Part shown: in pieces, positions 1-50,694 of the stretch
How positions within the stretch are numbered: position 1 is the stretch's first letter
How the letters are laid out: each line of letters begins with the position of its first letter
NCBI GenBank assembly: GCA_963694575.1
Contig: CAVOEM010000001.1
Location: 1-50,694, forward strand
Length of the DNA: 50,694 nt
Direction of reading: 5' to 3'
From: Planctomycetes bacterium UBA1146
GTDB taxonomy: Bacteria; Planctomycetota; UBA8108; UBA1146
The notes under the pieces: generated by a model
Database searches by the model: none
What the model was told of the DNA's origin: nothing
The model's input: only the letters and a program-made list of their open reading frames with translations
Made by a program: the position numbers and the translations under genes

Positions 1-1297
1 AGATCCCCGGTAGCCCCATCTCCCTGGTAAATGTCAGGTGGTAGCAGAGGGGAAGAGTGATACATGGAAATCCGATCACACCGATCACAGCGGCTGGAAT
101 CGTCTGTCCCGCCCCGCGGAGGATTCCCGCAGCGACCGCTTGTACTCCATCGAAGATCTGAAACCCTGCCGCGATGGGAAGCAGTGCCACCGCGCTGGCC
201 AGCACCCGTGGATCGGTCGAAAAGATTCCTGGCAATGAGGAGTCGAGCCACACGATCATCGATCCCAGGATGGTCATCACCAGGATGGCCAGCCCCAGTG
301 CGGTGATCCCTGCAAGCCGTGCTCGGATCGGGTCGGCGGCACCGAGCAAGTTACCCACTCGGGTGGTCGCTGCACCACTGATGCCCCAGGGGAACATGAA
401 GGTGAAGGAGATGATTTTCAGTACCACGATGTGGGCGGCGATCTGGCTTTCACCGATCCAACCGGCCATCAAGGTGGCGGCCTGAAAGGTCCATACCTCG
501 ACGCCGAAGTGAATTGCCACCGGGATACCCAGGGCCAGCAGTGCTCCCATCGCTCGGGGAGAAAAACTGCGGCGACTCCACGGGACCCAGCCCGCCGAGA
601 AATATTTTCCGCGGGCGGCGAGGCCGATCAGCATCAGCAGCATCAGGCAGCGACTGGCGCCGGTGGCATATCCGGCGCCTTCGATCCCCATGGCTGGGAT
701 GCCCCAACCGCCGAAGATGAACAATTCGTTGAATGCGACATTGGCGAAGTTGGCGGCGATCACCGTGATGACCATCGGAGCGAGGTGGCCTCGGCCCTGG
801 AGGTATTGCTTCAGCACAAAGAAACCGAGAAATGCCGGGATACTGAAGATCTGGGCGTGAGAATACTGGGCGGCATTTCGACTCAGTGATTCAGTCTGGC
901 CGAGGATCAACAGCACCTCCTCGGAGAACTGCCAGCTCAGTACGAGCAGTGGTAGCAGCCCCAAGGCCAGCAAGAAACCACGCTGGAGGGTGCGGCCCAG
1001 AGCGACAGGATCCCTCGCACCTTGTGCCTGAGTGACCAGTGGGTCGATTCCCTGGATCAGCCCTTGAGCGATGACCAGAGTGCCGAAGACCCAGCTATCT
1101 CCCAGCGCGACAGAAGCCAGGGAGGTGGTCCCCAGCCTGCCGATCATCCACATATCCACCAGTCCCATCACCATCATCCCGACCTGGGTGAAGACGATCG
1201 GAATCGCCAGTGAAATCAGCGGAGAGATCTCGGATCGGGACAACGGTCGATTCCAATCGAGTTGCGGTGTCAGGAATTGTCTACCTAGCCTCAGCAA
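1..1297 (-). CDS. MATE family efflux transporter (C-terminus runs off the window start)
   Basis: Not in the ORF track (no stop in window). Hand translation of the minus strand is open from about 1321 to position 1: ..LISLAIPIVFTQVGMMVMGLVDMWMIGRLG..RVGNLLGAADPIRARLAG..ITLPLCYHLTFTREMGLPGI. It is hydrophobic and multi-TM throughout, with MATE-type motifs. No ATG precedes TM1; TTG at 1297 is the most plausible start, so the start is uncertain. Confidence 0.75.
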   Translation of the reverse strand, partial: MLRLGRQFLTPQLDWNRPLSRSEISPLISLAIPIVFTQVGMMVMGLVDMWMIGRLGTTSLASVALGDSWVFGTLVIAQGLIQGIDPLVTQAQGARDPVALGRTLQRGFLLALGLLPLLVLSWQFSEEVLLILGQTESLSRNAAQYSHAQIFSIPAFLGFFVLKQYLQGRGHLAPMVITVIAANFANVAFNELFIFGGWGIPAMGIEGAGYATGASRCLMLLMLIGLAARGKYFSAGWVPWSRRSFSPRAMGALLALGIPVAIHFGVEVWTFQAATLMAGWIGESQIAAHIVVLKIISFTFMFPWGISGAATTRVGNLLGAADPIRARLAGITALGLAILVMTILGSMIVWLDSSLPGIFSTDPRVLASAVALLPIAAGFQIFDGVQAVAAGILRGAGQTIPAAVIGVIGFPCITLPLCYHLTFTREMGLPGI

Positions 1298-1371
1298 CTG
1301 GAGGGGGGCAGAATGGCATCGCTACCGGGGAACACCTTGCTGCAAATACACTCGAAGATCCAGGAGGATCG

Positions 1372-4005
1372 ATGATGAAACTGACGACTTCTATGCTCTT
1401 TTTGCTGGCGCTACTGGTTGCCGACGGTCGCCTGCTGGCCACTGATTTTTCCATCGAGGATGATTCAGCAAAGGCGAAGGAAACCACGAGATTCCCCTAC
1501 ACCGGGAGCGATACCTTTGAGGGCAAGATTCCCTCTCCCGATCAATTCTATGGAGTGAAGCTGGGAGATCGATTCACCCCTCACCACGATGTGATGGCGT
1601 ACTGTCGTGAGGTGGCGAGACTCTCTCCTCGGGTCTCGATCGAAAGGTATGGGCACTCCGTGGAGGGGCGAGAACTGGTCCTCCTGATGATTTCTGAACA
1701 GAAAACGATTTCGCGACTCGATCAGATCGAGTCCGACCTCGGATTGCTGGCGGATCCACGAGAGTTGGCGGAGAGGGAGGACCTTTCGCTGGAGGAGTTG
1801 GTGGCCCAACTGCCCGCGGTGGTGTGGCTCTCCTATAACGTGCACGGAGATGAATCCTCCGGAACCGAGGCCGCACTCGCCACGATCCATCAACTGGCGG
1901 ATGGATCGGACCCGGCGATCCGCAGAATTCGAGAGAACTGCCTGGTGATCGTCGATCCTCTGCTCAATCCCGATGGCCGCGAAAGATATCTGCACTGGTA
2001 CCAGCAAAATGGCGCAGTTCCTCCCGATCCCAATCCCGCAGCTCGAGAGCACTCCCCATCTTCACCTTCGGGTCGAAGTAATCACTACCTGTTCGACCTC
2101 AATCGAGACTGGGCCTGGCAGAGTCAGCCGGAGACGCGCGCCAGAATCCCCCAGTACCTGCGGTGGCAGCCGCAGGTCCATGTCGATTTTCATGAGATGA
2201 GTCCCCAGTCGACGTACTTCTTTTTTCCTCCGGAGGAGCCGATCAACTCCAACATTCCGGAGGATCGAGTCGAGTGGAGTCGGAAATTTGGACTCGCCAA
2301 TGCCAAGGCTTTCGATCGATTCACCTGGAGATATTACACCGCGGAGCAATTTGATCTGTTCTATCCCGCCTACGGTGATTCCTGGCCGACTCTCAATGGA
2401 GCCATCGGGATGACCTACGAGCAAGCGGGAGGGGGAAGTGCCGGCCTGGTGTATCGCCGTCGAAATGGCACCTTGTTGACACTCCAGGAACGTCTTCACC
2501 ATCACCATGTTGCAGGCCTGGCGACGGCGGATTGTGCGGCACAAAATCGAGTCCAACTGCTGATTGATTTTCATCGATTTCGGCAGGACACCATCTATGC
2601 GGGACGAGATTCCGACATCTCGCAGTTCATCATCCCGCCTGCCACAGGAGATCGACGACTGTCGTTACTGCGATTGCTGAAGGCCCAGGGGATCGAGATG
2701 GTACAGACCATCGACGAGGTCGTGGTGGAAGGGTTGGTCCATCACGATGGGACCGCTCAGGAGATCCTCAAACTGGCTCCGGGTACGGTGGTGGTCCCAC
2801 TCGATCAACCGCAAGGGCGTCTGGCCAGAACGTTGCTGGAGCCTCATGCCAGTGCCGGAGAAGCATACTTTTACGATGTCGCCGCCTGGTCGCTGCCGAT
2901 GGCATTTGGAGTCGAGACGCTGATCGCAAGCCAGCCCATCTCCGGCATCCTGATCCCACTGGGACCGATCGAGGACCCGGTCGGACGGGTCGAGCAGCAA
3001 GCCGGGGTCGCCTACCTCCATCGCTGGGAGGGGGTGTCCTCTGCCAAGGCACTGCGAGCGATTCAGAAGGGTGGCGAGCGGGTCGACTTGATCACCGAGG
3101 CGATCCAGATTCAGGGCCAGGATTTTCCGGCGGGAACCTTGGTCGTGAGAGTTTCGTCACCCGACACTCATGCTCTGGTCGAGCAGGTCGCGCGAGATAC
3201 GGGAACGGTGTTCCACGGCACCGCGAGTGGCTGGACCGACCAGGGGCCCGACCTTGGTTCTGGCACCTTCCCCGAACTGGCCCACGCTCGGATCGCGGTG
3301 CTGGGGCCCGATTCAGTCTCGAGTCTTTCCTACGGTGCGGTGTGGAGTTTTCTCGAACAGGAGATGGGCATCGAGTTCACGACCGTTTCCGCAGATCGAC
3401 TCTCTCGATCCCTCGACCTCATGGATGTGCTGGTGATTCCATCGGGTGTGAGGGGATCGTCACTGGGGGACCGCACCAAAAAGGAGCTGGCGCAGTGGGT
3501 TCGAGGCGGAGGCGTCGTGCTGGCGCTGGGTAGTAGCGCGTTTCAGATGGGAGAGTCCGGCATCGACCTGGTCTCCCAGCAGATTCGAAAAGCGGAGGAG
3601 CCGGAGGAGCAGCCGAAGAAACGGCGCACTCGAGCGGATCTTCGTGAAGAACGTCGACAGCAACAAGTGCCCGGCAACATCGTCTCGGTCGACCTGGATC
3701 CTGAGCACCCACTCTCCTTTGGTCAGCCGCCGAGGATCTACGGGTTCATCGGCAGTGCGAAGATCTTTGAACTGTCGGGAGGGGCTAGCGATGTGGGGGT
3801 GCTGCGGGAAGAGGATCCTGTGGTGAGTGGCTTCATCTCCGATGAGAACCAGCAAGCCCTCGCGGGAGGAGTGTGGCTGGTGGAGCAGGGAGTGGGACGT
3901 GGCAGGGTGGTACTATTTGCCGGAGATCCGTTGTTTCGATCGTTCTGGCGCGGAACTGCGGACCTGTTCCTGAACGGATTACTGCTGCTAGCAGAAGAAT
4001 CCTGA
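1372..4005 (+). CDS. M14 family zinc metallocarboxypeptidase, secreted, long C-terminal extension
   Basis: ORF 1210..4005. Internal ATG at 1372 is preceded by AGGAGG (1362-1367) and followed by signal peptide MMKLTTSMLFLLALLVADG. M14 motifs are present: YNVHGDESSG (HxxE zinc site), NPDGRE, FDLNRDW, VHVDFHEM. Confidence 0.9.
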   Translation: MMKLTTSMLFLLALLVADGRLLATDFSIEDDSAKAKETTRFPYTGSDTFEGKIPSPDQFYGVKLGDRFTPHHDVMAYCREVARLSPRVSIERYGHSVEGRELVLLMISEQKTISRLDQIESDLGLLADPRELAEREDLSLEELVAQLPAVVWLSYNVHGDESSGTEAALATIHQLADGSDPAIRRIRENCLVIVDPLLNPDGRERYLHWYQQNGAVPPDPNPAAREHSPSSPSGRSNHYLFDLNRDWAWQSQPETRARIPQYLRWQPQVHVDFHEMSPQSTYFFFPPEEPINSNIPEDRVEWSRKFGLANAKAFDRFTWRYYTAEQFDLFYPAYGDSWPTLNGAIGMTYEQAGGGSAGLVYRRRNGTLLTLQERLHHHHVAGLATADCAAQNRVQLLIDFHRFRQDTIYAGRDSDISQFIIPPATGDRRLSLLRLLKAQGIEMVQTIDEVVVEGLVHHDGTAQEILKLAPGTVVVPLDQPQGRLARTLLEPHASAGEAYFYDVAAWSLPMAFGVETLIASQPISGILIPLGPIEDPVGRVEQQAGVAYLHRWEGVSSAKALRAIQKGGERVDLITEAIQIQGQDFPAGTLVVRVSSPDTHALVEQVARDTGTVFHGTASGWTDQGPDLGSGTFPELAHARIAVLGPDSVSSLSYGAVWSFLEQEMGIEFTTVSADRLSRSLDLMDVLVIPSGVRGSSLGDRTKKELAQWVRGGGVVLALGSSAFQMGESGIDLVSQQIRKAEEPEEQPKKRRTRADLREERRQQQVPGNIVSVDLDPEHPLSFGQPPRIYGFIGSAKIFELSGGASDVGVLREEDPVVSGFISDENQQALAGGVWLVEQGVGRGRVVLFAGDPLFRSFWRGTADLFLNGLLLLAEES

Positions 4006-4080
4006 AAATGTACTTCAGATCGAGGCTCCGAAGGTCGATAGGGCAGATGAGAACTGAATTCCCTGACCTTCGGAGGATCG

Positions 4081-4620
4081 ATGACCCAACAAGAGCAGAA
4101 TCGGCAAGCCTCTGGGGTGGATAACCCCCTCTCCCCGGAAGTAGTGATCCGCAAGATACGCTTTCTGATCGACGCCCATCATGAAACGGTTCCTGGTCTG
4201 GCTCGTGGAATCGGTGTGTTACCCAATACCATCCAGGATGTGCTCGATGGACAGGCCTTTCCCAGCCGTGCCCTGGTACGCCGTATCGCCGAGCGTTTCT
4301 CGCTGCCGGTGGAGTTCTTCAGCACCGAGGTCGGGAGCCACTCCGAGTCGAAAGCGACCGGTTCGGGCCACCGAACCGCACGTAAATCGCCGCAGAAATC
4401 TGCCAGCCCACGCAGTCCCAAGGGTGCCCGATCGACCAAGGCCGCAGCAAAAGTTCCAGCTACTGCCAAGCGGGATGCACGAGCCCAGGACAAAGTGGCG
4501 GCTCCTGGAGCGGCGGTTCTGCAGCAGGCACTGATCGAACTGTTGATCCAGAAGGGCTTGATCAGCGCCGATGAGTGGAATGCCAGGGTGCGTCTGGTGT
4601 CGAGGCGAAGCGCGACCTAG
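4081..4620 (+). CDS. XRE-type helix-turn-helix domain protein with basic low-complexity linker
   Basis: The N-terminus (..ETVPGLARGIGVLPNTIQDVLDGQAFPSRALVRRIAERFSLPVEFF) fits an HTH_XRE pattern. The middle is a Lys/Arg/Ser/Ala-rich linker. No competing ORF. Confidence 0.6.
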   Translation: MTQQEQNRQASGVDNPLSPEVVIRKIRFLIDAHHETVPGLARGIGVLPNTIQDVLDGQAFPSRALVRRIAERFSLPVEFFSTEVGSHSESKATGSGHRTARKSPQKSASPRSPKGARSTKAAAKVPATAKRDARAQDKVAAPGAAVLQQALIELLIQKGLISADEWNARVRLVSRRSAT

Positions 4621-4675
4621 CGCGGAACCCGGCGAGTGCGGAATATTGCGAGTGCGGAACTAGGCTAGGTACTGG

Positions 4676-5977
4676 CTAGCGACAGGGGATCGGCGCGGCG
4701 GGTGCGATAGTCGGTGCGCCAGAGGTGATGGAGGCCGCCTGGTCCTCCCAACCACTTCTTCCCATCTTGGAGAAAGCGACCGCTTTCCCGCCCTCGACAC
4801 CCGGCTGGTCAAAGGGATTCACCTGCAGGATGGCCGCCGCCATCAGCGTGGCCATCTCCCAGGTCAGCATCAGTGCGCCGAGGTGCTCTGCGTCGAGAGC
4901 ATCGAGGGTCATCGTCGAGACCGGTCGTCCGGCGGATCCGAGAGCGGCCACGGTGCCTTCCCGCTCGGCACGATGTAATTGCCCGAGGCTTTTCCCCGCG
5001 AGGTACTGAAGATCCTCATGAAGCGCCGCAGTGGTCTGGTCGAGGATCGGATCCGCAGTGTCGATTTCGGTATCGAGTACCAGATACTGCTTGTCGTCGG
5101 GACCTTCGACAAACAACTGCACCAACGAATGCTGGTCGGTGACTCCTCGAGCCACCAGCGGCGTCGATCCGGTCCAGACCTCGGCCCCCGACAGATTGTG
5201 ACGTTTGCCGAGACTCTCCGCCCAGAGTTGTGCGAACCAGTCGCCGAAGGTACTCAGGCGATCTCGATAACTGAACATCACTACCGTCTGGCGTGATTCC
5301 TGATGGGCGGACCAGCCGCTGATCCAGCGCACCAATCCATGGTCCTCCTCGGCCTGTTGAAGATCGCTCAATACAGCCTGAGCCCCGCGCCGTATCCCCT
5401 CGACATCGATTCCGCAACAGAGCGCAGGTAACCAGCCGACAGCGGTCATGACCGAAAATCGACCTCCCACATCGGAGGGGACCGGAAGCGATCGCCAACC
5501 ACGAGCGGTGGCGAGTTCGCGCAGTGCCCCGCGATCGGGATCGGTGATGGCGATGATCTTGTCATCCGCAGTGATCCCGGCATCTTCGAGGGCGCGATAG
5601 ACGCGAAGAAGTTGCGCAGCGGTCTCTGCAGTGCCGCCCGATTTCGAGATGATCAGTACCGTGGTGTGAGCGAGGTCGAGCCGATCGAGTGTCCGATCGA
5701 CACCTTCAGGATCGATGTTATCGAGCACCGTCAGGCGGGTATCGCCAGGGACCAGAGCGTCCACCAGAACTCTGGCACCGAGGGCAGAGCCACCGATTCC
5801 TAGCAGCAAGATCGAGTCCTCCTGCGGGATCGACGCTGCGACTTGCTCGACCAGAGGAATCGCTCCGTCGTCCTCGATGGCCCCGATGAACCCCGGTGGA
5901 TCCGCCAGGATCTGCTGCAAGATCTCCACAGCCGAGGAGCAGTCCGCTCCCGTCACCGGCGACCATGAGATGCTCAA
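4676..5977 (-). CDS. pgi: glucose-6-phosphate isomerase
   Basis: 433 aa with SIS/PGI motifs LLGIGGSALGARVL and ISKSGGTAETAAQ, plus the C-terminal PGI region. ATGA overlap with the upstream aminotransferase gene. Confidence 0.9.
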   Translation of the reverse strand: MSISWSPVTGADCSSAVEILQQILADPPGFIGAIEDDGAIPLVEQVAASIPQEDSILLLGIGGSALGARVLVDALVPGDTRLTVLDNIDPEGVDRTLDRLDLAHTTVLIISKSGGTAETAAQLLRVYRALEDAGITADDKIIAITDPDRGALRELATARGWRSLPVPSDVGGRFSVMTAVGWLPALCCGIDVEGIRRGAQAVLSDLQQAEEDHGLVRWISGWSAHQESRQTVVMFSYRDRLSTFGDWFAQLWAESLGKRHNLSGAEVWTGSTPLVARGVTDQHSLVQLFVEGPDDKQYLVLDTEIDTADPILDQTTAALHEDLQYLAGKSLGQLHRAEREGTVAALGSAGRPVSTMTLDALDAEHLGALMLTWEMATLMAAAILQVNPFDQPGVEGGKAVAFSKMGRSGWEDQAASITSGAPTIAPAAPIPCR

Positions 5978-7179
5978 TCGAGGGTCCTCTCCTCAAGAGA
6001 AGGACACTTTTCCGCCAGCCGTTGCCACGCCGGGAGGGACTTCTGCACCACTGAATGGGGCACCGCGAAGGAGAGACGGAAGTGGCCGGAACGACCGAAT
6101 CCTGTGCCGGGAACCACCAGAATCCGCTCTTCCATCGCTTGCTCGATGAACTGGACATCATCCGGCTCTGGCGTCCGGGGGAAGAGGAAGAAAGCGCCCT
6201 GAGGATGGACGAATTGGAATCCCAGTTGTCCCAGATGCTGGGTGAGTGTCTCTCGATTGAGTTGGTACTCGGTGAGATCAACCGTGGCTTCCTGACAATC
6301 GGCCACCGCTAGTTGCAGGAGGCTCGGTGCGTTGACGAAACCGAGGATACGATTGCAAAAGGTGCAGCCTTCGACCAGCGCTTTCTGATCGGTGGCGGAT
6401 GGATGCACCGCCAGGTAACCGATCCGATCCCCGGCCAGGCCGAGATCCTTGGAATGCGATGTGATGACGATGGTGTCCTGGTAGAGATTTGCGATCTCGG
6501 GGCACTGAACCTCATCATAGGTGACCTTGCGGTACGGCTCATCGGTGATCAGGTAGATCGGATGACCAATCCGGCGCGAAGCGGTTTCCAGGGCTTCACA
6601 GAACGATTTCAGTTCCTGCTCGCTGTAAACCCTGCCGGTCGGATTGTTGGGACTGTTGATGATGACCGCTCGCGTTCGCTCGGTTACCTTCGACAGCAGC
6701 ATCTCCGGATCGGGACAGAAGTCCTCAGTGGTGGGACAGTCGACTGCAACACCACCATGATTCTGGATGTAGAACATATACTCGACGAAGTATGGACTGA
6801 GGATGATGACTTCATCACCGGGGTTGAGCAGCGTCTTGAGGGAGATGTTGAGAGCTCCCCCGGCCCCCACAGTCATCACCACATGAGATCCAGTCCACGG
6901 CAAATCGGTACGCCGGGACAGATCTGCAGCCACTTTCTCCCGAACCTCGGGCCAGCCTGAATTGGGCATGTAACGATGGATCCCTTCTTGAGATCCATTG
7001 ACCAGTTCACGGAGGCGATCGATCAGTAGAGCCGGCGGCGGTAGGTGCGGATTGCCGAGGGTGAAATCGTAGATTTCGTCCGCTCCGTGGATCTGTTTGA
7101 GGCGAGAGCCTTCTTCAAACATCTTTCGGATCCAGGAGGATCGGGAGATCGAATCACCTACGGCTCGAGATATCGGCAA
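5974..7179 (-). CDS. class I/II pyridoxal-phosphate-dependent aminotransferase (aspartate/aromatic type)
   Basis: 401 aa with NSPNNPTG and SHSKDLGLAGDRIGY (PLP lysine) motifs. Co-oriented and overlapping with pgi. Confidence 0.9.
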   Translation of the reverse strand: MPISRAVGDSISRSSWIRKMFEEGSRLKQIHGADEIYDFTLGNPHLPPPALLIDRLRELVNGSQEGIHRYMPNSGWPEVREKVAADLSRRTDLPWTGSHVVMTVGAGGALNISLKTLLNPGDEVIILSPYFVEYMFYIQNHGGVAVDCPTTEDFCPDPEMLLSKVTERTRAVIINSPNNPTGRVYSEQELKSFCEALETASRRIGHPIYLITDEPYRKVTYDEVQCPEIANLYQDTIVITSHSKDLGLAGDRIGYLAVHPSATDQKALVEGCTFCNRILGFVNAPSLLQLAVADCQEATVDLTEYQLNRETLTQHLGQLGFQFVHPQGAFFLFPRTPEPDDVQFIEQAMEERILVVPGTGFGRSGHFRLSFAVPHSVVQKSLPAWQRLAEKCPSLEERTLD

Positions 7180-7656
7180 GGAATGTTCCTCTCGGCGAGT
7201 TCTGAAGATACGGGCTGAATCGTCGCAAATGGTTAATTTGGGACAACTTGTGCAGGATAGAGTGGGTGCCGGGCGGCGGCAACAGGGGGTAAAAAACTCT
7301 TCCGGCCGCTTTTTTCTGGACTAGGGTCCACAACTTGTCCACAATCCAATCTGCTCGTCTGATACGAGATCTGGGGAATTCCAATACTGGTTCAACACTG
7401 AACAGACTGAATCCCCGATATGGCACAGAGGTGATTCCGCACGTCATCGTGAAGGTGGCAGGAATAAACTCCGAGTGCTGCGGTGTCAACGAGTTTTGAT
7501 TCGTTCCTGAAGACCCGGCCCGGAACATTCCCCAATTTCCCCCTTCTGGGTTGGGTCTCTTTTTCCTCTCTCTGACCTGGTGCGACAGGTGAGAGTGGAG
7601 AAGAGTCCCTCCGGTCTTCCACGCCCCCCGTATCACTGGAAGCGTACCTTCCCAAC

Positions 7657-7692
7657 TCGTTGGATTCTTCGTTGGATTCTTCGTTGGATTTC
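7657..7692. repeat. 12-bp tandem repeat x3 (TCGTTGGATTCT)
   Basis: tcgttggattct tcgttggattct tcgttggatttc, read directly. Lies in the 580-bp non-coding gap 7180-7760. Confidence 0.9.
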
Positions 7693-7760
7693 TCGTGGTG
7701 CTCCCGCTACCGGTCAACTCGCCCAAGGTGACCCCCAGTAAGGGTGATCGGCGGCTTCGA

Positions 7761-8798
7761 TCACGCCCCGATGATGGGGAAGGGATCGCCAGGCTGAGGT
7801 GGAGGGGCTCCGTCGATCCCGAGGGACCTGCAGAGGCTCGCCACTTCACTGACCTGCTGTGAGGTCGTACCCATCGATAATTCGATGACCCGGAGATCAT
7901 CGTCGGCGAAACCACTGAACTGCGGATGAAGATCGAGTTGGCCGTCACCGAGGTTGACCAGCGAGCCGTCGAGCAGATCGCGAAGGTAACAGCCAGCGAC
8001 CCTCGCCGGATCTTCGGCTAGTGGATCGACCGTCTCGCGGCCTTGCAAGATCGCCAGCGATTGCGCCGCAGCGGGATCGGCGATCCAGTGCAACGGAGCT
8101 CCGTGGAAAATCTGGTACAATTCAAGGAATCCGCTGCGGTCGGGCAGTCCGCCGATGCGATCCGATTCACGCAGTGCCATGGAGATGCCCAGCTCGGAAG
8201 CACGCTCGAGCGCCGGGTCGAGACTTCTCAGCAGCGCATCTCGCGACTTCTGTTGGCGATGCTGTGCCGCCAAATCCGGCCGGGTCAGTGCTGCCAACTG
8301 CTGTCGCTGCTGATCGATCCAGCGCACCACCTGTGCTGCGGTTTGCGGATCGTCGGGGGATCGGCTCCGGTCGATCTTCTGCTGCGTCTCGTCGATCACC
8401 TGCTGACATTCGGCGGTCGGGTCGTGCCCCCCTGGATCTGCGGGAGAGAGGATCACCCGTTCCAGCTGGTGGCGATCGGCCAGTTCGAGGGCGTCGAGCA
8501 GAGAAACTTGCGCTGCGAGCCGCTCGGACTGGTCGAGGGCCGCCAGCGAGGGGCAGCAGCGGCGAGGTTGTCGCTGTTTGGCACCGTCGAATGCCCGGCT
8601 GGGACCGGGGCGTGGTGCCTCCAGAGCGGTCACCTGGTGGCCCGCACCGTCGACCTCCTGCACCAGCGCGGCGATCTGTCCGCGCTCAATCTCGGCTCCA
8701 ATCACGATCCCGGGAATTTCGCCATCGAGGAGCCAGCGGACCTGTTCGGCCAGCGAGAGTCGGGAAGAAGGGAGCAGGGCGGTGGAGAGGCTGAGCAA
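7761..8798 (-). CDS. hypothetical protein, possibly xylose-isomerase-like TIM-barrel (sugar phosphate isomerase/epimerase) family
   Basis: 345-aa ORF with coding-like composition. The C-terminal half (ASELGISMALRESD..LHWIADPAAAQ..AGCYLRDL) weakly resembles AP-endonuclease-2/TIM-barrel proteins. The function call is tentative. Confidence 0.6.
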   Translation of the reverse strand: MLSLSTALLPSSRLSLAEQVRWLLDGEIPGIVIGAEIERGQIAALVQEVDGAGHQVTALEAPRPGPSRAFDGAKQRQPRRCCPSLAALDQSERLAAQVSLLDALELADRHQLERVILSPADPGGHDPTAECQQVIDETQQKIDRSRSPDDPQTAAQVVRWIDQQRQQLAALTRPDLAAQHRQQKSRDALLRSLDPALERASELGISMALRESDRIGGLPDRSGFLELYQIFHGAPLHWIADPAAAQSLAILQGRETVDPLAEDPARVAGCYLRDLLDGSLVNLGDGQLDLHPQFSGFADDDLRVIELSMGTTSQQVSEVASLCRSLGIDGAPPPQPGDPFPIIGA

Positions 8799-8939
8799 GG
8801 AGTTCCTTTCTGACGGGTGGATCCTAGCCCCGGAGAGGGCTCAGGCGAAGGGTACTCCCGTTGGACTGGAGACCAAGCCGTGAAGATGTATCCTCAGGTC
8901 TCGGGAGGAGATCCATTGGAACCCAACGATATCTCGAAA

Positions 8940-9563
8940 ATGGAGCCGGATCCCCGGTCGATCCACCAGGAATTGGTTCGTTACCTCGGGGAGAGTCAGC
9001 AGGCGCTGCAAATGATCGATGCGGAAGCGGTCGGGCGCTTCACCGCCAGCGTGATTCGCTGCTGGGATGAAGATCGACAACTTCTGCTCTTTGGAAATGG
9101 CGGCAGTGCAGCGACCGCGACCCACCTGGCGGAGGATCTGGCGACCTATGCGATCCCCTTCTCCGAGCCAAAGCGGCTGCGAGTTCTGTGTCTCAATGAC
9201 AGCCCTTCCATCATCACTGCGCTGGGAAATGACCTCGATTTCGATGCGATCTTTCTGGAACAGGTGCAGCAATGGGCTCGTCCTGGAGATCTGGTCCTGA
9301 CGATGAGCGGATCGGGAAACTCCTCCAACTTGATCGCTGCGATACAAAGAGCCGAGCAACTGGGTTGTGAGACCGCAGCGATGACCGGTTTTGATGGCGG
9401 AGAGTTGAGAGGGCTGGTCGACCATCCGTTACATGTCGAGGTGCACCAGATGCAGCCCGCCCAGGATGCTCACATGGTGATGGCTCACATGATCATTCAC
9501 GCCTTCAGGGTCGCAGTCCGAAATGTACTCGCCCAGCGCACGACGGGATCCTCCGGATCTTGA
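8940..9563 (+). CDS. gmhA: D-sedoheptulose-7-phosphate isomerase (SIS domain)
   Basis: Motifs LLFGNGGSAATATHLAEDL, TMSGSGNSSNLIAAI and QDAHMVMAHMI. ATG at 8940 gives the family-typical length (about 52 aa before GNGGS). The track ORF extends upstream to GTG 8817. Confidence 0.85.
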   Translation: MEPDPRSIHQELVRYLGESQQALQMIDAEAVGRFTASVIRCWDEDRQLLLFGNGGSAATATHLAEDLATYAIPFSEPKRLRVLCLNDSPSIITALGNDLDFDAIFLEQVQQWARPGDLVLTMSGSGNSSNLIAAIQRAEQLGCETAAMTGFDGGELRGLVDHPLHVEVHQMQPAQDAHMVMAHMIIHAFRVAVRNVLAQRTTGSSGS

Positions 9564-10114
9564 GTGGCCAACCGGGACTATTCCTCGATCGAGACGGTGT
9601 CATCAACCAGTACGTCTTCGAGTCGGTGCGTTCAGCGGATCAGTTTCGTTACTACGATGGAACACCGCAGGCGATGCGTTTACTCGGACAACTGGATTGC
9701 CCGATCGTGGTGGTCACCAACCAGTCGGCCATCGGCAGGGGCTGGACCGAGGCCAGCCAGGTCGATGAAATCCATCAACAACTGTGTCAGGATGCGCTCT
9801 CCTGGGGCGCGACCATCTGCTCGGTCGAGTATTGTCCCCATCTACCGGATGCGGGGTGTGCTTGTCGGAAGCCGGGCACGCAGATGTTTGAACGTGCAGC
9901 ACGCGCTCATGAGATCGATCTCGGCAGATCGGTGATGGTGGGGGATTCCCCCTGTGACATGGAAGCGGCAGAGCGACTGGGGATGACCAGAATCCTGGTC
10001 GAGACTGGTCGTGGAGAGACACCCCAGTCCGCCAGCCTCGAGGTCGATGCTCGAGTGGTGGATCTCGAGGCCGCTGCAAGGTGGATCGAGCAACATGGAA
10101 AGTTGAGTGGATGA
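9560..10114 (+). CDS. gmhB: D-glycero-D-manno-heptose 1,7-bisphosphate phosphatase (HAD-IIIA)
   Basis: Motifs LFLDRDGVIN, VVVTNQSAIGRG, CPHLPDAGCACRKP (zinc motif) and VGDSPCDMEAA. TTG start overlaps the gmhA stop (TTGA). Confidence 0.9.
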   Translation: MSGQPGLFLDRDGVINQYVFESVRSADQFRYYDGTPQAMRLLGQLDCPIVVVTNQSAIGRGWTEASQVDEIHQQLCQDALSWGATICSVEYCPHLPDAGCACRKPGTQMFERAARAHEIDLGRSVMVGDSPCDMEAAERLGMTRILVETGRGETPQSASLEVDARVVDLEAAARWIEQHGKLSG

Positions 10115-11688
10115 GAGAACAGATGAGTGCGAGATCCGGGACCGGCCTCTGGATGCTGTTGTGGATGCTGACCTTTTTGGTCGGTTGTCAGGGGGGGCAC
10201 AGCACTCTTCGATCTTCGGGCGAGCACCCGCTCGATTCCAGGGTGCGGGTTCATCGATCCTCCGATGGAAGTCTCCAGGATGTCGAGGCGTTGATCGCAG
10301 ATGTTGCCGATCTGGATGTTGTGTTCCTGGGCGAGACTCATCTGGATGATGTCACTCATCGGATGGAACTTGCAGTGCTGGAAGGTATTCACGCCGCGGG
10401 CCGTTCGGTGGTTGTTTCGCTCGAGATGTTCAGCCGGGATCGTCAGCAGTTGCTCGATGATTACCTGGCGGGCAAGGTCAGCGAGGATCAATTTCTGGCC
10501 GATTCTCAGCCGTGGAATAATTATGAGACGGGCTATCGGCCCCTCATCGAGTTCGCTCGACGTACCGGATCTCCGGTGGTGGCTGCCAATGTCCCCCGAT
10601 CCGTCTGGCGCAAGGCTGCTTTCGGTGGGGGGCTTTCGGCTCTCGATGCCGATCAAAGGGCGACCATCGCGGACACTCTGCTGCCCAATACCCGGCGTTA
10701 CTGGGATCGCTACGATCGAACGGTTCGGGGCCATGGACATGTGAACTCCGACCAGCAGCCACAGCAGCGTCTCGAGAAGGTGCAGAGCCTGTGGGATAAC
10801 ACGATGGGGGAATCGGTGGCGAGAGCGGTGAAGGCGCACCCCGGCTCGGTGGTGGTTCATATCAACGGAGGATTCCACACCCTCGAGCGAGATGGGACCG
10901 CATATCAGTTCCAACTTCGTAGCCCCGGAACATCGATGAAGACGGTTCACATCGTTCCCTCCTTCGACGCGGATCGGGTTGAAGTGGAGGCTGGCGATGC
11001 TCGTGCGGACTGGATCGTGGCCACCGAACCGGTGGCCCGAGGACTCAGCGATGGGTCACTGGCAGTCTACATGACCAGACCACTTCGTTACCTCATCGAT
11101 GCTCCCGCGCGCAGTGCTGGTCAGGCACCGCTGTTGATCTGGTTATCGGAGAAGGGGGTCGACCCTGGTGAGCGGTTGAAGGGGTTGCGAACTCTGCTGG
11201 GAGAGGTGCCCTGCCTGGTTGTGGTGGAACCGATCTATTCAAACGGATCCGGCGGCAGTTGGCTCGCCGAGGATCACCGCGATGAAGACATCTCGACGAT
11301 TGCCTTTGGATTACAGAGATTGCGTCAGAGTCTGCTGGCTCAGCGGCGACTCGACTCCGATCGAGTGGTGCTGGCGGGGCATGGCGAGGCCGCTGACGTG
11401 ATTGCATCGGTGGCCATCGGTGATGCGGACTGGCCGACAGCCATCATCGAGACGATGGGTGCTCCCGGTTGGTTTGCGATGGAAGGATTGCCCGATCCCG
11501 CAGCAGCGGATGACGCGCATCCGGGACCTGGGTTGCGAATCCTGACCTCAAGTGAACATCAGGATGCGTGGCAGGTGGAGGCCACAGCTCGGGCAGCAGT
11601 GGGATCTCCGATGGTCGTCGAGGCGGTGACCGGTGAAGAGGCGCTGGATGAACTATACCAGCGAATTTCCAGCGCACTGGGGCTCTGA
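10111..11688 (+). CDS. ChaN-family (haem-binding uptake / Tiki-like) lipoprotein fused to an alpha/beta-hydrolase-like C-terminal domain
   Basis: ATG 10111 overlaps the gmhB stop (ATGA). Lipobox-like signal LWMLLWMLTFLVGCQGG. ChaN motifs VVFLGETHLDDVTH, VVSLEMFSRD, VVAANVPR. The C-terminal half looks like a hydrolase fold, but the nucleophile elbow reads LAGHGEAA (no Ser). Confidence 0.8.
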   Translation: MREQMSARSGTGLWMLLWMLTFLVGCQGGHSTLRSSGEHPLDSRVRVHRSSDGSLQDVEALIADVADLDVVFLGETHLDDVTHRMELAVLEGIHAAGRSVVVSLEMFSRDRQQLLDDYLAGKVSEDQFLADSQPWNNYETGYRPLIEFARRTGSPVVAANVPRSVWRKAAFGGGLSALDADQRATIADTLLPNTRRYWDRYDRTVRGHGHVNSDQQPQQRLEKVQSLWDNTMGESVARAVKAHPGSVVVHINGGFHTLERDGTAYQFQLRSPGTSMKTVHIVPSFDADRVEVEAGDARADWIVATEPVARGLSDGSLAVYMTRPLRYLIDAPARSAGQAPLLIWLSEKGVDPGERLKGLRTLLGEVPCLVVVEPIYSNGSGGSWLAEDHRDEDISTIAFGLQRLRQSLLAQRRLDSDRVVLAGHGEAADVIASVAIGDADWPTAIIETMGAPGWFAMEGLPDPAAADDAHPGPGLRILTSSEHQDAWQVEATARAAVGSPMVVEAVTGEEALDELYQRISSALGL

Positions 11689-11770
11689 ATCGCAGGGCTC
11701 TGAATCGCAGGGCTCTGAATCGCAGGGCTCTGAATCGCAGGGCTCTGAATCTCAGGTTTCTGAATCGCAG
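11681..11770. repeat. 15-bp tandem repeat x6 (GGCTCTGAATCGCAG)
   Basis: Four perfect and two slightly diverged units, read directly. The first unit contains the TGA stop (11686-11688) of the ChaN-like gene. Every unit carries TGA in that same frame. Confidence 0.95.
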
Positions 11771-11780
11771 GTCAGTGGCG

Positions 11781-12419
11781 CTAGGCTCGAAGCAGTGCTA
11801 CTCCCAGGATGCCGAGGATGACCGCTGCGACTGTGAGCGCAGCAAACCAGCGATCGATGAAGTCGCGGATCGGTGCTCCGTATCTCCAGACCAGTATTCC
11901 CTCGGCGATGAAGCGTGTGCCACGACCGATGATGCTGGCAGGTATGAAGATGGCTAGCGGCAATCCCGCCGCACCGGCAGCGATGGTGATCACCTTGTAG
12001 GGGATCGGAGTCAACGCTGCGGTGACTACCGACAGGAAGCCGAACGTCAGGAATCTCCCCTTCACCTCCTCGAAAGTGGTCTGCGCACCAAAAAAAGCGA
12101 TGATCGAATCGCCTACGGAGTCCATCATCCAGGCTCCGATGGCGTATCCCAGCAGTCCGCCCAGCACCGACATCCCGGTGGTCAGGAGGGCCAGCGGAAT
12201 CGCCCTTCTTGGAGCCCCGATCCCCAGAGCGATCAGTAGTGGATCGGGTGGAATCGGGAAAAAACTCGATTCAGTGAAGGCGACCGCAGCCAGTACTGCG
12301 GGTCCCCTGGAAGTCTCCGATTCTGCGAGCACTCGAAGATAGAGCCTTCTCAGCAGAGAGGGGGCTGGAGTGGCAGAGGTCTCCGCTTCGAGATCCTCGG
12401 GTTCATCGGAGGTGGCCAT
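11781..12419 (-). CDS. YqaA/DedA (SNARE-associated) family membrane protein
   Basis: Motif FTESSFFPIPPDPLLIALG plus multiple TM segments. ATG at 12419 (MATSDEPEDLE) avoids overlap with thiE; the track ORF extends to 12536. Confidence 0.8.
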   Translation of the reverse strand: MATSDEPEDLEAETSATPAPSLLRRLYLRVLAESETSRGPAVLAAVAFTESSFFPIPPDPLLIALGIGAPRRAIPLALLTTGMSVLGGLLGYAIGAWMMDSVGDSIIAFFGAQTTFEEVKGRFLTFGFLSVVTAALTPIPYKVITIAAGAAGLPLAIFIPASIIGRGTRFIAEGILVWRYGAPIRDFIDRWFAALTVAAVILGILGVALLRA

Positions 12420-13509
12420 CGGAGACCTCCCGAGTAGCGCTCTCGACCAGTTTCTGGTGCAAGAACTGAGCGGCACTCCGGGGGTCTGGTCTGGCGATGA
12501 TGCCGGTACATACGGCAATCCGCGTGGCACCTGCACGGATCACTTCGTCGATGGTTTCCTCATCGACATGACCGATGGCATAGCCCGGGAGTTCACACTG
12601 CTGGCGAGCTTCTTCGATGTAATCGGTACCGACTGCGTAACGATGTTTCTTGGTCTGGGTCTCGAATATGGGGCCGACACCGATGTAATCCGCACCGGCC
12701 AGTGCTGCAGCGCTGGCCTGCTGGGGATTGTGGGTCGAGAGTCCAATGATGGCATCCGGCCCGAGGATTTCGCGGGCTTGATGAGGGGCGATGTCCTGCT
12801 GTCCGAGGTGCACCCCATCGGCTCGGCAGAGGCGCGCGATCTCGATGCGATCGTTGATGATCAGCAATGCTCCACGCTCTGCAGTGATCTCCCTCAGTTG
12901 CTGGGCCCGCTTTAGAAACTGGGCACTTCCCAGTGACTTTTCTCGCAGTTGCACCATCGAAGCCCCGCCTTCGATGGCTGCTGCGGTGGTCACGAGGATG
13001 TCACCGAGGCAAAGTTCTTCGGTCACCAGAAGGTACAGGTTGCGACCATCGAGCTTTGGTCCGCGGTGGAGTTTTCCCTCAGTGAGAGACTCCAGTTGAT
13101 AAATCTGGTATCGAATCGCCTCCGCCTCGCCACAGAGCGGGGGGCAGAAGTAACGAATCGCCTCTTCGACCGACCGAGCCGCTTCCCGTGCGCGGCAGAT
13201 ATTGGTGCGGATCAGCTGGTTCCGATCGCCATGTGGGCCGCTACCGGGAAGTCCCCGCAACAGGTCTGCTTCGACATTGCGGTGCAGAGAAAGGGGGCCG
13301 GAATCCACTTCCAACTGCTGACGCAGCGCGCCGGCGACCCGCCGCAACTGCTGCCAGCGTCGTGCCAGAGGAGGATTGGCGATCTCCGACAGATCGCCAA
13401 ACCGAAGTTGATCCTCGGTCACCCGGAGCGCTTCCGTCAGTCGGTTGAAAGACGCATCGAGAACTTGCTCGATCGATCGATGGTCAGGGGGTTGAGAGGC
13501 TGATTCCAT
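12403..13509 (-). CDS. thiE: thiamine-phosphate synthase with about 165-aa N-terminal extension
   Basis: C-terminal ThiE core: LYLLVTE..MVQLREK..LIINDRIEIA..DGVHLGQQD..IGLSTHN..ADYIGVGPIFET. ATG at 13509 (MESASQ); the track ORF starts at 13554. Confidence 0.85.
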   Translation of the reverse strand: MESASQPPDHRSIEQVLDASFNRLTEALRVTEDQLRFGDLSEIANPPLARRWQQLRRVAGALRQQLEVDSGPLSLHRNVEADLLRGLPGSGPHGDRNQLIRTNICRAREAARSVEEAIRYFCPPLCGEAEAIRYQIYQLESLTEGKLHRGPKLDGRNLYLLVTEELCLGDILVTTAAAIEGGASMVQLREKSLGSAQFLKRAQQLREITAERGALLIINDRIEIARLCRADGVHLGQQDIAPHQAREILGPDAIIGLSTHNPQQASAAALAGADYIGVGPIFETQTKKHRYAVGTDYIEEARQQCELPGYAIGHVDEETIDEVIRAGATRIAVCTGIIARPDPRSAAQFLHQKLVESATREVSDGHLR

Positions 13510-13618
13510 GTCCTCAGGATCCCCTGTTCCCACTTCCCAGACAAGGCATCCCATCTGCTCCCCTCATGCCCTCGGGGGAGATACACTGGTGGCCACCGCG
13601 GAAGGAGCACCGATTCCC

Positions 13619-14134
13619 ATGAGGGCGATACTATTGATCTCATCCTTGATCCCGGGGCTCGGGCCGATCCTGCTCGGACGGATCTATCGCGGCTTGTTAC
13701 TGCTGGTCCTCGGTGGTGGGGGTTGGGCGATCCTGGCGGCAGGATCGACGGTATGGGCCGGTCCCGATCGGTGGCAGGCACAATTGAGCGGTTCCGTGGT
13801 GGGAGTGATCGCCACCCTGATCAGTGTTCGCTGGACTCTCCGGTTGACCTCTGATGAGCGACGCATCGCCATCCGCAAGAGGGTCGAGAGGGCCCTCGAC
13901 GATGCTCAGCGCTGCTATCTCAGAGGAAGAATGGCAAGAGCTCGGGTGGCTCTCGATAGTGGATTGACCCAGGATGAGAGAGATATCGACCTGCTCTTCC
14001 TCGACTGGCAGGTGGCGAGAAAACTGGGAGATTCCTCACGAGCTCGTCGCAGTCGTCGCTTGTTGAGGCGATATGATCTCGATGAAAAGTGGTTGTGGGA
14101 GTTACAACGTGAGGAGGCCACTCGTGGCGGATGA
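13619..14134 (+). CDS. small membrane protein (two TM segments plus Arg-rich helical tail)
   Basis: MRAILLISSLIPGLGPILLGRIYRGLLLLVLGGGGWAIL, then a charged C-terminus. ATG at 13619 chosen because upstream residues overlap the thiE start region. Confidence 0.55.
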   Translation: MRAILLISSLIPGLGPILLGRIYRGLLLLVLGGGGWAILAAGSTVWAGPDRWQAQLSGSVVGVIATLISVRWTLRLTSDERRIAIRKRVERALDDAQRCYLRGRMARARVALDSGLTQDERDIDLLFLDWQVARKLGDSSRARRSRRLLRRYDLDEKWLWELQREEATRGG

Positions 14135-15215
14135 GATACCGGTAGAACCGATCGCCAAGGGACTCACTTATCGTGATGCGGGTGTCGATATCGATGCGGG
14201 CAACGAAGTGGTCGGGCGGATTCGAGATGCGGTGGTATCGACCCAGGACGATCGGGTGCTGAAGGGTTCACATGGAGCCTTCGGTGGGTATTTTCGTCTG
14301 CTCGATGGAGCCGGCTCGTTATTTGGTCAGCCACTGAAGGATCCGATCCTCGTCGGAGCCACCGATGGAGTCGGAACCAAGTTAAAGGTGGCGTTCGAGT
14401 GCGGGGTTCTTGATACGGTCGGCATCGATCTGGTTGCGATGTGTGTCAACGATTTGATTGTCGGTGGAGCACGACCGCTATTTTTTCTCGACTATGTCGC
14501 CACCGGTAAGATCTCTCCCGAATCGATCGCAGTGGTGGTGGAGGGGATCGCTCAGGGATGCCGGCTTTCCGGTTGCGCTCTGCTAGGCGGTGAAACCGCA
14601 GAGATGCCAGGATTTTATAAAGATGGAGAGCTGGATCTGGCCGGCTTCGCCGTGGGTGTGGTGGAGCGAGAGTCCATCATCGATGGCCAGAAGGTGGTGG
14701 CAGGGGACGCAGTCATCGGGATCGCCTCGAGCGGGGTCCATTCGAACGGCTTCTCACTGGTGAGAAAGGCGCTGCTCGACGAGGGGAGCGCGCTGCCGCT
14801 CGACCAGGATCCAGCAGGACTTGGCTGCACCCTCGCCGAAGCACTCCTCGAGCCGACCCGCATCTATGTCCGACCGATCCTCGATCTGATCGAGCGAGCG
14901 GGCGAGGAACTCCACGCCATCGCGCACATCACAGGGGGTGGTTTGCTGGAAAACATTCCCAGAGTGTTGCCACAGGGATTGGGATGCCATCTCGATCGCT
15001 CGTGCTGGCAGCGGCCACCGATCTTCTCGTTGATCGAACAACGAGGGGGAGTCGCCACCGATGAGATGGATCGAGTGTTCAATCAGGGGATCGGCATGGT
15101 GATCGTTGCGGCTGCGGGGTCGGAGACCGCCATCATCGAGAGCCTGACTCGATCGGGGGAGCAGGCTTCGGTGATCGGGGAAATCGTCGCGCAAGATGGC
15201 GTGAAGATCGAGTAG
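14124..15215 (+). CDS. purM: phosphoribosylformylglycinamidine cyclo-ligase (AIR synthetase)
   Basis: LTYRDAGVDIDAGN, GTDGVGTKL, GGETAEMPG and the rest of the PurM fold. GTG 14124 is preceded by GAGGAGG (14111-14117); the track ORF begins at 14073. Confidence 0.9.
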   Translation: MADEIPVEPIAKGLTYRDAGVDIDAGNEVVGRIRDAVVSTQDDRVLKGSHGAFGGYFRLLDGAGSLFGQPLKDPILVGATDGVGTKLKVAFECGVLDTVGIDLVAMCVNDLIVGGARPLFFLDYVATGKISPESIAVVVEGIAQGCRLSGCALLGGETAEMPGFYKDGELDLAGFAVGVVERESIIDGQKVVAGDAVIGIASSGVHSNGFSLVRKALLDEGSALPLDQDPAGLGCTLAEALLEPTRIYVRPILDLIERAGEELHAIAHITGGGLLENIPRVLPQGLGCHLDRSCWQRPPIFSLIEQRGGVATDEMDRVFNQGIGMVIVAAAGSETAIIESLTRSGEQASVIGEIVAQDGVKIE

Positions 15216-15218
15216 CGA

Positions 15219-16079
15219 TCAGTTCTCGACCAGCACCTGCTGTGCTTCCTGGTCGCCGTCCAGTTGCAACTCATCGAGGTTCCACTGTTCTGGCGATAGA
15301 ACCCCCCGATAACTGATCTTCGCCGGACCGCGAACCCGGATTCCAGTCTCGTCATCGATGCGAACTCCCAGCACTCCACCGGGCATCTGTACCTCGACCT
15401 GGTCTGCGATGATTCCGGCCTGGAGCAGCGCGGCAAAGGCCGCAGCAGCACCGGTTCCGCAGGCGGGGGTTTCACCGCATCCTCGTTCCCAGACGCGCAA
15501 GGTGAGGTGGTGGGGTGAATCGATCCTGACGAAGCCGACATTGGTCCGACCCGCGACCGAGTTTTCCAACTCTGGGCCAAAGCGAGGGAGTGGATCCGGC
15601 ATCGATTCCGGATCGACGGCCACCACCAGGTGCGGATTCCCGATGTGGACCGGTGTCAGCATCAGAACCGTGCCATCGACCACCTTTGAGGTGGGGATGT
15701 CGACGGTGGCCTGACCGAGTGCCGCTTCGGCACTGAATTCTCCCTGCCCATCGCGCAACAGTTGAACCTCGACGATTCCTGCATCGGTTCCGATACGGAT
15801 CGAATCTTGCTGACGATCCTGCAGTGATAGCGCCGCGATTCGGATTCCGTTTCCGCACGCCTCCGCCCGGGAGCCGTCGGCATTCCAGCACTCCATGAAG
15901 GGGATCGGTTGCTGACGGAGCACCAGGATTCCATCGGCTCCGACCCCTGTTCTGCGGCAGCAGAGCAACGGAGCGAGACGCGAGAAATCGCTCGGGACCG
16001 GACCCTGGGCCTCATCGAGTAGCAGGAAGTCGTTGCCTGCGCCGTGTGCCTTGAGGAAGCTGAGGGTTCCGTGAGTCAT
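15219..16079 (-). CDS. dapF: diaminopimelate epimerase
   Basis: FLKAHGAGNDFLLLD, ACGNGIR, HIGNPHLVV, CGETPACGTGAAAA (both catalytic Cys). ATG 16079 (MTHGTLSFLK); the track ORF extends to 16223. Confidence 0.9.
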   Translation of the reverse strand: MTHGTLSFLKAHGAGNDFLLLDEAQGPVPSDFSRLAPLLCCRRTGVGADGILVLRQQPIPFMECWNADGSRAEACGNGIRIAALSLQDRQQDSIRIGTDAGIVEVQLLRDGQGEFSAEAALGQATVDIPTSKVVDGTVLMLTPVHIGNPHLVVAVDPESMPDPLPRFGPELENSVAGRTNVGFVRIDSPHHLTLRVWERGCGETPACGTGAAAAFAALLQAGIIADQVEVQMPGGVLGVRIDDETGIRVRGPAKISYRGVLSPEQWNLDELQLDGDQEAQQVLVEN

Positions 16080-16347
16080 CGGGCTCCTGTCGGGGTATCC
16101 TGTGGCTGCAGGTCGCTGCGAAGGAAAGTGGTCCAACTCGGCGTCATCCTGAGAGGTCGAGTGGCTAGTTTGTCGCCAATTGGCCGCCGATACCAGTGGA
16201 GAAGGAAGATCATCGATGAACAAGTTCCAGACTCGGACCGAGTTGCAGGTCGAAATTCCCGGAACACTCAGCCAGCCAGGTGATTCGCTGCGGCGTTCGA
16301 AACTCCAGCGATCGGAACTCCAGCGATCTAGGATTCAGTGCTTTTCG

Positions 16348-17220
16348 ATGCGCTGTGCTTTCCTGCTGGGGCTGTTGGTCTGTCTCTCATCCTGTGACGC
16401 ACCGCAGGAGAAGAGCCTCGAGCCAACACTCCCGACGCTGAAACGGGGCACCGCCCATGTCGAGGTCTCGGAGACCCTCGATGGGGATCTCACCGAGATC
16501 AATATCACACGATTGATCCTCGAACGGGGCCTCAGTTTGCATGGTTTTCAACTGGTTCCTCGCGCGGAGGCACAATTTCTGGTGGAGGGGACCCTGACCT
16601 GTGATTACTTCCAGGACCTCACCTTCGAGTTCAAGGAAGCGAAACAGCACCTCGAACACCAGTACCACGGAAAGTTTGACGGGAAGTTGACATCGGTCTC
16701 CGATGGCCGGGTTCAGGAACTATCCTTTCCCCAGCCTCTGATGAATGGCCGAACCGACCTCGCCATGGCCCGCCGTGATATCCGTCGCAGATCCGCGACC
16801 ATCATCTCGGAGACGATGTTGAGGGGTCCCATCCTCGGCGCTCCTGAAATTCGAGGACTCCTCGATGCTCTCACTGACCCCCTCGATGGGCGCTTCTATA
16901 ACCAGTTGATGGAGGAGATCGTCGAGCATGGCGAGCGTGCAGTCCCGTACCTGATCGAGGCTCTTCGAGATGATCGTGCGGTGCGTCTTGAGGGGGCTTA
17001 CCCCGGCTTCCCGGATCTGGAAGAGGGCGAGTTAAAGGTCTATCACATCGTCGACAAGACACTGGCAATGATCCTCGATCGAGATAGCGGTCTCGATCCT
17101 ATTTCGAGCGACGATTACATCCAGCGAGTCAGGACTGGCTGGCAATGGCTGTGGGAAGATATGCAGCAAATCCCCGATGAACTGCGAATCCTCAAGAGCG
17201 CGAGAGAAGAAGAGGGCTAG
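16348..17220 (+). CDS. hypothetical lipoprotein with HEAT-like C-terminal repeat
   Basis: MRCAFLLGLLVCLSSCDAPQE lipobox at ATG 16348. The C-terminus (AVPYLIEALRDDRAVRL) is HEAT/PBS-lyase-like. The track ORF starts at 16180. Confidence 0.65.
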   Translation: MRCAFLLGLLVCLSSCDAPQEKSLEPTLPTLKRGTAHVEVSETLDGDLTEINITRLILERGLSLHGFQLVPRAEAQFLVEGTLTCDYFQDLTFEFKEAKQHLEHQYHGKFDGKLTSVSDGRVQELSFPQPLMNGRTDLAMARRDIRRRSATIISETMLRGPILGAPEIRGLLDALTDPLDGRFYNQLMEEIVEHGERAVPYLIEALRDDRAVRLEGAYPGFPDLEEGELKVYHIVDKTLAMILDRDSGLDPISSDDYIQRVRTGWQWLWEDMQQIPDELRILKSAREEEG

Positions 17221-17372
17221 GCCTCCGCGTCTCGCTGGTCTTCACTATCACAGGACTCCTATCGATGTCATGGTAGGTGATGGAATATCCGTGGTGGCTT
17301 GGGTCGTCTTGGGCAGTGAGCCTGACTACTGAAACCACCGCGAGTCAGGCGGATCATAGTCCAGGAGGTACA

Positions 17373-18176
17373 GTGCCGATTCACAAGACTGCAGTTATCC
17401 ATTCCGATGCTCAACTGGCCACCGATGTGACGGTCGGCCCCTTCGCCATCATCGAAGCGGGAGCGATCCTGGCATCTGGATGCAAGGTCCTGGGTCACGC
17501 ATACATCGGCCCAGGAACAGAGATCGGTGAAAAATCAGAAGTGCACATGCACGCTGTTATCGGGCATGACCCTCAGGATCTGGCATGGGCGGGAGAGCCG
17601 AGTCAGGTCATCATCGGGGACCGAACCGTGTTGCGTGAATATGTCTCGGTGCATCGGGCTTCTCGTCCCGGAAGTAGCACTCGCATTGGAGACGACTGCC
17701 TGTTGATGGTCGGCGCACATGTGGCGCACGATTGTTTCGTCGAGGATGGGGTGCTCATGGCCAATCACTGCTCGCTGGCGGGCCATGCTCGGGTTGGATC
17801 GGGAGCCTTTCTTTCGGCCAATACCCTGGTCCATCAATTTTGCAGGGTCGGTCGGCTGGCAATGCTGGGGGGAGCGGCAGTTGCGGTTCAGGATATTCCC
17901 TCCTTCATGCTGTCTACCGGAGATCGAGCGACGATTCGCGGGGTCAACGTGGTGGGTTTACGCCGTGCAGGGATCGAGGCGGATCTTCGGCGTGCGATCC
18001 AGGATGCCCACAGGATCCTCTATCGAAGTGGACGTACCATTCCCGAGGCGACCGAGATTCTCAAGGAGAGCGAGTGGGTCGAGGTGCGTGAGATTGCAGA
18101 ATTCATCCAGGAGAGTGCACGAGGCATTGCTTCCGGATCCGGATCTGCAGTCGAGGTTCGTCCGGCCAGTTTCTAG
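17373..18176 (+). CDS. lpxA: acyl-ACP--UDP-N-acetylglucosamine O-acyltransferase
   Basis: Left-handed beta-helix hexapeptide repeats plus the LpxA C-terminal helical domain (RGVNVVGLRRAGI..). GTG 17373 is preceded by AGGAGG; the track ORF begins at 17277. Confidence 0.85.
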   Translation: MPIHKTAVIHSDAQLATDVTVGPFAIIEAGAILASGCKVLGHAYIGPGTEIGEKSEVHMHAVIGHDPQDLAWAGEPSQVIIGDRTVLREYVSVHRASRPGSSTRIGDDCLLMVGAHVAHDCFVEDGVLMANHCSLAGHARVGSGAFLSANTLVHQFCRVGRLAMLGGAAVAVQDIPSFMLSTGDRATIRGVNVVGLRRAGIEADLRRAIQDAHRILYRSGRTIPEATEILKESEWVEVREIAEFIQESARGIASGSGSAVEVRPASF

Positions 18177-19178
18177 GTGATCATCGTCCTGACAGACCCG
18201 AGCCGGCCGGGACTTCGAGCCGGCAATCACAGCACCGTACGACGCTGGAGTGTGCTGCTTCGGCAACTCGGTTGTCGGGTGCTGGTCCACCGGGTTCGTG
18301 ATCATCCGCGAACTCCTCTGCCAGTAGGAGATGTTCTTCTGGCACTTCATGCCGGTCATTCTCATCGAGCCATCTGCCAATGGAAGAAGCGCGATCGGTC
18401 CTTGCCGGTGGTCGTCGCCTTGAGTGGAACCGATCTCCATCTCGAACTTCCTTCCGGCGGAGCGCCGGCACGGCGAGTGCTCAAGAGTCTGGAGCAGGCA
18501 GACCATCTGGTGTCCCTGTACCGGGGGGCGGTCGATTCGTTGCCAGAGACGATCCGATCGAGATGGGCAGGGCGAGTTCACTTCGTACCACAGTCTGCAA
18601 GACCACTCCCTAGCGGCAGAAAACCGCTGAAGACGAGGTTTCGTCTGCTGGTGGTGGGTTTGCTACGGCGGGTCAAGGATCCGCTGCTGCCGCTCGAAGC
18701 GTTGGGTTGGTTACCCGATCGGATCGCCGATGGGCGTCGATTGGAGGTGGTGCACCTGGGGGGGATCGAGGAGCCGAGGTACCGCAGGTTGGCGACTCAG
18801 GCGATGCGAAGAGAACCGAGATGGCGCTGGCTCGGAGCGGTGCCTGCCGCGCGGGTACGAAGCGAACTGGCTCGCTCTGATCTGCTGATACACCCATCCC
18901 TCGATGAGGGTGGGGCCAACATCATCAGCGAGGCGTTGGTCGCAGAGATTCCGATTCTGGCCAGCGATGCGCCCGGCAACCTGGGCCTCCTTGGAGAGAG
19001 TCATCGGGGAATCTTCAGGCGTCAGGATGCACAGCAATTGGCTCAACTGGTGCTGAGGTTCAGTGAAGACGCTCGATTTCGCAGACAGCTGGTGCAGAGT
19101 TCAAAGAAACTGGGGAAGAGGCACCTGCCGGCGGTGGAAATCGAGACGTGGCGAAGATTGTTGGGGAAATTGAAATAA
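18177..19178 (+). CDS. GT-B fold glycosyltransferase (family 1/4-like)
   Basis: GTG start directly abuts the lpxA TAG stop. C-terminal EGGANIISEALVAEIPILASD fits the GT1 E-x7-E region. Confidence 0.75.
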   Translation: MIIVLTDPSRPGLRAGNHSTVRRWSVLLRQLGCRVLVHRVRDHPRTPLPVGDVLLALHAGHSHRAICQWKKRDRSLPVVVALSGTDLHLELPSGGAPARRVLKSLEQADHLVSLYRGAVDSLPETIRSRWAGRVHFVPQSARPLPSGRKPLKTRFRLLVVGLLRRVKDPLLPLEALGWLPDRIADGRRLEVVHLGGIEEPRYRRLATQAMRREPRWRWLGAVPAARVRSELARSDLLIHPSLDEGGANIISEALVAEIPILASDAPGNLGLLGESHRGIFRRQDAQQLAQLVLRFSEDARFRRQLVQSSKKLGKRHLPAVEIETWRRLLGKLK

Positions 19179-19209
19179 GTTGCCCACGACCTCAGAGGCT
19201 GTGGGCAAC
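19179..19209 (+). terminator. hairpin immediately after the glycosyltransferase stop (9-bp perfect stem, no U-tract)
   Basis: GTTGCCCAC-13 nt-GTGGGCAAC starts 1 nt after the TAA stop. It lacks a T-run, so this is a weak intrinsic-terminator call. Confidence 0.4.
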
Positions 19210-19288
19210 TCAATAGAGATGAAGAGCAAAGTGAATAGGTTTGCGCGATTCCTCAGTGGTGAGTTTCGACTAGCCCGGATTGTAAACA

Positions 19289-19320
19289 TTAACAAATAGA
19301 TATACAAGCGGATTTGTTAA
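19289..19320. promoter_or_regulatory. perfect 9-bp inverted repeat TTAACAAAT-N14-ATTTGTTAA (operator-like) upstream of the MFS transporter
   Basis: Read directly. Lies in a locally AT-rich gap (19179-19430), about 110 bp upstream of the transporter start. A TTGACA hexamer follows at about 19355. Confidence 0.4.
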
Positions 19321-19430
19321 GCAGGGGCTTCGTCTCTTCCAAATTCCTTGATTGACATATTGGCGAACCTTTGTCCCACTAGGGACATGGCAGGACAGGC
19401 TCCCTGCGTACAACAGCATTTGGAAAAGGG

Positions 19431-20894
19431 GTGACATACATGTCTCAAGTACTTGATGAAGCGGGCAAGGCACGGCTCTTCTGGGCCAGTTGCATCTCGC
19501 TGATTGCGACCTCCATCGCCTTTGGCGTCATCACATCTTCGATGGGTGATTTCAGTACGATGTATGGACTCACCAACACGCAAGCCGGCTGGGTCGGCGG
19601 TGCAGCCCTCGGTGGCTTCGCAGTCGCCATCATCATGCTCGGACCGGTGATCGAGAAGATCGGCATTGCGGTCTCGCTCAAGATGGCGTTCGTCTGCCAC
19701 ATCCTGGGCGTGATCCTGATGATGTACGCCGATGGCTTCGGTCAGTTGATGGCGGGAGCTTCCGTCATTGCCATCGGCAACGGCTGCGTCGAGGCGGGCT
19801 GCAACCCGCTGGTCGCCACCCTCTACTCCGACAACAAAACCACACGGTTGAACCAGTTCCATGTCTTCTGGCCGGTGGGGATCATCATCGGGGCGCTGTT
19901 TGGCTTCTGGGTCAGCAATGCCGCGGCCGATGCTGCAATAGCGGCGGGAGCACTGGCAGATTCTGCCTCTGTTGTTGCGGATCCGGCGACCTGGAGCGTG
20001 GCGTTCCAGCAGGCCTACGATGCCGCCCTGACCGGCTGGACCCTGCTGGGACTCAGTGCACTGCAGGCCAAGATGGCTCTGGTGCTGATTCCTACCCTCG
20101 CATATGGCTACCTGTTCCTGGGGCAGGAGATTCCCCAGACCGAACGGGTTCAATCCAACGTCTCCGATGACGAGGTCAAGGCTTCCATCGCTTCACCGCT
20201 CTTCTTGTTGATGCTGTGCTGCATGGGACTGACCGCCACGCTGGAACTGGGACCAGGACGCTGGATGGGTGAGATCATGACACCCGCAATGCAAAGTTCT
20301 CTCGGAGCCGGCTCGACGACGGCGGGTGCCGGAATCCTCGTGCTGGTCTATGGCAGTGGTCTGATGGCAGTACTTCGTTACTTCGCCGGAGGATTTGTCC
20401 ACAGGTTCTCGCCGACCGGACTGCTGATGGGATCGGCAGTGCTCGGGGGGGTCGGTCTTTTTGCCATGACCTACGCCGAGACTTTCCCAACCATCTTCCT
20501 CACCGCCACCGTCTTTTATGGCGGCATCTGCTTCTTCTGGCCGACGATGCTCGGTTTCGTCTCCGAGCGGATCCCCAACAGTGGTGCCATGGGACTGTGT
20601 CTGATGGGGGGAGCGGGAATGTTGATCGTCGGTTATGTCGCGGCTCCTGCGATCGGAGCGATCCAGGACTCCTACATCGTGACTTACATGGCGGACAACG
20701 CCGGAGCCACCGCTGAAGCGGCCGCTGCCTATGCCGGCAAGATGGCCTTCCGCTGGATCGCCGCACTGGCAATCCCGCTGGCGCTGGTCTTCTTCAACCT
20801 CAACAAGAAGTACGGTCATGTCGCGGCAGCTTCGGTCGGCAGCAACAAGGAATCCACCGACAGCGAGTCGAACCAGATGCAAAACAGCTACTAA
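19431..20894 (+). CDS. MFS transporter (sugar/fucose-permease-like)
   Basis: 487 aa with about 12 TM segments and MFS-type loops (GPVIEKIG, IGNGCVEAGCNP). Alternative ATG at 19440. Confidence 0.85.
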   Translation: MTYMSQVLDEAGKARLFWASCISLIATSIAFGVITSSMGDFSTMYGLTNTQAGWVGGAALGGFAVAIIMLGPVIEKIGIAVSLKMAFVCHILGVILMMYADGFGQLMAGASVIAIGNGCVEAGCNPLVATLYSDNKTTRLNQFHVFWPVGIIIGALFGFWVSNAAADAAIAAGALADSASVVADPATWSVAFQQAYDAALTGWTLLGLSALQAKMALVLIPTLAYGYLFLGQEIPQTERVQSNVSDDEVKASIASPLFLLMLCCMGLTATLELGPGRWMGEIMTPAMQSSLGAGSTTAGAGILVLVYGSGLMAVLRYFAGGFVHRFSPTGLLMGSAVLGGVGLFAMTYAETFPTIFLTATVFYGGICFFWPTMLGFVSERIPNSGAMGLCLMGGAGMLIVGYVAAPAIGAIQDSYIVTYMADNAGATAEAAAAYAGKMAFRWIAALAIPLALVFFNLNKKYGHVAAASVGSNKESTDSESNQMQNSY

Positions 20895-20920
20895 CCTGGA
20901 TCCGGAAACGAGTGAGAGTG

Positions 20921-20953
20921 ACGGCCCCGGGGTTTCCTCGGGGCCGTTTTTTT
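20921..20953 (+). terminator. rho-independent terminator of the MFS gene
   Basis: ACGGCCCCGGGG-TTT-CCTCGGGGCCGT forms a 12-bp stem (one G-U) followed by a T7 run. Confidence 0.85.
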
Positions 20954-21019
20954 GGTGATGTGAGGCATTGCTGGGAACGGCCGGTGGGCTGGCTGCGTCC
21001 ACTGGGGGAGGAGACCTCG

Positions 21020-22015
21020 ATGAACCGATGGAAGCCGTTGCTGATCGCCCTGTCCCTCTCCTCGACACTCCTGCTGGCCCAGGAGGCCGCTCGGGAACCC
21101 GCTCAGGTCCCCGCGCAGGTCTCCGCTCAGGTCCCCGCGCAGGTCTCCGCGCAGGTCTCCGCTCCGGTCTCCGCTCCGGAGCAGTTCCACTTCTCGTCGC
21201 TGGGAAAATCACTGCCGGAGTTGAAACTCGAGGAGGGCGATCGCTGGTTCAACGCCACCAAGGGCCTCTCTGTCGCTGCATCACCTCTCACTGTATTGGG
21301 GCGTGGCAAGCCGCTGCTGGTCGCCTATACGATTCCTGGCTGAGAGTGTTGTGCTCCGGCATTGCCCAGCCTGGTCAGGTGGCAGCAAGAAGTGGGACCC
21401 GAGTTCTTGTCGATGATGACTGTTTTCAGTTACTCGTCCAGGCAACCGGAACTGGTCCAGAAATTCATCGACAAGAACCAGGTGACCTTCCCCATCCTGT
21501 CGGAGCAGGCCAGCAACATCGAGCGCCACGGCGTGAAGGGGTTCCCTTCCGCCTTCTTCCTCGATTCCACAGGCAAGGTGATCTGGCAGGGGATCCTGCC
21601 CCGTGCCTTCGAGTCCAATGACTATCAGCGCCCCTGGCTCGACGGTCTGTTGCGTCAGGCAGGAGTCGAACCGCCGCCGATTCCCATCCGTTGGCTCGAT
21701 TTTGACGAGGGAGTCGAGGAATCGCAGTGGACCTCGGAGACTCGACTGATCTTCGTCGAGGCGAACCGATGTGATCAGTCGGAGCGGATCGAACGATTAT
21801 TGGCACAAGATGAAGAGATCGCAGGTCTGCTCAACGATTACATCCGGGTCAAGATCGATGGTCGAGCTCAGTTGGATATCGTCAAGAAGTACCGAGGCCA
21901 CTGGCCCGGAGATCTGCTCATCATCGATGCCAAGGACCAGGTGCTCTATCGATTCCGGGACCACTACAAGGACATCCCTGCGCTCAAGAAGGCGCTCTAC
22001 GATCACGCCAACTGA
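21020..22015 (+). CDS. secreted TlpA/ResA-like thiol-disulfide oxidoreductase, candidate selenoprotein (UGA 21341-21343 read as Sec), with a second thioredoxin-like domain
   Basis: ATG 21020 follows GGGGGAGGAG. Signal peptide MNRWKPLLIALSLSSTLLLAQ. Track ORFs 20912..21343 and 21362..22015 are in the same frame, separated only by TGA plus 6 sense codons. Read-through gives GKPLLVAYTIPG-U-ECCAPALPSL, which aligns column-for-column with WC-xx-C-xxx-x-P-x-L of TlpA (U on Cys1, C at +3, P at +8). Downstream FPILSE..HGVKGFPSAFFLDSTGKVIW completes the fold. The C-terminal domain carries CDQS. If the TGA is not recoded, this is a split gene or pseudogene. Confidence 0.6.
21095..21178 (+). repeat. coding 12-bp tandem repeats (GCGCAGGTCTCC-like) encoding an (A/P)QVS/PAQV linker
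   Basis: EPAQVPAQVSAQVPAQVSAQVSAPVSAP, directly after the signal peptide of the Trx-like protein. Confidence 0.85.
21362..21385 (+). promoter_or_regulatory. candidate bacterial SECIS hairpin
   Basis: UUGCC-CA-GCCU-GGUC-AGGU-GGCAG. Hand-paired as 9 bp (two G-U), with a 2-nt 5' bulge and apical loop GGUC starting about 30 nt after the UGA. That is within the 16-37 nt spacing, and the loop begins with G, as in published bSECIS models. Not energy-evaluated. Confidence 0.4.
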
Positions 22016-22036
22016 TATGGATACCGATGGCGCTGG

Positions 22037-23641
22037 TCAGGGGCAAGCAGCGCTGGTGGTCGGGCAGTCGAGAGTGTTGCCGAGCGGATCGGTCCCGCAG
22101 GTCGGGTATGGAGCATCCAGAGGGGGAGAACCGGGGACAAAGAGTGCATTCAACCCGTAGACCATGTCTGCGATGTTGAAACTACCATCATCATTGATAT
22201 CGCAACTCTCGATGCAATTCGGAGATACCCCTCCCGGCACGAACAGCGCATTGAGCCCGTACACGATGTCCGCAACATTGAAACTGCCATCTTCGTTGCC
22301 ATCTCCGCGGATGAATCGAATCACCGATCCAGAGGAACCGTTGTGATAGATCAATGAATAGGGTGGGACCCCCGGAATCTCGCGCAGCTGGTAGGTGACA
22401 TCGAGACTGAAGGAAGTGTTGTTGAAGGCGGGGTACAGCGTGCCTCGGATGGTCGGATAGATGTAGGCGTGCTGGCCGAGTGTGGTCGGTTGTAACTGCT
22501 CGACCACCTCGAACTCGGGGGAGGTGGCGAGTTTTTGTGCCAGCACCAGATCGCCTTCGTTGGCGAGGTCTCGGTACACGGCATGGACCGTGCCGGAGGT
22601 CTCGTCGCAGCCGATGTTAAAGATCTTGTAGTTGGCGATGTTGGTGACCTGGTCGCTGCTGGCATCGAACAGAGTGGTCTCGTCACTCCAGCCATTGATT
22701 TCGTCCCACCTGCGGTAGCGGAAACTCCACAGCGGCGAGCCGGAGGCGGCGTCGACGACATAGGCACTGTGCACATTTCCAAGCGCATCGCTGGAGAGCC
22801 AGCCGAAGTAGTCATTGCTGCCGGTGGTATTGCCGAGCACGAAGGTATCTGCCTGCCAGCCGGCGGCCCCCGATGGTCCGATGGTCGGGTCGTAGATGCG
22901 GTGCTCGTAGACCCCCGGTGGGGTGTTGCGATAGAAACTGCAATGGATGCGGCCGCTGTCATCGACCGCCAGACGCGTGTTCTGGGCACTGGCCGAGGGA
23001 CTGAAAGCCCCCAGGTCGGTGAAGGAATCATCTGCCGCGTAGGGTTGATCGCTACGCAGCAGGTGCTCGACCCAGCTGGAGGGGTGGTGCCCCGAGATCC
23101 ACACCGTGTTGTTGCCATCGATGACGATGTCCATCGCCGAGGTGCGAGCATTGAGTGGGGCACCGGTGATGGTGCTGATCTCGATGATGTCGGAACGGTC
23201 GCCGGTGGCGGGATCGAAGCGGCGGTAAAACTGGCGAAAGTACGACGGGTAGGTGTACCGACCCCACAGTACGTGGAGGATCCCCTGGTCATCGATGGCG
23301 ACCGAGCATTGGCTGGCGGGATCGGGATCGAACAGGCCACTGTCGTCGTCGTTGAGATTGGGCGGCTGGGTCCACCAGGTGGCACCTCCATCCGAGGAAC
23401 TCTGGACAATCAGAGCCATCTCGTCGGCGGCATTTCGCTCCAGAGAGACACAGTGAAGCACGCCATCGTCATCGCGAACCATGTTGTGCGAGGTATTCGA
23501 TCCAGACGAGGCCATCTCATCGCTGTGCAGGATCACCTGAGCCGAGGACATCACGCTGCAGCAGAGCAGCACAAGCGATGCGAGAATGCCAACGATGGTT
23601 CTCCTCGGGTGCGGGTAGTGGTCCATCATCCCGTTCTTCAT
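22037..23641 (-). CDS. secreted six-bladed beta-propeller (BNR/Asp-box, sialidase-like fold) with C-terminal dockerin-like/Cys-Pro module
   Basis: Signal/TM IVGILASLVLLCCSVMSSAQ. One Asp-box (SSSDGGATW) and six recurring D-D-x-G-x-x-H blade motifs (DDDGVLHCV, IDDQGILHVL, VDDSGRIHCS, DALGNVHSAY, ETSGTVHAVY..). 92-aa tail FIRGDGNEDG..CPTTSAACP. The start ATG overlaps the upstream gene's stop (TGATG). Confidence 0.8.
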   Translation of the reverse strand: MKNGMMDHYPHPRRTIVGILASLVLLCCSVMSSAQVILHSDEMASSGSNTSHNMVRDDDGVLHCVSLERNAADEMALIVQSSSDGGATWWTQPPNLNDDDSGLFDPDPASQCSVAIDDQGILHVLWGRYTYPSYFRQFYRRFDPATGDRSDIIEISTITGAPLNARTSAMDIVIDGNNTVWISGHHPSSWVEHLLRSDQPYAADDSFTDLGAFSPSASAQNTRLAVDDSGRIHCSFYRNTPPGVYEHRIYDPTIGPSGAAGWQADTFVLGNTTGSNDYFGWLSSDALGNVHSAYVVDAASGSPLWSFRYRRWDEINGWSDETTLFDASSDQVTNIANYKIFNIGCDETSGTVHAVYRDLANEGDLVLAQKLATSPEFEVVEQLQPTTLGQHAYIYPTIRGTLYPAFNNTSFSLDVTYQLREIPGVPPYSLIYHNGSSGSVIRFIRGDGNEDGSFNVADIVYGLNALFVPGGVSPNCIESCDINDDGSFNIADMVYGLNALFVPGSPPLDAPYPTCGTDPLGNTLDCPTTSAACP

Positions 23642-26034
23642 CAGGGACAGGCCAGATACAGGGCGCAGTCAATACCATCATCGGTCGGATCGACGCCGCA
23701 ATCGAGAGCGCCCGGCGCCGGTGGATTGTCCGATCCCGGCACGAACAGTGCGTTGAGCAGGTAAACCGCATCGGCGACGTTGTTTCCGCCGTCGTCATTG
23801 ACATCTGCACTGTCGATACAATCGGGCTGGGGCGATCCAGGAACGAACAGGGCGTTGAGCAGGCGGATGGCATCGGCGATGTTGACACCGCCATCGACGT
23901 TGACATCCCCACGGCGGAACAGTTCCGGTGGTGGACCGCTACTGGCTCCGAGAGCATCGAGGTAGAGGCCCATCAGGAGACCCTGCTCGCCGCTGTAGCC
24001 ACCGAACTCCCACGACTGCGCGATCACCTCGCCAAACGGATCATCGGTCTCGTAAAAGTTACCGACGCTGTAGCCGATGCCCGATTGGACCCAGATGGAG
24101 CCGCTCGAGGCTCCCGCCAGGTCCGGCGTGAGGGGATCTGCGGTGACCAGCCGATCGGTCCAGTCGCTGGCCGCCTGGTCCTGGTTGTATGCGGCATCCA
24201 TTCCGGTCATATCAAGCGTGGCATAGGAACCACCGATCAAGTCCAGTAACGAGTCGTCGCCATCGACCACTCCCAGTCCGATCCCGTCATAATCAGCGAA
24301 GGAAGTCTGGGCACAGTATCCCCACACATCGCCGCCCTCGATGTAGACATCGATGCCGTTGGCGATCAGGTCCGCCAGCAGTTGACCTTCTGCAGTGCTC
24401 AAGCAATAATGATCGGGATAGGTGCCAGTGGCCACCCAGACCCGCTCGAGGGTTGGCGTGTCGAGTAGACAATCACAACCGAGGATGTCCGTCATCATTG
24501 CCGGGGCGAGCCCGTTGAGCACCAGCGCATCGGCGATCGCCAGTGCCGAGTCGATCTGACCACCACTCCCTTCAGCGGCCCACACCAGATCGATGGCATT
24601 GACCAGTGCCCAGATAGCATTTCCATCGATGACACAGCAGGGGGTGACCGAGTCGTCCCAGCAGCGCAGCTGGTAGTGGTAGGAAGCGGGTCCGCCGGGA
24701 AGGACATCGGTCCACTGCTGATCACTTCCAGCCAAGGTCTCAGCGAGCTGTCCATCGCGATACACATCGATGCTGGTGAAGTTGTTGCCGTTGAGGTCCC
24801 AACTGAGAGTCACTTCATTGCCACTGGTGGCGGCGGTGAAGTCGATGGGAGGGGTGAGCTGACAGGGCGGGCCACTACGATGGTGGATGGCCCATGCCTC
24901 GAGATCTCCAAATTCGCCCCCGGTGTAGTCGGCCGCGATCAGGCGCCAGTTTCCATCGATGGGGAAGCCGGCAAAATCGGCGAGGGTGCCGGGCCCCTGA
25001 GGTTGCATGCGGATGTTGAGTGGAATCTGGTCCTCATCGAAGGGGATTCCCTGGTCATCAAAGATGGTGTGAATGTGATTCACATCGCTGGGAGACCCGG
25101 GGATGTACTGTTTCAAGGTCACCATCGTGGCCGATGGATGCGTCAGGTCGATCCCCACTTCTCGAGTCCAGGTGTGAGTGATATGGACCTCGATATCGAT
25201 GTCCTGAATCGTGTAGTTGTCGGTGATGTTGATCACCGAGGTGACTCCCGTCGGGGTGCTGTTGGGAATCGGCAGTGGCGTGTCGAGACTGCCGTAGATC
25301 TCGAATCCATGGGGGACATCAATTCGGTCGGTGAAATCGAAGCAGGCGCCGTCAGAGACGACGATCAGATAGTTGTAGGCTCCCTGGCAAAGATTGTTGT
25401 CGGTCCAACTGGTCGCAGCGGGGTCGGCGATGTCCTGGTAGAAGACCCCGTCACGCCAGATCTGAAAAGTGTCGGTGTATGGACCATTGTTGGTGAACTC
25501 GAGGGTGATGTCGGGACCCACCGAGGACGCCACCAGCGCGTCAGGTGCGGTGAGACCACACGGCTCCAGTTCGAGGAGACCATAGGTACTGACATTGTTG
25601 GCGATCTCGTTGATGTCATTCCACAGGTAGGGGGAGGCCTCGAGGGTGTGGACCATGTCCTCGTTGTTGGAGTTGTTGGGTTCCCCGGCATTCCAGTTGC
25701 TGTACACCAGCGGTTCGCCGTTGCTCCATTCGAAGACACCCTCGACCGCGATGTCATTGAGACCCAGCCACAAGCGCCGTGAGGAGCCGCCAAAGTTTCT
25801 GAAGTTGTCCGCGATGAAATCCATCTCCGCCTGGTCTGCAACGGCCACGAGGTTACCGCCCCAGCTGTTGGCGAGAGTTTCAGCAGTGGTCCAGTCGCTG
25901 GTATCCAGCAACAGGTAGTGATGGTCATCCAGCGGACTGGAGATGCTGGTCAGGATGGCCGGATCCTGAGCCTGCAACGGAGTGACCCAGATGGTGATGA
26001 TCAGTAAAGAGACTACGGAATTGAGAAACTTCAT
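23641..26034 (-). CDS. secreted C-type lectin domain / proprotein-convertase P-domain protein with C-terminal dockerin-like/Cys-Pro module
   Basis: RBS GGAGG. Signal MKFLNSVVSLLIITIWVTPLQAQ. CTLD: LWLGLNDIAVEGVFEWSNGEPLVYSNWNAGEPNNSNNEDMV..LWNDINE. P-domain: IDIEVHITHTWTREVGIDL..IDGNWRLIAADYTGGEFGDLEAWAI. 92-aa tail FRRGDVNVDG..CALYLACP. Confidence 0.85.
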   Translation of the reverse strand: MKFLNSVVSLLIITIWVTPLQAQDPAILTSISSPLDDHHYLLLDTSDWTTAETLANSWGGNLVAVADQAEMDFIADNFRNFGGSSRRLWLGLNDIAVEGVFEWSNGEPLVYSNWNAGEPNNSNNEDMVHTLEASPYLWNDINEIANNVSTYGLLELEPCGLTAPDALVASSVGPDITLEFTNNGPYTDTFQIWRDGVFYQDIADPAATSWTDNNLCQGAYNYLIVVSDGACFDFTDRIDVPHGFEIYGSLDTPLPIPNSTPTGVTSVINITDNYTIQDIDIEVHITHTWTREVGIDLTHPSATMVTLKQYIPGSPSDVNHIHTIFDDQGIPFDEDQIPLNIRMQPQGPGTLADFAGFPIDGNWRLIAADYTGGEFGDLEAWAIHHRSGPPCQLTPPIDFTAATSGNEVTLSWDLNGNNFTSIDVYRDGQLAETLAGSDQQWTDVLPGGPASYHYQLRCWDDSVTPCCVIDGNAIWALVNAIDLVWAAEGSGGQIDSALAIADALVLNGLAPAMMTDILGCDCLLDTPTLERVWVATGTYPDHYCLSTAEGQLLADLIANGIDVYIEGGDVWGYCAQTSFADYDGIGLGVVDGDDSLLDLIGGSYATLDMTGMDAAYNQDQAASDWTDRLVTADPLTPDLAGASSGSIWVQSGIGYSVGNFYETDDPFGEVIAQSWEFGGYSGEQGLLMGLYLDALGASSGPPPELFRRGDVNVDGGVNIADAIRLLNALFVPGSPQPDCIDSADVNDDGGNNVADAVYLLNALFVPGSDNPPAPGALDCGVDPTDDGIDCALYLACP

Positions 26035-26278
26035 AACTCCTCCGGAGGGCTGGAGAGATTGGAAATTGTAGGGACAGAGCCATTTACCATTTTCCCCTTC
26101 ATCGACCGGGATACAAGGATTGAAAATAAGGGCCGCAGGGAGCCGAATAACCGGTGCAGGAGGCGGTTGAGTGGGCTTCTGCCTCGCTCTCGCGGCTCAT
26201 CCGTGGCTGTGGAAGCGCTTTTATGGCGGCGGCTGGGTCGAGGATGAGGAACGGCTCAGAGTGGCTCAGATCGAGTTG

Positions 26279-26344
26279 GGCCTGCTCGAACTGGATCTAA
26301 ATCGAGCAGGCCGTGGACCCCTTCCGATCGATCGAAAGGGGTCC
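26279..26344 (-). terminator. two consecutive perfect hairpins downstream of the 26367 gene
   Basis: GGCCTGCTCGA-12 nt-TCGAGCAGGCC (26279-26312) and GGACCCCTT-12 nt-AAGGGGTCC (26315-26344). They start about 25 nt past the stop of the minus-strand gene. No clear U-tract. Confidence 0.5.
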
Positions 26345-26366
26345 GCGGCGTCTCTTGACCCGAGAA

Positions 26367-28787
26367 TCAGGGGCAAAGGTTGAAGGAAGTACATCCGAGC
26401 CCGCCGGGCCCATCGGGGCCACAATCGGGGAAAGGTGCCGCTGGCTCGGATCCACCTGCGAACATGTAGCCGATCAGATGCACCACATCGGAAACGTCGA
26501 CCTGATTATCCCCGTTATCATCGAGGCTTGCCAGACAACTCACCGGTGATCCATTGAAGAGGAAGCCGAGGGTGTTGACCGCATCGCTGACATCGAGGCT
26601 TCCATCAATATTGGTATCGCCACGGATGTAGGTGACGGCTCCGCCTCCTCCACATTCATCGGGAGTGCCATCGCCATCATTGTCGGCGCTGGTCCCGTTC
26701 GCGATATCGCACTCATCGAGGACACCATTGAGATTGCAGTCATTTGCTGCAGTGATCTCACAGCCGTCGTGAATACCATTACCATTGCAGTCTGGAATTC
26801 CTGCTCCGGCGATGGAGATGTCGAGTCCCCAGGTCTGAAGGGAACCGGAATCTCCTCCGGCATTATCCGAGATGGTAAGGGTCCAGTTGCCCAGACCGCT
26901 GGCTCCATCGAAAGTGGACAGTGGCGAGGCAGGAGGAGTGGATCCTGGGCTGCCATCGTCGTCGTAGATCGCGTTGATGTCATCGGAAGAACCGCCAGTC
27001 TGGCTGTGCAAGTTGACGGTGGTGCCGGAAGGATTGGCCACCGAGATGGCGAGATCGCCGATCCAGGTGTGAGTCAGGTCTAGCGCCACATCTATATCGT
27101 CGACCAGTCCTACCTGTGTGACCTCGATGATCCGGATCACCGGAGGCAAGTTGTCGGCGATCGGCGCCGGCGGGGAGACATTGTCGACATAGGAGAAGAT
27201 TCCTGCAGCCTCACAGATATCGAGAACTCCGTTGGCATCGCAGTCTGTGGCGGGATTCGCTGCGATCTGGCAACTATCGATGGACCCGTCGAGATCGCAG
27301 TCCGTTTCGCTTCCCAGGTCAATTTCACAACTGTCGAGCACTCCATCAAAGTCGCAATCCGCTGCACCTGAAGAGATCTCGCAGGTGTCAGGGATGAAAT
27401 TCCCATTGCAGTCGAGTGCGCCATTGATCAGTTCACAGGCATCGGCAATTCCGTCGTTGTCACAGTCTTCCTGGCATTCATCGAGCAGTCCATTTCCATC
27501 GCAATCGGATGCGCCGTTGGCGATTTCATCCCCATCTGGAATGCCGTTATTGTTGCAATCGAGATTGCCGACCATCGGAGCGAGGGTGGTCACCAGCAGA
27601 GTGTCCACGGCACCGGGTTGGAACAGCCCGAGAGTCGCATTGGCAGCGGTGGGTGGAGAGGTGGTCACGAAGCGGAAGTTGTACATCGTTCCCCAACGAA
27701 GTGCGTTGGCGTTGGGGTTCTGTGCAAAGGTTTGAGTCGACCAGTTGATTTCCCCGTTGGCGGTAGACACCGCCCAGTCGGTTCCATCGTAGATCTCGGT
27801 GCTGTGGTACTCGACATCGCGGAAACCGACATCGCTGGCGATCACACCCAGCAGCGGCACGGAGAAACTGCGTACCGCGCGGGTCGAGTCCATGTTGTAA
27901 AGAGCGTACTCGTATCGCCACAGGTTGGCATTCAGTTGGATGACCTTGTATCCGAGGATCAAGAGTCCGTCTCCAGCGTCCGAGATGTCGACCAGAGTCA
28001 CAGTCGGATCATTGTCTTGCCACGCCTGGATGCCTGGCTGTTGCCGCTGGGTCGATCCAACAAAGGTGATGGCGTGATTGGAAGTGGAGGAGGAGACGGA
28101 GACCTGTCGGTAACTGGTGTTATTGTGATGATTGCCTGCGGCAGCATCGTCGGGGGTGACATAATGTCCCTCGACGAAGTACTGGGCTCCAACATTGGTC
28201 GACGAGTCCAGGTCACTCCCGTGAACGCGCAAGCGACGCCAGGTCAGATCACTGTTGCCGGGGTCGAGGTTCTGCGGATAGATGAATCCACCGTGGGCCG
28301 GATCGGTCACCTCTGAGCGAGCGCCGAGGCTTCCCTGGCTACCATTCAAACTGGCTCCGTAGGGATCGGAGCAACCGACCCCGAGCCGGCTACCGGTTCC
28401 CGAAGAGACGCAGCCGCAACCACAGGTGTTTCCCTGCAAAGCGGTGAATCCGTGCTTGAGCCAGCTCATGCCGATCTGCTCGAGCACTCCATCCTTGAGG
28501 CGAAACATGTTTTGACCGATCACCGGGTGCTGATTGGTATTGGAGATCCAGAGCAGTTCCTCGGTGCCGATGTTGCAGGATGTGGTTCCCACTGAATAAG
28601 CGTAATAGCCGCCCGCTGAACCGTAACTCTGGGTGCCGGTCAACTCACCGACGATCACATCCGCTCCGGTGCCACCGAGGCCTCCGCCCGGATCACACTG
28701 GGCGTCGAGAGAGGTGGAGAAGAGCATCGTCATGGCTGCAGCAAGAAGGGAGAGGATCCCGAGGATCCGCTGCTTGGAAAGTGTCAT
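26367..28787 (-). CDS. large secreted protein: uncharacterised about 400-aa N-terminal domain, DCNGNG-type Cys/Asp repeats, P-domain, C-terminal dockerin-like/Cys-Pro module
   Basis: Signal MTLSKQRILGILSLLAAAMTMLFSTSLDAQ (ATG 28787; the track ORF runs to 28826). N-domain with a CGCGC motif. At least 10 repeats such as DCNNNGIPDGDEI, DCDGNGLLDECQ, DCNGNFIPDTCEI. P-domain DIDVALDLTHTWIGDL..GNWTLTISDNAGGDSGSLQTWGL. 87-aa tail YIRGDTNIDG..CTSFNLCP. Confidence 0.85.
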   Translation of the reverse strand: MTLSKQRILGILSLLAAAMTMLFSTSLDAQCDPGGGLGGTGADVIVGELTGTQSYGSAGGYYAYSVGTTSCNIGTEELLWISNTNQHPVIGQNMFRLKDGVLEQIGMSWLKHGFTALQGNTCGCGCVSSGTGSRLGVGCSDPYGASLNGSQGSLGARSEVTDPAHGGFIYPQNLDPGNSDLTWRRLRVHGSDLDSSTNVGAQYFVEGHYVTPDDAAAGNHHNNTSYRQVSVSSSTSNHAITFVGSTQRQQPGIQAWQDNDPTVTLVDISDAGDGLLILGYKVIQLNANLWRYEYALYNMDSTRAVRSFSVPLLGVIASDVGFRDVEYHSTEIYDGTDWAVSTANGEINWSTQTFAQNPNANALRWGTMYNFRFVTTSPPTAANATLGLFQPGAVDTLLVTTLAPMVGNLDCNNNGIPDGDEIANGASDCDGNGLLDECQEDCDNDGIADACELINGALDCNGNFIPDTCEISSGAADCDFDGVLDSCEIDLGSETDCDLDGSIDSCQIAANPATDCDANGVLDICEAAGIFSYVDNVSPPAPIADNLPPVIRIIEVTQVGLVDDIDVALDLTHTWIGDLAISVANPSGTTVNLHSQTGGSSDDINAIYDDDGSPGSTPPASPLSTFDGASGLGNWTLTISDNAGGDSGSLQTWGLDISIAGAGIPDCNGNGIHDGCEITAANDCNLNGVLDECDIANGTSADNDGDGTPDECGGGGAVTYIRGDTNIDGSLDVSDAVNTLGFLFNGSPVSCLASLDDNGDNQVDVSDVVHLIGYMFAGGSEPAAPFPDCGPDGPGGLGCTSFNLCP

Positions 28788-28937
28788 GGGTTCCCTTTCG
28801 GGGTCATCTCTGACCACGATGTTCAATCGACGGGCCTACCCATTGTATTGTCAAGAAAAGGTCGGATCGAGGAGCGATTTCAAATCAACGGGAGCAGAAT
28901 CGCAGGGAAGTCAGGAGAGTGACCTGTAGAGGGATGG

Positions 28938-28977
28938 AAAAAAAAGGACCTCGTGGACCCGCTGGTCCACGAGGTCT
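28938..28977 (-). terminator. rho-independent terminator of tRNA-Thr
   Basis: On the minus strand: a 13-14 bp perfect stem (GACCTCGTGGACC / GGTCCACGAGGTC) with a 4-nt loop, followed by a U8 run (plus-strand A8 at 28938-28945). Lies about 10 nt 3' of the tRNA. Confidence 0.8.
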
Positions 28978-28987
28978 TGCGTTTCAT

Positions 28988-29063
28988 TGGAGCTGGCGAC
29001 GGGAGTCGAACCCATGACCTCAGCTTTACGAAAGCTGTGCTCTACCAACTGAGCTACGCCAGC
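28988..29063 (-). tRNA. tRNA-Thr (anticodon CGT), CCA encoded
   Basis: Hand-folded: GCTGGCG-TA-GCTC-AGTTGGTA-GAGC-A-CAGCT-TTCGTAA-AGCTG-AGGTC-ATGGG-TTCGACT-CCCGT-CGCCAGC-T-CCA. All stems are Watson-Crick. Confidence 0.95.
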
Positions 29064-29189
29064 CCTGTGTTCGCTGAATATGAACATGGGCCTGAGGAGG
29101 GGAGGATAGCGACATCACAGCGAGGCGGCAATCGACCCTCGGAACAAGTCCGCGAGCGCGAGATCTGCCCGCTGTTTTCCTACCTCGTC

Positions 29190-30125
29190 TCAGCGAGAGG
29201 ATTCGACCTCGGGCATCTCGCTATGAGGGTGATCTGAACGGTGTCGCTCGGAGATTTTCTCGCTACTGAGGTGGTTGTAGACCTGGGTGGTGGCGAGATG
29301 TTTGTGGCCGAGAAGTTCCTGTACCTGCCGTAGATTGGCGCCACGGTCGAGCAGGTGAGTCGCATACGAGTGGCGCAGGGTATGGGGACTGGTTCGACTG
29401 TCGAGGCCCGCCTTGCCGATGTATCGGTCGAGGATCTTGCGGATCGATCGATCGGAGATGCGATCACCGAAGCGATTCAACAGCACCGGGTGAGGGCTCC
29501 AGTTTCCATCCTCGGGTTGCCAGCGTGCAGGGATCGCTTCCTGGTAACTGAAGAGAGCGGTCAGCGCATGCTCGCCGATGGGAACGATGCGCTCCTTGCG
29601 TCCCTTTCCGTAGGCTCGAACCAGACGCGCAGGACCGTCGATGTGCAGCCAGTCGAGAGCGACCAGTTCACTGACCCTGAGGCCGGTGCTGTAGAGGATT
29701 TCGAGGATGGCTCGATCTCTCAGCCCGCGGTACGTGTTGGTCTCTGGTTGATCCAGTAGACGCAAGACTTCCTGAACGGAGAGGAAGTGGGGCAGTGCAC
29801 GGGGCACCCGCGGTGTACTCAACTCGAGAAACGCGCAGCGTCCTTCGATCCGACCTTGGCCGGTGAGGAAGCGGAAGTACCCACGAATCGATGCGAGTTT
29901 TCGGGCCACCGTGCTGCGCGAATAACCGACCTCTGCGAAGTGAGCCAACCAGCGGCGAACCTCGGTGCTCTCCTTGGTGGCAATCAGTGAGAGATCCTTG
30001 ACCTCAAAGAAGTCACGGAGTTGTTCGAGGTCCTTGCGGTAGGCCCGGAGAGTTTCCGGGCTCAGGTTCCGCTCTGTTTCGAGGTGTTTGAGGAACGAGT
30101 CCATCGAATTTGTACCCACTTCCAT
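29190..30125 (-). CDS. tyrosine site-specific recombinase XerC/XerD family
   Basis: N-terminal SAM-like domain (FLKHLETERNLSPETLRAYRKDL). Catalytic region ..HTLRHSYATHLL..LLGHKHLATTQVYNH. Alternative ATG at 30104. Confidence 0.85.
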   Translation of the reverse strand: MEVGTNSMDSFLKHLETERNLSPETLRAYRKDLEQLRDFFEVKDLSLIATKESTEVRRWLAHFAEVGYSRSTVARKLASIRGYFRFLTGQGRIEGRCAFLELSTPRVPRALPHFLSVQEVLRLLDQPETNTYRGLRDRAILEILYSTGLRVSELVALDWLHIDGPARLVRAYGKGRKERIVPIGEHALTALFSYQEAIPARWQPEDGNWSPHPVLLNRFGDRISDRSIRKILDRYIGKAGLDSRTSPHTLRHSYATHLLDRGANLRQVQELLGHKHLATTQVYNHLSSEKISERHRSDHPHSEMPEVESSR

Positions 30126-30307
30126 CCCAAGGGGCGGCGTTCCCCTGTAGGGATCCTACGAAGGCCGAAAAAAAATGGGAAGAAGAACTGGGAACTGAAT
30201 CAAAATGGTCCAGTCACCACCGGTGGATAAACCCAGATGCCGCGACCGTCATGTGGATAACCATGGGAGAAGTAGGCCTGGATCGTCCGGAAGAAGAGGG
30301 GGCCTGC

Positions 30308-30559
30308 TTATCTCAGAATCCCGTGGCGACGACTGAGCAGTTCCCTCACGATGGCGCGGAAGTGATCCTGGGTCAGTTCTTCCTCATCGATATGCGCGGC
30401 GGCGTCGAGGGTCGAGGGAGAATCGCTTCCCATCGTCATCAACTGCTCCAGCAGCGACGGCAAGTCGGTACCATCGTAGAGGATGCAATGTTCTTCGTCG
30501 TTGCTGACCACCATCAAGGATCGCTCGTCGGGGTGAGTGAGAGGAGAGTTCGGAATCAT
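30308..30559 (-). CDS. small acidic hypothetical protein (83 aa)
   Basis: The only plausible ORF in the 30126-30727 gap, divergent from pabB. No family recognised; the VVSNDEEHCILYDG stretch resembles MbtH-like proteins only superficially. Confidence 0.45.
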   Translation of the reverse strand: MIPNSPLTHPDERSLMVVSNDEEHCILYDGTDLPSLLEQLMTMGSDSPSTLDAAAHIDEEELTQDHFRAIVRELLSRRHGILR

Positions 30560-30727
30560 CAGGGTCTCTTTCTTCTGTACAGATCTTGGTCAAGTCTATC
30601 TTTCTCTTCCCACAGGGAAGGGGGGACCGAAGCCGCAATGCGGCTCCCGTCGGGTCGTCGGTCATGACTCATCTTTCGGCAGATCGAGCGAAATTCTGCA
30701 GTACAATTTCGCCATGAATCGAGCCAG

Positions 30728-32164
30728 ATGAGCGCCAATGAAGCTTCTCACCCCTTCCAAGCAGCACCTCGAATCGAGGCTTTGGGCCCTGTCGAGGTCG
30801 AGAGCCTGCTCGCTGCGATCGGTCCGGGGCAGCCCGGCTTTTTGCTGGAGAGCGGTCTCGATGTGGCCGGAACTGGCCGCTGGCACATCGCCGGGGTCGA
30901 CCCGATCGGCTCCTTCGAGGCGAGTCGAGATCGGTGGCAGGTCAGCACTGCCGACCGGGTGATCGATTCCGGTGGTGGAGATCCGCTCGAGCAGCTGGAT
31001 CGGTGGTGGAAACAGTGGGCCACCAACGATCCCGCAGAGGTCGACTCGCTTCCCTTCGTCGGCGGTGCGGTCGGCTGGATCGGTTATGAGGCGGCCGATC
31101 GTTTTCTGGGATTGTCCCCACGGCAGACCCCCACTGGGGCCATCGGCTCCTTGCTCGATGGGGTCCCCGACCTCTGCTGGCATCTGTACGACGAGGTGGT
31201 GTTGATCGATGCCATCGAGAAGCAAGGTTGGTCGGTTCATCGGGGTCGAGCGGGGTGGCAGGATCGACAGTGGTGGCGCCGCCCCGGTGGCACCTCCAGC
31301 GATGCCCGCGATTCGATCTCGTCGTCACCGGTGAGAATCGTCGAATCCTCTCTCACCGATGCTCAATACCTCGAGGCTGTGTCGGAGATCCGCCATGGAA
31401 TAGGCCTCGGAGAGGTATACGAGGTCAATCTGGCTCGTGGCTGGATCGTCGATCCGGTCCCCTCGGCGGTCGCCTTGCATCGGCTCTGGCGTGAGGCGCA
31501 GCCGGTGCCCTATGGAGCGATGATCCAGGGCGATCCCTTCTCGGTGGTGTCCGCTTCCCCTGAACAATTTCTCTCGAGAAGGGGGAGACACATCGGGACG
31601 CGTCCCATCAAGGGGACCATCGCCAGAGGGCGAGATCGAGATGAAGATCGAGAAGCAGCAACTGCGTTGCTGGCGGATCCCAAGGAACGAGCAGAATTGG
31701 CGATGATCGTCGACCTCGAGAGAAACGATCTGGGCCGCATCTGCCAGCCGGGCACTGTCGAGGTGGTGCATCCGGCGCAGGTCGAACGGTATGCCTCGGT
31801 GTTGCATACGGTGGCGACGGTGACCGGTGAGTTGAGAGGGGATCCGAGTCCCGGCGAGATCCTACGCGCGACTTTTCCCGGAGGATCCATCACCGGGGCT
31901 CCGAAATTGGCAGCGATGGAGCGGATCCGCCAGTTGGAGCCGTGGCCTCGCTCCATCTACACCGGTTCCATCGGTTGGCTGGCCCCGACGGGAGATCTCG
32001 AACTGAGCATTGCGATTCGCTCCGCTCTGATCCGAGGGAAGCGTGCTCTGGTTCCCTTCGGTGGTGCGGTGACATGGGACTCGAAGCCGCAGGCGGAACG
32101 TGTCGAGTTGCTCGACAAAGCTCGAGCGATGTTCGAGGCGTTGGGGATTTCGGTCGCCCACTAA
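30728..32164 (+). CDS. pabB: aminodeoxychorismate / anthranilate synthase component I family (PabB-like)
   Basis: Chorismate-binding C-terminal core: SPEQFL, RPIKGT, KERAELAMIVDLERND, FPGGSITGAPKLAAME, YTGSIGW. Confidence 0.85.
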   Translation: MSANEASHPFQAAPRIEALGPVEVESLLAAIGPGQPGFLLESGLDVAGTGRWHIAGVDPIGSFEASRDRWQVSTADRVIDSGGGDPLEQLDRWWKQWATNDPAEVDSLPFVGGAVGWIGYEAADRFLGLSPRQTPTGAIGSLLDGVPDLCWHLYDEVVLIDAIEKQGWSVHRGRAGWQDRQWWRRPGGTSSDARDSISSSPVRIVESSLTDAQYLEAVSEIRHGIGLGEVYEVNLARGWIVDPVPSAVALHRLWREAQPVPYGAMIQGDPFSVVSASPEQFLSRRGRHIGTRPIKGTIARGRDRDEDREAATALLADPKERAELAMIVDLERNDLGRICQPGTVEVVHPAQVERYASVLHTVATVTGELRGDPSPGEILRATFPGGSITGAPKLAAMERIRQLEPWPRSIYTGSIGWLAPTGDLELSIAIRSALIRGKRALVPFGGAVTWDSKPQAERVELLDKARAMFEALGISVAH

Positions 32165-33924
32165 CCGTCCAGGTAACTCGCCAGAGCCCTCAGCATTTGG
32201 GCGATCGGTTCTCGTCCTTGGGTCCAACTGTCGACGCAAAACCAGACTCCGATCAGGCTCACCAGCAGCGCCGAGAACACCGGCGCCAGTTGCAAGAAAC
32301 GCGACTTCAACGGGGCACCCACTCGATTGAGAATTCGTTCCTTGCCCAGCACCAGTACGCAGCCGATTCCGATCAGCATCAATCCCAGTCCGAGACTGAA
32401 GAAACCGAGCACGATCAGTCCTAGCCACAGAGCCTGAAAGTGAGCGGCGACCAGCATGATGGTGAATCCCGCCGGGCACGGCACGATTCCGCCGCTGAAT
32501 CCGAGTGTCACCAGATCACGGAATCGAACCTCGCCATCTTGGCCCCAGTCCGCAGGCAGATGAGAATGCCCATGAGAGTGATCATGAGAGTGATCATGAG
32601 AGTGATCATGAGAGTGATCGTGCGAGTGATCGTGCGAGTGATCGTGCGAGAGATCGTGCGAGGGATCGTGCGAGGGATCGTGCGAGGGATCGTGCGAGGG
32701 ATCATTTTTGCGGCTCGCTCGCCAGCGCCGCCGGGCGAGGATCAGCCCGAAGGTCGCCAGCAAGGCGCCCGATCCGAAACTGAAGACGGTGGTGATCCAG
32801 TTCTGAAAGGTGGCGGATGTGGCCTTGTCGGTACTGGCCTCGATCAGCCCCAGTAATAGCAGCCCCAGCAGGAAGATGCTGATGGTGTGGGCAAAGGTGA
32901 CCACCAGACCGAGCACCACGGCATCGCGAATTCGACCGCGAGTACCGACCAGGTAGGCCGCCACCATCGTCTTGCCATGGCCGGGTCCAATCGCATGACC
33001 AGCGCCGTAGAGGATCGCCAGTAACAGCGCTAGCACGACCTCCCAGATCGGTGCTTCCCCCAGCACGATGGTCTCCACCAGACCGCCGATCTGCTCTTCT
33101 TCACCGACTTCATCCGGGGAGCGGTCGGTCTCCGATGGAAATCTTCGCGGCGACGGTGGAGTCTCTCCATCCTGGCGAGGGGGACGATTCGACTGCGCTT
33201 CTTCCGTCGACGCTTCCGGTCGAGCGGTAGGGAGACTGGCCAGTTGTACGGCGGTGGGAGCGGTATCGTTCATGGGGTCAAAGGAGGTCTCCCCTCGATA
33301 GAAGTAAAGGATCGTGTTGCGGCCGGGAGTACGGATGAAGGCGCCCTGGTCCTCGAAGAGGGATGGATCCGGTCGCAGGATGTAGAAGGAAAGATCGGGG
33401 TCATGATCCTCGATGGGAATCCACGAGTACTGACTCGAAGTTTGCTCACGATAACTGTTGTCCTGCCAGTGCAGCCAGTAGCCGCCGCCCCAGGGACTAT
33501 TCTCTGGGAGTGATTCTGGCAGTGAACCATGTAGGGTGAAGTAGGCGTCGAAGGGGCGAGCTCGCACCGAACCCTCCAGGCCCGCGTGTTCGATCAGATC
33601 CAGTTGGAGTTGAACCTGCTGGCCATTGATGCGGAGATCCAGTTGCGGCAGGAGAGATTCAATTCGAGTCTTCAGGTAGGGGCGCCACTCCTCTTCTTCC
33701 ACACGATCATCGCCATCGGAGTCGAGGTCGGCGAGTAATGGAAATCCGGCAGGAACGCTCCACCCCAGATTGAACAGGATGATCACCTGCCCATCGCGAA
33801 TGGTGAAGGTGGCCTGGGTTCCGACCCCCTCCGCCAGTTCATGGGCATCGCCGCGCTGATCGCCCGTCATCGACAGGATCAGCAAGATGACGAGGCATTG
33901 TTTCAGGCACTTACGAGTGCTCAT
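32161..33924 (-). CDS. NicO/RcnA-type nickel/cobalt transporter with large N-terminal periplasmic domain and His-rich loop
   Basis: AILYGAGHAIGPGHGKTMVAAYLVG (RcnA signature), multiple TM segments, and loop (HDPS)x4-HDLS-(HDHS)x6-HGHSH. ATG 33924 (MSTRKCLKQCLVILLIL); the track ORF runs to 33948. Confidence 0.8.
   Translation of the reverse strand: MSTRKCLKQCLVILLILSMTGDQRGDAHELAEGVGTQATFTIRDGQVIILFNLGWSVPAGFPLLADLDSDGDDRVEEEEWRPYLKTRIESLLPQLDLRINGQQVQLQLDLIEHAGLEGSVRARPFDAYFTLHGSLPESLPENSPWGGGYWLHWQDNSYREQTSSQYSWIPIEDHDPDLSFYILRPDPSLFEDQGAFIRTPGRNTILYFYRGETSFDPMNDTAPTAVQLASLPTARPEASTEEAQSNRPPRQDGETPPSPRRFPSETDRSPDEVGEEEQIGGLVETIVLGEAPIWEVVLALLLAILYGAGHAIGPGHGKTMVAAYLVGTRGRIRDAVVLGLVVTFAHTISIFLLGLLLLGLIEASTDKATSATFQNWITTVFSFGSGALLATFGLILARRRWRASRKNDPSHDPSHDPSHDPSHDLSHDHSHDHSHDHSHDHSHDHSHDHSHGHSHLPADWGQDGEVRFRDLVTLGFSGGIVPCPAGFTIMLVAAHFQALWLGLIVLGFFSLGLGLMLIGIGCVLVLGKERILNRVGAPLKSRFLQLAPVFSALLVSLIGVWFCVDSWTQGREPIAQMLRALASYLDG
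32571..32702. repeat. coding 12-bp tandem repeats encoding the His-Asp-rich loop
   Basis: Plus strand reads (GAGTGATCATGA)x3, (GAGTGATCGTGC)x3, (GAGGGATCGTGC)x4-like units. Two to three sub-families of one 12-mer. Confidence 0.9.
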
Positions 33925-33932
33925 GCGAGAGA

Positions 33933-36209
33933 TCAACACGGCTCCCATTCTTCATCCGGTGGGGCGATCGGTGTCACAGGAGCATAGGCGACCACCAACT
34001 GTTTCTCTCCTCCTTGTTCGAAGCGGACCGAGATTCGCTTGGATGCACCGTGCCCCTGGGATTTGACGATGACCCCTCTCCCGAGGATCTCATGACGGAT
34101 CCAGGCCCCCGGATGCAGGCCATCATCCTCATCCTCGGCCGACTCCGAGGGATCAATTCCACTGTTGCTTTGACCCCAGCCACCACTGGAATAGGCCGGG
34201 ACTGCGTTGCGTTCGAAGACGATCGAGGTCCCTTCCAGTTCGGTGAAGAAGGAGGATGGCATTCTCGGCTCCCGCTCTTGAAAGCGCCTTCGCCAGCTGG
34301 TGTGGGTCATGCACAGTTCCTTGCGGGCACGGGTGACGCCGACATAGAGGAGTCGGCGCTCTTCCTCCACATGCACCACTTCTCCCTGTCGAGCGTGAGG
34401 AATCAGAGTCTCCTCGGCTCCGGCGATGATGACCCGATCAAATTCGAGTCCCTTGGCGCCATGTAATGTCATCAGAGAAACCTGGCCCTCTTCTTCCTCT
34501 CGCATCTCTGCGTCGGTGACCAGCGCGATCCGCTCGAGAAATAGCGAGAGGGGGTCGATCTCTTGAAACTCAGGATCATCGGACGCACTGGCAGCGACGC
34601 TGGCGAGAATCTCTTCGGTCTCGGCAGCCGCGGCGACCAGTTCCTCCAGGTTTCGTTCCCGTTCTGGCCACGATTCAGGTTCGGCCTTCTTGAGGAAGGA
34701 GACGTAGCCGCTGGTCTCGATGGCGAGTTTCACTTGATCGGGAAGGGGAGCGTCAAGGTTTGTAGAAAGTTGCTGGATGACATCCTTGAACTGTTCGAGA
34801 CCCTTGCGAGCCTTACCACGGATGGAGGCGAAGTCGCTCTCCTCCCGCAGGTGTTCACCGAGGTTTCTATTCGCATCCCTGGCGGCATCTTGAAAGCGCT
34901 CGATGCTGACCTTGCCGATGCCGCGTGCCGGAGTATTGATGACCCTGAGCAACGCAACATCGTCCCTGGAAGATCGAGCCGCCCGTAGATAGGCGAGGAT
35001 GTCTTTGACCTCCTTGCGCTCGTAGAAGGACATTCCACCGATCACGGCGTAGAGGATCCGGCGACGAACGAACTCCTCTTCCAGGGTTCGCGAAAGTGAG
35101 TTGACCCGGTACAGCACGGCGATCTCGGATGCCGAGCAGCCCTCTTCCATCCAGGTCTCGATATGATCTGCGATTCTCGCGGCCTCACTTCGCTCGTCTC
35201 GTAATTGCTGAACCCTGACCTCGGCTCCATCTGCATTCTCGGTGAATAGTTTTCGCTCGCCAAATTCAGTTCCAGCGAGACGGCCAGCAACCTCGAGGAT
35301 CTGTGGAGTGGAGCGATAGTTCTGATCGAGAGTGATGAAGGAGTGTTCCGGAAAATCCTCCTTGAAGCGGCGGAAGTTGTCGGGACTGGCACCCCTCCAC
35401 GAGTAGATCGATTGGTCGGGATCCCCGGTGACGCACAGGTTCCTGTGCTGCTCCGAAAGTAGTTTGGCGATCATGTACTGCGGGAGATTGGTGTCCTGGA
35501 ACTCATCGATCATCACAAACTGGAAACGATTCCTGAGGTGATCGAGAACATCTGGATGCTCTTGCAGTAACCGAACCACCAGCAGCAGCAAGTCGTCGAA
35601 ATCAACCGCGTCTCGCTCTTCCAGGAGCTCCTGATAGCGATGGAAGATGCGTACCAGTTGTTGTTCATGAAAGGTCGAGGAATCTTCCCCCGCCTGTTCT
35701 GGCGAGGTCATGTGACTCTTCCAGTGACTGATACGGGAGAGAGAGTTGCGGGGGGGGAAGGAAGTCTTGTCGAGTTTTAACTCCTTGAGGATCACGCTGA
35801 CCAGTTGTAGCTGATCGGAACTGTCGTAGATGGAGTATCGGCCAGAGTAGGGTTCGATTCGGTGCAGGTGGCGCCTCAGCAAACGAGCACAGAAGGAGTG
35901 AAATGTGCGGAGGACCGGGGTGCCATCGTCAAGATCGAGAGAGGAAGGGCCGAGGAACCCAGATGTCGGTAGCTGGGATGAACGCTGTGGATCGAGCAGT
36001 TTCAAGGTGCGTCGCAGCATCTCGTCGGCCGCCTTGTTGGTGAAGGTGATCGCCAGGATCGATCCCGGGGTCACCCCCGAGTGAACCAATTCTGCGACGC
36101 GGTGAGTCATCACCCGGGTCTTCCCGCTGCCGGGGCCGGCGATGATGGCCAATGGGCCGAGGTGGGCCGTGACTGCGCTCTGCTGGGCTGGATTGAGTCC
36201 ATCGCTCAT
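33933..36209 (-). CDS. ATP-dependent DNA helicase, UvrD/PcrA/Rep family
   Basis: LNPAQQSAV, AGPGSGKTRV (Walker A), MIDEFQDTN, QNYRS, LMTLHGAKGLEF, VGVTRA. ATG 36209 (MSDGLNPAQQ); the track ORF extends to GTG 36293. Confidence 0.9.
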   Translation of the reverse strand: MSDGLNPAQQSAVTAHLGPLAIIAGPGSGKTRVMTHRVAELVHSGVTPGSILAITFTNKAADEMLRRTLKLLDPQRSSQLPTSGFLGPSSLDLDDGTPVLRTFHSFCARLLRRHLHRIEPYSGRYSIYDSSDQLQLVSVILKELKLDKTSFPPRNSLSRISHWKSHMTSPEQAGEDSSTFHEQQLVRIFHRYQELLEERDAVDFDDLLLLVVRLLQEHPDVLDHLRNRFQFVMIDEFQDTNLPQYMIAKLLSEQHRNLCVTGDPDQSIYSWRGASPDNFRRFKEDFPEHSFITLDQNYRSTPQILEVAGRLAGTEFGERKLFTENADGAEVRVQQLRDERSEAARIADHIETWMEEGCSASEIAVLYRVNSLSRTLEEEFVRRRILYAVIGGMSFYERKEVKDILAYLRAARSSRDDVALLRVINTPARGIGKVSIERFQDAARDANRNLGEHLREESDFASIRGKARKGLEQFKDVIQQLSTNLDAPLPDQVKLAIETSGYVSFLKKAEPESWPERERNLEELVAAAAETEEILASVAASASDDPEFQEIDPLSLFLERIALVTDAEMREEEEGQVSLMTLHGAKGLEFDRVIIAGAEETLIPHARQGEVVHVEEERRLLYVGVTRARKELCMTHTSWRRRFQEREPRMPSSFFTELEGTSIVFERNAVPAYSSGGWGQSNSGIDPSESAEDEDDGLHPGAWIRHEILGRGVIVKSQGHGASKRISVRFEQGGEKQLVVAYAPVTPIAPPDEEWEPC

Positions 36210-36237
36210 CTCGTCTCTCGTCCCTTTCCTCACCGCT

Positions 36238-36249
36238 GGTGAATTCACC
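36238..36249. promoter_or_regulatory. perfect 12-bp palindrome GGTGAATTCACC about 30 bp upstream of the helicase start
   Basis: Read directly. Lies in the divergent promoter region 36210-36532. Confidence 0.3.
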
Positions 36250-36532
36250 GAGGTGATGCTGGAGTCATGGAATAGGACCGTCACGGCGGCCACAATCCGG
36301 ATATTCCCGCTCCTGTGAGGGGCGAGAGGTCTCTGGCGCCATGGTCTCCTCGATCTGGCAGCGCTGCAAGGAGAGCCAGATTGAGATCCCCATCCTGTTC
36401 GTGTTGACTGTCTCCTGTACCTTTCTTATGATCCTGGACTCACTTCCGTAGATCCAGGGGATCTGTATCGGATCCATTCCGAAGCCCCGGGAACACGGAA
36501 TTCAACGCCCGACTTCCATCGAGGAGGCATTC

Positions 36533-37813
36533 TTGGATGCGATGAGCGAAATTTCCTTGCGTGATCTGGTCTTGACGAGGGAAACCTCGGTCGATTTTTA
36601 CCACGAGACACGACAAGGAGTGACCTCCCGAAGGGAGGCGATCGATGAACTCGAGGTGATCCTCGATGACGTCACCGACCCTTTCCGCCGAGGAGTGGTG
36701 CTGGATCTTCTCGGTCGGCGTGAGGAAGCTCGTGAAACCCTGTTCGGGTGCAAGGAGAATATTCTCTGCATGCACTTGCTCGGCAAACTGTTGCTCGAGG
36801 AAGGCTCGTCGAAGAAGGCGCTGAAGATTCTCGAGGCAGGCTGGAAGAGCTGTGGAGCAGGCGAGCCGCGAGTCGGGATGCTGCTCTGCGAGGCGTTGAT
36901 CCTCGAGGACAAGATCGACGAGGCGAAAGTTCTGCTCGGGAGTTTGCAGGTTCAGGATGATCAACCGAGAATTTGTTACCTCAACGGTTTGCTCCATCAG
37001 CATGAAGGTGATTACCAAGATGCACTGGAATCTTACAGCACTGCCGCTGAAGGAAATCCAGATGAGACGAGATTCCTCTTCCGTCTGGGGTACATGCACT
37101 CCCTCTACGGAGATGAAGAGAAGGCGATCGAGGCCTACCGTATGTGCCAGAGGAGCACTCCTCTATACGCCCACGCGATGATCAACCTGGGCGTGCTGTA
37201 TGAGGATTCCGAACGATTCGAAGAAGCGATTACCTGTTACAGGATGGTCCTTCTCTCCAACCCGGATCATGCACGGGCTCGTCTTTACCTGCGCGATGCC
37301 AGTGCTTCGCAATCGATGTACTACGACCGCGACAAAGATAAGGACAACGTCCGCAAGCAGCAGGTCTTGCAGATTCCGGTCACCGAGTTCGAACTTTCGG
37401 TGAGAAGTCGCAACTGCCTGCAGAAGATGGGGATTCACACCCTCGGAGACCTGGTCAGCAAGAGTGAGCCAGAATTGCTCTCCTACAAGAACTTCGGTGA
37501 GACCAGCCTGCAAGAGATCCGAAAGATCTTGAACCAGAAGAAGTTGCGCCTTGGCGAAGGGTCTCGCAGTGACGATACCTTCATGCTTTCGATCGATGGT
37601 GAAGCCGCTTCTCTCCTGGGAGAACCGGTCAGCCTGCTCGAACTCTCCAGCCGAAGTCAGCGTTGCATGGACCGTCTCGGAATCGAGACGATCGCAGACC
37701 TGATGCAACGAAATGAACTCGAACTGGTCAGCCAGAAGAACTTTGGCGTGACTTCGCTCAATGAGGTGAAGCGGAAGCTTTCCGATCGCGGGTTGCACCT
37801 GGCAAACGGCTAG
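36533..37813 (+). CDS. TPR-repeat protein with two RNA polymerase alpha-subunit C-terminal (alphaCTD) domains
   Basis: N-terminal TPR-like repeats. Two copies of the alphaCTD HhH fold: [49 protein letters not shown] and [50 protein letters not shown] 36533 or ATG 36542. Confidence 0.8.
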
Positions 37814-37822
37814 AGGGGGCGA

Positions 37823-38419
37823 GTGTACGAGTACCTCACTGGCGAAGTGGTTCAGATCTCTGAAGGTCACACTGTGCTCGAGGTAGCGGGGGTCGGCCAT
37901 CGACTTCGTGCACCCTCGGGTACTCTGAGAAAATTGAAGGATGGAGCCACTGCACGGCTGTTCATCTCTCACCGAATCCGCGACGAACAACTGGTGATGT
38001 TTGGCTTTTCTCATCCGGAAGAGCGTGATTTCTTCGACCGAATCTGCCAGGTGTCTGGGGTCGGTCCCGCCAGTGCGCTGGCACTTCTCTCCCATGTCGA
38101 GCAGGATCAACTTCGTACCTCGGTGCTGGAGGGGGATACGACTCCACTGGAGAGAGTGAAGGGGATCGGCAAGAAGACCGCTCAACGAATCGTCCTCGAT
38201 CTTCGAGGTGCTCTGGAGAAAGAGGATCTGATGGCGAGTGCCGGATCCCCTGCAACGATCGGGGTCCCCGAGGGCGCAGCGGCGGATGCCGTTCGAGCAC
38301 TGCAAGTACTGGGCTTTCATATCACCGATGCTCAGGACCGGGTGCGCAAGGTGGTCGGCGACCATCCGAAGGAAAAGAGTGCCGAGCAACTGGTCCGCCT
38401 GGCCAGTCGAGGTCGCTAG
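37823..38419 (+). CDS. ruvA: Holliday junction branch migration complex subunit RuvA
   Basis: MYEYLTGEV..VLEVAGVGHRL, HhH motifs ..VSGVGPASALALLS and VKGIGKKTAQRIVLDL. 198 aa. Confidence 0.9.
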   Translation: MYEYLTGEVVQISEGHTVLEVAGVGHRLRAPSGTLRKLKDGATARLFISHRIRDEQLVMFGFSHPEERDFFDRICQVSGVGPASALALLSHVEQDQLRTSVLEGDTTPLERVKGIGKKTAQRIVLDLRGALEKEDLMASAGSPATIGVPEGAAADAVRALQVLGFHITDAQDRVRKVVGDHPKEKSAEQLVRLASRGR

Positions 38420-38674
38420 CAGGCTTCCCCTTTTCGCGACTCGCGATACCATCCAAGTAGGGACATCCAATCGGCGTCTTCTCAGCGAGATACCGTCAGG
38501 CATCGGTCCGGATGACGCCCTTTCCCCTTGCGGGGAATTACACCCGGTATTGATTACCGGAATTCTCTTCAGAAATAATCCGATCGTGCCGATCCAGACT
38601 CTCAGGGGGGAGTCAGGTCTAGAGCGAGCGCGATGACCCAGGGACTCCATGAGAATCCCCGAGTAAGGTCGTCG

Positions 38675-39415
38675 ATGAACCCAGCCACTGCCCTCCTACT
38701 GCTTCTGGCAACCGCGCTCCACCCTTCCGAGAGCGTCTCCGTGGCACCGCCTCTGTCGCTGCTGGAGATCCAGGAAGATGGGGAGTGGGCGAGGTCACTG
38801 GCCTCGGGCGGAGAGTGGTCGATCGGTCAGGGGGATCGTCATCCTTCCCTCTTCGGCTCCTTCGCCAGCGACTCCAGCCTCGAATGGCAGTCTCACATCA
38901 GTTCCGAGGTGCTCGCGGAAACGGTTCGTGGGGTTCTGCGTGAACATCTGCTCAACGACCCGGAGTACGGTGTCGGAGGGTACGGCACCGAGCTGGCCCA
39001 GATCAGTGGTAGCCACTATCGCACCGGTCAGTTGCACCACAGCGACTCTCTCAATTCCTACCGAGGATTCGACCTGGGACTGGACGATCCTCTTCTCGAC
39101 AGTTCCTTGATCGGGGCTACCATCGACCTGCAGTCGACCGCTTCGAGGGGGCCTGATCGAAATGATCAGATCATGCCGACTCCAGACGAGGCCTACCGCC
39201 CCTACCTTGAGCTGCTGCCCTGGACCCGCTGGGGAAGAGAAGGCACCTCACGGAACTCGAATTTGGGAGGAATCCGTGCCACGGTCGGTCTTGACACTCT
39301 TTCACCCTTCCGCTGCCACTCTCTGCGCTTCTTGCTGACGGCAAACCTCGAAATCGGTGGAGAATCGGGGGTCCTGTTCCAGATCTGTTGGCAGGGGAAT
39401 ACCCGGTCTCCTTGA
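38675..39415 (+). CDS. hypothetical secreted protein
   Basis: Signal MNPATALLLLLATALHPSES at ATG 38675 (the track ORF starts at 38633). No family recognised. Confidence 0.55.
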   Translation: MNPATALLLLLATALHPSESVSVAPPLSLLEIQEDGEWARSLASGGEWSIGQGDRHPSLFGSFASDSSLEWQSHISSEVLAETVRGVLREHLLNDPEYGVGGYGTELAQISGSHYRTGQLHHSDSLNSYRGFDLGLDDPLLDSSLIGATIDLQSTASRGPDRNDQIMPTPDEAYRPYLELLPWTRWGREGTSRNSNLGGIRATVGLDTLSPFRCHSLRFLLTANLEIGGESGVLFQICWQGNTRSP

Positions 39416-39495
39416 CACCCACCCACAACTTCGCCAACATTCGATGCTTGGAGTCGATTCGGGCCGCCGGATCGATTCGAGAATGTGAAATCAGT

Positions 39496-39573
39496 GGTGG
39501 GTGTAGCTCAGTTGGTTAGAGCGCCGGCTTGTGGTGCCGGAGGTCGAGGGTTCGAGCCCCTCCTCTCACCCCA
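39496..39573 (+). tRNA. tRNA-His (anticodon GTG) with encoded G-1 and CCA
   Basis: G(-1)-GTGGGTG-TA-GCTC-AGTTGGTTA-GAGC-G-CCGGC-TTGTGGT-GCCGG-AGGTC-GAGGG-TTCGAGC-CCCTC-CTCTCAC-C-CCA. The extra 5' G opposite C73 is the bacterial tRNA-His hallmark. One T-T mismatch in the acceptor stem. Confidence 0.9.
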
Positions 39574-39590
39574 TAGATCATGAGGGGCGT

Positions 39591-39730
39591 CGGGGAAACC
39601 CGGGGCCCCTTCTTCGATGGGGGGAAACCCAGGCCCCTTCTTCGATGGGGGGAAACCCAGGCCCCTTCTTCGATGGGGGGAAACCCAGGCCCCTTCTTCG
39701 ATGGGGGGAAACCCAGGCCCCTTCTTCGAA
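39591..39730. repeat. 28-bp tandem repeat x5 (GGGGGGAAACCCAGGCCCCTTCTTCGAT), head-to-tail, no spacers
   Basis: Three identical internal copies plus diverged first and last copies. Starts 18 nt after tRNA-His and ends about 30 nt before the arfB stop. Each unit contains G-run/C-run self-complementarity. Confidence 0.95.
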
Positions 39731-39761
39731 GGGACGATGATGGGAGACACGGACAAGAAGC

Positions 39762-40211
39762 TCAGAGCTCATCGCTGAAGTCGCGATTTCGTTCCTGCTT
39801 TCGCCGTGAGCGATTCTTCTTGTCGACCAGCCTCTTCTCCTGACTGCCACGAGTCGGCTGGGTCGCCCTCCTCGAGCGTCTCGGTTTGAGAGCTTCCCGG
39901 ATCAGATCGGCGAGCCGTTGCAAAGCAATCGTGCGGTTCCTCGAGGCGGAGCGCTCCTCGCTGGCGACGATCCGAATCTTGCCGTGGCCGTCGATTCGCT
40001 TGGCAATCCTCGCGGCCAGTTGCTCCTGCTCATCGGGGGAAAATGCGTGAGATGCTGAGGGTGTCCAGCGCAAGTCGATTGCGGTGGCGGAACGATTGGC
40101 ATGCTGGCCTCCCGGGCCACCGCGGGTTTGCTGTGAGATTTCGATTTCGGTCCACGGAATCCAGCGTCCGATACGCCAGTTCAGGCCTCTGGTTTGATCC
40201 GGAGCTTCCAT
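39762..40211 (-). CDS. arfB: alternative ribosome-rescue factor ArfB (peptidyl-tRNA hydrolase, ICT1/YaeJ family)
   Basis: GGQ motif in SQQTRGGPGGQHANRSATAIDLRW and a basic C-terminal tail. ATG 40211 is preceded by AAGGAGG; the track ORF (to 40631) is an over-extension. Confidence 0.85.
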   Translation of the reverse strand: MEAPDQTRGLNWRIGRWIPWTEIEISQQTRGGPGGQHANRSATAIDLRWTPSASHAFSPDEQEQLAARIAKRIDGHGKIRIVASEERSASRNRTIALQRLADLIREALKPRRSRRATQPTRGSQEKRLVDKKNRSRRKQERNRDFSDEL

Positions 40212-40317
40212 CGATCCTCCTTGTCCATCGCTCAGGATAATCGCAGCGACCGAGAAGATCGAGTGGACGCTTGCCGCTGGAGCCGAAGATAGCGATGCTA
40301 TCTGCAGAAGGAGAGCG

Positions 40318-42228
40318 ATGAATTTGTTATGGATCCTGTTTCTGTGGCCGGGGCTGAACCTCACCCCAGCACCCACCAGTGACCTCGTCAGCGACCTGGA
40401 AACCCATCTCACCGTCGGCTTTCCACTCGTGTCCCGTTCTCTGGCGCCGGCACTACCTGCTGCGATCTGTGCACTGGAGTCGGGGGGCTTCGCACTGCTG
40501 ACCGAACGTCCGGCACGCTTGCGCTTCCTCTCTTCGGCTGGAACGCTCAAAGATGAATCGTGGCCCTTGCCGGATTTGTTTTCCAGTCCTAGAGGGATAC
40601 AACCACTCCGCAGAGGACACTTCATCATCATCGATCGTGCCGGTCATGTGGGAGAGATCGACCGCCAGGGAAAACTGGTGAGGATGTTGCCGGGCCCCGA
40701 GGGACGGTGGCAAGCGGGCGCACTGTCGAGGGCTCCTGGAGGAGTGGGCTGGTTGGTCACGGACTTGCTCCACGGACGGTTGCACCAGCTCGACCTGGAT
40801 GGAAATGTGCATCAGAGTTGGAGCGGGTTCATCGAACCGACTGGGGTCTGCTCGGTCGGAGACCACATCTGGGTCAGTGATCGTGGATGGCACCGCCTGA
40901 TCCGGTTTGATCCTCGTTCGCAACAACCGGATCCGCAGCAAGGGATCGGCGACCATGGAGCGGCTCCCGGATTACTCGCTTCGCCGATGGGTTTGTGTGC
41001 AGTCGAGGATCAGTTCCTCTGGGTCAGTGATCGTGACAATCACCGGGTGCAGTTCTTCAACGGCCGTGGCTTCTCGATGCATTACTTCGGGATTCACTCG
41101 ATGCTCCCTCGAGAAGCGATGGGACGATTGCACTATCCGACCGCCGTCGCCTATGACGAGAAGGCGGCGATCGCTGCAGTCATCGAACCGAGCGAGCGCA
41201 GGGTGCAACTGTTCGGGGTGAGGGATCCTGAGGTGGCGGTGGCCGCCGCAGAACTATGGCAGCGCGTCGACCTGGTCTCTCACTATGGACGCTACTGGGC
41301 GATCCAGCCTGGAGGGCGGCTGCTGGTCGTCTCGGAACCGGATTCGGAGCGGCTCTCGGTACTGGTGAGGGATCTGGAGATCCCCTTCGAACTGGATGAT
41401 GTCGGCGGCGCTGGGTCGGCTCCGGGTCGTTTCCGGACACCGATGGGGGTCGATTTCTTGCCGGGGAATGATCCGTCGCGCTGGGTGGTGGCGGACCGAG
41501 GAAATCAGCGACTCCAGATGTTCCAGATCACCTGGAAGGAAAAACCATCGTGGCGTCGAGAGCCCGCCCTGGTGCAATTGGTGCGTACCGTCGACATGGC
41601 CCGGTTGGTTCAACAGCATTCTCCATGGCAATCTTCTGTGCCGCCTCGACTGGCGGCGCTGGCCTGTGGCGAGGGTGGCATCATCGCAGTCGCCGATGAT
41701 GCCAACGAGAGGATCCTGCTTCTCGACCGGAGATTTCGCCCGGTCGGTCAATTCGAGTCGGCCGGACTGTTGAAGGAAGCGACCGCCATCTCGGCGGATG
41801 GAAATGGATTCCTGGTGGCGGATGCCATCGGTGGAGCATTGCTGAGATTCGAACCGGGACAGTTGCAACCGGAGGTGATCGATGGCGACTGCCGGATGCC
41901 GGTCGGAGTCGATCGTCACCCCGATGGTTCCATCTGGTATACCAATGGAGCCAATCATTCGTTGTTGAGAATCCCACCTGGAGGAGGGAAAGCGCAGACG
42001 ATTCTCGGTGGCGGTGGAACCGGAGAGCGACAGTTGTTTCGGCCGCGTGCGGTCCGCATCGATGAGGACGGATCGGTCTGGGTGCTGGATCATGGTAATC
42101 ATCGTGGAGTGGTGATCGATCAGGACGGTGCACTGCGCCACTTCGGAAGTGAACCGTATCTCCCCGATGGCGGGGTCCGGATGCGCCAGTTGAAATTGCA
42201 GCAGAAAAAACTTCAGGAGCAGCGATGA
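40318..42228 (+). CDS. NHL-repeat beta-propeller protein (secreted)
   Basis: Repeated NHL-type blades (..PMGVDFLPG..WVVADRGNQRLQMF.., ..PRAVRIDEDGSVWVLDHGNHRGVVID..). Hydrophobic N-terminus. Confidence 0.75.
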   Translation: MNLLWILFLWPGLNLTPAPTSDLVSDLETHLTVGFPLVSRSLAPALPAAICALESGGFALLTERPARLRFLSSAGTLKDESWPLPDLFSSPRGIQPLRRGHFIIIDRAGHVGEIDRQGKLVRMLPGPEGRWQAGALSRAPGGVGWLVTDLLHGRLHQLDLDGNVHQSWSGFIEPTGVCSVGDHIWVSDRGWHRLIRFDPRSQQPDPQQGIGDHGAAPGLLASPMGLCAVEDQFLWVSDRDNHRVQFFNGRGFSMHYFGIHSMLPREAMGRLHYPTAVAYDEKAAIAAVIEPSERRVQLFGVRDPEVAVAAAELWQRVDLVSHYGRYWAIQPGGRLLVVSEPDSERLSVLVRDLEIPFELDDVGGAGSAPGRFRTPMGVDFLPGNDPSRWVVADRGNQRLQMFQITWKEKPSWRREPALVQLVRTVDMARLVQQHSPWQSSVPPRLAALACGEGGIIAVADDANERILLLDRRFRPVGQFESAGLLKEATAISADGNGFLVADAIGGALLRFEPGQLQPEVIDGDCRMPVGVDRHPDGSIWYTNGANHSLLRIPPGGGKAQTILGGGGTGERQLFRPRAVRIDEDGSVWVLDHGNHRGVVIDQDGALRHFGSEPYLPDGGVRMRQLKLQQKKLQEQR

Positions 42229-42710
42229 CCGAATTTGACAGTGATCCCTCGGCATCATCCGAGAGTCCAGGCTGCATCATCCTGGTGCTGGTGGTCTTCT
42301 CCTTGCTGACCGGACTGTTGATGCTGCTGTTCTTCGCTGGCTGCCAGGCTCCACCCACAGCGGTGGCACCTCAGGGTCCAGGGTGGAAATCGCTGATCAG
42401 CGCCGATGGGACCTACCAGGTGATGCTCTACATTCCCGATCCCACACCACTCAATCAGGAGTTCACCGCCCAAGGTACCGTGTTCAAGGACGGGGAACCC
42501 ATCTCCGAAGATGTCGAGGTGGTGTTCGATGGCGGCATGCCGCAGCACGCCCACGGGTTGGCGGTGCCGGTCGAGACGATCCGTCGTCCGGCGGGAGGAT
42601 TCGCTGCTGCAGGGGTCCGATTCCACATGGGAGGACGTTGGTTACTCACGGTAGATATCATCGAAGGGCCTCATCTGGAACGTGCCAGAGGCTGGGTGGA
42701 GATTCGATGA
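42225..42710 (+). CDS. membrane-anchored YtkA/FixH-like domain protein
   Basis: ATGA overlap with the NHL gene. One TM segment (CIILVLVVFSLLTGLLMLLFFAGC), then an Ig-like domain with DGGMPQHAHGL and FHMGGRWLLTVDI, which fits the YtkA-like pattern. Confidence 0.65.
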   Translation: MTEFDSDPSASSESPGCIILVLVVFSLLTGLLMLLFFAGCQAPPTAVAPQGPGWKSLISADGTYQVMLYIPDPTPLNQEFTAQGTVFKDGEPISEDVEVVFDGGMPQHAHGLAVPVETIRRPAGGFAAAGVRFHMGGRWLLTVDIIEGPHLERARGWVEIR

Positions 42711-43993
42711 TGGTCATGCTGTTGCTGTCACTGCTGGCGTTGACCATCGTCCAGGATCCTCCGCCGTCGGTGCCCACTCCCTCTCCTGCGGTCACCGACG
42801 AGAAGGAGCAGGGACCGCTCCTGGATGAACCTCTGCGCCGTCTGGCTCTCTCTCTTCGTCGAGCAGAGACTCCCCCTGAGGATCGGACCAATCGCTTTGC
42901 CGACGACCCGGCTGCGGCGCAACTGGGCCAGTTGCTCTTCTCCGATGTGGAGTTATCGGGAGATGGAAAGATTTCCTGTGCCACCTGTCATCGTCCCGAT
43001 CAGCAACTGGTCGATGGCAAGACTCATCCGCGGGGGTTCAACCAGATCCCCCGCGACACCCCGACCCTCCATGATGTGGCGGGCCATCGCTGGTGGGGAT
43101 GGGATGGGCGCTGGGATTCACTCTGGATGCAGGCTCTCGGCCCGATCGAGGAGGTCGATGAGATGGCCGGCGATCGCCTCCAGGTGCTGCGTCATCTGGC
43201 GGCGACGAAAGAGTTGTTGCAGCGATATCAGGCGATCTTTGGAGCTCTTCCCGACCTGGCCTCTCTTCCCGAGAGAGCGATCGAGGCGGGAGAAGCGACA
43301 ACCGGGTGGAAGGCGTTGTCGGAGGCGCGTCGCCGACAGTTGAATCGAGCTTTCACCAACATCGGCAAGGCGATCGCTGCCTACGAGCGAACGCTGCGCG
43401 GTCCCGCGACTCCCTTTGATCATTACCTGGAGGCACTGGCAGCCAGCGATTCGCAGGTGGCCGCTGAATATCCCATCTCTGCACGGAGGGGATTGATACT
43501 GTTCCTCGGCAAGGCGAAGTGCATCCGCTGCCATGGTGGTCCGATGTTGTCGGACGGAGAATTCCATGACACGGGGATTCTCACCAGTGGGCGCACCGCA
43601 CGAGATGCGGGTCGATACGGCGGGATCCAGGAGTTACGGGTCCATCCGTTTCGCAGTGGCGGGGAATACTCCGACGATCCACAGGGTGACCGTGCTTCGA
43701 GAACCGAGCGGCTCCAGCGAGACGCAGCGCTGTGGGGGGCATTTCGCACCTCTTCCCTCAGATATCTGGTCGGGACGGCGCCCTATTTTCACGACGGAGG
43801 GATGGCGGATCTGCGCTCGGTGATCCGTTTCTACACCTGGCGGCAAGGCGCCAGGCCTAGCGGAGCGGGCCATTCTCACCAGGGGGAGACGATGTTGACC
43901 CGCATCCCCCTGACCCGGCAAGAAGAGGACGATCTGATCCACTTTCTCGAAAGCTTGTCCGCCGTGGAATCCTCCCCGACTCCCGATGACTAG
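42707..43993 (+). CDS. di-heme cytochrome c peroxidase / MauG superfamily enzyme
   Basis: ATGA overlap with the preceding gene. Signal MMVMLLLSLLALTIV. Two heme-c motifs, CATCH and CIRCH. Conserved WWGWDGRWDSLWMQALGP and PYFHDGG. The track ORF (42383) is over-extended. Confidence 0.85.
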   Translation: MMVMLLLSLLALTIVQDPPPSVPTPSPAVTDEKEQGPLLDEPLRRLALSLRRAETPPEDRTNRFADDPAAAQLGQLLFSDVELSGDGKISCATCHRPDQQLVDGKTHPRGFNQIPRDTPTLHDVAGHRWWGWDGRWDSLWMQALGPIEEVDEMAGDRLQVLRHLAATKELLQRYQAIFGALPDLASLPERAIEAGEATTGWKALSEARRRQLNRAFTNIGKAIAAYERTLRGPATPFDHYLEALAASDSQVAAEYPISARRGLILFLGKAKCIRCHGGPMLSDGEFHDTGILTSGRTARDAGRYGGIQELRVHPFRSGGEYSDDPQGDRASRTERLQRDAALWGAFRTSSLRYLVGTAPYFHDGGMADLRSVIRFYTWRQGARPSGAGHSHQGETMLTRIPLTRQEEDDLIHFLESLSAVESSPTPDD

Positions 43994-44100
43994 GGTGTGA
44001 GAGGTGGTTCTCAGGGCATATAATGGACCGATACCGTCAAGGTCCCGCTAGTTACTCATCTCGAGTGCCCTTTCGGGGGCGACTTTTCACGGAGGCTTCC

Positions 44101-46542
44101 ATGTCCACCTCATTCAGAACTCACTGGATGCTGATCATTTGCATCACTTGCACCATCTTTGGTGGCTTGATCGCAATCGGTCACGATAACGACCCCAAGG
44201 CGAGAGATCGTCAGCCTCCCTACACCGGTCCGGGGTATCGCAGCGCGCTGCCAGGGCCACAGCCGTTCGGTCCGGTCGGGGGATTCCCTTCCGATGGAAT
44301 CAACTTGCAGGCGTGGATCCCCTTGCCCGAGATGCAAGCGGGCATCTCCAGCGGCAACGATTGCTGGGGCTACACTTCTCCCAGCGGGCGTGAGTATGCA
44401 CTGATGGGGCATTCCAGTGGTACTACGGTGATCGAGGTCACCAATCCAGGAAACCCCAACATCCTCGGAACCATCACCGGTCCCAACAGTCTCTGGCGAG
44501 ATGTGAAGACTTATCAGAACTTCGCCTATGCGGTTTCCGAAGGGGGCGGTGGGATCCAGGTCATCGACCTTTCCGATGTGGATAACGGTAATATCCCCCT
44601 GACCAACACCATCACCACCGGGGGAGGACTCTCCTCGCACAATGTCGCCATCGATACCGATTCGGGTTACCTGTACCGATGTGGTGGTGGCGGCAACGGA
44701 CTGCGCTTTTACAACCTCATCAATCCGGGCACTCCGCAGTTCGAGGGCAGCTGGACCGATCGATATGTGCATGATGCTCAGATCGTCGAGATGCAGGCGG
44801 GTCCCTTCGCCGGCAGCCAGGTGGCGTTTCTCTGTACCGGCAATGGTCCGGTGAGTTTCGATATCCTCGATATCACCAACAAGGCTAACGTCATACTGCT
44901 GGGACAGTTGATCTATCCGGGTGGGGCCTACAGCCACCAGGGATGGTTGTCCCCCGATCAGCAGTACTTCTACCTCGGAGATGAGCTAGACGAGGGGCCA
45001 GGGGTTCCGACCAAGACTTTCGTGATCGATGTTTCCGATCTGACCAATCCGGTCCTGATGGATGAATACACCAACGGCAACAGTGCCATCGGCCACAACA
45101 TCTACACCGTCGATAATCTGGTCTACGAGGCGAATTATCGCAGTGGACTTCGTATCCTCGACGGATCGAACCCTCTCAACATGACCGAGGTCGCCTACTT
45201 CGACACTTACCCCGCCGATGACAACAGTAACTTCAACGGTCTGTGGAGCGTTTACCCCTACTTCCCCAGCGGCACCATCATCGGTAGTGACCTGGAGCGG
45301 GGTCTGTTTGTCTGGTCGATAGGGGCGACTCCTTTGACCTTCTCTTATCCGGCAGGATTGCCGGACCAGCTCAATCCCTTTGGTGACAGCCTGACGCTTC
45401 AGATCGTCCCGGGATCGGGCTTCGTGATCGATACCCAGAGCACGACGCTGTGGTTCAACGATGGAAGCGGCTGGATGTCGAGCCTGATGAATCAGGTGGC
45501 CCCTGGCAGTGTCGAGTACCTCGCTCTCTTCCCCGCCTTTGATTGTGGTACCGATGTGCAATGGTATGTCGAAGCCAGCGTGATCGGTGGTGGAGCCACC
45601 ACCGACCCGCCAGCGGCACCGGTTTCCTTTTACAGTGCTCCCGCGATGCTGGGGGTCGATACACTCCTGTCCGACGACATGGAACAGGATCCAGGCTGGA
45701 CCGTCGGGGCGGCTGGCGATAATGCCACCACAGGAGTCTGGACGCGGGTGGCCCCGATCGGCACTGCAGCGCAGCCTTCCGCGGATCATTCGGTGGTCGG
45801 CACCAACTGCTGGGTCACAGGCCAGGGCAGTGCCGGTGGGGCTCTCGGTGAGAATGATGTCGACGGCGGCGTGACCACGCTGATCTCCCCCAATTACGAT
45901 CTTTCCGCAGCCAACAGTCCGATCATCAGTTACTGGCGCTGGTTCTCCAACAACAGTGGAGCCGGCCCGGGAACCGATACTTTCCGCGTCGATATCAGTG
46001 CCAACGGAGGTACTACATGGACCTCGGTGGAAGTGATCGGCCCGACCGGCAACTTCACTTCTGGAGGTTGGTTTCAACATCAGTTCCAGGTCGAGGATTT
46101 TGTGGCATTGACCGCGACGGTGCGCCTGCGGTTCCAGGCCGAGGATGTGGCCGCAGCTTCGATCGTCGAGGCTGCCGTCGATGATCTGGTGGTGGGCGAA
46201 CTGTTCTGCAACGACTGCAACGGCAATGGCGTCGCAGACGATCAGGATATTGCCAGTGGCACCAGTCAGGACTCCAATAACGATGGGTTCCCCGACGAAT
46301 GTCAGTGCACTCCCTGGGTCCGAGGTGAACTCAACGACGACGGCAACATCGATCTCTCCGATGCGGTGACCCTGTTGATCTACCTCTTCAGTGGCGGCCC
46401 GACCCCTGATCCTGAAGGTCGCGGAGACGTCAACGATTCGGGCCAGATCGATGTGGCCGATGTGATCTACCTGGTCGAGTACCTGTTTGCCGCTGGATCA
46501 CCGCCACCGGCGCCCTTCCCCAATCCGGGAGGCTGCCCCTAG
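44101..46542 (+). CDS. secreted LVIVD-repeat beta-propeller (choice-of-anchor-B-like) plus jelly-roll domain, with short C-terminal dockerin-like/Cys-Pro module
   Basis: ATG 44101 follows GGAGG. TM/signal WMLIICITCTIFGGLIAIG. CWGYTSPSGREYA, LWRDVKTYQNFAYAVSEGGGGIQVIDLSD, SHQGWLSPDQQYFYLGDELDE and GHNIYTVDNLVYEANYRSGLRILD match my recollection of the choice-of-anchor B/LVIVD family. One CNDCNGNGVADDQD repeat. 75-aa tail WVRGELNDDG..PFPNPGGCP. Confidence 0.8.
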   Translation: MSTSFRTHWMLIICITCTIFGGLIAIGHDNDPKARDRQPPYTGPGYRSALPGPQPFGPVGGFPSDGINLQAWIPLPEMQAGISSGNDCWGYTSPSGREYALMGHSSGTTVIEVTNPGNPNILGTITGPNSLWRDVKTYQNFAYAVSEGGGGIQVIDLSDVDNGNIPLTNTITTGGGLSSHNVAIDTDSGYLYRCGGGGNGLRFYNLINPGTPQFEGSWTDRYVHDAQIVEMQAGPFAGSQVAFLCTGNGPVSFDILDITNKANVILLGQLIYPGGAYSHQGWLSPDQQYFYLGDELDEGPGVPTKTFVIDVSDLTNPVLMDEYTNGNSAIGHNIYTVDNLVYEANYRSGLRILDGSNPLNMTEVAYFDTYPADDNSNFNGLWSVYPYFPSGTIIGSDLERGLFVWSIGATPLTFSYPAGLPDQLNPFGDSLTLQIVPGSGFVIDTQSTTLWFNDGSGWMSSLMNQVAPGSVEYLALFPAFDCGTDVQWYVEASVIGGGATTDPPAAPVSFYSAPAMLGVDTLLSDDMEQDPGWTVGAAGDNATTGVWTRVAPIGTAAQPSADHSVVGTNCWVTGQGSAGGALGENDVDGGVTTLISPNYDLSAANSPIISYWRWFSNNSGAGPGTDTFRVDISANGGTTWTSVEVIGPTGNFTSGGWFQHQFQVEDFVALTATVRLRFQAEDVAAASIVEAAVDDLVVGELFCNDCNGNGVADDQDIASGTSQDSNNDGFPDECQCTPWVRGELNDDGNIDLSDAVTLLIYLFSGGPTPDPEGRGDVNDSGQIDVADVIYLVEYLFAAGSPPPAPFPNPGGCP

Positions 46543-46571
46543 GAGACGATGGGTTCGTGAGCAAGGGGGGA

Positions 46572-46685
46572 TAGATCGAGCGCTGTGGTAGATCGAGCGC
46601 TGTGGTAGATCGAGCGCTGTGGTAGATCGAGCGCTGTGGTAGATCGAGCGCTGTGGTAGATCGAGCGCTGTGATAGATCGAGCAC
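46572..46685. repeat. 17-bp tandem repeat x6.7 (TAGATCGAGCGCTGTGG)
   Basis: Five perfect copies, one with a single change, and one partial. Begins 30 nt after the stop of the 44101 gene. Each unit contains the palindrome AGCGCT. Confidence 0.95.
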
Positions 46686-46733
46686 ACCCTGCTGGAGAAG
46701 GCTTAACTCTCGTTTTTACCTCAGCATATTTTT

Positions 46734-46776
46734 CTCGAACGCTTTTTTCGCTCAATGGGCGAGGGAAGCGTTCGAG
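46734..46776 (+). terminator. long hairpin (11-bp perfect stem CTCGAACGCTT / AAGCGTTCGAG) followed by a T-rich tract
   Basis: The stem arms are separated by 21 nt, followed by TCAATTTTATAT. Lies downstream of the repeat array, in an AT-rich gap. Confidence 0.5.
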
Positions 46777-47007
46777 TCAATTTTATATCTCACTTTCTCT
46801 ACAGGGGCATCTCGAACTAAAGCAAGAATCGGTGTCCGTCGCATCGCTGCCGCTCCATCACGAATTCACAGAATCTGAAGTATCTCAAAAGAGGTGTTTT
46901 CAGAGCGTAGAGATGACCATTGAACTTCCATATAATTGCTCTCTTCAGGTGATGGTGCACTCGATTTGCACATGTATAGCGGATTCCAATAATAGGATTT
47001 AACCAGC

Positions 47008-50000
47008 ATGATGATTCCCTGCTCTTCAGCGATGCCGACTTCGAAGATCTACCCCAAAGATAGAGATAGAGGCGGAGTTCTTTTCTTTGCCATCGCCTTG
47101 TTTATTGCGGGGTGGGTCACTCCTTTCGCCTATGCGCAGACGGGGTCGGGCCCCGTGAAAGTCTTTATTCTGGCGGGGCAATCGAACATGGAGGGGCATG
47201 GTGAAATCAGCCCGATCGGAACACCGGGGACGCTCGAATACAGTTTGAGTAACAATCCTACGATGTATGGGCACCTTACCGACGGTACCAACTGGGTTGA
47301 GCGAAACGATGTATGGATCTGGTACAACCGTGGGGGCACCACAGTCGTGAGTGGTCATCTGACAGCGGGCTATGGCGCATCGGATACAACGATGGGTCCA
47401 GAACTACAGTGGGGTCATGCTCTTGGAGATCTCTATGACGAACCGGTGCTGTTGATCAAAACCGCATGGGGCGGAAAGAGCTTGGCGGTTGATTTCAGAC
47501 CCCCGAGTTCGGGCTGGAGTGTCAATCCTCCGGTGGCACCCGGGGATCAGGGTTACTACTACCAAGAGGTGTTGGATACGGTCAGTGATGTTTTGACGAA
47601 TCTGCAGAGCTACTTCCCCGACTATAATGGTCAAGGTTATGAGCTGGTCGGATTGGGTTGGCATCAGGGCTGGAACGATCGTGTGAATCAATCCTACAAC
47701 GATGAGTACGAACAAAATCTAGAGAACTTTATCCAAGACATCCGGGTGGATTTGGCGACTCCCAATCTTCCATTTGTCCTCGCGACTACCGGCATGTCGG
47801 GGTGGAGCGAGACACACCCCCGGGCGCTCTCGTTGATGGCTGCGCAGTTGGCGATGGAAGATTTCAGCGTCTATCCGCAGTTCGAGGGAAATGTGGCAGT
47901 CGTGGAAACCCGCGACTTCTGGCGCGATGCCGCGGTCTCACCGGCAGATCAGTCGTATCACTGGAATCGCAATGCCGAGACCTATTTCCTGATCGGCGCC
48001 GCCATGGCTCAGGAAATGAACCTGTTGCTCAATCCGCCAAGCGGATCTGAAACCATCGACGCGGTCTACTTTGGCCAGACTCATGTCAAGAAACCGACCG
48101 ATCCCTACTTTGGTTTGGTCAGTCAAAGGGAAGCGCTCATCAAAGTCCATGTGGTGGATCCTACCACCCCTGCGGCACCACCGGTGACCGCAGTGCTCAA
48201 CCTCAACGGACAATCGATGAGTTTGAATCTCAGCGGCCCTGCGACGCTGCCCGCTTCCATCGCCGACGGCCCCGGTGTGGTACAGCACAATTTCGATAAC
48301 AGTTTCACGGCCACCATCCCTGCGGATTGGGTGCAGCCCGGTTTGCAGGTGACGATCAATGCTGGGACCGCCAGCACCTCGGTGACCAATCTGCAGATCG
48401 GTGCACCGAATCGGATGATCATGACGATGTTTGATGTGCAGTATTTCTCAGAGACCAATGGTGATTACCCGGCAGGGACTTTCGAAGAGCTTGAATCGAA
48501 GTGGCCGATTTCCGATTTGGAAATGCGCCGTTTGGAGAACGTGGTGTTTCCAGAGCTGGTCATTCCGCCACGGGCGAATCTGCCCGCTGCCCGGGTGAAA
48601 TCACAGGCGGAGTATCTGGAGCAGACGGGTCAGCCCTTTGATGGCGAGCAAGCGGCGGCCTTGGCCTGGAACGGGGCCTTGAGACGCGCCGGAGGTCGCT
48701 CTAGCTGTTACTCCCTTTCCTACATCAACATCTATGGGGTCAACGCCGGCGGACAGGCGGGCGGTTGTGCCGGAGTGGGCAACGGAACTTCCCAAGGAGT
48801 CCTGATTCATGAATTGGGACACGCCCTCTCCCTTCCCCATTGGGCCAACGATCCCAACTATCCTTATGTCGGCAGCATGTTCGGCATCGATATTCCTGGA
48901 ACCAACAACTTCCATGCGGGTCCGACATGGGCCTTTGATGCCCCGAGCCAGACCTTCATTCCACCGACGGTACAGCCCAACAATGTTGGCTTTCAGCAGC
49001 CGGGGACCTACAAGGTGGATCCGATGCAGGGGGGTGGAAATGGGTTTCAGGAGCCTCCGTTCCTGATGAATCACTTCTCGGATTACTCGATGAACCAGAT
49101 GCGAAACTACCTCGAAGGAAATCTGGTCGTCTGGAATGACAGCCTCGGTCAGTACGCCACCTGGAATCAGGGCACCGCCGATTACACGAACATCGTTTCC
49201 AATAACGGCATCCAATTCCCCCTCGAACGTCATCAACAGGTCTACAGCGTGATGGCATCCGTGTCGGGGGCGAATCCTACCGTCAACATGGCGTACCCGC
49301 CGATCGGTCCCTACACCGGAGGCCTGATTCAGCTATTCGATCCGACGAGTGCCGACGATCGAGCGTTGGCACAGGCGATCTTTGCCCCCTCCGGGGGCTG
49401 TGATGTTTGTGTCAGAGTCACACAGGGCGGCATCGTCAAGACCTATATGTTGGCGGCCTCATGGGAGCCAGGCATCGATCCACTTCAAGGGAACAGTCTT
49501 CGAACCGAAGCGATCAATTTGCCCGCAGCTGCTGGAGAAATCACCCGTATTCAGTTGTTGCTCACGCCCGATGCGGAAATCAATGGTCTTCCGACCGACC
49601 CCGAGATTCTTTTTACCTGGGCGAAGGTGACTCCCGATCCTGCGGCCTTTGATTTGGCTCCGACGGCCGGAAGTTCGTCAGCCATCACTATGAGAGCCGT
49701 TTCTGGAACGAGCAGTACAGGAGAGCCCCTTGAATATCTCTTCACAGAGATGAGTGGGAATCCGGGTGCGACTTCGAGTGGCTGGCAGCCGAGTGCCGCC
49801 TACACCGATATCGGACTGCAGCCGGCGACTCCATACTCATATCTTGTGACGATGCGTTCAGGTCTCTATGAAACCGATCCATCCGACATCCACTTTGCGA
49901 CGACTCATCCTTCAGGTGTATCAGGAGTGATCACGGTGGAGGCTACCGCTCAATTCGCGATGCAGAATGGCGATGGGCTCAATGCTGTGACAGGTCTCGC

Positions 50001-50694
50001 TGGATTTGATGCGGCGGGTGCTGACAAGCTGGTGGTGACCCTTGGCACGGAACATGGATTCAACAACGGAGATGGTTACGTTTTCGATGTTCGCTACTCC
50101 GGTCAAATCATGACGGAAGTGATTCAGGAGGATGCCGCTGGAGAAAATGGTACGGCTGCTATCTTTTATTTGGATCATCCCGGCCCGATAGGAAATGGAA
50201 CCATCGAAGTTTCTGCGTCGAATCCCAATGGCGGTATCGGTGCGGCTTATGCCTTGTCCGGCACTGCGCAGGGTTACGGGGCCAGCAACTCCAACACGGG
50301 GAATACGGTGAACTCTGTCAGTCTCACTACCTCGGGCGAAAACTCACTTCTCATCGCGGCTCTCGAAAACTCGGGAACTCCGAATACTGCGGGGACTCCA
50401 ACGGCCAACGCTCCGATATCTCAAGTCGCTAGCGGTTTTTGGGGAAGTCAGTGGGGCAGTCATGCCTCGGGCTACCTACAGGTGTCTATTCCGAGCATGG
50501 TCACGCCGACCTTTTCTACCAACACCGGGGTGGACTACAGCATCAACGTGGTCGCTGCAGAGTTTCTGGCACAGGTCACTGTTTCACAGGAGATTTTCAA
50601 ACGAGGCGATTGTAATACAGATGGGATCTTCAATATTGCGGATGCCGTGTGCGGATTGGATTACCTCTTTGGGGGTGGGGGCGCGACCTGCCTC
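47008..50694 (+). CDS. large secreted fusion protein: sialate O-acetylesterase-like (SASA/DUF303) domain plus M66-like zinc metalloprotease domain plus Ig/jelly-roll-like regions plus dockerin-like module (3' end beyond window)
   Basis: Not in the ORF track (no stop). Hand translation is open for 1229 codons. Signal GVLFFAIALFIAGWVTPFAYAQ. VKVFILAGQSNMEGHG, LLIKTAWGGKSL, GLGWHQGWND (SASA). GVLIHELGHALSLPHW (HExxHxxxxxH at 48808). Ends in FKRGDCNTDGIFNIADAVCGLDYLFGGGGATCL. Confidence 0.8.
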   Translation, partial: MMIPCSSAMPTSKIYPKDRDRGGVLFFAIALFIAGWVTPFAYAQTGSGPVKVFILAGQSNMEGHGEISPIGTPGTLEYSLSNNPTMYGHLTDGTNWVERNDVWIWYNRGGTTVVSGHLTAGYGASDTTMGPELQWGHALGDLYDEPVLLIKTAWGGKSLAVDFRPPSSGWSVNPPVAPGDQGYYYQEVLDTVSDVLTNLQSYFPDYNGQGYELVGLGWHQGWNDRVNQSYNDEYEQNLENFIQDIRVDLATPNLPFVLATTGMSGWSETHPRALSLMAAQLAMEDFSVYPQFEGNVAVVETRDFWRDAAVSPADQSYHWNRNAETYFLIGAAMAQEMNLLLNPPSGSETIDAVYFGQTHVKKPTDPYFGLVSQREALIKVHVVDPTTPAAPPVTAVLNLNGQSMSLNLSGPATLPASIADGPGVVQHNFDNSFTATIPADWVQPGLQVTINAGTASTSVTNLQIGAPNRMIMTMFDVQYFSETNGDYPAGTFEELESKWPISDLEMRRLENVVFPELVIPPRANLPAARVKSQAEYLEQTGQPFDGEQAAALAWNGALRRAGGRSSCYSLSYINIYGVNAGGQAGGCAGVGNGTSQGVLIHELGHALSLPHWANDPNYPYVGSMFGIDIPGTNNFHAGPTWAFDAPSQTFIPPTVQPNNVGFQQPGTYKVDPMQGGGNGFQEPPFLMNHFSDYSMNQMRNYLEGNLVVWNDSLGQYATWNQGTADYTNIVSNNGIQFPLERHQQVYSVMASVSGANPTVNMAYPPIGPYTGGLIQLFDPTSADDRALAQAIFAPSGGCDVCVRVTQGGIVKTYMLAASWEPGIDPLQGNSLRTEAINLPAAAGEITRIQLLLTPDAEINGLPTDPEILFTWAKVTPDPAAFDLAPTAGSSSAITMRAVSGTSSTGEPLEYLFTEMSGNPGATSSGWQPSAAYTDIGLQPATPYSYLVTMRSGLYETDPSDIHFATTHPSGVSGVITVEATAQFAMQNGDGLNAVTGLAGFDAAGADKLVVTLGTEHGFNNGDGYVFDVRYSGQIMTEVIQEDAAGENGTAAIFYLDHPGPIGNGTIEVSASNPNGGIGAAYALSGTAQGYGASNSNTGNTVNSVSLTTSGENSLLIAALENSGTPNTAGTPTANAPISQVASGFWGSQWGSHASGYLQVSIPSMVTPTFSTNTGVDYSINVVAAEFLAQVTVSQEIFKRGDCNTDGIFNIADAVCGLDYLFGGGGATCL

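What the first reader, a model, noticed from the sequence alone, without database searches (positions are those of the whole stretch)
21020..22015. In-frame UGA on the first Cys of a TlpA-like CxxC motif: candidate UxxC selenoprotein split into two ORFs
Seen in sequence:
- Track ORFs 20912..21343 and 21362..22015 share a reading frame. They are separated only by TGA (21341-21343) and six sense codons.
- Read-through gives ..GRGKPLLVAYTIPG-U-ECCAPALPSLVRWQQEVGPEF..FPILSEQASNIERHGVKGFPSAFFLDSTGKVIWQG.
- Against the TlpA/ResA/DsbE pattern (GKpvlvnFWAsWC-G-P-C-r-a-E-m-P-x-L ... FPvl.D ... ygv.g.PttflID..G.i), the TGA falls exactly on the nucleophilic Cys, with Cys at +3 and Pro at +8.
- A hairpin (21362-21385: 9 bp, 2-nt bulge, GGUC loop about 30 nt from the UGA) sits where bacterial SECIS elements are found.

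Established knowledge: Sec-for-Cys substitution in thioredoxin-fold redox motifs is the most common type of bacterial selenoprotein.

Inference: this is a periplasmic two-domain (UxxC plus CxxS) oxidoreductase, not a pseudogene. Standard gene callers would mis-annotate it.
Basis: partly seen in the sequence, partly recalled or inferred. Interest (0 to 1): 0.8.

Follow-up and report, generated by a model that had tools for sequence, protein, structure and literature searches.

The report
Split gene is a selenocysteine oxidoreductase
Two adjacent "genes" in this marine Planctomycetota contig are really one secreted, thioredoxin-fold redox enzyme whose active-site residue is selenocysteine encoded by UGA; it is a real but fairly ordinary kind of selenoprotein that public annotations split in every copy I examined.

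Summary
ATG 21020 to stop 22015 is one frame of 331 codons, interrupted only by TGA at 21341-21343.

- **Conservation:** every relative recovered from independent assemblies keeps TGA in that column. This covers 15 distinct gene sequences at 49-98% identity, a 40% ortholog, and three single-domain cousins. No TGC or TGT was seen.
- **Coding on both sides:** dN/dS is 0.18-0.36 on each side. The six codons between the TGA and the annotated downstream start vary synonymously.
- **Sec/Cys pair:** with the position masked as X, it aligns to the first Cys of CxxC in solved StoA and TlpA-like structures. It also aligns to about 40 Cys-containing homologs.
- **SECIS:** the hairpin at 21362-21385 meets all four published bacterial SECIS criteria: GGUC loop, 29 nt from UGA, 4 bp upper stem, -8.4 kcal/mol. 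It is the most nucleotide-conserved stretch of the gene.
- **UGA is otherwise a stop:** TGA ends 18 of 32 ORFs taken as genes in the window.
- **Not shown:** selA, selB, selD and tRNA-Sec are absent from this 50.7 kb contig, and the rest of the genome could not be searched.

Verdict: a new, mis-annotated member of the known class of UxxC TlpA-like selenoproteins, fused to a CxxS Thioredoxin_7 domain.

The parts
20920..20948 (+). Intrinsic terminator (13-bp stem followed by a T-run) of the upstream MFS transporter gene. It makes the selenoprotein gene its own transcription unit.
   Evidence: sequence
21007..21011 (+). Shine-Dalgarno core GGAGG, 8 nt before ATG 21020
   Evidence: read directly
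21020..22015 (+). Complete selenoprotein coding sequence: 331 codons plus the TGA stop at 22013-22015, with one in-frame Sec-UGA
   Evidence: dN/dS 0.18-0.36 on both sides of the UGA
21020..21085 (+). Signal-peptide-like N-terminus (MNRWKPLLIALSLSSTLLLAQE..). The end point is approximate. All orthologs have an equivalent hydrophobic N-terminus.
   Evidence: inference, no signal-peptide predictor was run
21087..21176 (+). 12-nt tandem repeat, about 6.5 copies, encoding a [PS]AQV linker. Copy number varies between close relatives.
21269..21601 (+). TlpA/ResA/StoA-like thioredoxin-fold domain (residues about 84-194). It spans the UGA.
21341..21343 (+). UGA codon read as selenocysteine (U108). It aligns with the N-terminal nucleophilic Cys of CxxC.
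21341..21352 (+). Redox motif U-E-C-C (U-E-x-C in the family). The Cys at +3 is invariant and uses both TGC and TGT.
21362..21385 (+). Bacterial SECIS hairpin. It has 4+4 bp with a 2-nt 5' bulge and a closing U-G pair. The apical loop GGUC is at 21373-21376, 29 nt after the UGA. It encodes L-P-S-L-V-R-W.
   Evidence: criteria from PMC13188914
21692..22012 (+). C-terminal Thioredoxin_7 / AGR2 / DsbH-like thioredoxin-fold domain
   Evidence: (2kuc)
21770..21781 (+). Monothiol motif C251-D-Q-S (C-x-Q-S/T in all orthologs), aligned to CGPC of PDB 2kuc

Best explanation
Window 21020-22015 is a single gene for a secreted, probably periplasmic, two-domain thiol/selenol-disulfide oxidoreductase.

During translation the UGA at 21341 is recoded as selenocysteine. 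The hairpin at 21362-21385 lies inside the coding sequence, with its GGUC loop 29 nt past the UGA. It acts as a bacterial SECIS element that recruits SelB-GTP-Sec-tRNA(Sec) to the approaching ribosome.

The product carries a U-E-x-C selenylsulfide redox centre at the start of helix alpha1 of a TlpA/ResA-like thioredoxin fold. A Thioredoxin_7-like domain with a monothiol C-x-Q-S motif follows.

Shown here:
- one conserved reading frame across the UGA;
- the Sec/Cys pairing;
- conservation of the UGA and of the hairpin;
- the fold assignments.

Inferred:
- SelB-dependent decoding;
- export to the periplasm;
- the reductase or isomerase role.
For: 1. A single frame with one TGA.

2. Only about 217-aa C-terminal fragments exist in protein databases. 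On the DNA, every locus has an upstream ORF in the same frame ending in TGA 18 nt earlier. These are 15 distinct sequences at 49-98% identity, all from marine Planctomycetota MAGs or metagenomes, plus a 40% ortholog.

3. The six 'intergenic' codons are translated. E109 and C111 are invariant. C111 uses TGC 10 times and TGT 5 times. P113 uses three codons.

4. dN/dS is 0.18-0.36 both upstream and downstream of the UGA.

5. With X at the UGA, phmmer aligns it to the first Cys of CPPC in StoA (3erw) and of CSIC in 4evm. The cis-Pro region also aligns. A profile of the family hits StoA, DipZ, ResA and DsbE at E = 1e-6 to 8e-4. Pfam thioredoxin-fold matches span the UGA.

6. About 40 Cys homologs carry CxxC in the same register. 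Near relatives of the single-domain Sec forms are among them.

7. All four bSECIS model criteria from PMC13188914 are met. The loop is 4 nt, the upper stem 4 bp, the loop starts GG, the spacing is 29 nt, and the energy is -7.7 to -8.4 kcal/mol.

8. The hairpin codons AGC CTG GTC AGG TGG are invariant in 15 of 15. Only 10 of 58 invariant four-fold-or-more degenerate amino-acid columns use a single codon, and 4 of those 10 are these consecutive codons. This is the most conserved 21-nt window of the gene.

9. The same ACCUGGUCAGGU core sits 29 nt after a TGA in single-domain relatives L025, L026 and L028. Cys forms relax LVRW to LVEW, LVKW, LERW or LQQW.

10. TGA is the commonest ordinary stop in the window: 18 of 32 ORFs taken as genes.

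11. The exact allele occurs on at least 8 contigs from several metagenome assemblies.

12. Some Planctomycetes are reported to have complete Sec machinery (PMC4807772).
Against: - No selA, selB, selD or tRNA-Sec is present in the 50.7 kb contig or in any fetched flank. The rest of the genome could not be searched.
- The hairpin is invariant, so there is no informative covariation. 276 of 500 shuffles reach the observed score.
- Its folding energy is unremarkable against shuffles.
- It matches no Rfam SECIS family.
- Three of the four Pfam matches fall just below their gathering scores.
- No second selenoprotein gene was found in the window.
- There is no experimental evidence of selenium incorporation.
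Confidence: 0.9

Rival explanations
1. Two separate genes. In this reading a small secreted 107-aa peptide ends at TGA, and an independently initiated 217-aa cytoplasmic 'thioredoxin family protein' starts at TTG 21362. This is how public records annotate the locus.
For: Gene callers call it this way in every database copy. A start-type codon (TTG, ATG or GTG) lies at or near the equivalent position in most orthologs.
Against: - The thioredoxin fold would be cut between strand beta1 and the active-site helix. Pfam and PDB alignments run straight across the TGA.
- The six codons in the 'gap' are conserved as amino acids with synonymous variation.
- The two pieces are always in the same frame and exactly 18 nt apart.
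- The downstream piece would lose both the signal peptide and its catalytic residue.
- Different callers pick different downstream starts, giving 200, 207 or 217 aa.
Confidence: 0.03
2. Pseudogene or sequencing/assembly error: a TGC or TGT codon was mutated or misread to TGA.
For: One nucleotide separates TGA from TGC or TGT. MAG contigs can carry errors.
Against: - TGA is present in all loci recovered from JGI, ENA, NCBI and Logan assemblies, across 40-98% protein identity.
- No ortholog has TGC or TGT in that column.
- Both halves are under purifying selection.
Confidence: 0.01
3. The UGA is read through, but not as selenocysteine. Examples would be near-cognate Trp, Cys or Arg insertion stimulated by the downstream hairpin, or a lineage-specific UGA reassignment.
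For: The Sec machinery was not demonstrated for this genome. Downstream structures can stimulate read-through in other systems (my own knowledge, not checked here).
Against: - TGA terminates 18 of 32 ORFs taken as genes in the window, so there is no global reassignment.
- The UGA sits exactly on the catalytic Cys column of a CxxC motif, which is the classic Sec/Cys pair.
- The hairpin fits the SelB-type bSECIS model in loop sequence and spacing.
- Trp, Arg or Gly at that position would inactivate the redox centre.
Confidence: 0.05

Closest known systems
[quoted passage not shown] Sources: Sargasso Sea and GOS surveys and the 2026 review (PMC1088965, PMC2398784, PMC13188914).
   Same: A TlpA/redoxin-type thioredoxin fold. 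Sec replaces the first Cys of CxxC. The setting is marine bacteria. A bSECIS lies immediately downstream. Cys homologs are widespread.
   Different: I could not fetch the reference accessions (for example MGB1650493.1 and HEU0032618.1), so identity with any one of these families is untested. This protein has an extra C-terminal Thioredoxin_7 CxxS domain. Within the two-domain clade no Cys ortholog was found in the two protein searches. It matches none of the NCBIfam selenoprotein models.
Cys-type extracytoplasmic reductases TlpA, ResA, StoA, CcmG/DsbE and the DipZ C-terminal domain (PDB 3erw, 2hyx, 1st9, 3gl3)
   Same: Best sequence and profile matches. The register G-K-x-x-L-x-F-W-x-x-W-C-x-x-C-x-x-x-x-P is shared. 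The cis-Pro region G-x-P-[ST]-x-F-x-x-D is conserved. The N-terminus is an export signal.
   Different: U-E-x-C replaces W-C-x-x-C, and the Trp before the motif is Gly. Similarity is weak, with E values from 1e-6 to 1e-3. The electron donor and the substrate are unknown.
E. coli fdhF-type bacterial SECIS and the general bSECIS model (Zhang and Gladyshev model as summarised in PMC13188914)
   Same: A stem-loop in the coding sequence just 3' of the UGA. The apical loop is small and begins with G-G/U. A 5'-side bulge sits below the upper stem. The spacing falls within 16-37 nt. From memory, the fdhF minimal hairpin also has a GGUC loop.
   Different: The sequence is otherwise unrelated. There is no Rfam SECIS match. 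Here the hairpin is locked to a conserved peptide, (S/H)-L-V-R-W, shared by a wider clade of TlpA-like selenoproteins.
Thioredoxin_7 proteins with a CxxS motif (AGR2/AGR3) and bacterial DsbH or 'putative disulphide isomerase' 2kuc/3fk8
   Same: The C-terminal domain matches PF13899 at 27.4 bits against a cut-off of 27. It aligns to 2kuc with CDQS on CGPC. The model's best fold matches are AGR2, 3fk8 and DsbH.
   Different: The structural model is only moderately confident in this domain (pLDDT 62-89) and poor elsewhere. No function can be transferred from it.

Membership tests
Bacterial selenoprotein gene (Sec-UGA plus bSECIS) | In-frame UGA with conserved, selected coding sequence on both sides | tested here: met
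   dN/dS is 0.18-0.36 on both sides.
Bacterial selenoprotein gene (Sec-UGA plus bSECIS) | The UGA aligns with a conserved, catalytic Cys in homologs (Sec/Cys pair) | tested here: met
   An X-masked query aligns to the first Cys of CPPC (3erw) and CSIC (4evm). About 40 Cys homologs share the register.
Bacterial selenoprotein gene (Sec-UGA plus bSECIS) | UGA-containing homologs in other organisms or independent assemblies | tested here: met
   15 of 15 distinct orthologs, plus L023, L025, L026 and L028. The same allele is on at least 8 contigs.
Bacterial selenoprotein gene (Sec-UGA plus bSECIS) | Downstream stem-loop fitting the bSECIS model: 3-9 nt loop, 4-16 bp upper stem, G in the first two loop positions, 16-37 nt spacing, energy <= -7.5 kcal/mol | tested here: met
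   Loop GGUC, 4 bp upper plus 4-5 bp lower stem, 29 nt spacing, -8.4 kcal/mol (-7.7 in L009). Criteria are quoted from PMC13188914.
Bacterial selenoprotein gene (Sec-UGA plus bSECIS) | selA, selB, selD and tRNA-Sec in the same genome | not testable with these tools
   None is present in the 50.7 kb contig or the fetched flanks. The window is the whole contig, and other contigs of the MAG cannot be queried.
Bacterial selenoprotein gene (Sec-UGA plus bSECIS) | Selenium shown in the protein (75Se labelling or mass spectrometry) | not testable with these tools
   Requires an experiment.
TlpA/ResA-like thioredoxin-fold oxidoreductase (cd02966; PF13098, PF08534, PF00578) | Sequence match at the family's curated threshold | tested here: inconclusive
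   Thioredoxin_2 scores 26.3 against 27, AhpC-TSA 24.3 against 26, and Redoxin 21.6 against 26.6. The family profile hits StoA, DipZ and ResA structures at E = 1e-6 to 5e-4.
TlpA/ResA-like thioredoxin-fold oxidoreductase (cd02966; PF13098, PF08534, PF00578) | A CxxC-type motif after strand beta1 and a conserved cis-Pro loop | tested here: met
   U-E-C-C aligns on C-P-P-C, and GFPSAFFLD aligns on ITIPTSFLLN of 3erw.
TlpA/ResA-like thioredoxin-fold oxidoreductase (cd02966; PF13098, PF08534, PF00578) | Extracytoplasmic location (signal peptide or membrane anchor) | not tested
   A hydrophobic N-terminus with basic n-region is present in all orthologs. No predictor was available.
Thioredoxin_7 (PF13899) | Match at the gathering score | tested here: met
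   27.4 bits against a cut-off of 27, residues 225-282. Supported by the 2kuc alignment and the fold matches.
NCBIfam-curated thioredoxin-like selenoprotein families (such as VPGUxxT NF041383, Trx7/PDZ NF041199, GOS_C NF045500, SaoT NF040730, HUIPC NF047660) | HMM match | tested here: not met
   An NCBIfam scan of the read-through protein (U replaced by C) at E <= 1 returned only StoA, ResA and a weak Bcp match, all far below their cut-offs.

The most novel reading that the evidence does not exclude
The two-domain protein (UxxC TlpA-like plus CxxS Thioredoxin_7) may be an obligately Sec-dependent periplasmic oxidoreductase family confined to deep-sea and OMZ Planctomycetota. No Cys ortholog was found in the two protein searches. 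Its SECIS is fused to a conserved (S/H)-L-V-R-W peptide. That coupled RNA/peptide module may be ancestral to a much wider, largely unannotated clade of TlpA-like selenoproteins. The protein may also work with the invariably adjacent secreted dockerin / P-domain proteins.
Probability: 0.3. Interest if true: 0.5.

Novelty: new member of a known kind. Interest (0 to 1): 0.35.

Why it matters
Every copy of this gene I examined in NCBI, JGI, ENA and Logan is annotated as two fragments, a 107-aa 'hypothetical protein' and a truncated 'thioredoxin family protein'. The catalytic residue and the export signal are therefore separated from the enzyme.

Recognising it adds a Sec-utilisation marker to an uncultured marine Planctomycetota lineage. 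It also adds a well-supported two-domain member to the TlpA-like selenoproteins.

It gives a clean example of a bSECIS hairpin that constrains the encoded peptide. LVRW is invariant in Sec forms and relaxed in most Cys forms. The motif U-x-x-C-x4-P-[SH]-L-V-R-W together with CCUGGUCAGGUGG could be used to rescue many other split genes. About ten further truncated fragments of roughly 100 aa appeared in the representative search.

Tried and rejected
- **Sec machinery in the window.** The AIRS-domain gene at 14073-15215 looked like a possible selD but is PurM. The 636-aa ORF at 40318-42228, which is SelB-sized, is an NHL-repeat protein. No tRNA-Sec was found in the window or in 22 fetched loci.
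- **A second selenoprotein in the window.** A crude scan for ORF pairs joined by TGA gave only spurious high-GC ORFs. The 8043-8813 / 8817-9563 pair is an unassigned ORF followed by a SIS-domain gene. The hairpin core has no other meaningful match in the window.
- **Covariation in the hairpin.** This was uninformative because the stem is invariant.
- **Rfam SECIS families.** No match, even at E <= 10.
- **Full-length structure prediction and profile search.** The C-terminal 223 residues were used instead. The resulting model is poor for domain 1 (pLDDT below 50) and only moderate for domain 2.
- **Hairpin control.** I wanted the DNA of the one Cys homolog that keeps LVRW (P0048), but it was not available.
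- **Global UGA reassignment.** Rejected on stop-codon usage.

Full report
**Observation**

The window carries ATG at 21020, preceded by GGAGG at 21007-21011. A strong terminator of the upstream MFS gene lies at 20920-20948. From that ATG one frame runs 331 codons to the stop at 22013-22015. It is interrupted only by TGA at 21341-21343. The context is ..GRGKPLLVAYTIPG-TGA-ECCAPALPSLVRWQQEVG... It is UGCC, a 2-nt bulge, GCCU, loop GGUC, AGGU, GGCA, plus a closing U-G pair. All stated coordinates and residues check out, including Cys at +3, Pro at +8 and the CDQS motif at 21770-21781.

**Is it one gene?**

Pfam thioredoxin-fold models align straight across the TGA: Thioredoxin_2 over residues 94-194, AhpC-TSA over 84-189 and Redoxin over 96-194. 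A Thioredoxin_7 match covers residues 225-282.

The word-indexed search of 5.8 billion protein clusters returned only five relatives. All are about 207-218 aa, which is the C-terminal piece alone. The exhaustive HMMER search of 1.84 billion representatives found only two close representatives, both truncated at the same point.

Fetching the DNA showed that every one of these loci has an upstream ORF in the same frame ending in TGA exactly 18 nt before the annotated start. Scans of GTDB genomes and JGI metagenomes added 15 more loci. The genome hits are all marine Planctomycetota MAGs: SI037S4_bin26, ANT-12, UBA1146, NAT2, OC6_2000m and others. All 15 carry TGA in that column.

Across 15 distinct sequences (49-98% identity over the aligned region) the column is TGA in 15 of 15. 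A 40% ortholog (L023) also has TGA. The motif is U-E-x-C, with x being C, S, R, E or H.

The six codons between the TGA and the annotated downstream start are translated. E and C are invariant. The Cys uses TGC 10 times and TGT 5 times. The Pro uses three codons. dN/dS against three close relatives is 0.18-0.36 both upstream and downstream of the TGA.

The exact 107-aa N-terminal allele occurs on at least 8 contigs from several JGI and ENA metagenome assemblies. That excludes an assembly error.

**Sec/Cys pair**

I masked the position as X to avoid bias. phmmer against PDB sequences then aligned X to the first Cys of CPPC in StoA (3erw) and of CSIC in 4evm. The +3 Cys fell on the second Cys, P116 on the conserved Pro, and GFPSAFFLD on the cis-Pro region. 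A profile of four orthologs hits StoA, DipZ, ResA, DsbE and YkuV structures at E = 1e-6 to 8e-4.

Among the distant hits, about 40 carry CxxC in the same register. Examples are P0012 (CQHC), P0048 (CKRC..VPHLVRW), P0089 (CGGC) and P0066 (CNGC).

**SECIS**

The published bacterial SECIS model (PMC13188914) requires four things:
- a 3-9 nt apical loop on a 4-16 bp upper stem;
- a G in the first two loop positions;
- 16-37 nt between the UGA and the loop;
- a folding energy of -7.5 kcal/mol or lower.

The hairpin here has a GGUC loop and a 4-bp upper stem with 4-5 further pairs below a 2-nt bulge. Its spacing is 29 nt and its energy is -8.4 kcal/mol, ranging from -7.7 to -8.4 in orthologs.

The stem is invariant, so covariation counts say nothing either way. 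The only changes keep pairing: U-A to U-G in L009, G-U to A-U in L023, and U-A / U-G / G-C at the closing pair.

The real evidence is synonymous-site conservation. AGC CTG GTC AGG TGG is identical in 15 of 15 sequences. Only 10 of 58 invariant amino-acid columns with four-fold or greater degeneracy use a single codon, and four of those ten are these consecutive codons. The hairpin is the most conserved 21-nt window of the whole gene (0.975 against a mean of 0.726).

The same core, ACCUGGUCAGGU, lies 29 nt after a TGA in three single-domain TlpA-like relatives from other assemblies: L025, L026 (GCA_016197205.1) and L028 (GCA_044233465.1). Their motifs are U-G-G-C, U-G-S-C and U-E-N-C, each followed by P-H-L-V-R-W. 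Their nearest Cys counterparts have LVEW or LVKW instead. So the hairpin, and not the protein alone, appears to fix LVRW in Sec forms.

No Rfam SECIS family matches. That is not surprising, because the review describes predicted bacterial SECIS elements as showing little resemblance to one another.

**What is not shown**

TGA is the most common ordinary stop in the window, ending 18 of 32 ORFs taken as genes. UGA is therefore not globally reassigned.

The Sec machinery could not be checked. The contig has only tRNA-Thr and tRNA-His. The AIRS-domain gene is PurM, not SelD. No SelA or SelB appears among the other ORFs. The window is the entire contig. Some cultured Planctomycetes are reported to have complete Sec machinery (PMC4807772), so the trait is plausible in the phylum.

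**Architecture and likely function**

The protein, from N- to C-terminus, consists of:
- an N-terminal signal-peptide-like segment, present in all orthologs;
- a variable [PS]AQV tandem-repeat linker;
- a TlpA/ResA-like domain with U-E-x-C;
- a proline-rich connector, VEPPPIPIRW;
- a Thioredoxin_7-like domain in which CGPC of 2kuc is replaced by an invariant C-x-Q-S/T.

An AlphaFold model of the C-terminal 223 residues is poor for the truncated first domain and moderate for the second (pLDDT 62-89). Its best fold matches are AGR2/AGR3, 3fk8 and DsbH.

I infer a periplasmic reductase or isomerase that uses a selenylsulfide centre. The donor and the substrate are unknown.

The gene is monocistronic. 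Its synteny is conserved: an MFS transporter upstream, then a convergent protein of about 530 aa with dockerin-like repeats, and two proteins of about 800 aa with P_proprotein, C-type lectin and dockerin domains. This hints at a link to secreted Cys-containing proteins, but it is not evidence of one.

**Comparison with what is known**

Sec-for-Cys in thioredoxin-fold UxxC motifs is the commonest type of prokaryotic selenoprotein. The following families are already listed as predicted selenoprotein families (PMC1088965, PMC2398784, PMC13188914):
- 'Thiol-disulfide isomerase-like' (cd02966);
- 'Thiol:disulfide interchange protein' (PF13098);
- 'Redoxin family' (PF08534);
- 'Prx-like' UxxC proteins.

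This gene matches none of the NCBIfam selenoprotein HMMs. No database entry found here holds the read-through protein. Within the two-domain clade no Cys ortholog was found. The only two-domain Cys homolog seen (P0093, CPPC, 24% identity) has a degenerate second domain.

**Verdict**

I classify it as a new, systematically mis-annotated member of a known kind, with a domain fusion as its distinguishing feature. My confidence that this is a Sec-decoded single gene is about 0.9. Interest is moderate to low, because the type is expected. Its value lies in correcting annotations and in the conserved SECIS/peptide module.

Noticed in passing
window 21087-21176: A 12-nt tandem repeat of about 6.5 copies encodes a [PS]AQV linker between the signal peptide and the mature selenoprotein. 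Copy number differs among close relatives: L018 has two more units, and L008 and L009 have none.
   Followed up: partly
window 46572-46683 and 46543-50694: A 17-nt tandem repeat (TAGATCGAGCGCTGTGG, 6.6 copies, 98% match) follows the choice-of-anchor-B gene. The last 4.1 kb or so of the contig has no ORF longer than 211 aa and slightly lower GC (0.51-0.59). The Rfam gathering scan found nothing there.
   Followed up: partly
window 22037-28826 (- strand); same arrangement in L001, L002, L004 and L023: Synteny next to the selenoprotein gene is conserved. There is a convergent 534-aa protein with no Pfam or NCBIfam hit but with C-terminal dockerin-like DxNxDG repeats and a Cys-rich tail. Two proteins of about 800 aa follow, with P_proprotein, C-type lectin and Dockerin_1 domains, then tRNA-Thr and a XerC-like integrase.
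   Followed up: partly
L025 54-; L026 about 1483-; L028 about 1128- (loci from other assemblies): A wider clade of single-domain TlpA-like proteins carries U-x-x-C-x4-P-H-L-V-R-W with the same CACCUGGUCAGGUGG hairpin 29 nt after a TGA. Each is also annotated as two ORFs. About ten further fragments of roughly 100 aa that start right after the motif appeared in the representative search (P0015, P0027, P0028, P0033, P0047, P0049, P0058 and others). They are probably more split selenoproteins.
   Followed up: partly
window 8043-8813 and 8817-9563 (+): Two ORFs in the same frame are separated by TGA and one codon. The second is a SIS-domain protein, followed by a HAD phosphatase, which is a GmhA/GmhB-like pair. 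The first has no family match, and three overlapping ORFs compete for that stretch. This is probably ordinary adjacent genes rather than a second recoding site.
   Followed up: partly
window 42383-43993 and 44023-46542 (+): A MauG/MbnH-like di-heme peroxidase gene sits next to a large choice-of-anchor-B protein with dockerin-like C-terminal repeats. This is another secreted redox and cell-surface gene pair on the contig.
   Followed up: no

Follow-up and report, generated by a model that had tools for sequence, protein, structure and literature searches.

What does a cysteine- and proline-rich module do when it closes five secreted proteins encoded on a single stretch of DNA in an uncultured marine planctomycete? 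We read this window of 50,694 nucleotides directly and found that the shared C-terminal module, 75-92 amino acids long, lies where a sequence-only reading had placed it. In the translations each of the five copies forms the extreme C-terminus of a large open reading frame (ORF), and all five host proteins begin, as judged from their sequence, with a hydrophobic segment resembling a signal peptide. The genes and module parts discussed below are as follows.

22037..23641, minus strand: gene 1, 534-aa secreted protein (translation)
22040-22315, minus strand: C-terminal module of gene 1 (module HMM 142 bits; stop codon at 22037-22039)
23641..26034, minus strand: gene 2, 797-aa secreted protein with a C-type lectin domain, a proprotein-convertase P-domain and the C-terminal module
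23734..23919, minus strand: predicted dockerin core of copy 2, module residues 1-62, two Ca-loop-plus-helix repeats
23644..23733, minus strand: Pro/Cys tail of copy 2, module residues 63-92, SDNPPAPGALDC(C2)GVDPTDDGIDC(C3)ALYLAC(C4)P
26367..28787, minus strand: gene 3, secreted protein of 806 aa carrying Cys/Asp-rich repeats, a P-domain and, at its C-terminus, the module
26370-26630, minus strand: module of gene 3 (module HMM 132 bits)
44023..46542, plus strand: gene 4, choice-of-anchor B / LVIVD protein, 839 aa as the longest ORF (TIGR04312, 337.8 bits)
46315-46539, plus strand: C-terminal module of gene 4, short form (Dockerin_1 22.0 bits)
47008..50694, plus strand: gene 5, running past the window end, with a sialate O-acetylesterase-like SASA domain, a peptidase M66 domain and the module from 50596 (Pfam)

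Copies 1 to 3 (22037-22315, 23641-23919 and 26367-26630) are on the minus strand. Pfam identified Lectin_C, P_proprotein and Dockerin_1 in gene 2 and P_proprotein (58 bits) in gene 3, and no domain in the body of gene 1. Gene 3 has an alternative TTG start upstream, at 28826, that would give 819 aa, and the later starts preferred by gene callers shorten gene 4 to 804-813 aa; the latter is the choice-of-anchor-type host that had been anticipated. Copy 5 was completed from a contig of identical context (L076), in which the full protein has 1283 aa and the C-terminus DCDTYSCP (...ACGVDPTGDALDCDTYSCP*). With this completion, all five copies terminate in Cys-Pro. A five-copy HMM run against the six-frame translation of the window recovered exactly these five copies and no further match above noise. 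The other copies share 43-57% pairwise identity with copy 2, and seven module genes occur within ~65 kb. Scanning the window with the module HMM also showed that an M14 peptidase encoded nearby carries no module. A thioredoxin-like gene adjoins the cluster. LpxA is present in the organism, which fits the LPS-bearing envelope previously supposed.

The core of the module is a type I dockerin by homology and predicted fold, in agreement with the earlier interpretation of its DxNxDG loops. Two tandem segments of ~22-24 residues, each a 12-residue EF-hand-like Ca2+ loop (DxNxDGxxxxxD) with a helix behind it, can be read directly in all five copies, and these internal repeats are identical at 11-20 of 24 positions. 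In copies 1 and 2 the figure reaches 19-20 of 24, an internal symmetry typical of dockerins; the repeats of copy 2 (19/24) are DVNVDGGVNIAD..LLNALF and DVNDDGGNNVAD..LLNALF, with cysteine C1 in the linker between them. Against Pfam Dockerin_1 (PF00404, gathering cut-off 22.9 bits) the whole proteins scored 29.8 (copy 2), 22.0 (copy 4) and 16.6 bits (copy 1), and the whole gene 3 protein gave no match. The module of copy 2 alone scored 34.8 bits, and 50 of 80 family members matched at E<=0.01. The family profile matched dockerins in the PDB over both repeats (E=1.8e-6). An AlphaFold2 model of copy 2 (pLDDT 95 overall, 96-99 in the core) places a helix after each loop, and the top 31 Foldseek matches of this model in the PDB were all type I dockerins (probability 0.72-1.0, target-normalised TM 0.34-0.85 over ~55-73 residues). 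For the single-dockerin chains among the top ten matches the target-normalised TM was 0.64-0.85 and the rmsd 1.5-2.4 Å over ~60 residues, while calmodulin-type EF-hands reached a TM of only ~0.17. Pfam, solved-dockerin profiles and the model thus agree on the first ~60 residues.

The remaining ~30 residues form a Pro/Cys-rich tail that is predicted to be ordered (pLDDT 90-93). No sequence or fold match in the PDB extended over it, in either the profile search or Foldseek, nor did the curated family models or the literature searched cover it. The impression that the module belongs to no described family holds for the tail but not for the core, which is Pfam Dockerin_1, and a terminal-Cys anchor model, NF041540, already exists. 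Scoring the presence and absence of cysteines in ~400 copies revealed two classes, one with C1-C2-C3-C4 (229 copies) and one with C1-C3 only (129 copies). The co-occurrence of C2 and C4 (p=6e-74, contingency test), together with the existence of a C1-C3-only class, suggests from sequence that the disulfides would be C1-C3 and C2-C4. Two copies in the window do not fit this scheme. Copy 4 lacks C1-C3 and has a single, terminal cysteine in its module (GGCP), with a CQC just upstream; copy 1 (C-terminus ...DCPTTSAACP) has five cysteines and not the four that had been counted in each of the three long forms.

How widespread is the module, and is it always terminal? When the four complete copies were made into a profile and searched against 1.84 billion proteins, 45,603 cluster representatives matched at E<=1e-3, of which 24,036 also passed E<=1e-10; numbers of this order indicate a very large genuine family and rule out chance resemblance. 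In the genome scan, matches that reach the tail came almost throughout from Planctomycetota. Placement at the extreme C-terminus, proposed as fixed, is predominant in the genome loci (90 of 106 scorable tail-bearing copies), but 16 of 108 copies directly follow a signal peptide, and others, complete with the tail, lie inside proteins or form tandem arrays, the longest with seven full copies. The Cys-Pro terminus, invariant in the window as claimed, is not so in the wider family: it was found in 66 of the 90 C-terminal copies of the genome loci and in 132 of 217 four-Cys copies overall (61-73%), and C, CQ, CR and CL are among the alternative C-terminal endings. Some mini-proteins consist of a signal peptide and the module alone (P0044, P0061).

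If the module is a functional dockerin, cohesins should be found in the same lineage. Segments of 130-230 aa (mostly 140-200) between modules (n=128) form one family, and the profile of the Doc-Coh-Doc proteins found in relatives matches solved cohesins (3kcp_A, E=2e-7; also 5lxv_A, 2vn5_A and 1g1k_A). Pfam Cohesin itself matched 10 of 32 Doc-Coh-Doc-type proteins. P0129, a protein of a relative that scored 46 bits, consists of alternating Doc-Coh repeats with five modules at ~240-aa spacing. No cell-anchoring module was identified among the alternating Doc-Coh repeat proteins of relatives. Closer to the window, a sister MAG (L052) encodes a 691-aa PKD-X-dockerin protein whose X region is homologous to the Doc-Coh-Doc cohesins (98.8% probability, E=1e-16 in a cohesin-only hhalign comparison with planctomycete cohesins). 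Neither Pfam Cohesin nor a direct PDB profile search matched this region, and its AlphaFold2 model has a pLDDT of 37, so that its candidate cohesin status derives from transitive profile homology. The 90%-identity cluster of the protein spans at least nine MAGs and contains GenBank accessions in the numeric blocks of the window proteins, and on these accession blocks and cluster membership we infer that the PKD-cohesin-dockerin protein belongs to the window's own lineage. The search for cohesin-like partners that had been suggested thus yielded candidates both in relatives and in the lineage's MAGs, and a cohesin-domain protein of the same organism, as a cohesin-dockerin system demands, appears to exist.

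The abundance of C-terminal copies and of Cys-Pro endings would also be expected of a sorting or secretion tag of the T9SS CTD, PEP-CTERM or LPXTG kind, cleaved or covalently attached by a dedicated machine that recognises or processes Cys-Pro. The module stands in for other anchors on the choice-of-anchor B protein, and NCBIfam labels a related domain "dockerin domain-anchored". We nevertheless find the sorting role that had been proposed scarcely credible: full copies with the tail behind signal peptides, inside proteins and in arrays argue against a cleaved signal, the confidently predicted globular fold is helical and dockerin-like without a transmembrane or basic segment, the co-variation of C4 with C2 is that expected of partners in an internal disulfide, and no sorting-signal model matches. 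The terminal cysteine could instead tether the protein covalently, by an intermolecular disulfide or otherwise, to a partner or the cell surface, an idea suggested by copy 4, whose only module cysteine is the terminal one, by the odd number in copy 1, by the adjoining thioredoxin-like gene and by the recurrence of short terminal-Cys dockerins in other phyla. We hold such a tether to be highly improbable, as C4 in the main class is present only with C2, which indicates an intramolecular pair, the C1-C3 class has no C4 at all, and the cysteines that lie just upstream of the short modules (CQC here, CC in Ignavibacteriales) might be partners of the terminal one in an N-to-C clasp.

A more serious alternative is a dockerin fold that does not bind cohesin but anchors or stabilises the proteins otherwise, for instance by calcium-dependent attachment to surface glycan, envelope or substrate, or just by the stability that a calcium domain confers. 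Such a role is suspected for many non-cellulosomal dockerins. Modules seem more numerous than cohesins (128 versus 8 ORFs in the fetched loci, which were chosen for the module), the 50-kb window encodes no cohesin, and the mini-proteins described above would be easily accommodated. Yet few cohesins for many dockerins is the rule in cellulosome systems, many proteins fuse cohesin homologues to this same module with regular Doc-Coh-Doc spacing, and cohesin homologues occur in the window's lineage; we regard a cohesin-independent role as rather unlikely. Because cohesin domains are found in the same lineage, the docking or complex-assembly role already envisaged is the best reading of these sequences.

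We therefore consider it fairly probable that the module represents a planctomycete-type form of type I dockerin, a modular plug for cohesin-held assembly with a structural tail. The proline-rich tail of ~30 residues, appended to two EF-hand-like calcium loops with a helix behind each, may fold back onto the core and be stapled there by disulfides from the linker C1 to C3 and from C2 to the terminal C4. After Sec export, the tagged proteins would be held non-covalently, and probably in a calcium-dependent manner, on cohesin domains that the organism secretes as parts of other proteins, with the PKD-cohesin-dockerin adaptor among the likely sockets. The cargo would comprise the lectin/P-domain protein, the P-domain protein, the choice-of-anchor B protein, the esterase/M66 peptidase and one unknown protein, and the outcome may be a multi-protein assembly of the "planctosome" type, extracellular or at the cell surface. 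The tail would belong to the domain structure, as a lock or clasp that might also enlarge the binding surface, and would not be a cleavable signal; its last proline, found only at free C-termini, may cap them.

Compared with the type I dockerins of clostridial and ruminococcal cellulosomes, the module has the same duplicated loop-plus-helix segments, superposable predicted fold, mostly C-terminal position on secreted enzymes and cohesin domains in the same lineage. It differs in the tail and linker cysteine, absent from all solved dockerins matched, in its two putative disulfides, in its diderm planctomycete host and in Pfam scores that are marginal for three of the four complete copies. The cargo also departs from the plant-cell-wall-degrading enzymes of cellulosomes, consisting here of C-type lectin, P-domain, choice-of-anchor B, SASA esterase and M66 peptidase proteins. 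Beyond the cellulolytic Firmicutes, dockerin- and cohesin-like modules are reportedly widespread on proteins that have nothing to do with cellulose, as is the case here. The nearest curated model to the short copy 4 is NF041540 ("GC-type dockerin domain-anchored protein"), likewise a dockerin variant treated as an anchor and, judging by its name only, with a Cys-motif ending. Copy 4 scores 17.4 bits, below the curated cut-off of 29 bits, the four long copies do not match even at E<=10, and 7 of 80 family members match at E<=0.01 (best E=2.3e-4); the model (67 positions) stops right after the second helix, with nothing equivalent to the 30-residue tail.

The cellulosome-like logic suggested in the sequence-only reading has a precedent in planctomycetes, where it was proposed under the name "planctosome" (Andrei et al., 2019, ISME J; PMC6461901). 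This hypothesis, drawn from domain annotation only in freshwater Nemodlikiaceae, describes cohesin and dockerin modules unlinked to cellulose and combined with proprotein-convertase P-domains, TSP3-type repeats and metallopeptidases. The window resembles it in two module-bearing P-domain proteins, a module-bearing M66 peptidase and the nearby M14 peptidase, and differs in the lack of a module on the latter and in belonging to a different, marine lineage. The passages of that article considered here mention neither the Cys/Pro tail, the disulfide classes nor Doc-Coh-Doc repeat proteins; the tail would be what is new here.

A further, tentative and somewhat doubtful possibility is that the dockerin with the Cys/Pro tail marks out a cohesin-dockerin system of its own, mainly planctomycete. 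In it, small SP-Coh-Doc and Doc-Coh-Doc proteins and alternating Doc-Coh repeat proteins would join head-to-tail by self-assembly, forming extracellular polymers that display lectins, peptidases and esterases. If so, abundant marine planctomycetes would carry such polymers, the disulfide-locked tail would provide a novel surface for binding, or a mechanical lock, that gives the system a specificity distinct from that of the Firmicute types, and the terminal proline would guard the exposed C-terminus against the organism's own secreted carboxypeptidases.

The five modules of the sequence-only reading were all recovered, each closing a long open reading frame with a signal-peptide-like start, and an HMM built from the five copies found these and no others in the six-frame translation of the window.

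Genes of the window that end in the module (gene 1 carries copy 1, and so on)
22037-23641, minus strand: gene 1, 534 aa, no recognised domain
23641-26034, minus strand: gene 2, 797 aa, C-type lectin and P-domain
26367-28787, minus strand: gene 3, 806 aa, Cys/Asp repeats and P-domain
44023-46542, plus strand: gene 4, 839 aa, choice-of-anchor B (TIGR04312 at 338 bits)
47008 to the window end, plus strand: gene 5, cut by the window end, SASA esterase and peptidase M66

Copies 1-3 thus all lie on the minus strand. Contig L076, from the same population, carries the complete gene 5 protein, with 1283 aa and the C-terminus ...DCDTYSCP; Cys-Pro therefore closes all five copies. Just past the window end lie two more module genes: one for a 749-aa esterase-like protein, in which the module directly follows the signal peptide, and one for a 1564-aa protein with the module at its C-terminus. 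The SASA and peptidase M66 gene (window 47008-50694, L076:14302-18153) is missing from the collinear contigs L074 and L075, in which the choice-of-anchor B gene is directly followed by the 749-aa esterase-like gene; it is a cargo gene that varies between strains.

Several neighbouring features deserve mention. In the gene 3 protein, short Cys/Asp-rich repeats (CDxNGxxDxCE-like) flank the P-domain at residues ~410-540 and ~690-730; they look like bacterial TSP3/calcium-binding repeats and gave no Pfam call at E<=0.01. A thioredoxin-like gene (21413-22015, plus strand; Thioredoxin_7 at 25.2 bits, just below the cut-off) adjoins the Cys-rich module genes and could encode an envelope thiol-disulfide oxidoreductase. 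A 107-aa open reading frame (21020-21343, plus strand) has a signal-peptide-like start and the repeat AQVPAQVSAQVPA; it is also called as a gene in other contigs and had no family match. Directly upstream of the three-gene module cluster lie a tRNA-Thr(CGT) gene (28988-29063, minus strand) and a XerC/D-type tyrosine recombinase gene (29190-30125, minus strand). The mobile island that they suggest was rejected, as the layout is kept in all four other contigs examined.

The core of the module, its first ~60 residues, is a type I dockerin homologue, as Pfam, profile, predicted-structure and repeat comparisons indicate. Against a Dockerin_1 cut-off of 22.9 bits, the four complete copies gave 29.8, 22.0 and 16.6 bits and no match; copy 2 in isolation reached 34.8 bits. 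Of 80 family members, 50 matched the model. The profile of these 80 members retrieved solved dockerins from the PDB (Cel48 2y3n_B, E=1.8e-6; CelS; Doc918), with the match confined to profile positions ~29-86, which hold both Ca-loop/helix repeats. An AlphaFold2 model of copy 2 made with the 80-member alignment had a mean pLDDT of 95, and a Foldseek search of the PDB with it gave type I dockerins for all of the top 31 matches, the best ones superposing at an rmsd of 1.5-2.4 Å over ~60 residues. The two repeats of copies 1 and 2 are identical at 19-20 of 24 positions. A generic EF-hand protein was discarded as a candidate, calmodulin-type matches of the copy 2 model reaching a TM of only ~0.17.

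The last ~30 residues follow the consensus GS-PPPAPFP-x-C-G-x-DPT-x-D-x-L-x-C-xxxxx-C-P. This tail matched no solved structure by PDB profile search or Foldseek, and is modelled at pLDDT 90-93 in copy 2. We sorted 396 module copies by the presence of a linker cysteine between the dockerin repeats (C1), two tail cysteines (C2, C3) and a terminal one (C4), using anchors and regular expressions, the HMM alignment of the tail having smeared the cysteine column frequencies. C1 is found in 99% of copies, and the main classes are C1+C2+C3+C4 (n=229) and C1+C3 only (n=129). C2 and C4 co-occur strongly (table [[137,27],[3,229]], Fisher p=6e-74 with phylogeny ignored), and about 22 of the 27 cases of C4 without C2 are mis-anchored regex matches, as is visible in their tails. 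Because there are two classes and C2 and C4 are gained or lost jointly, the simplest reading of the sequences is that one disulfide, C1-C3, would bind the tail to the linker between the repeats, and a second, C2-C4, would close the end. An optional third cysteine pair, RGD-C...C-D, co-varies too (p=2e-30). The earlier count of four cysteines needs correcting for copy 1, which has five. Copy 4 belongs to a short class with the terminal cysteine alone, without C1, C2 or C3, and a CQC motif just upstream.

How the module is placed was assessed in a census of 108 tail-bearing copies at 69 loci of species-representative genomes, fetched with a 4-sequence alignment of close copies whose seeds (RGD[GV]N[EVD]DG[GS] and [LG]LNALFVPG) bias the choice. 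The module lies at most 5 residues from the stop codon in 90 of the 108. The terminal Cys-Pro, read from the window as invariant, holds for its five copies; in the census it ends 66 of the 90 C-terminal ones. The strict C-terminal placement suggested at the same time does not survive: 16 of the 108 copies directly follow a signal peptide, and the best-scoring proteins of a 1.84-billion-protein library carry 2-12 copies in N-terminal, internal and C-terminal positions, complete tails included. The module is thus more probably a portable domain than a cleaved signal, and the sorting role once proposed for it fits neither its position nor its predicted fold.

Among four-cysteine C-terminal copies, a single residue follows C4 in 175 of 217 and is Pro in 132, whereas just 8 of 73 internal four-cysteine copies have Pro after C4. 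The terminal Pro therefore goes with a free C-terminus and is no part of the fold. Carboxypeptidases of the A/B type leave a C-terminal Pro unreleased, and a secreted M14 peptidase is encoded at 1372-4005; speculatively, the Pro may guard against carboxypeptidases. Other arrangements were also seen. Two secreted mini-proteins, P0044 (118 aa) and P0061 (144 aa), contain nothing beyond a signal peptide and a single tailed module, and could cap cohesins or compete for them. Seven proteins of about 1070-1110 aa (P0122, P0126-P0128, P0130, P0140, P0154) have in mid-protein 8-9 dockerin repeats in tandem that lack the tail (profile positions 1-57/60); such arrays resemble no canonical cellulosome component.

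A dozen marine MAGs named 'Planctomycetota bacterium' encode proteins identical or >90% identical to those of the window (100% for the species representative JAAZXB01 bin110s). In the genome scan with close-copy seeds, matches spanning module residues 1-85/92 came almost exclusively from Planctomycetota, and those from Bacteroidales, Ignavibacteriales, GN15, Calditrichaeota and Eubacteriales ended at residue ~59-69, so that the tail is absent there. The module profile matched 24,036 cluster representatives of the protein library at E<=1e-10. Short 'CC ... PPCP' dockerins like copy 4 occur in Ignavibacteriales and GN15 MAGs (L064:1487-2917, L065:7598-10204, L060:1638-5408), at the C-terminus, with 'CC' just before, a linker cysteine and the end ...PPCP or ...PVPC. 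Because proteins of these groups end in them, terminal-Cys dockerins resembling copy 4 recur beyond Planctomycetota.

Candidate cohesin partners emerged from the top matches themselves, frequently built as signal peptide, module, ~160 aa and module (~360 aa in all) or as repeats with a ~240-270-aa period. Their 128 inter-module segments form a single family. A profile of 32 such dockerin-cohesin-dockerin proteins matched, over positions ~122-250, the PDB cohesins of CipA (3kcp_A, E=2e-7), ScaC (5lxv_A), 2vn5_A, 1g1k_A and OlpA (3ul4_A); Pfam Cohesin matches 10 of the 32, with P0129 at 46 bits. An HMM of the 128 segments found nothing above noise in the six-frame translation of the window. The sister MAG JABHOG01 (L052) encodes a 691-aa protein made of a signal peptide, an unknown domain, a PKD domain, a further domain X and a two-cysteine module ending CLP, and its 1136-aa neighbour also ends in a full module. 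With the dockerin removed, X aligns to planctomycete cohesins (hhalign probability 98.8%, E=1e-16); a direct PDB search with this putative PKD-cohesin-dockerin family matched PKD and dockerin chains and no cohesins. For P0391 of this family, whose putative cohesin spans residues ~440-605, AlphaFold2 with a shallow 14-sequence alignment modelled the cohesin-dockerin half at pLDDT 36.9, too low to be of use. GenBank accessions of the 90% cluster of the 691-aa protein (including HIG04300, MEO2150262 and MBT5739307) fall in the same numeric blocks as those of the window proteins (including HIG04708, MEO2150571 and MBT5738964), from which we infer that the PKD-cohesin-dockerin protein sits in the same MAGs.

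On the best-supported reading, the module would be a dockerin plug with calcium loops, locked by its disulfide-stapled tail, and would dock exported proteins onto cohesin-bearing adaptors. Less probable readings are that the module binds some ligand other than a cohesin, or that the terminal cysteine acts covalently. Docking on cohesin adaptors agrees with the planctosome that Andrei et al. (PMC6461901) proposed for freshwater planctomycetes from domain annotation, a model in which cohesin/dockerin modules go together with P-domains, TSP3 repeats and M14/M12B peptidases. The system around the module has thus been proposed before and is so far purely bioinformatic. A family model already curated, NCBIfam NF041540 'GC-type dockerin domain-anchored protein', gives copy 4 17.4 bits against a cut-off of 29 and does not match the long forms. 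Our literature search returned no paper joining dockerin, Planctomycetota and cysteine and none using 'GC-type dockerin', and we found no family model or paper covering the tail, the cysteine classes or the dockerin-cohesin-dockerin proteins. The Pro/Cys-tailed module is real, widespread and largely unannotated, and in structure it is a variant of a module type that is already known.

Cohesin-dockerin pairs are the standard case of programmable extracellular protein assembly and are much used in synthetic biology; to our knowledge, nearly all that has been learned of them stems from anaerobic Firmicutes. Here their logic recurs in planctomycetes, a group abundant in the ocean, across tens of thousands of protein clusters, with a cargo that looks directed at glycoproteins and peptides and not at cellulose. 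The carriers of the tailed module include the cultured Engelhardtia mirabilis Pla133, which makes experiments feasible; an 852-aa open reading frame at its locus L045 (NZ_CP036287.1 6548230-6568505) ends in a variant tailed module, ...GLGTPCDCP. If the reading is true, the disulfide-stapled dockerin, together with cohesins of its own, would provide a new, orthogonal pair of plug and socket, open a way to test the planctosome idea, and hint at the means by which these bacteria keep enzymes on their surface while they degrade marine organic matter.
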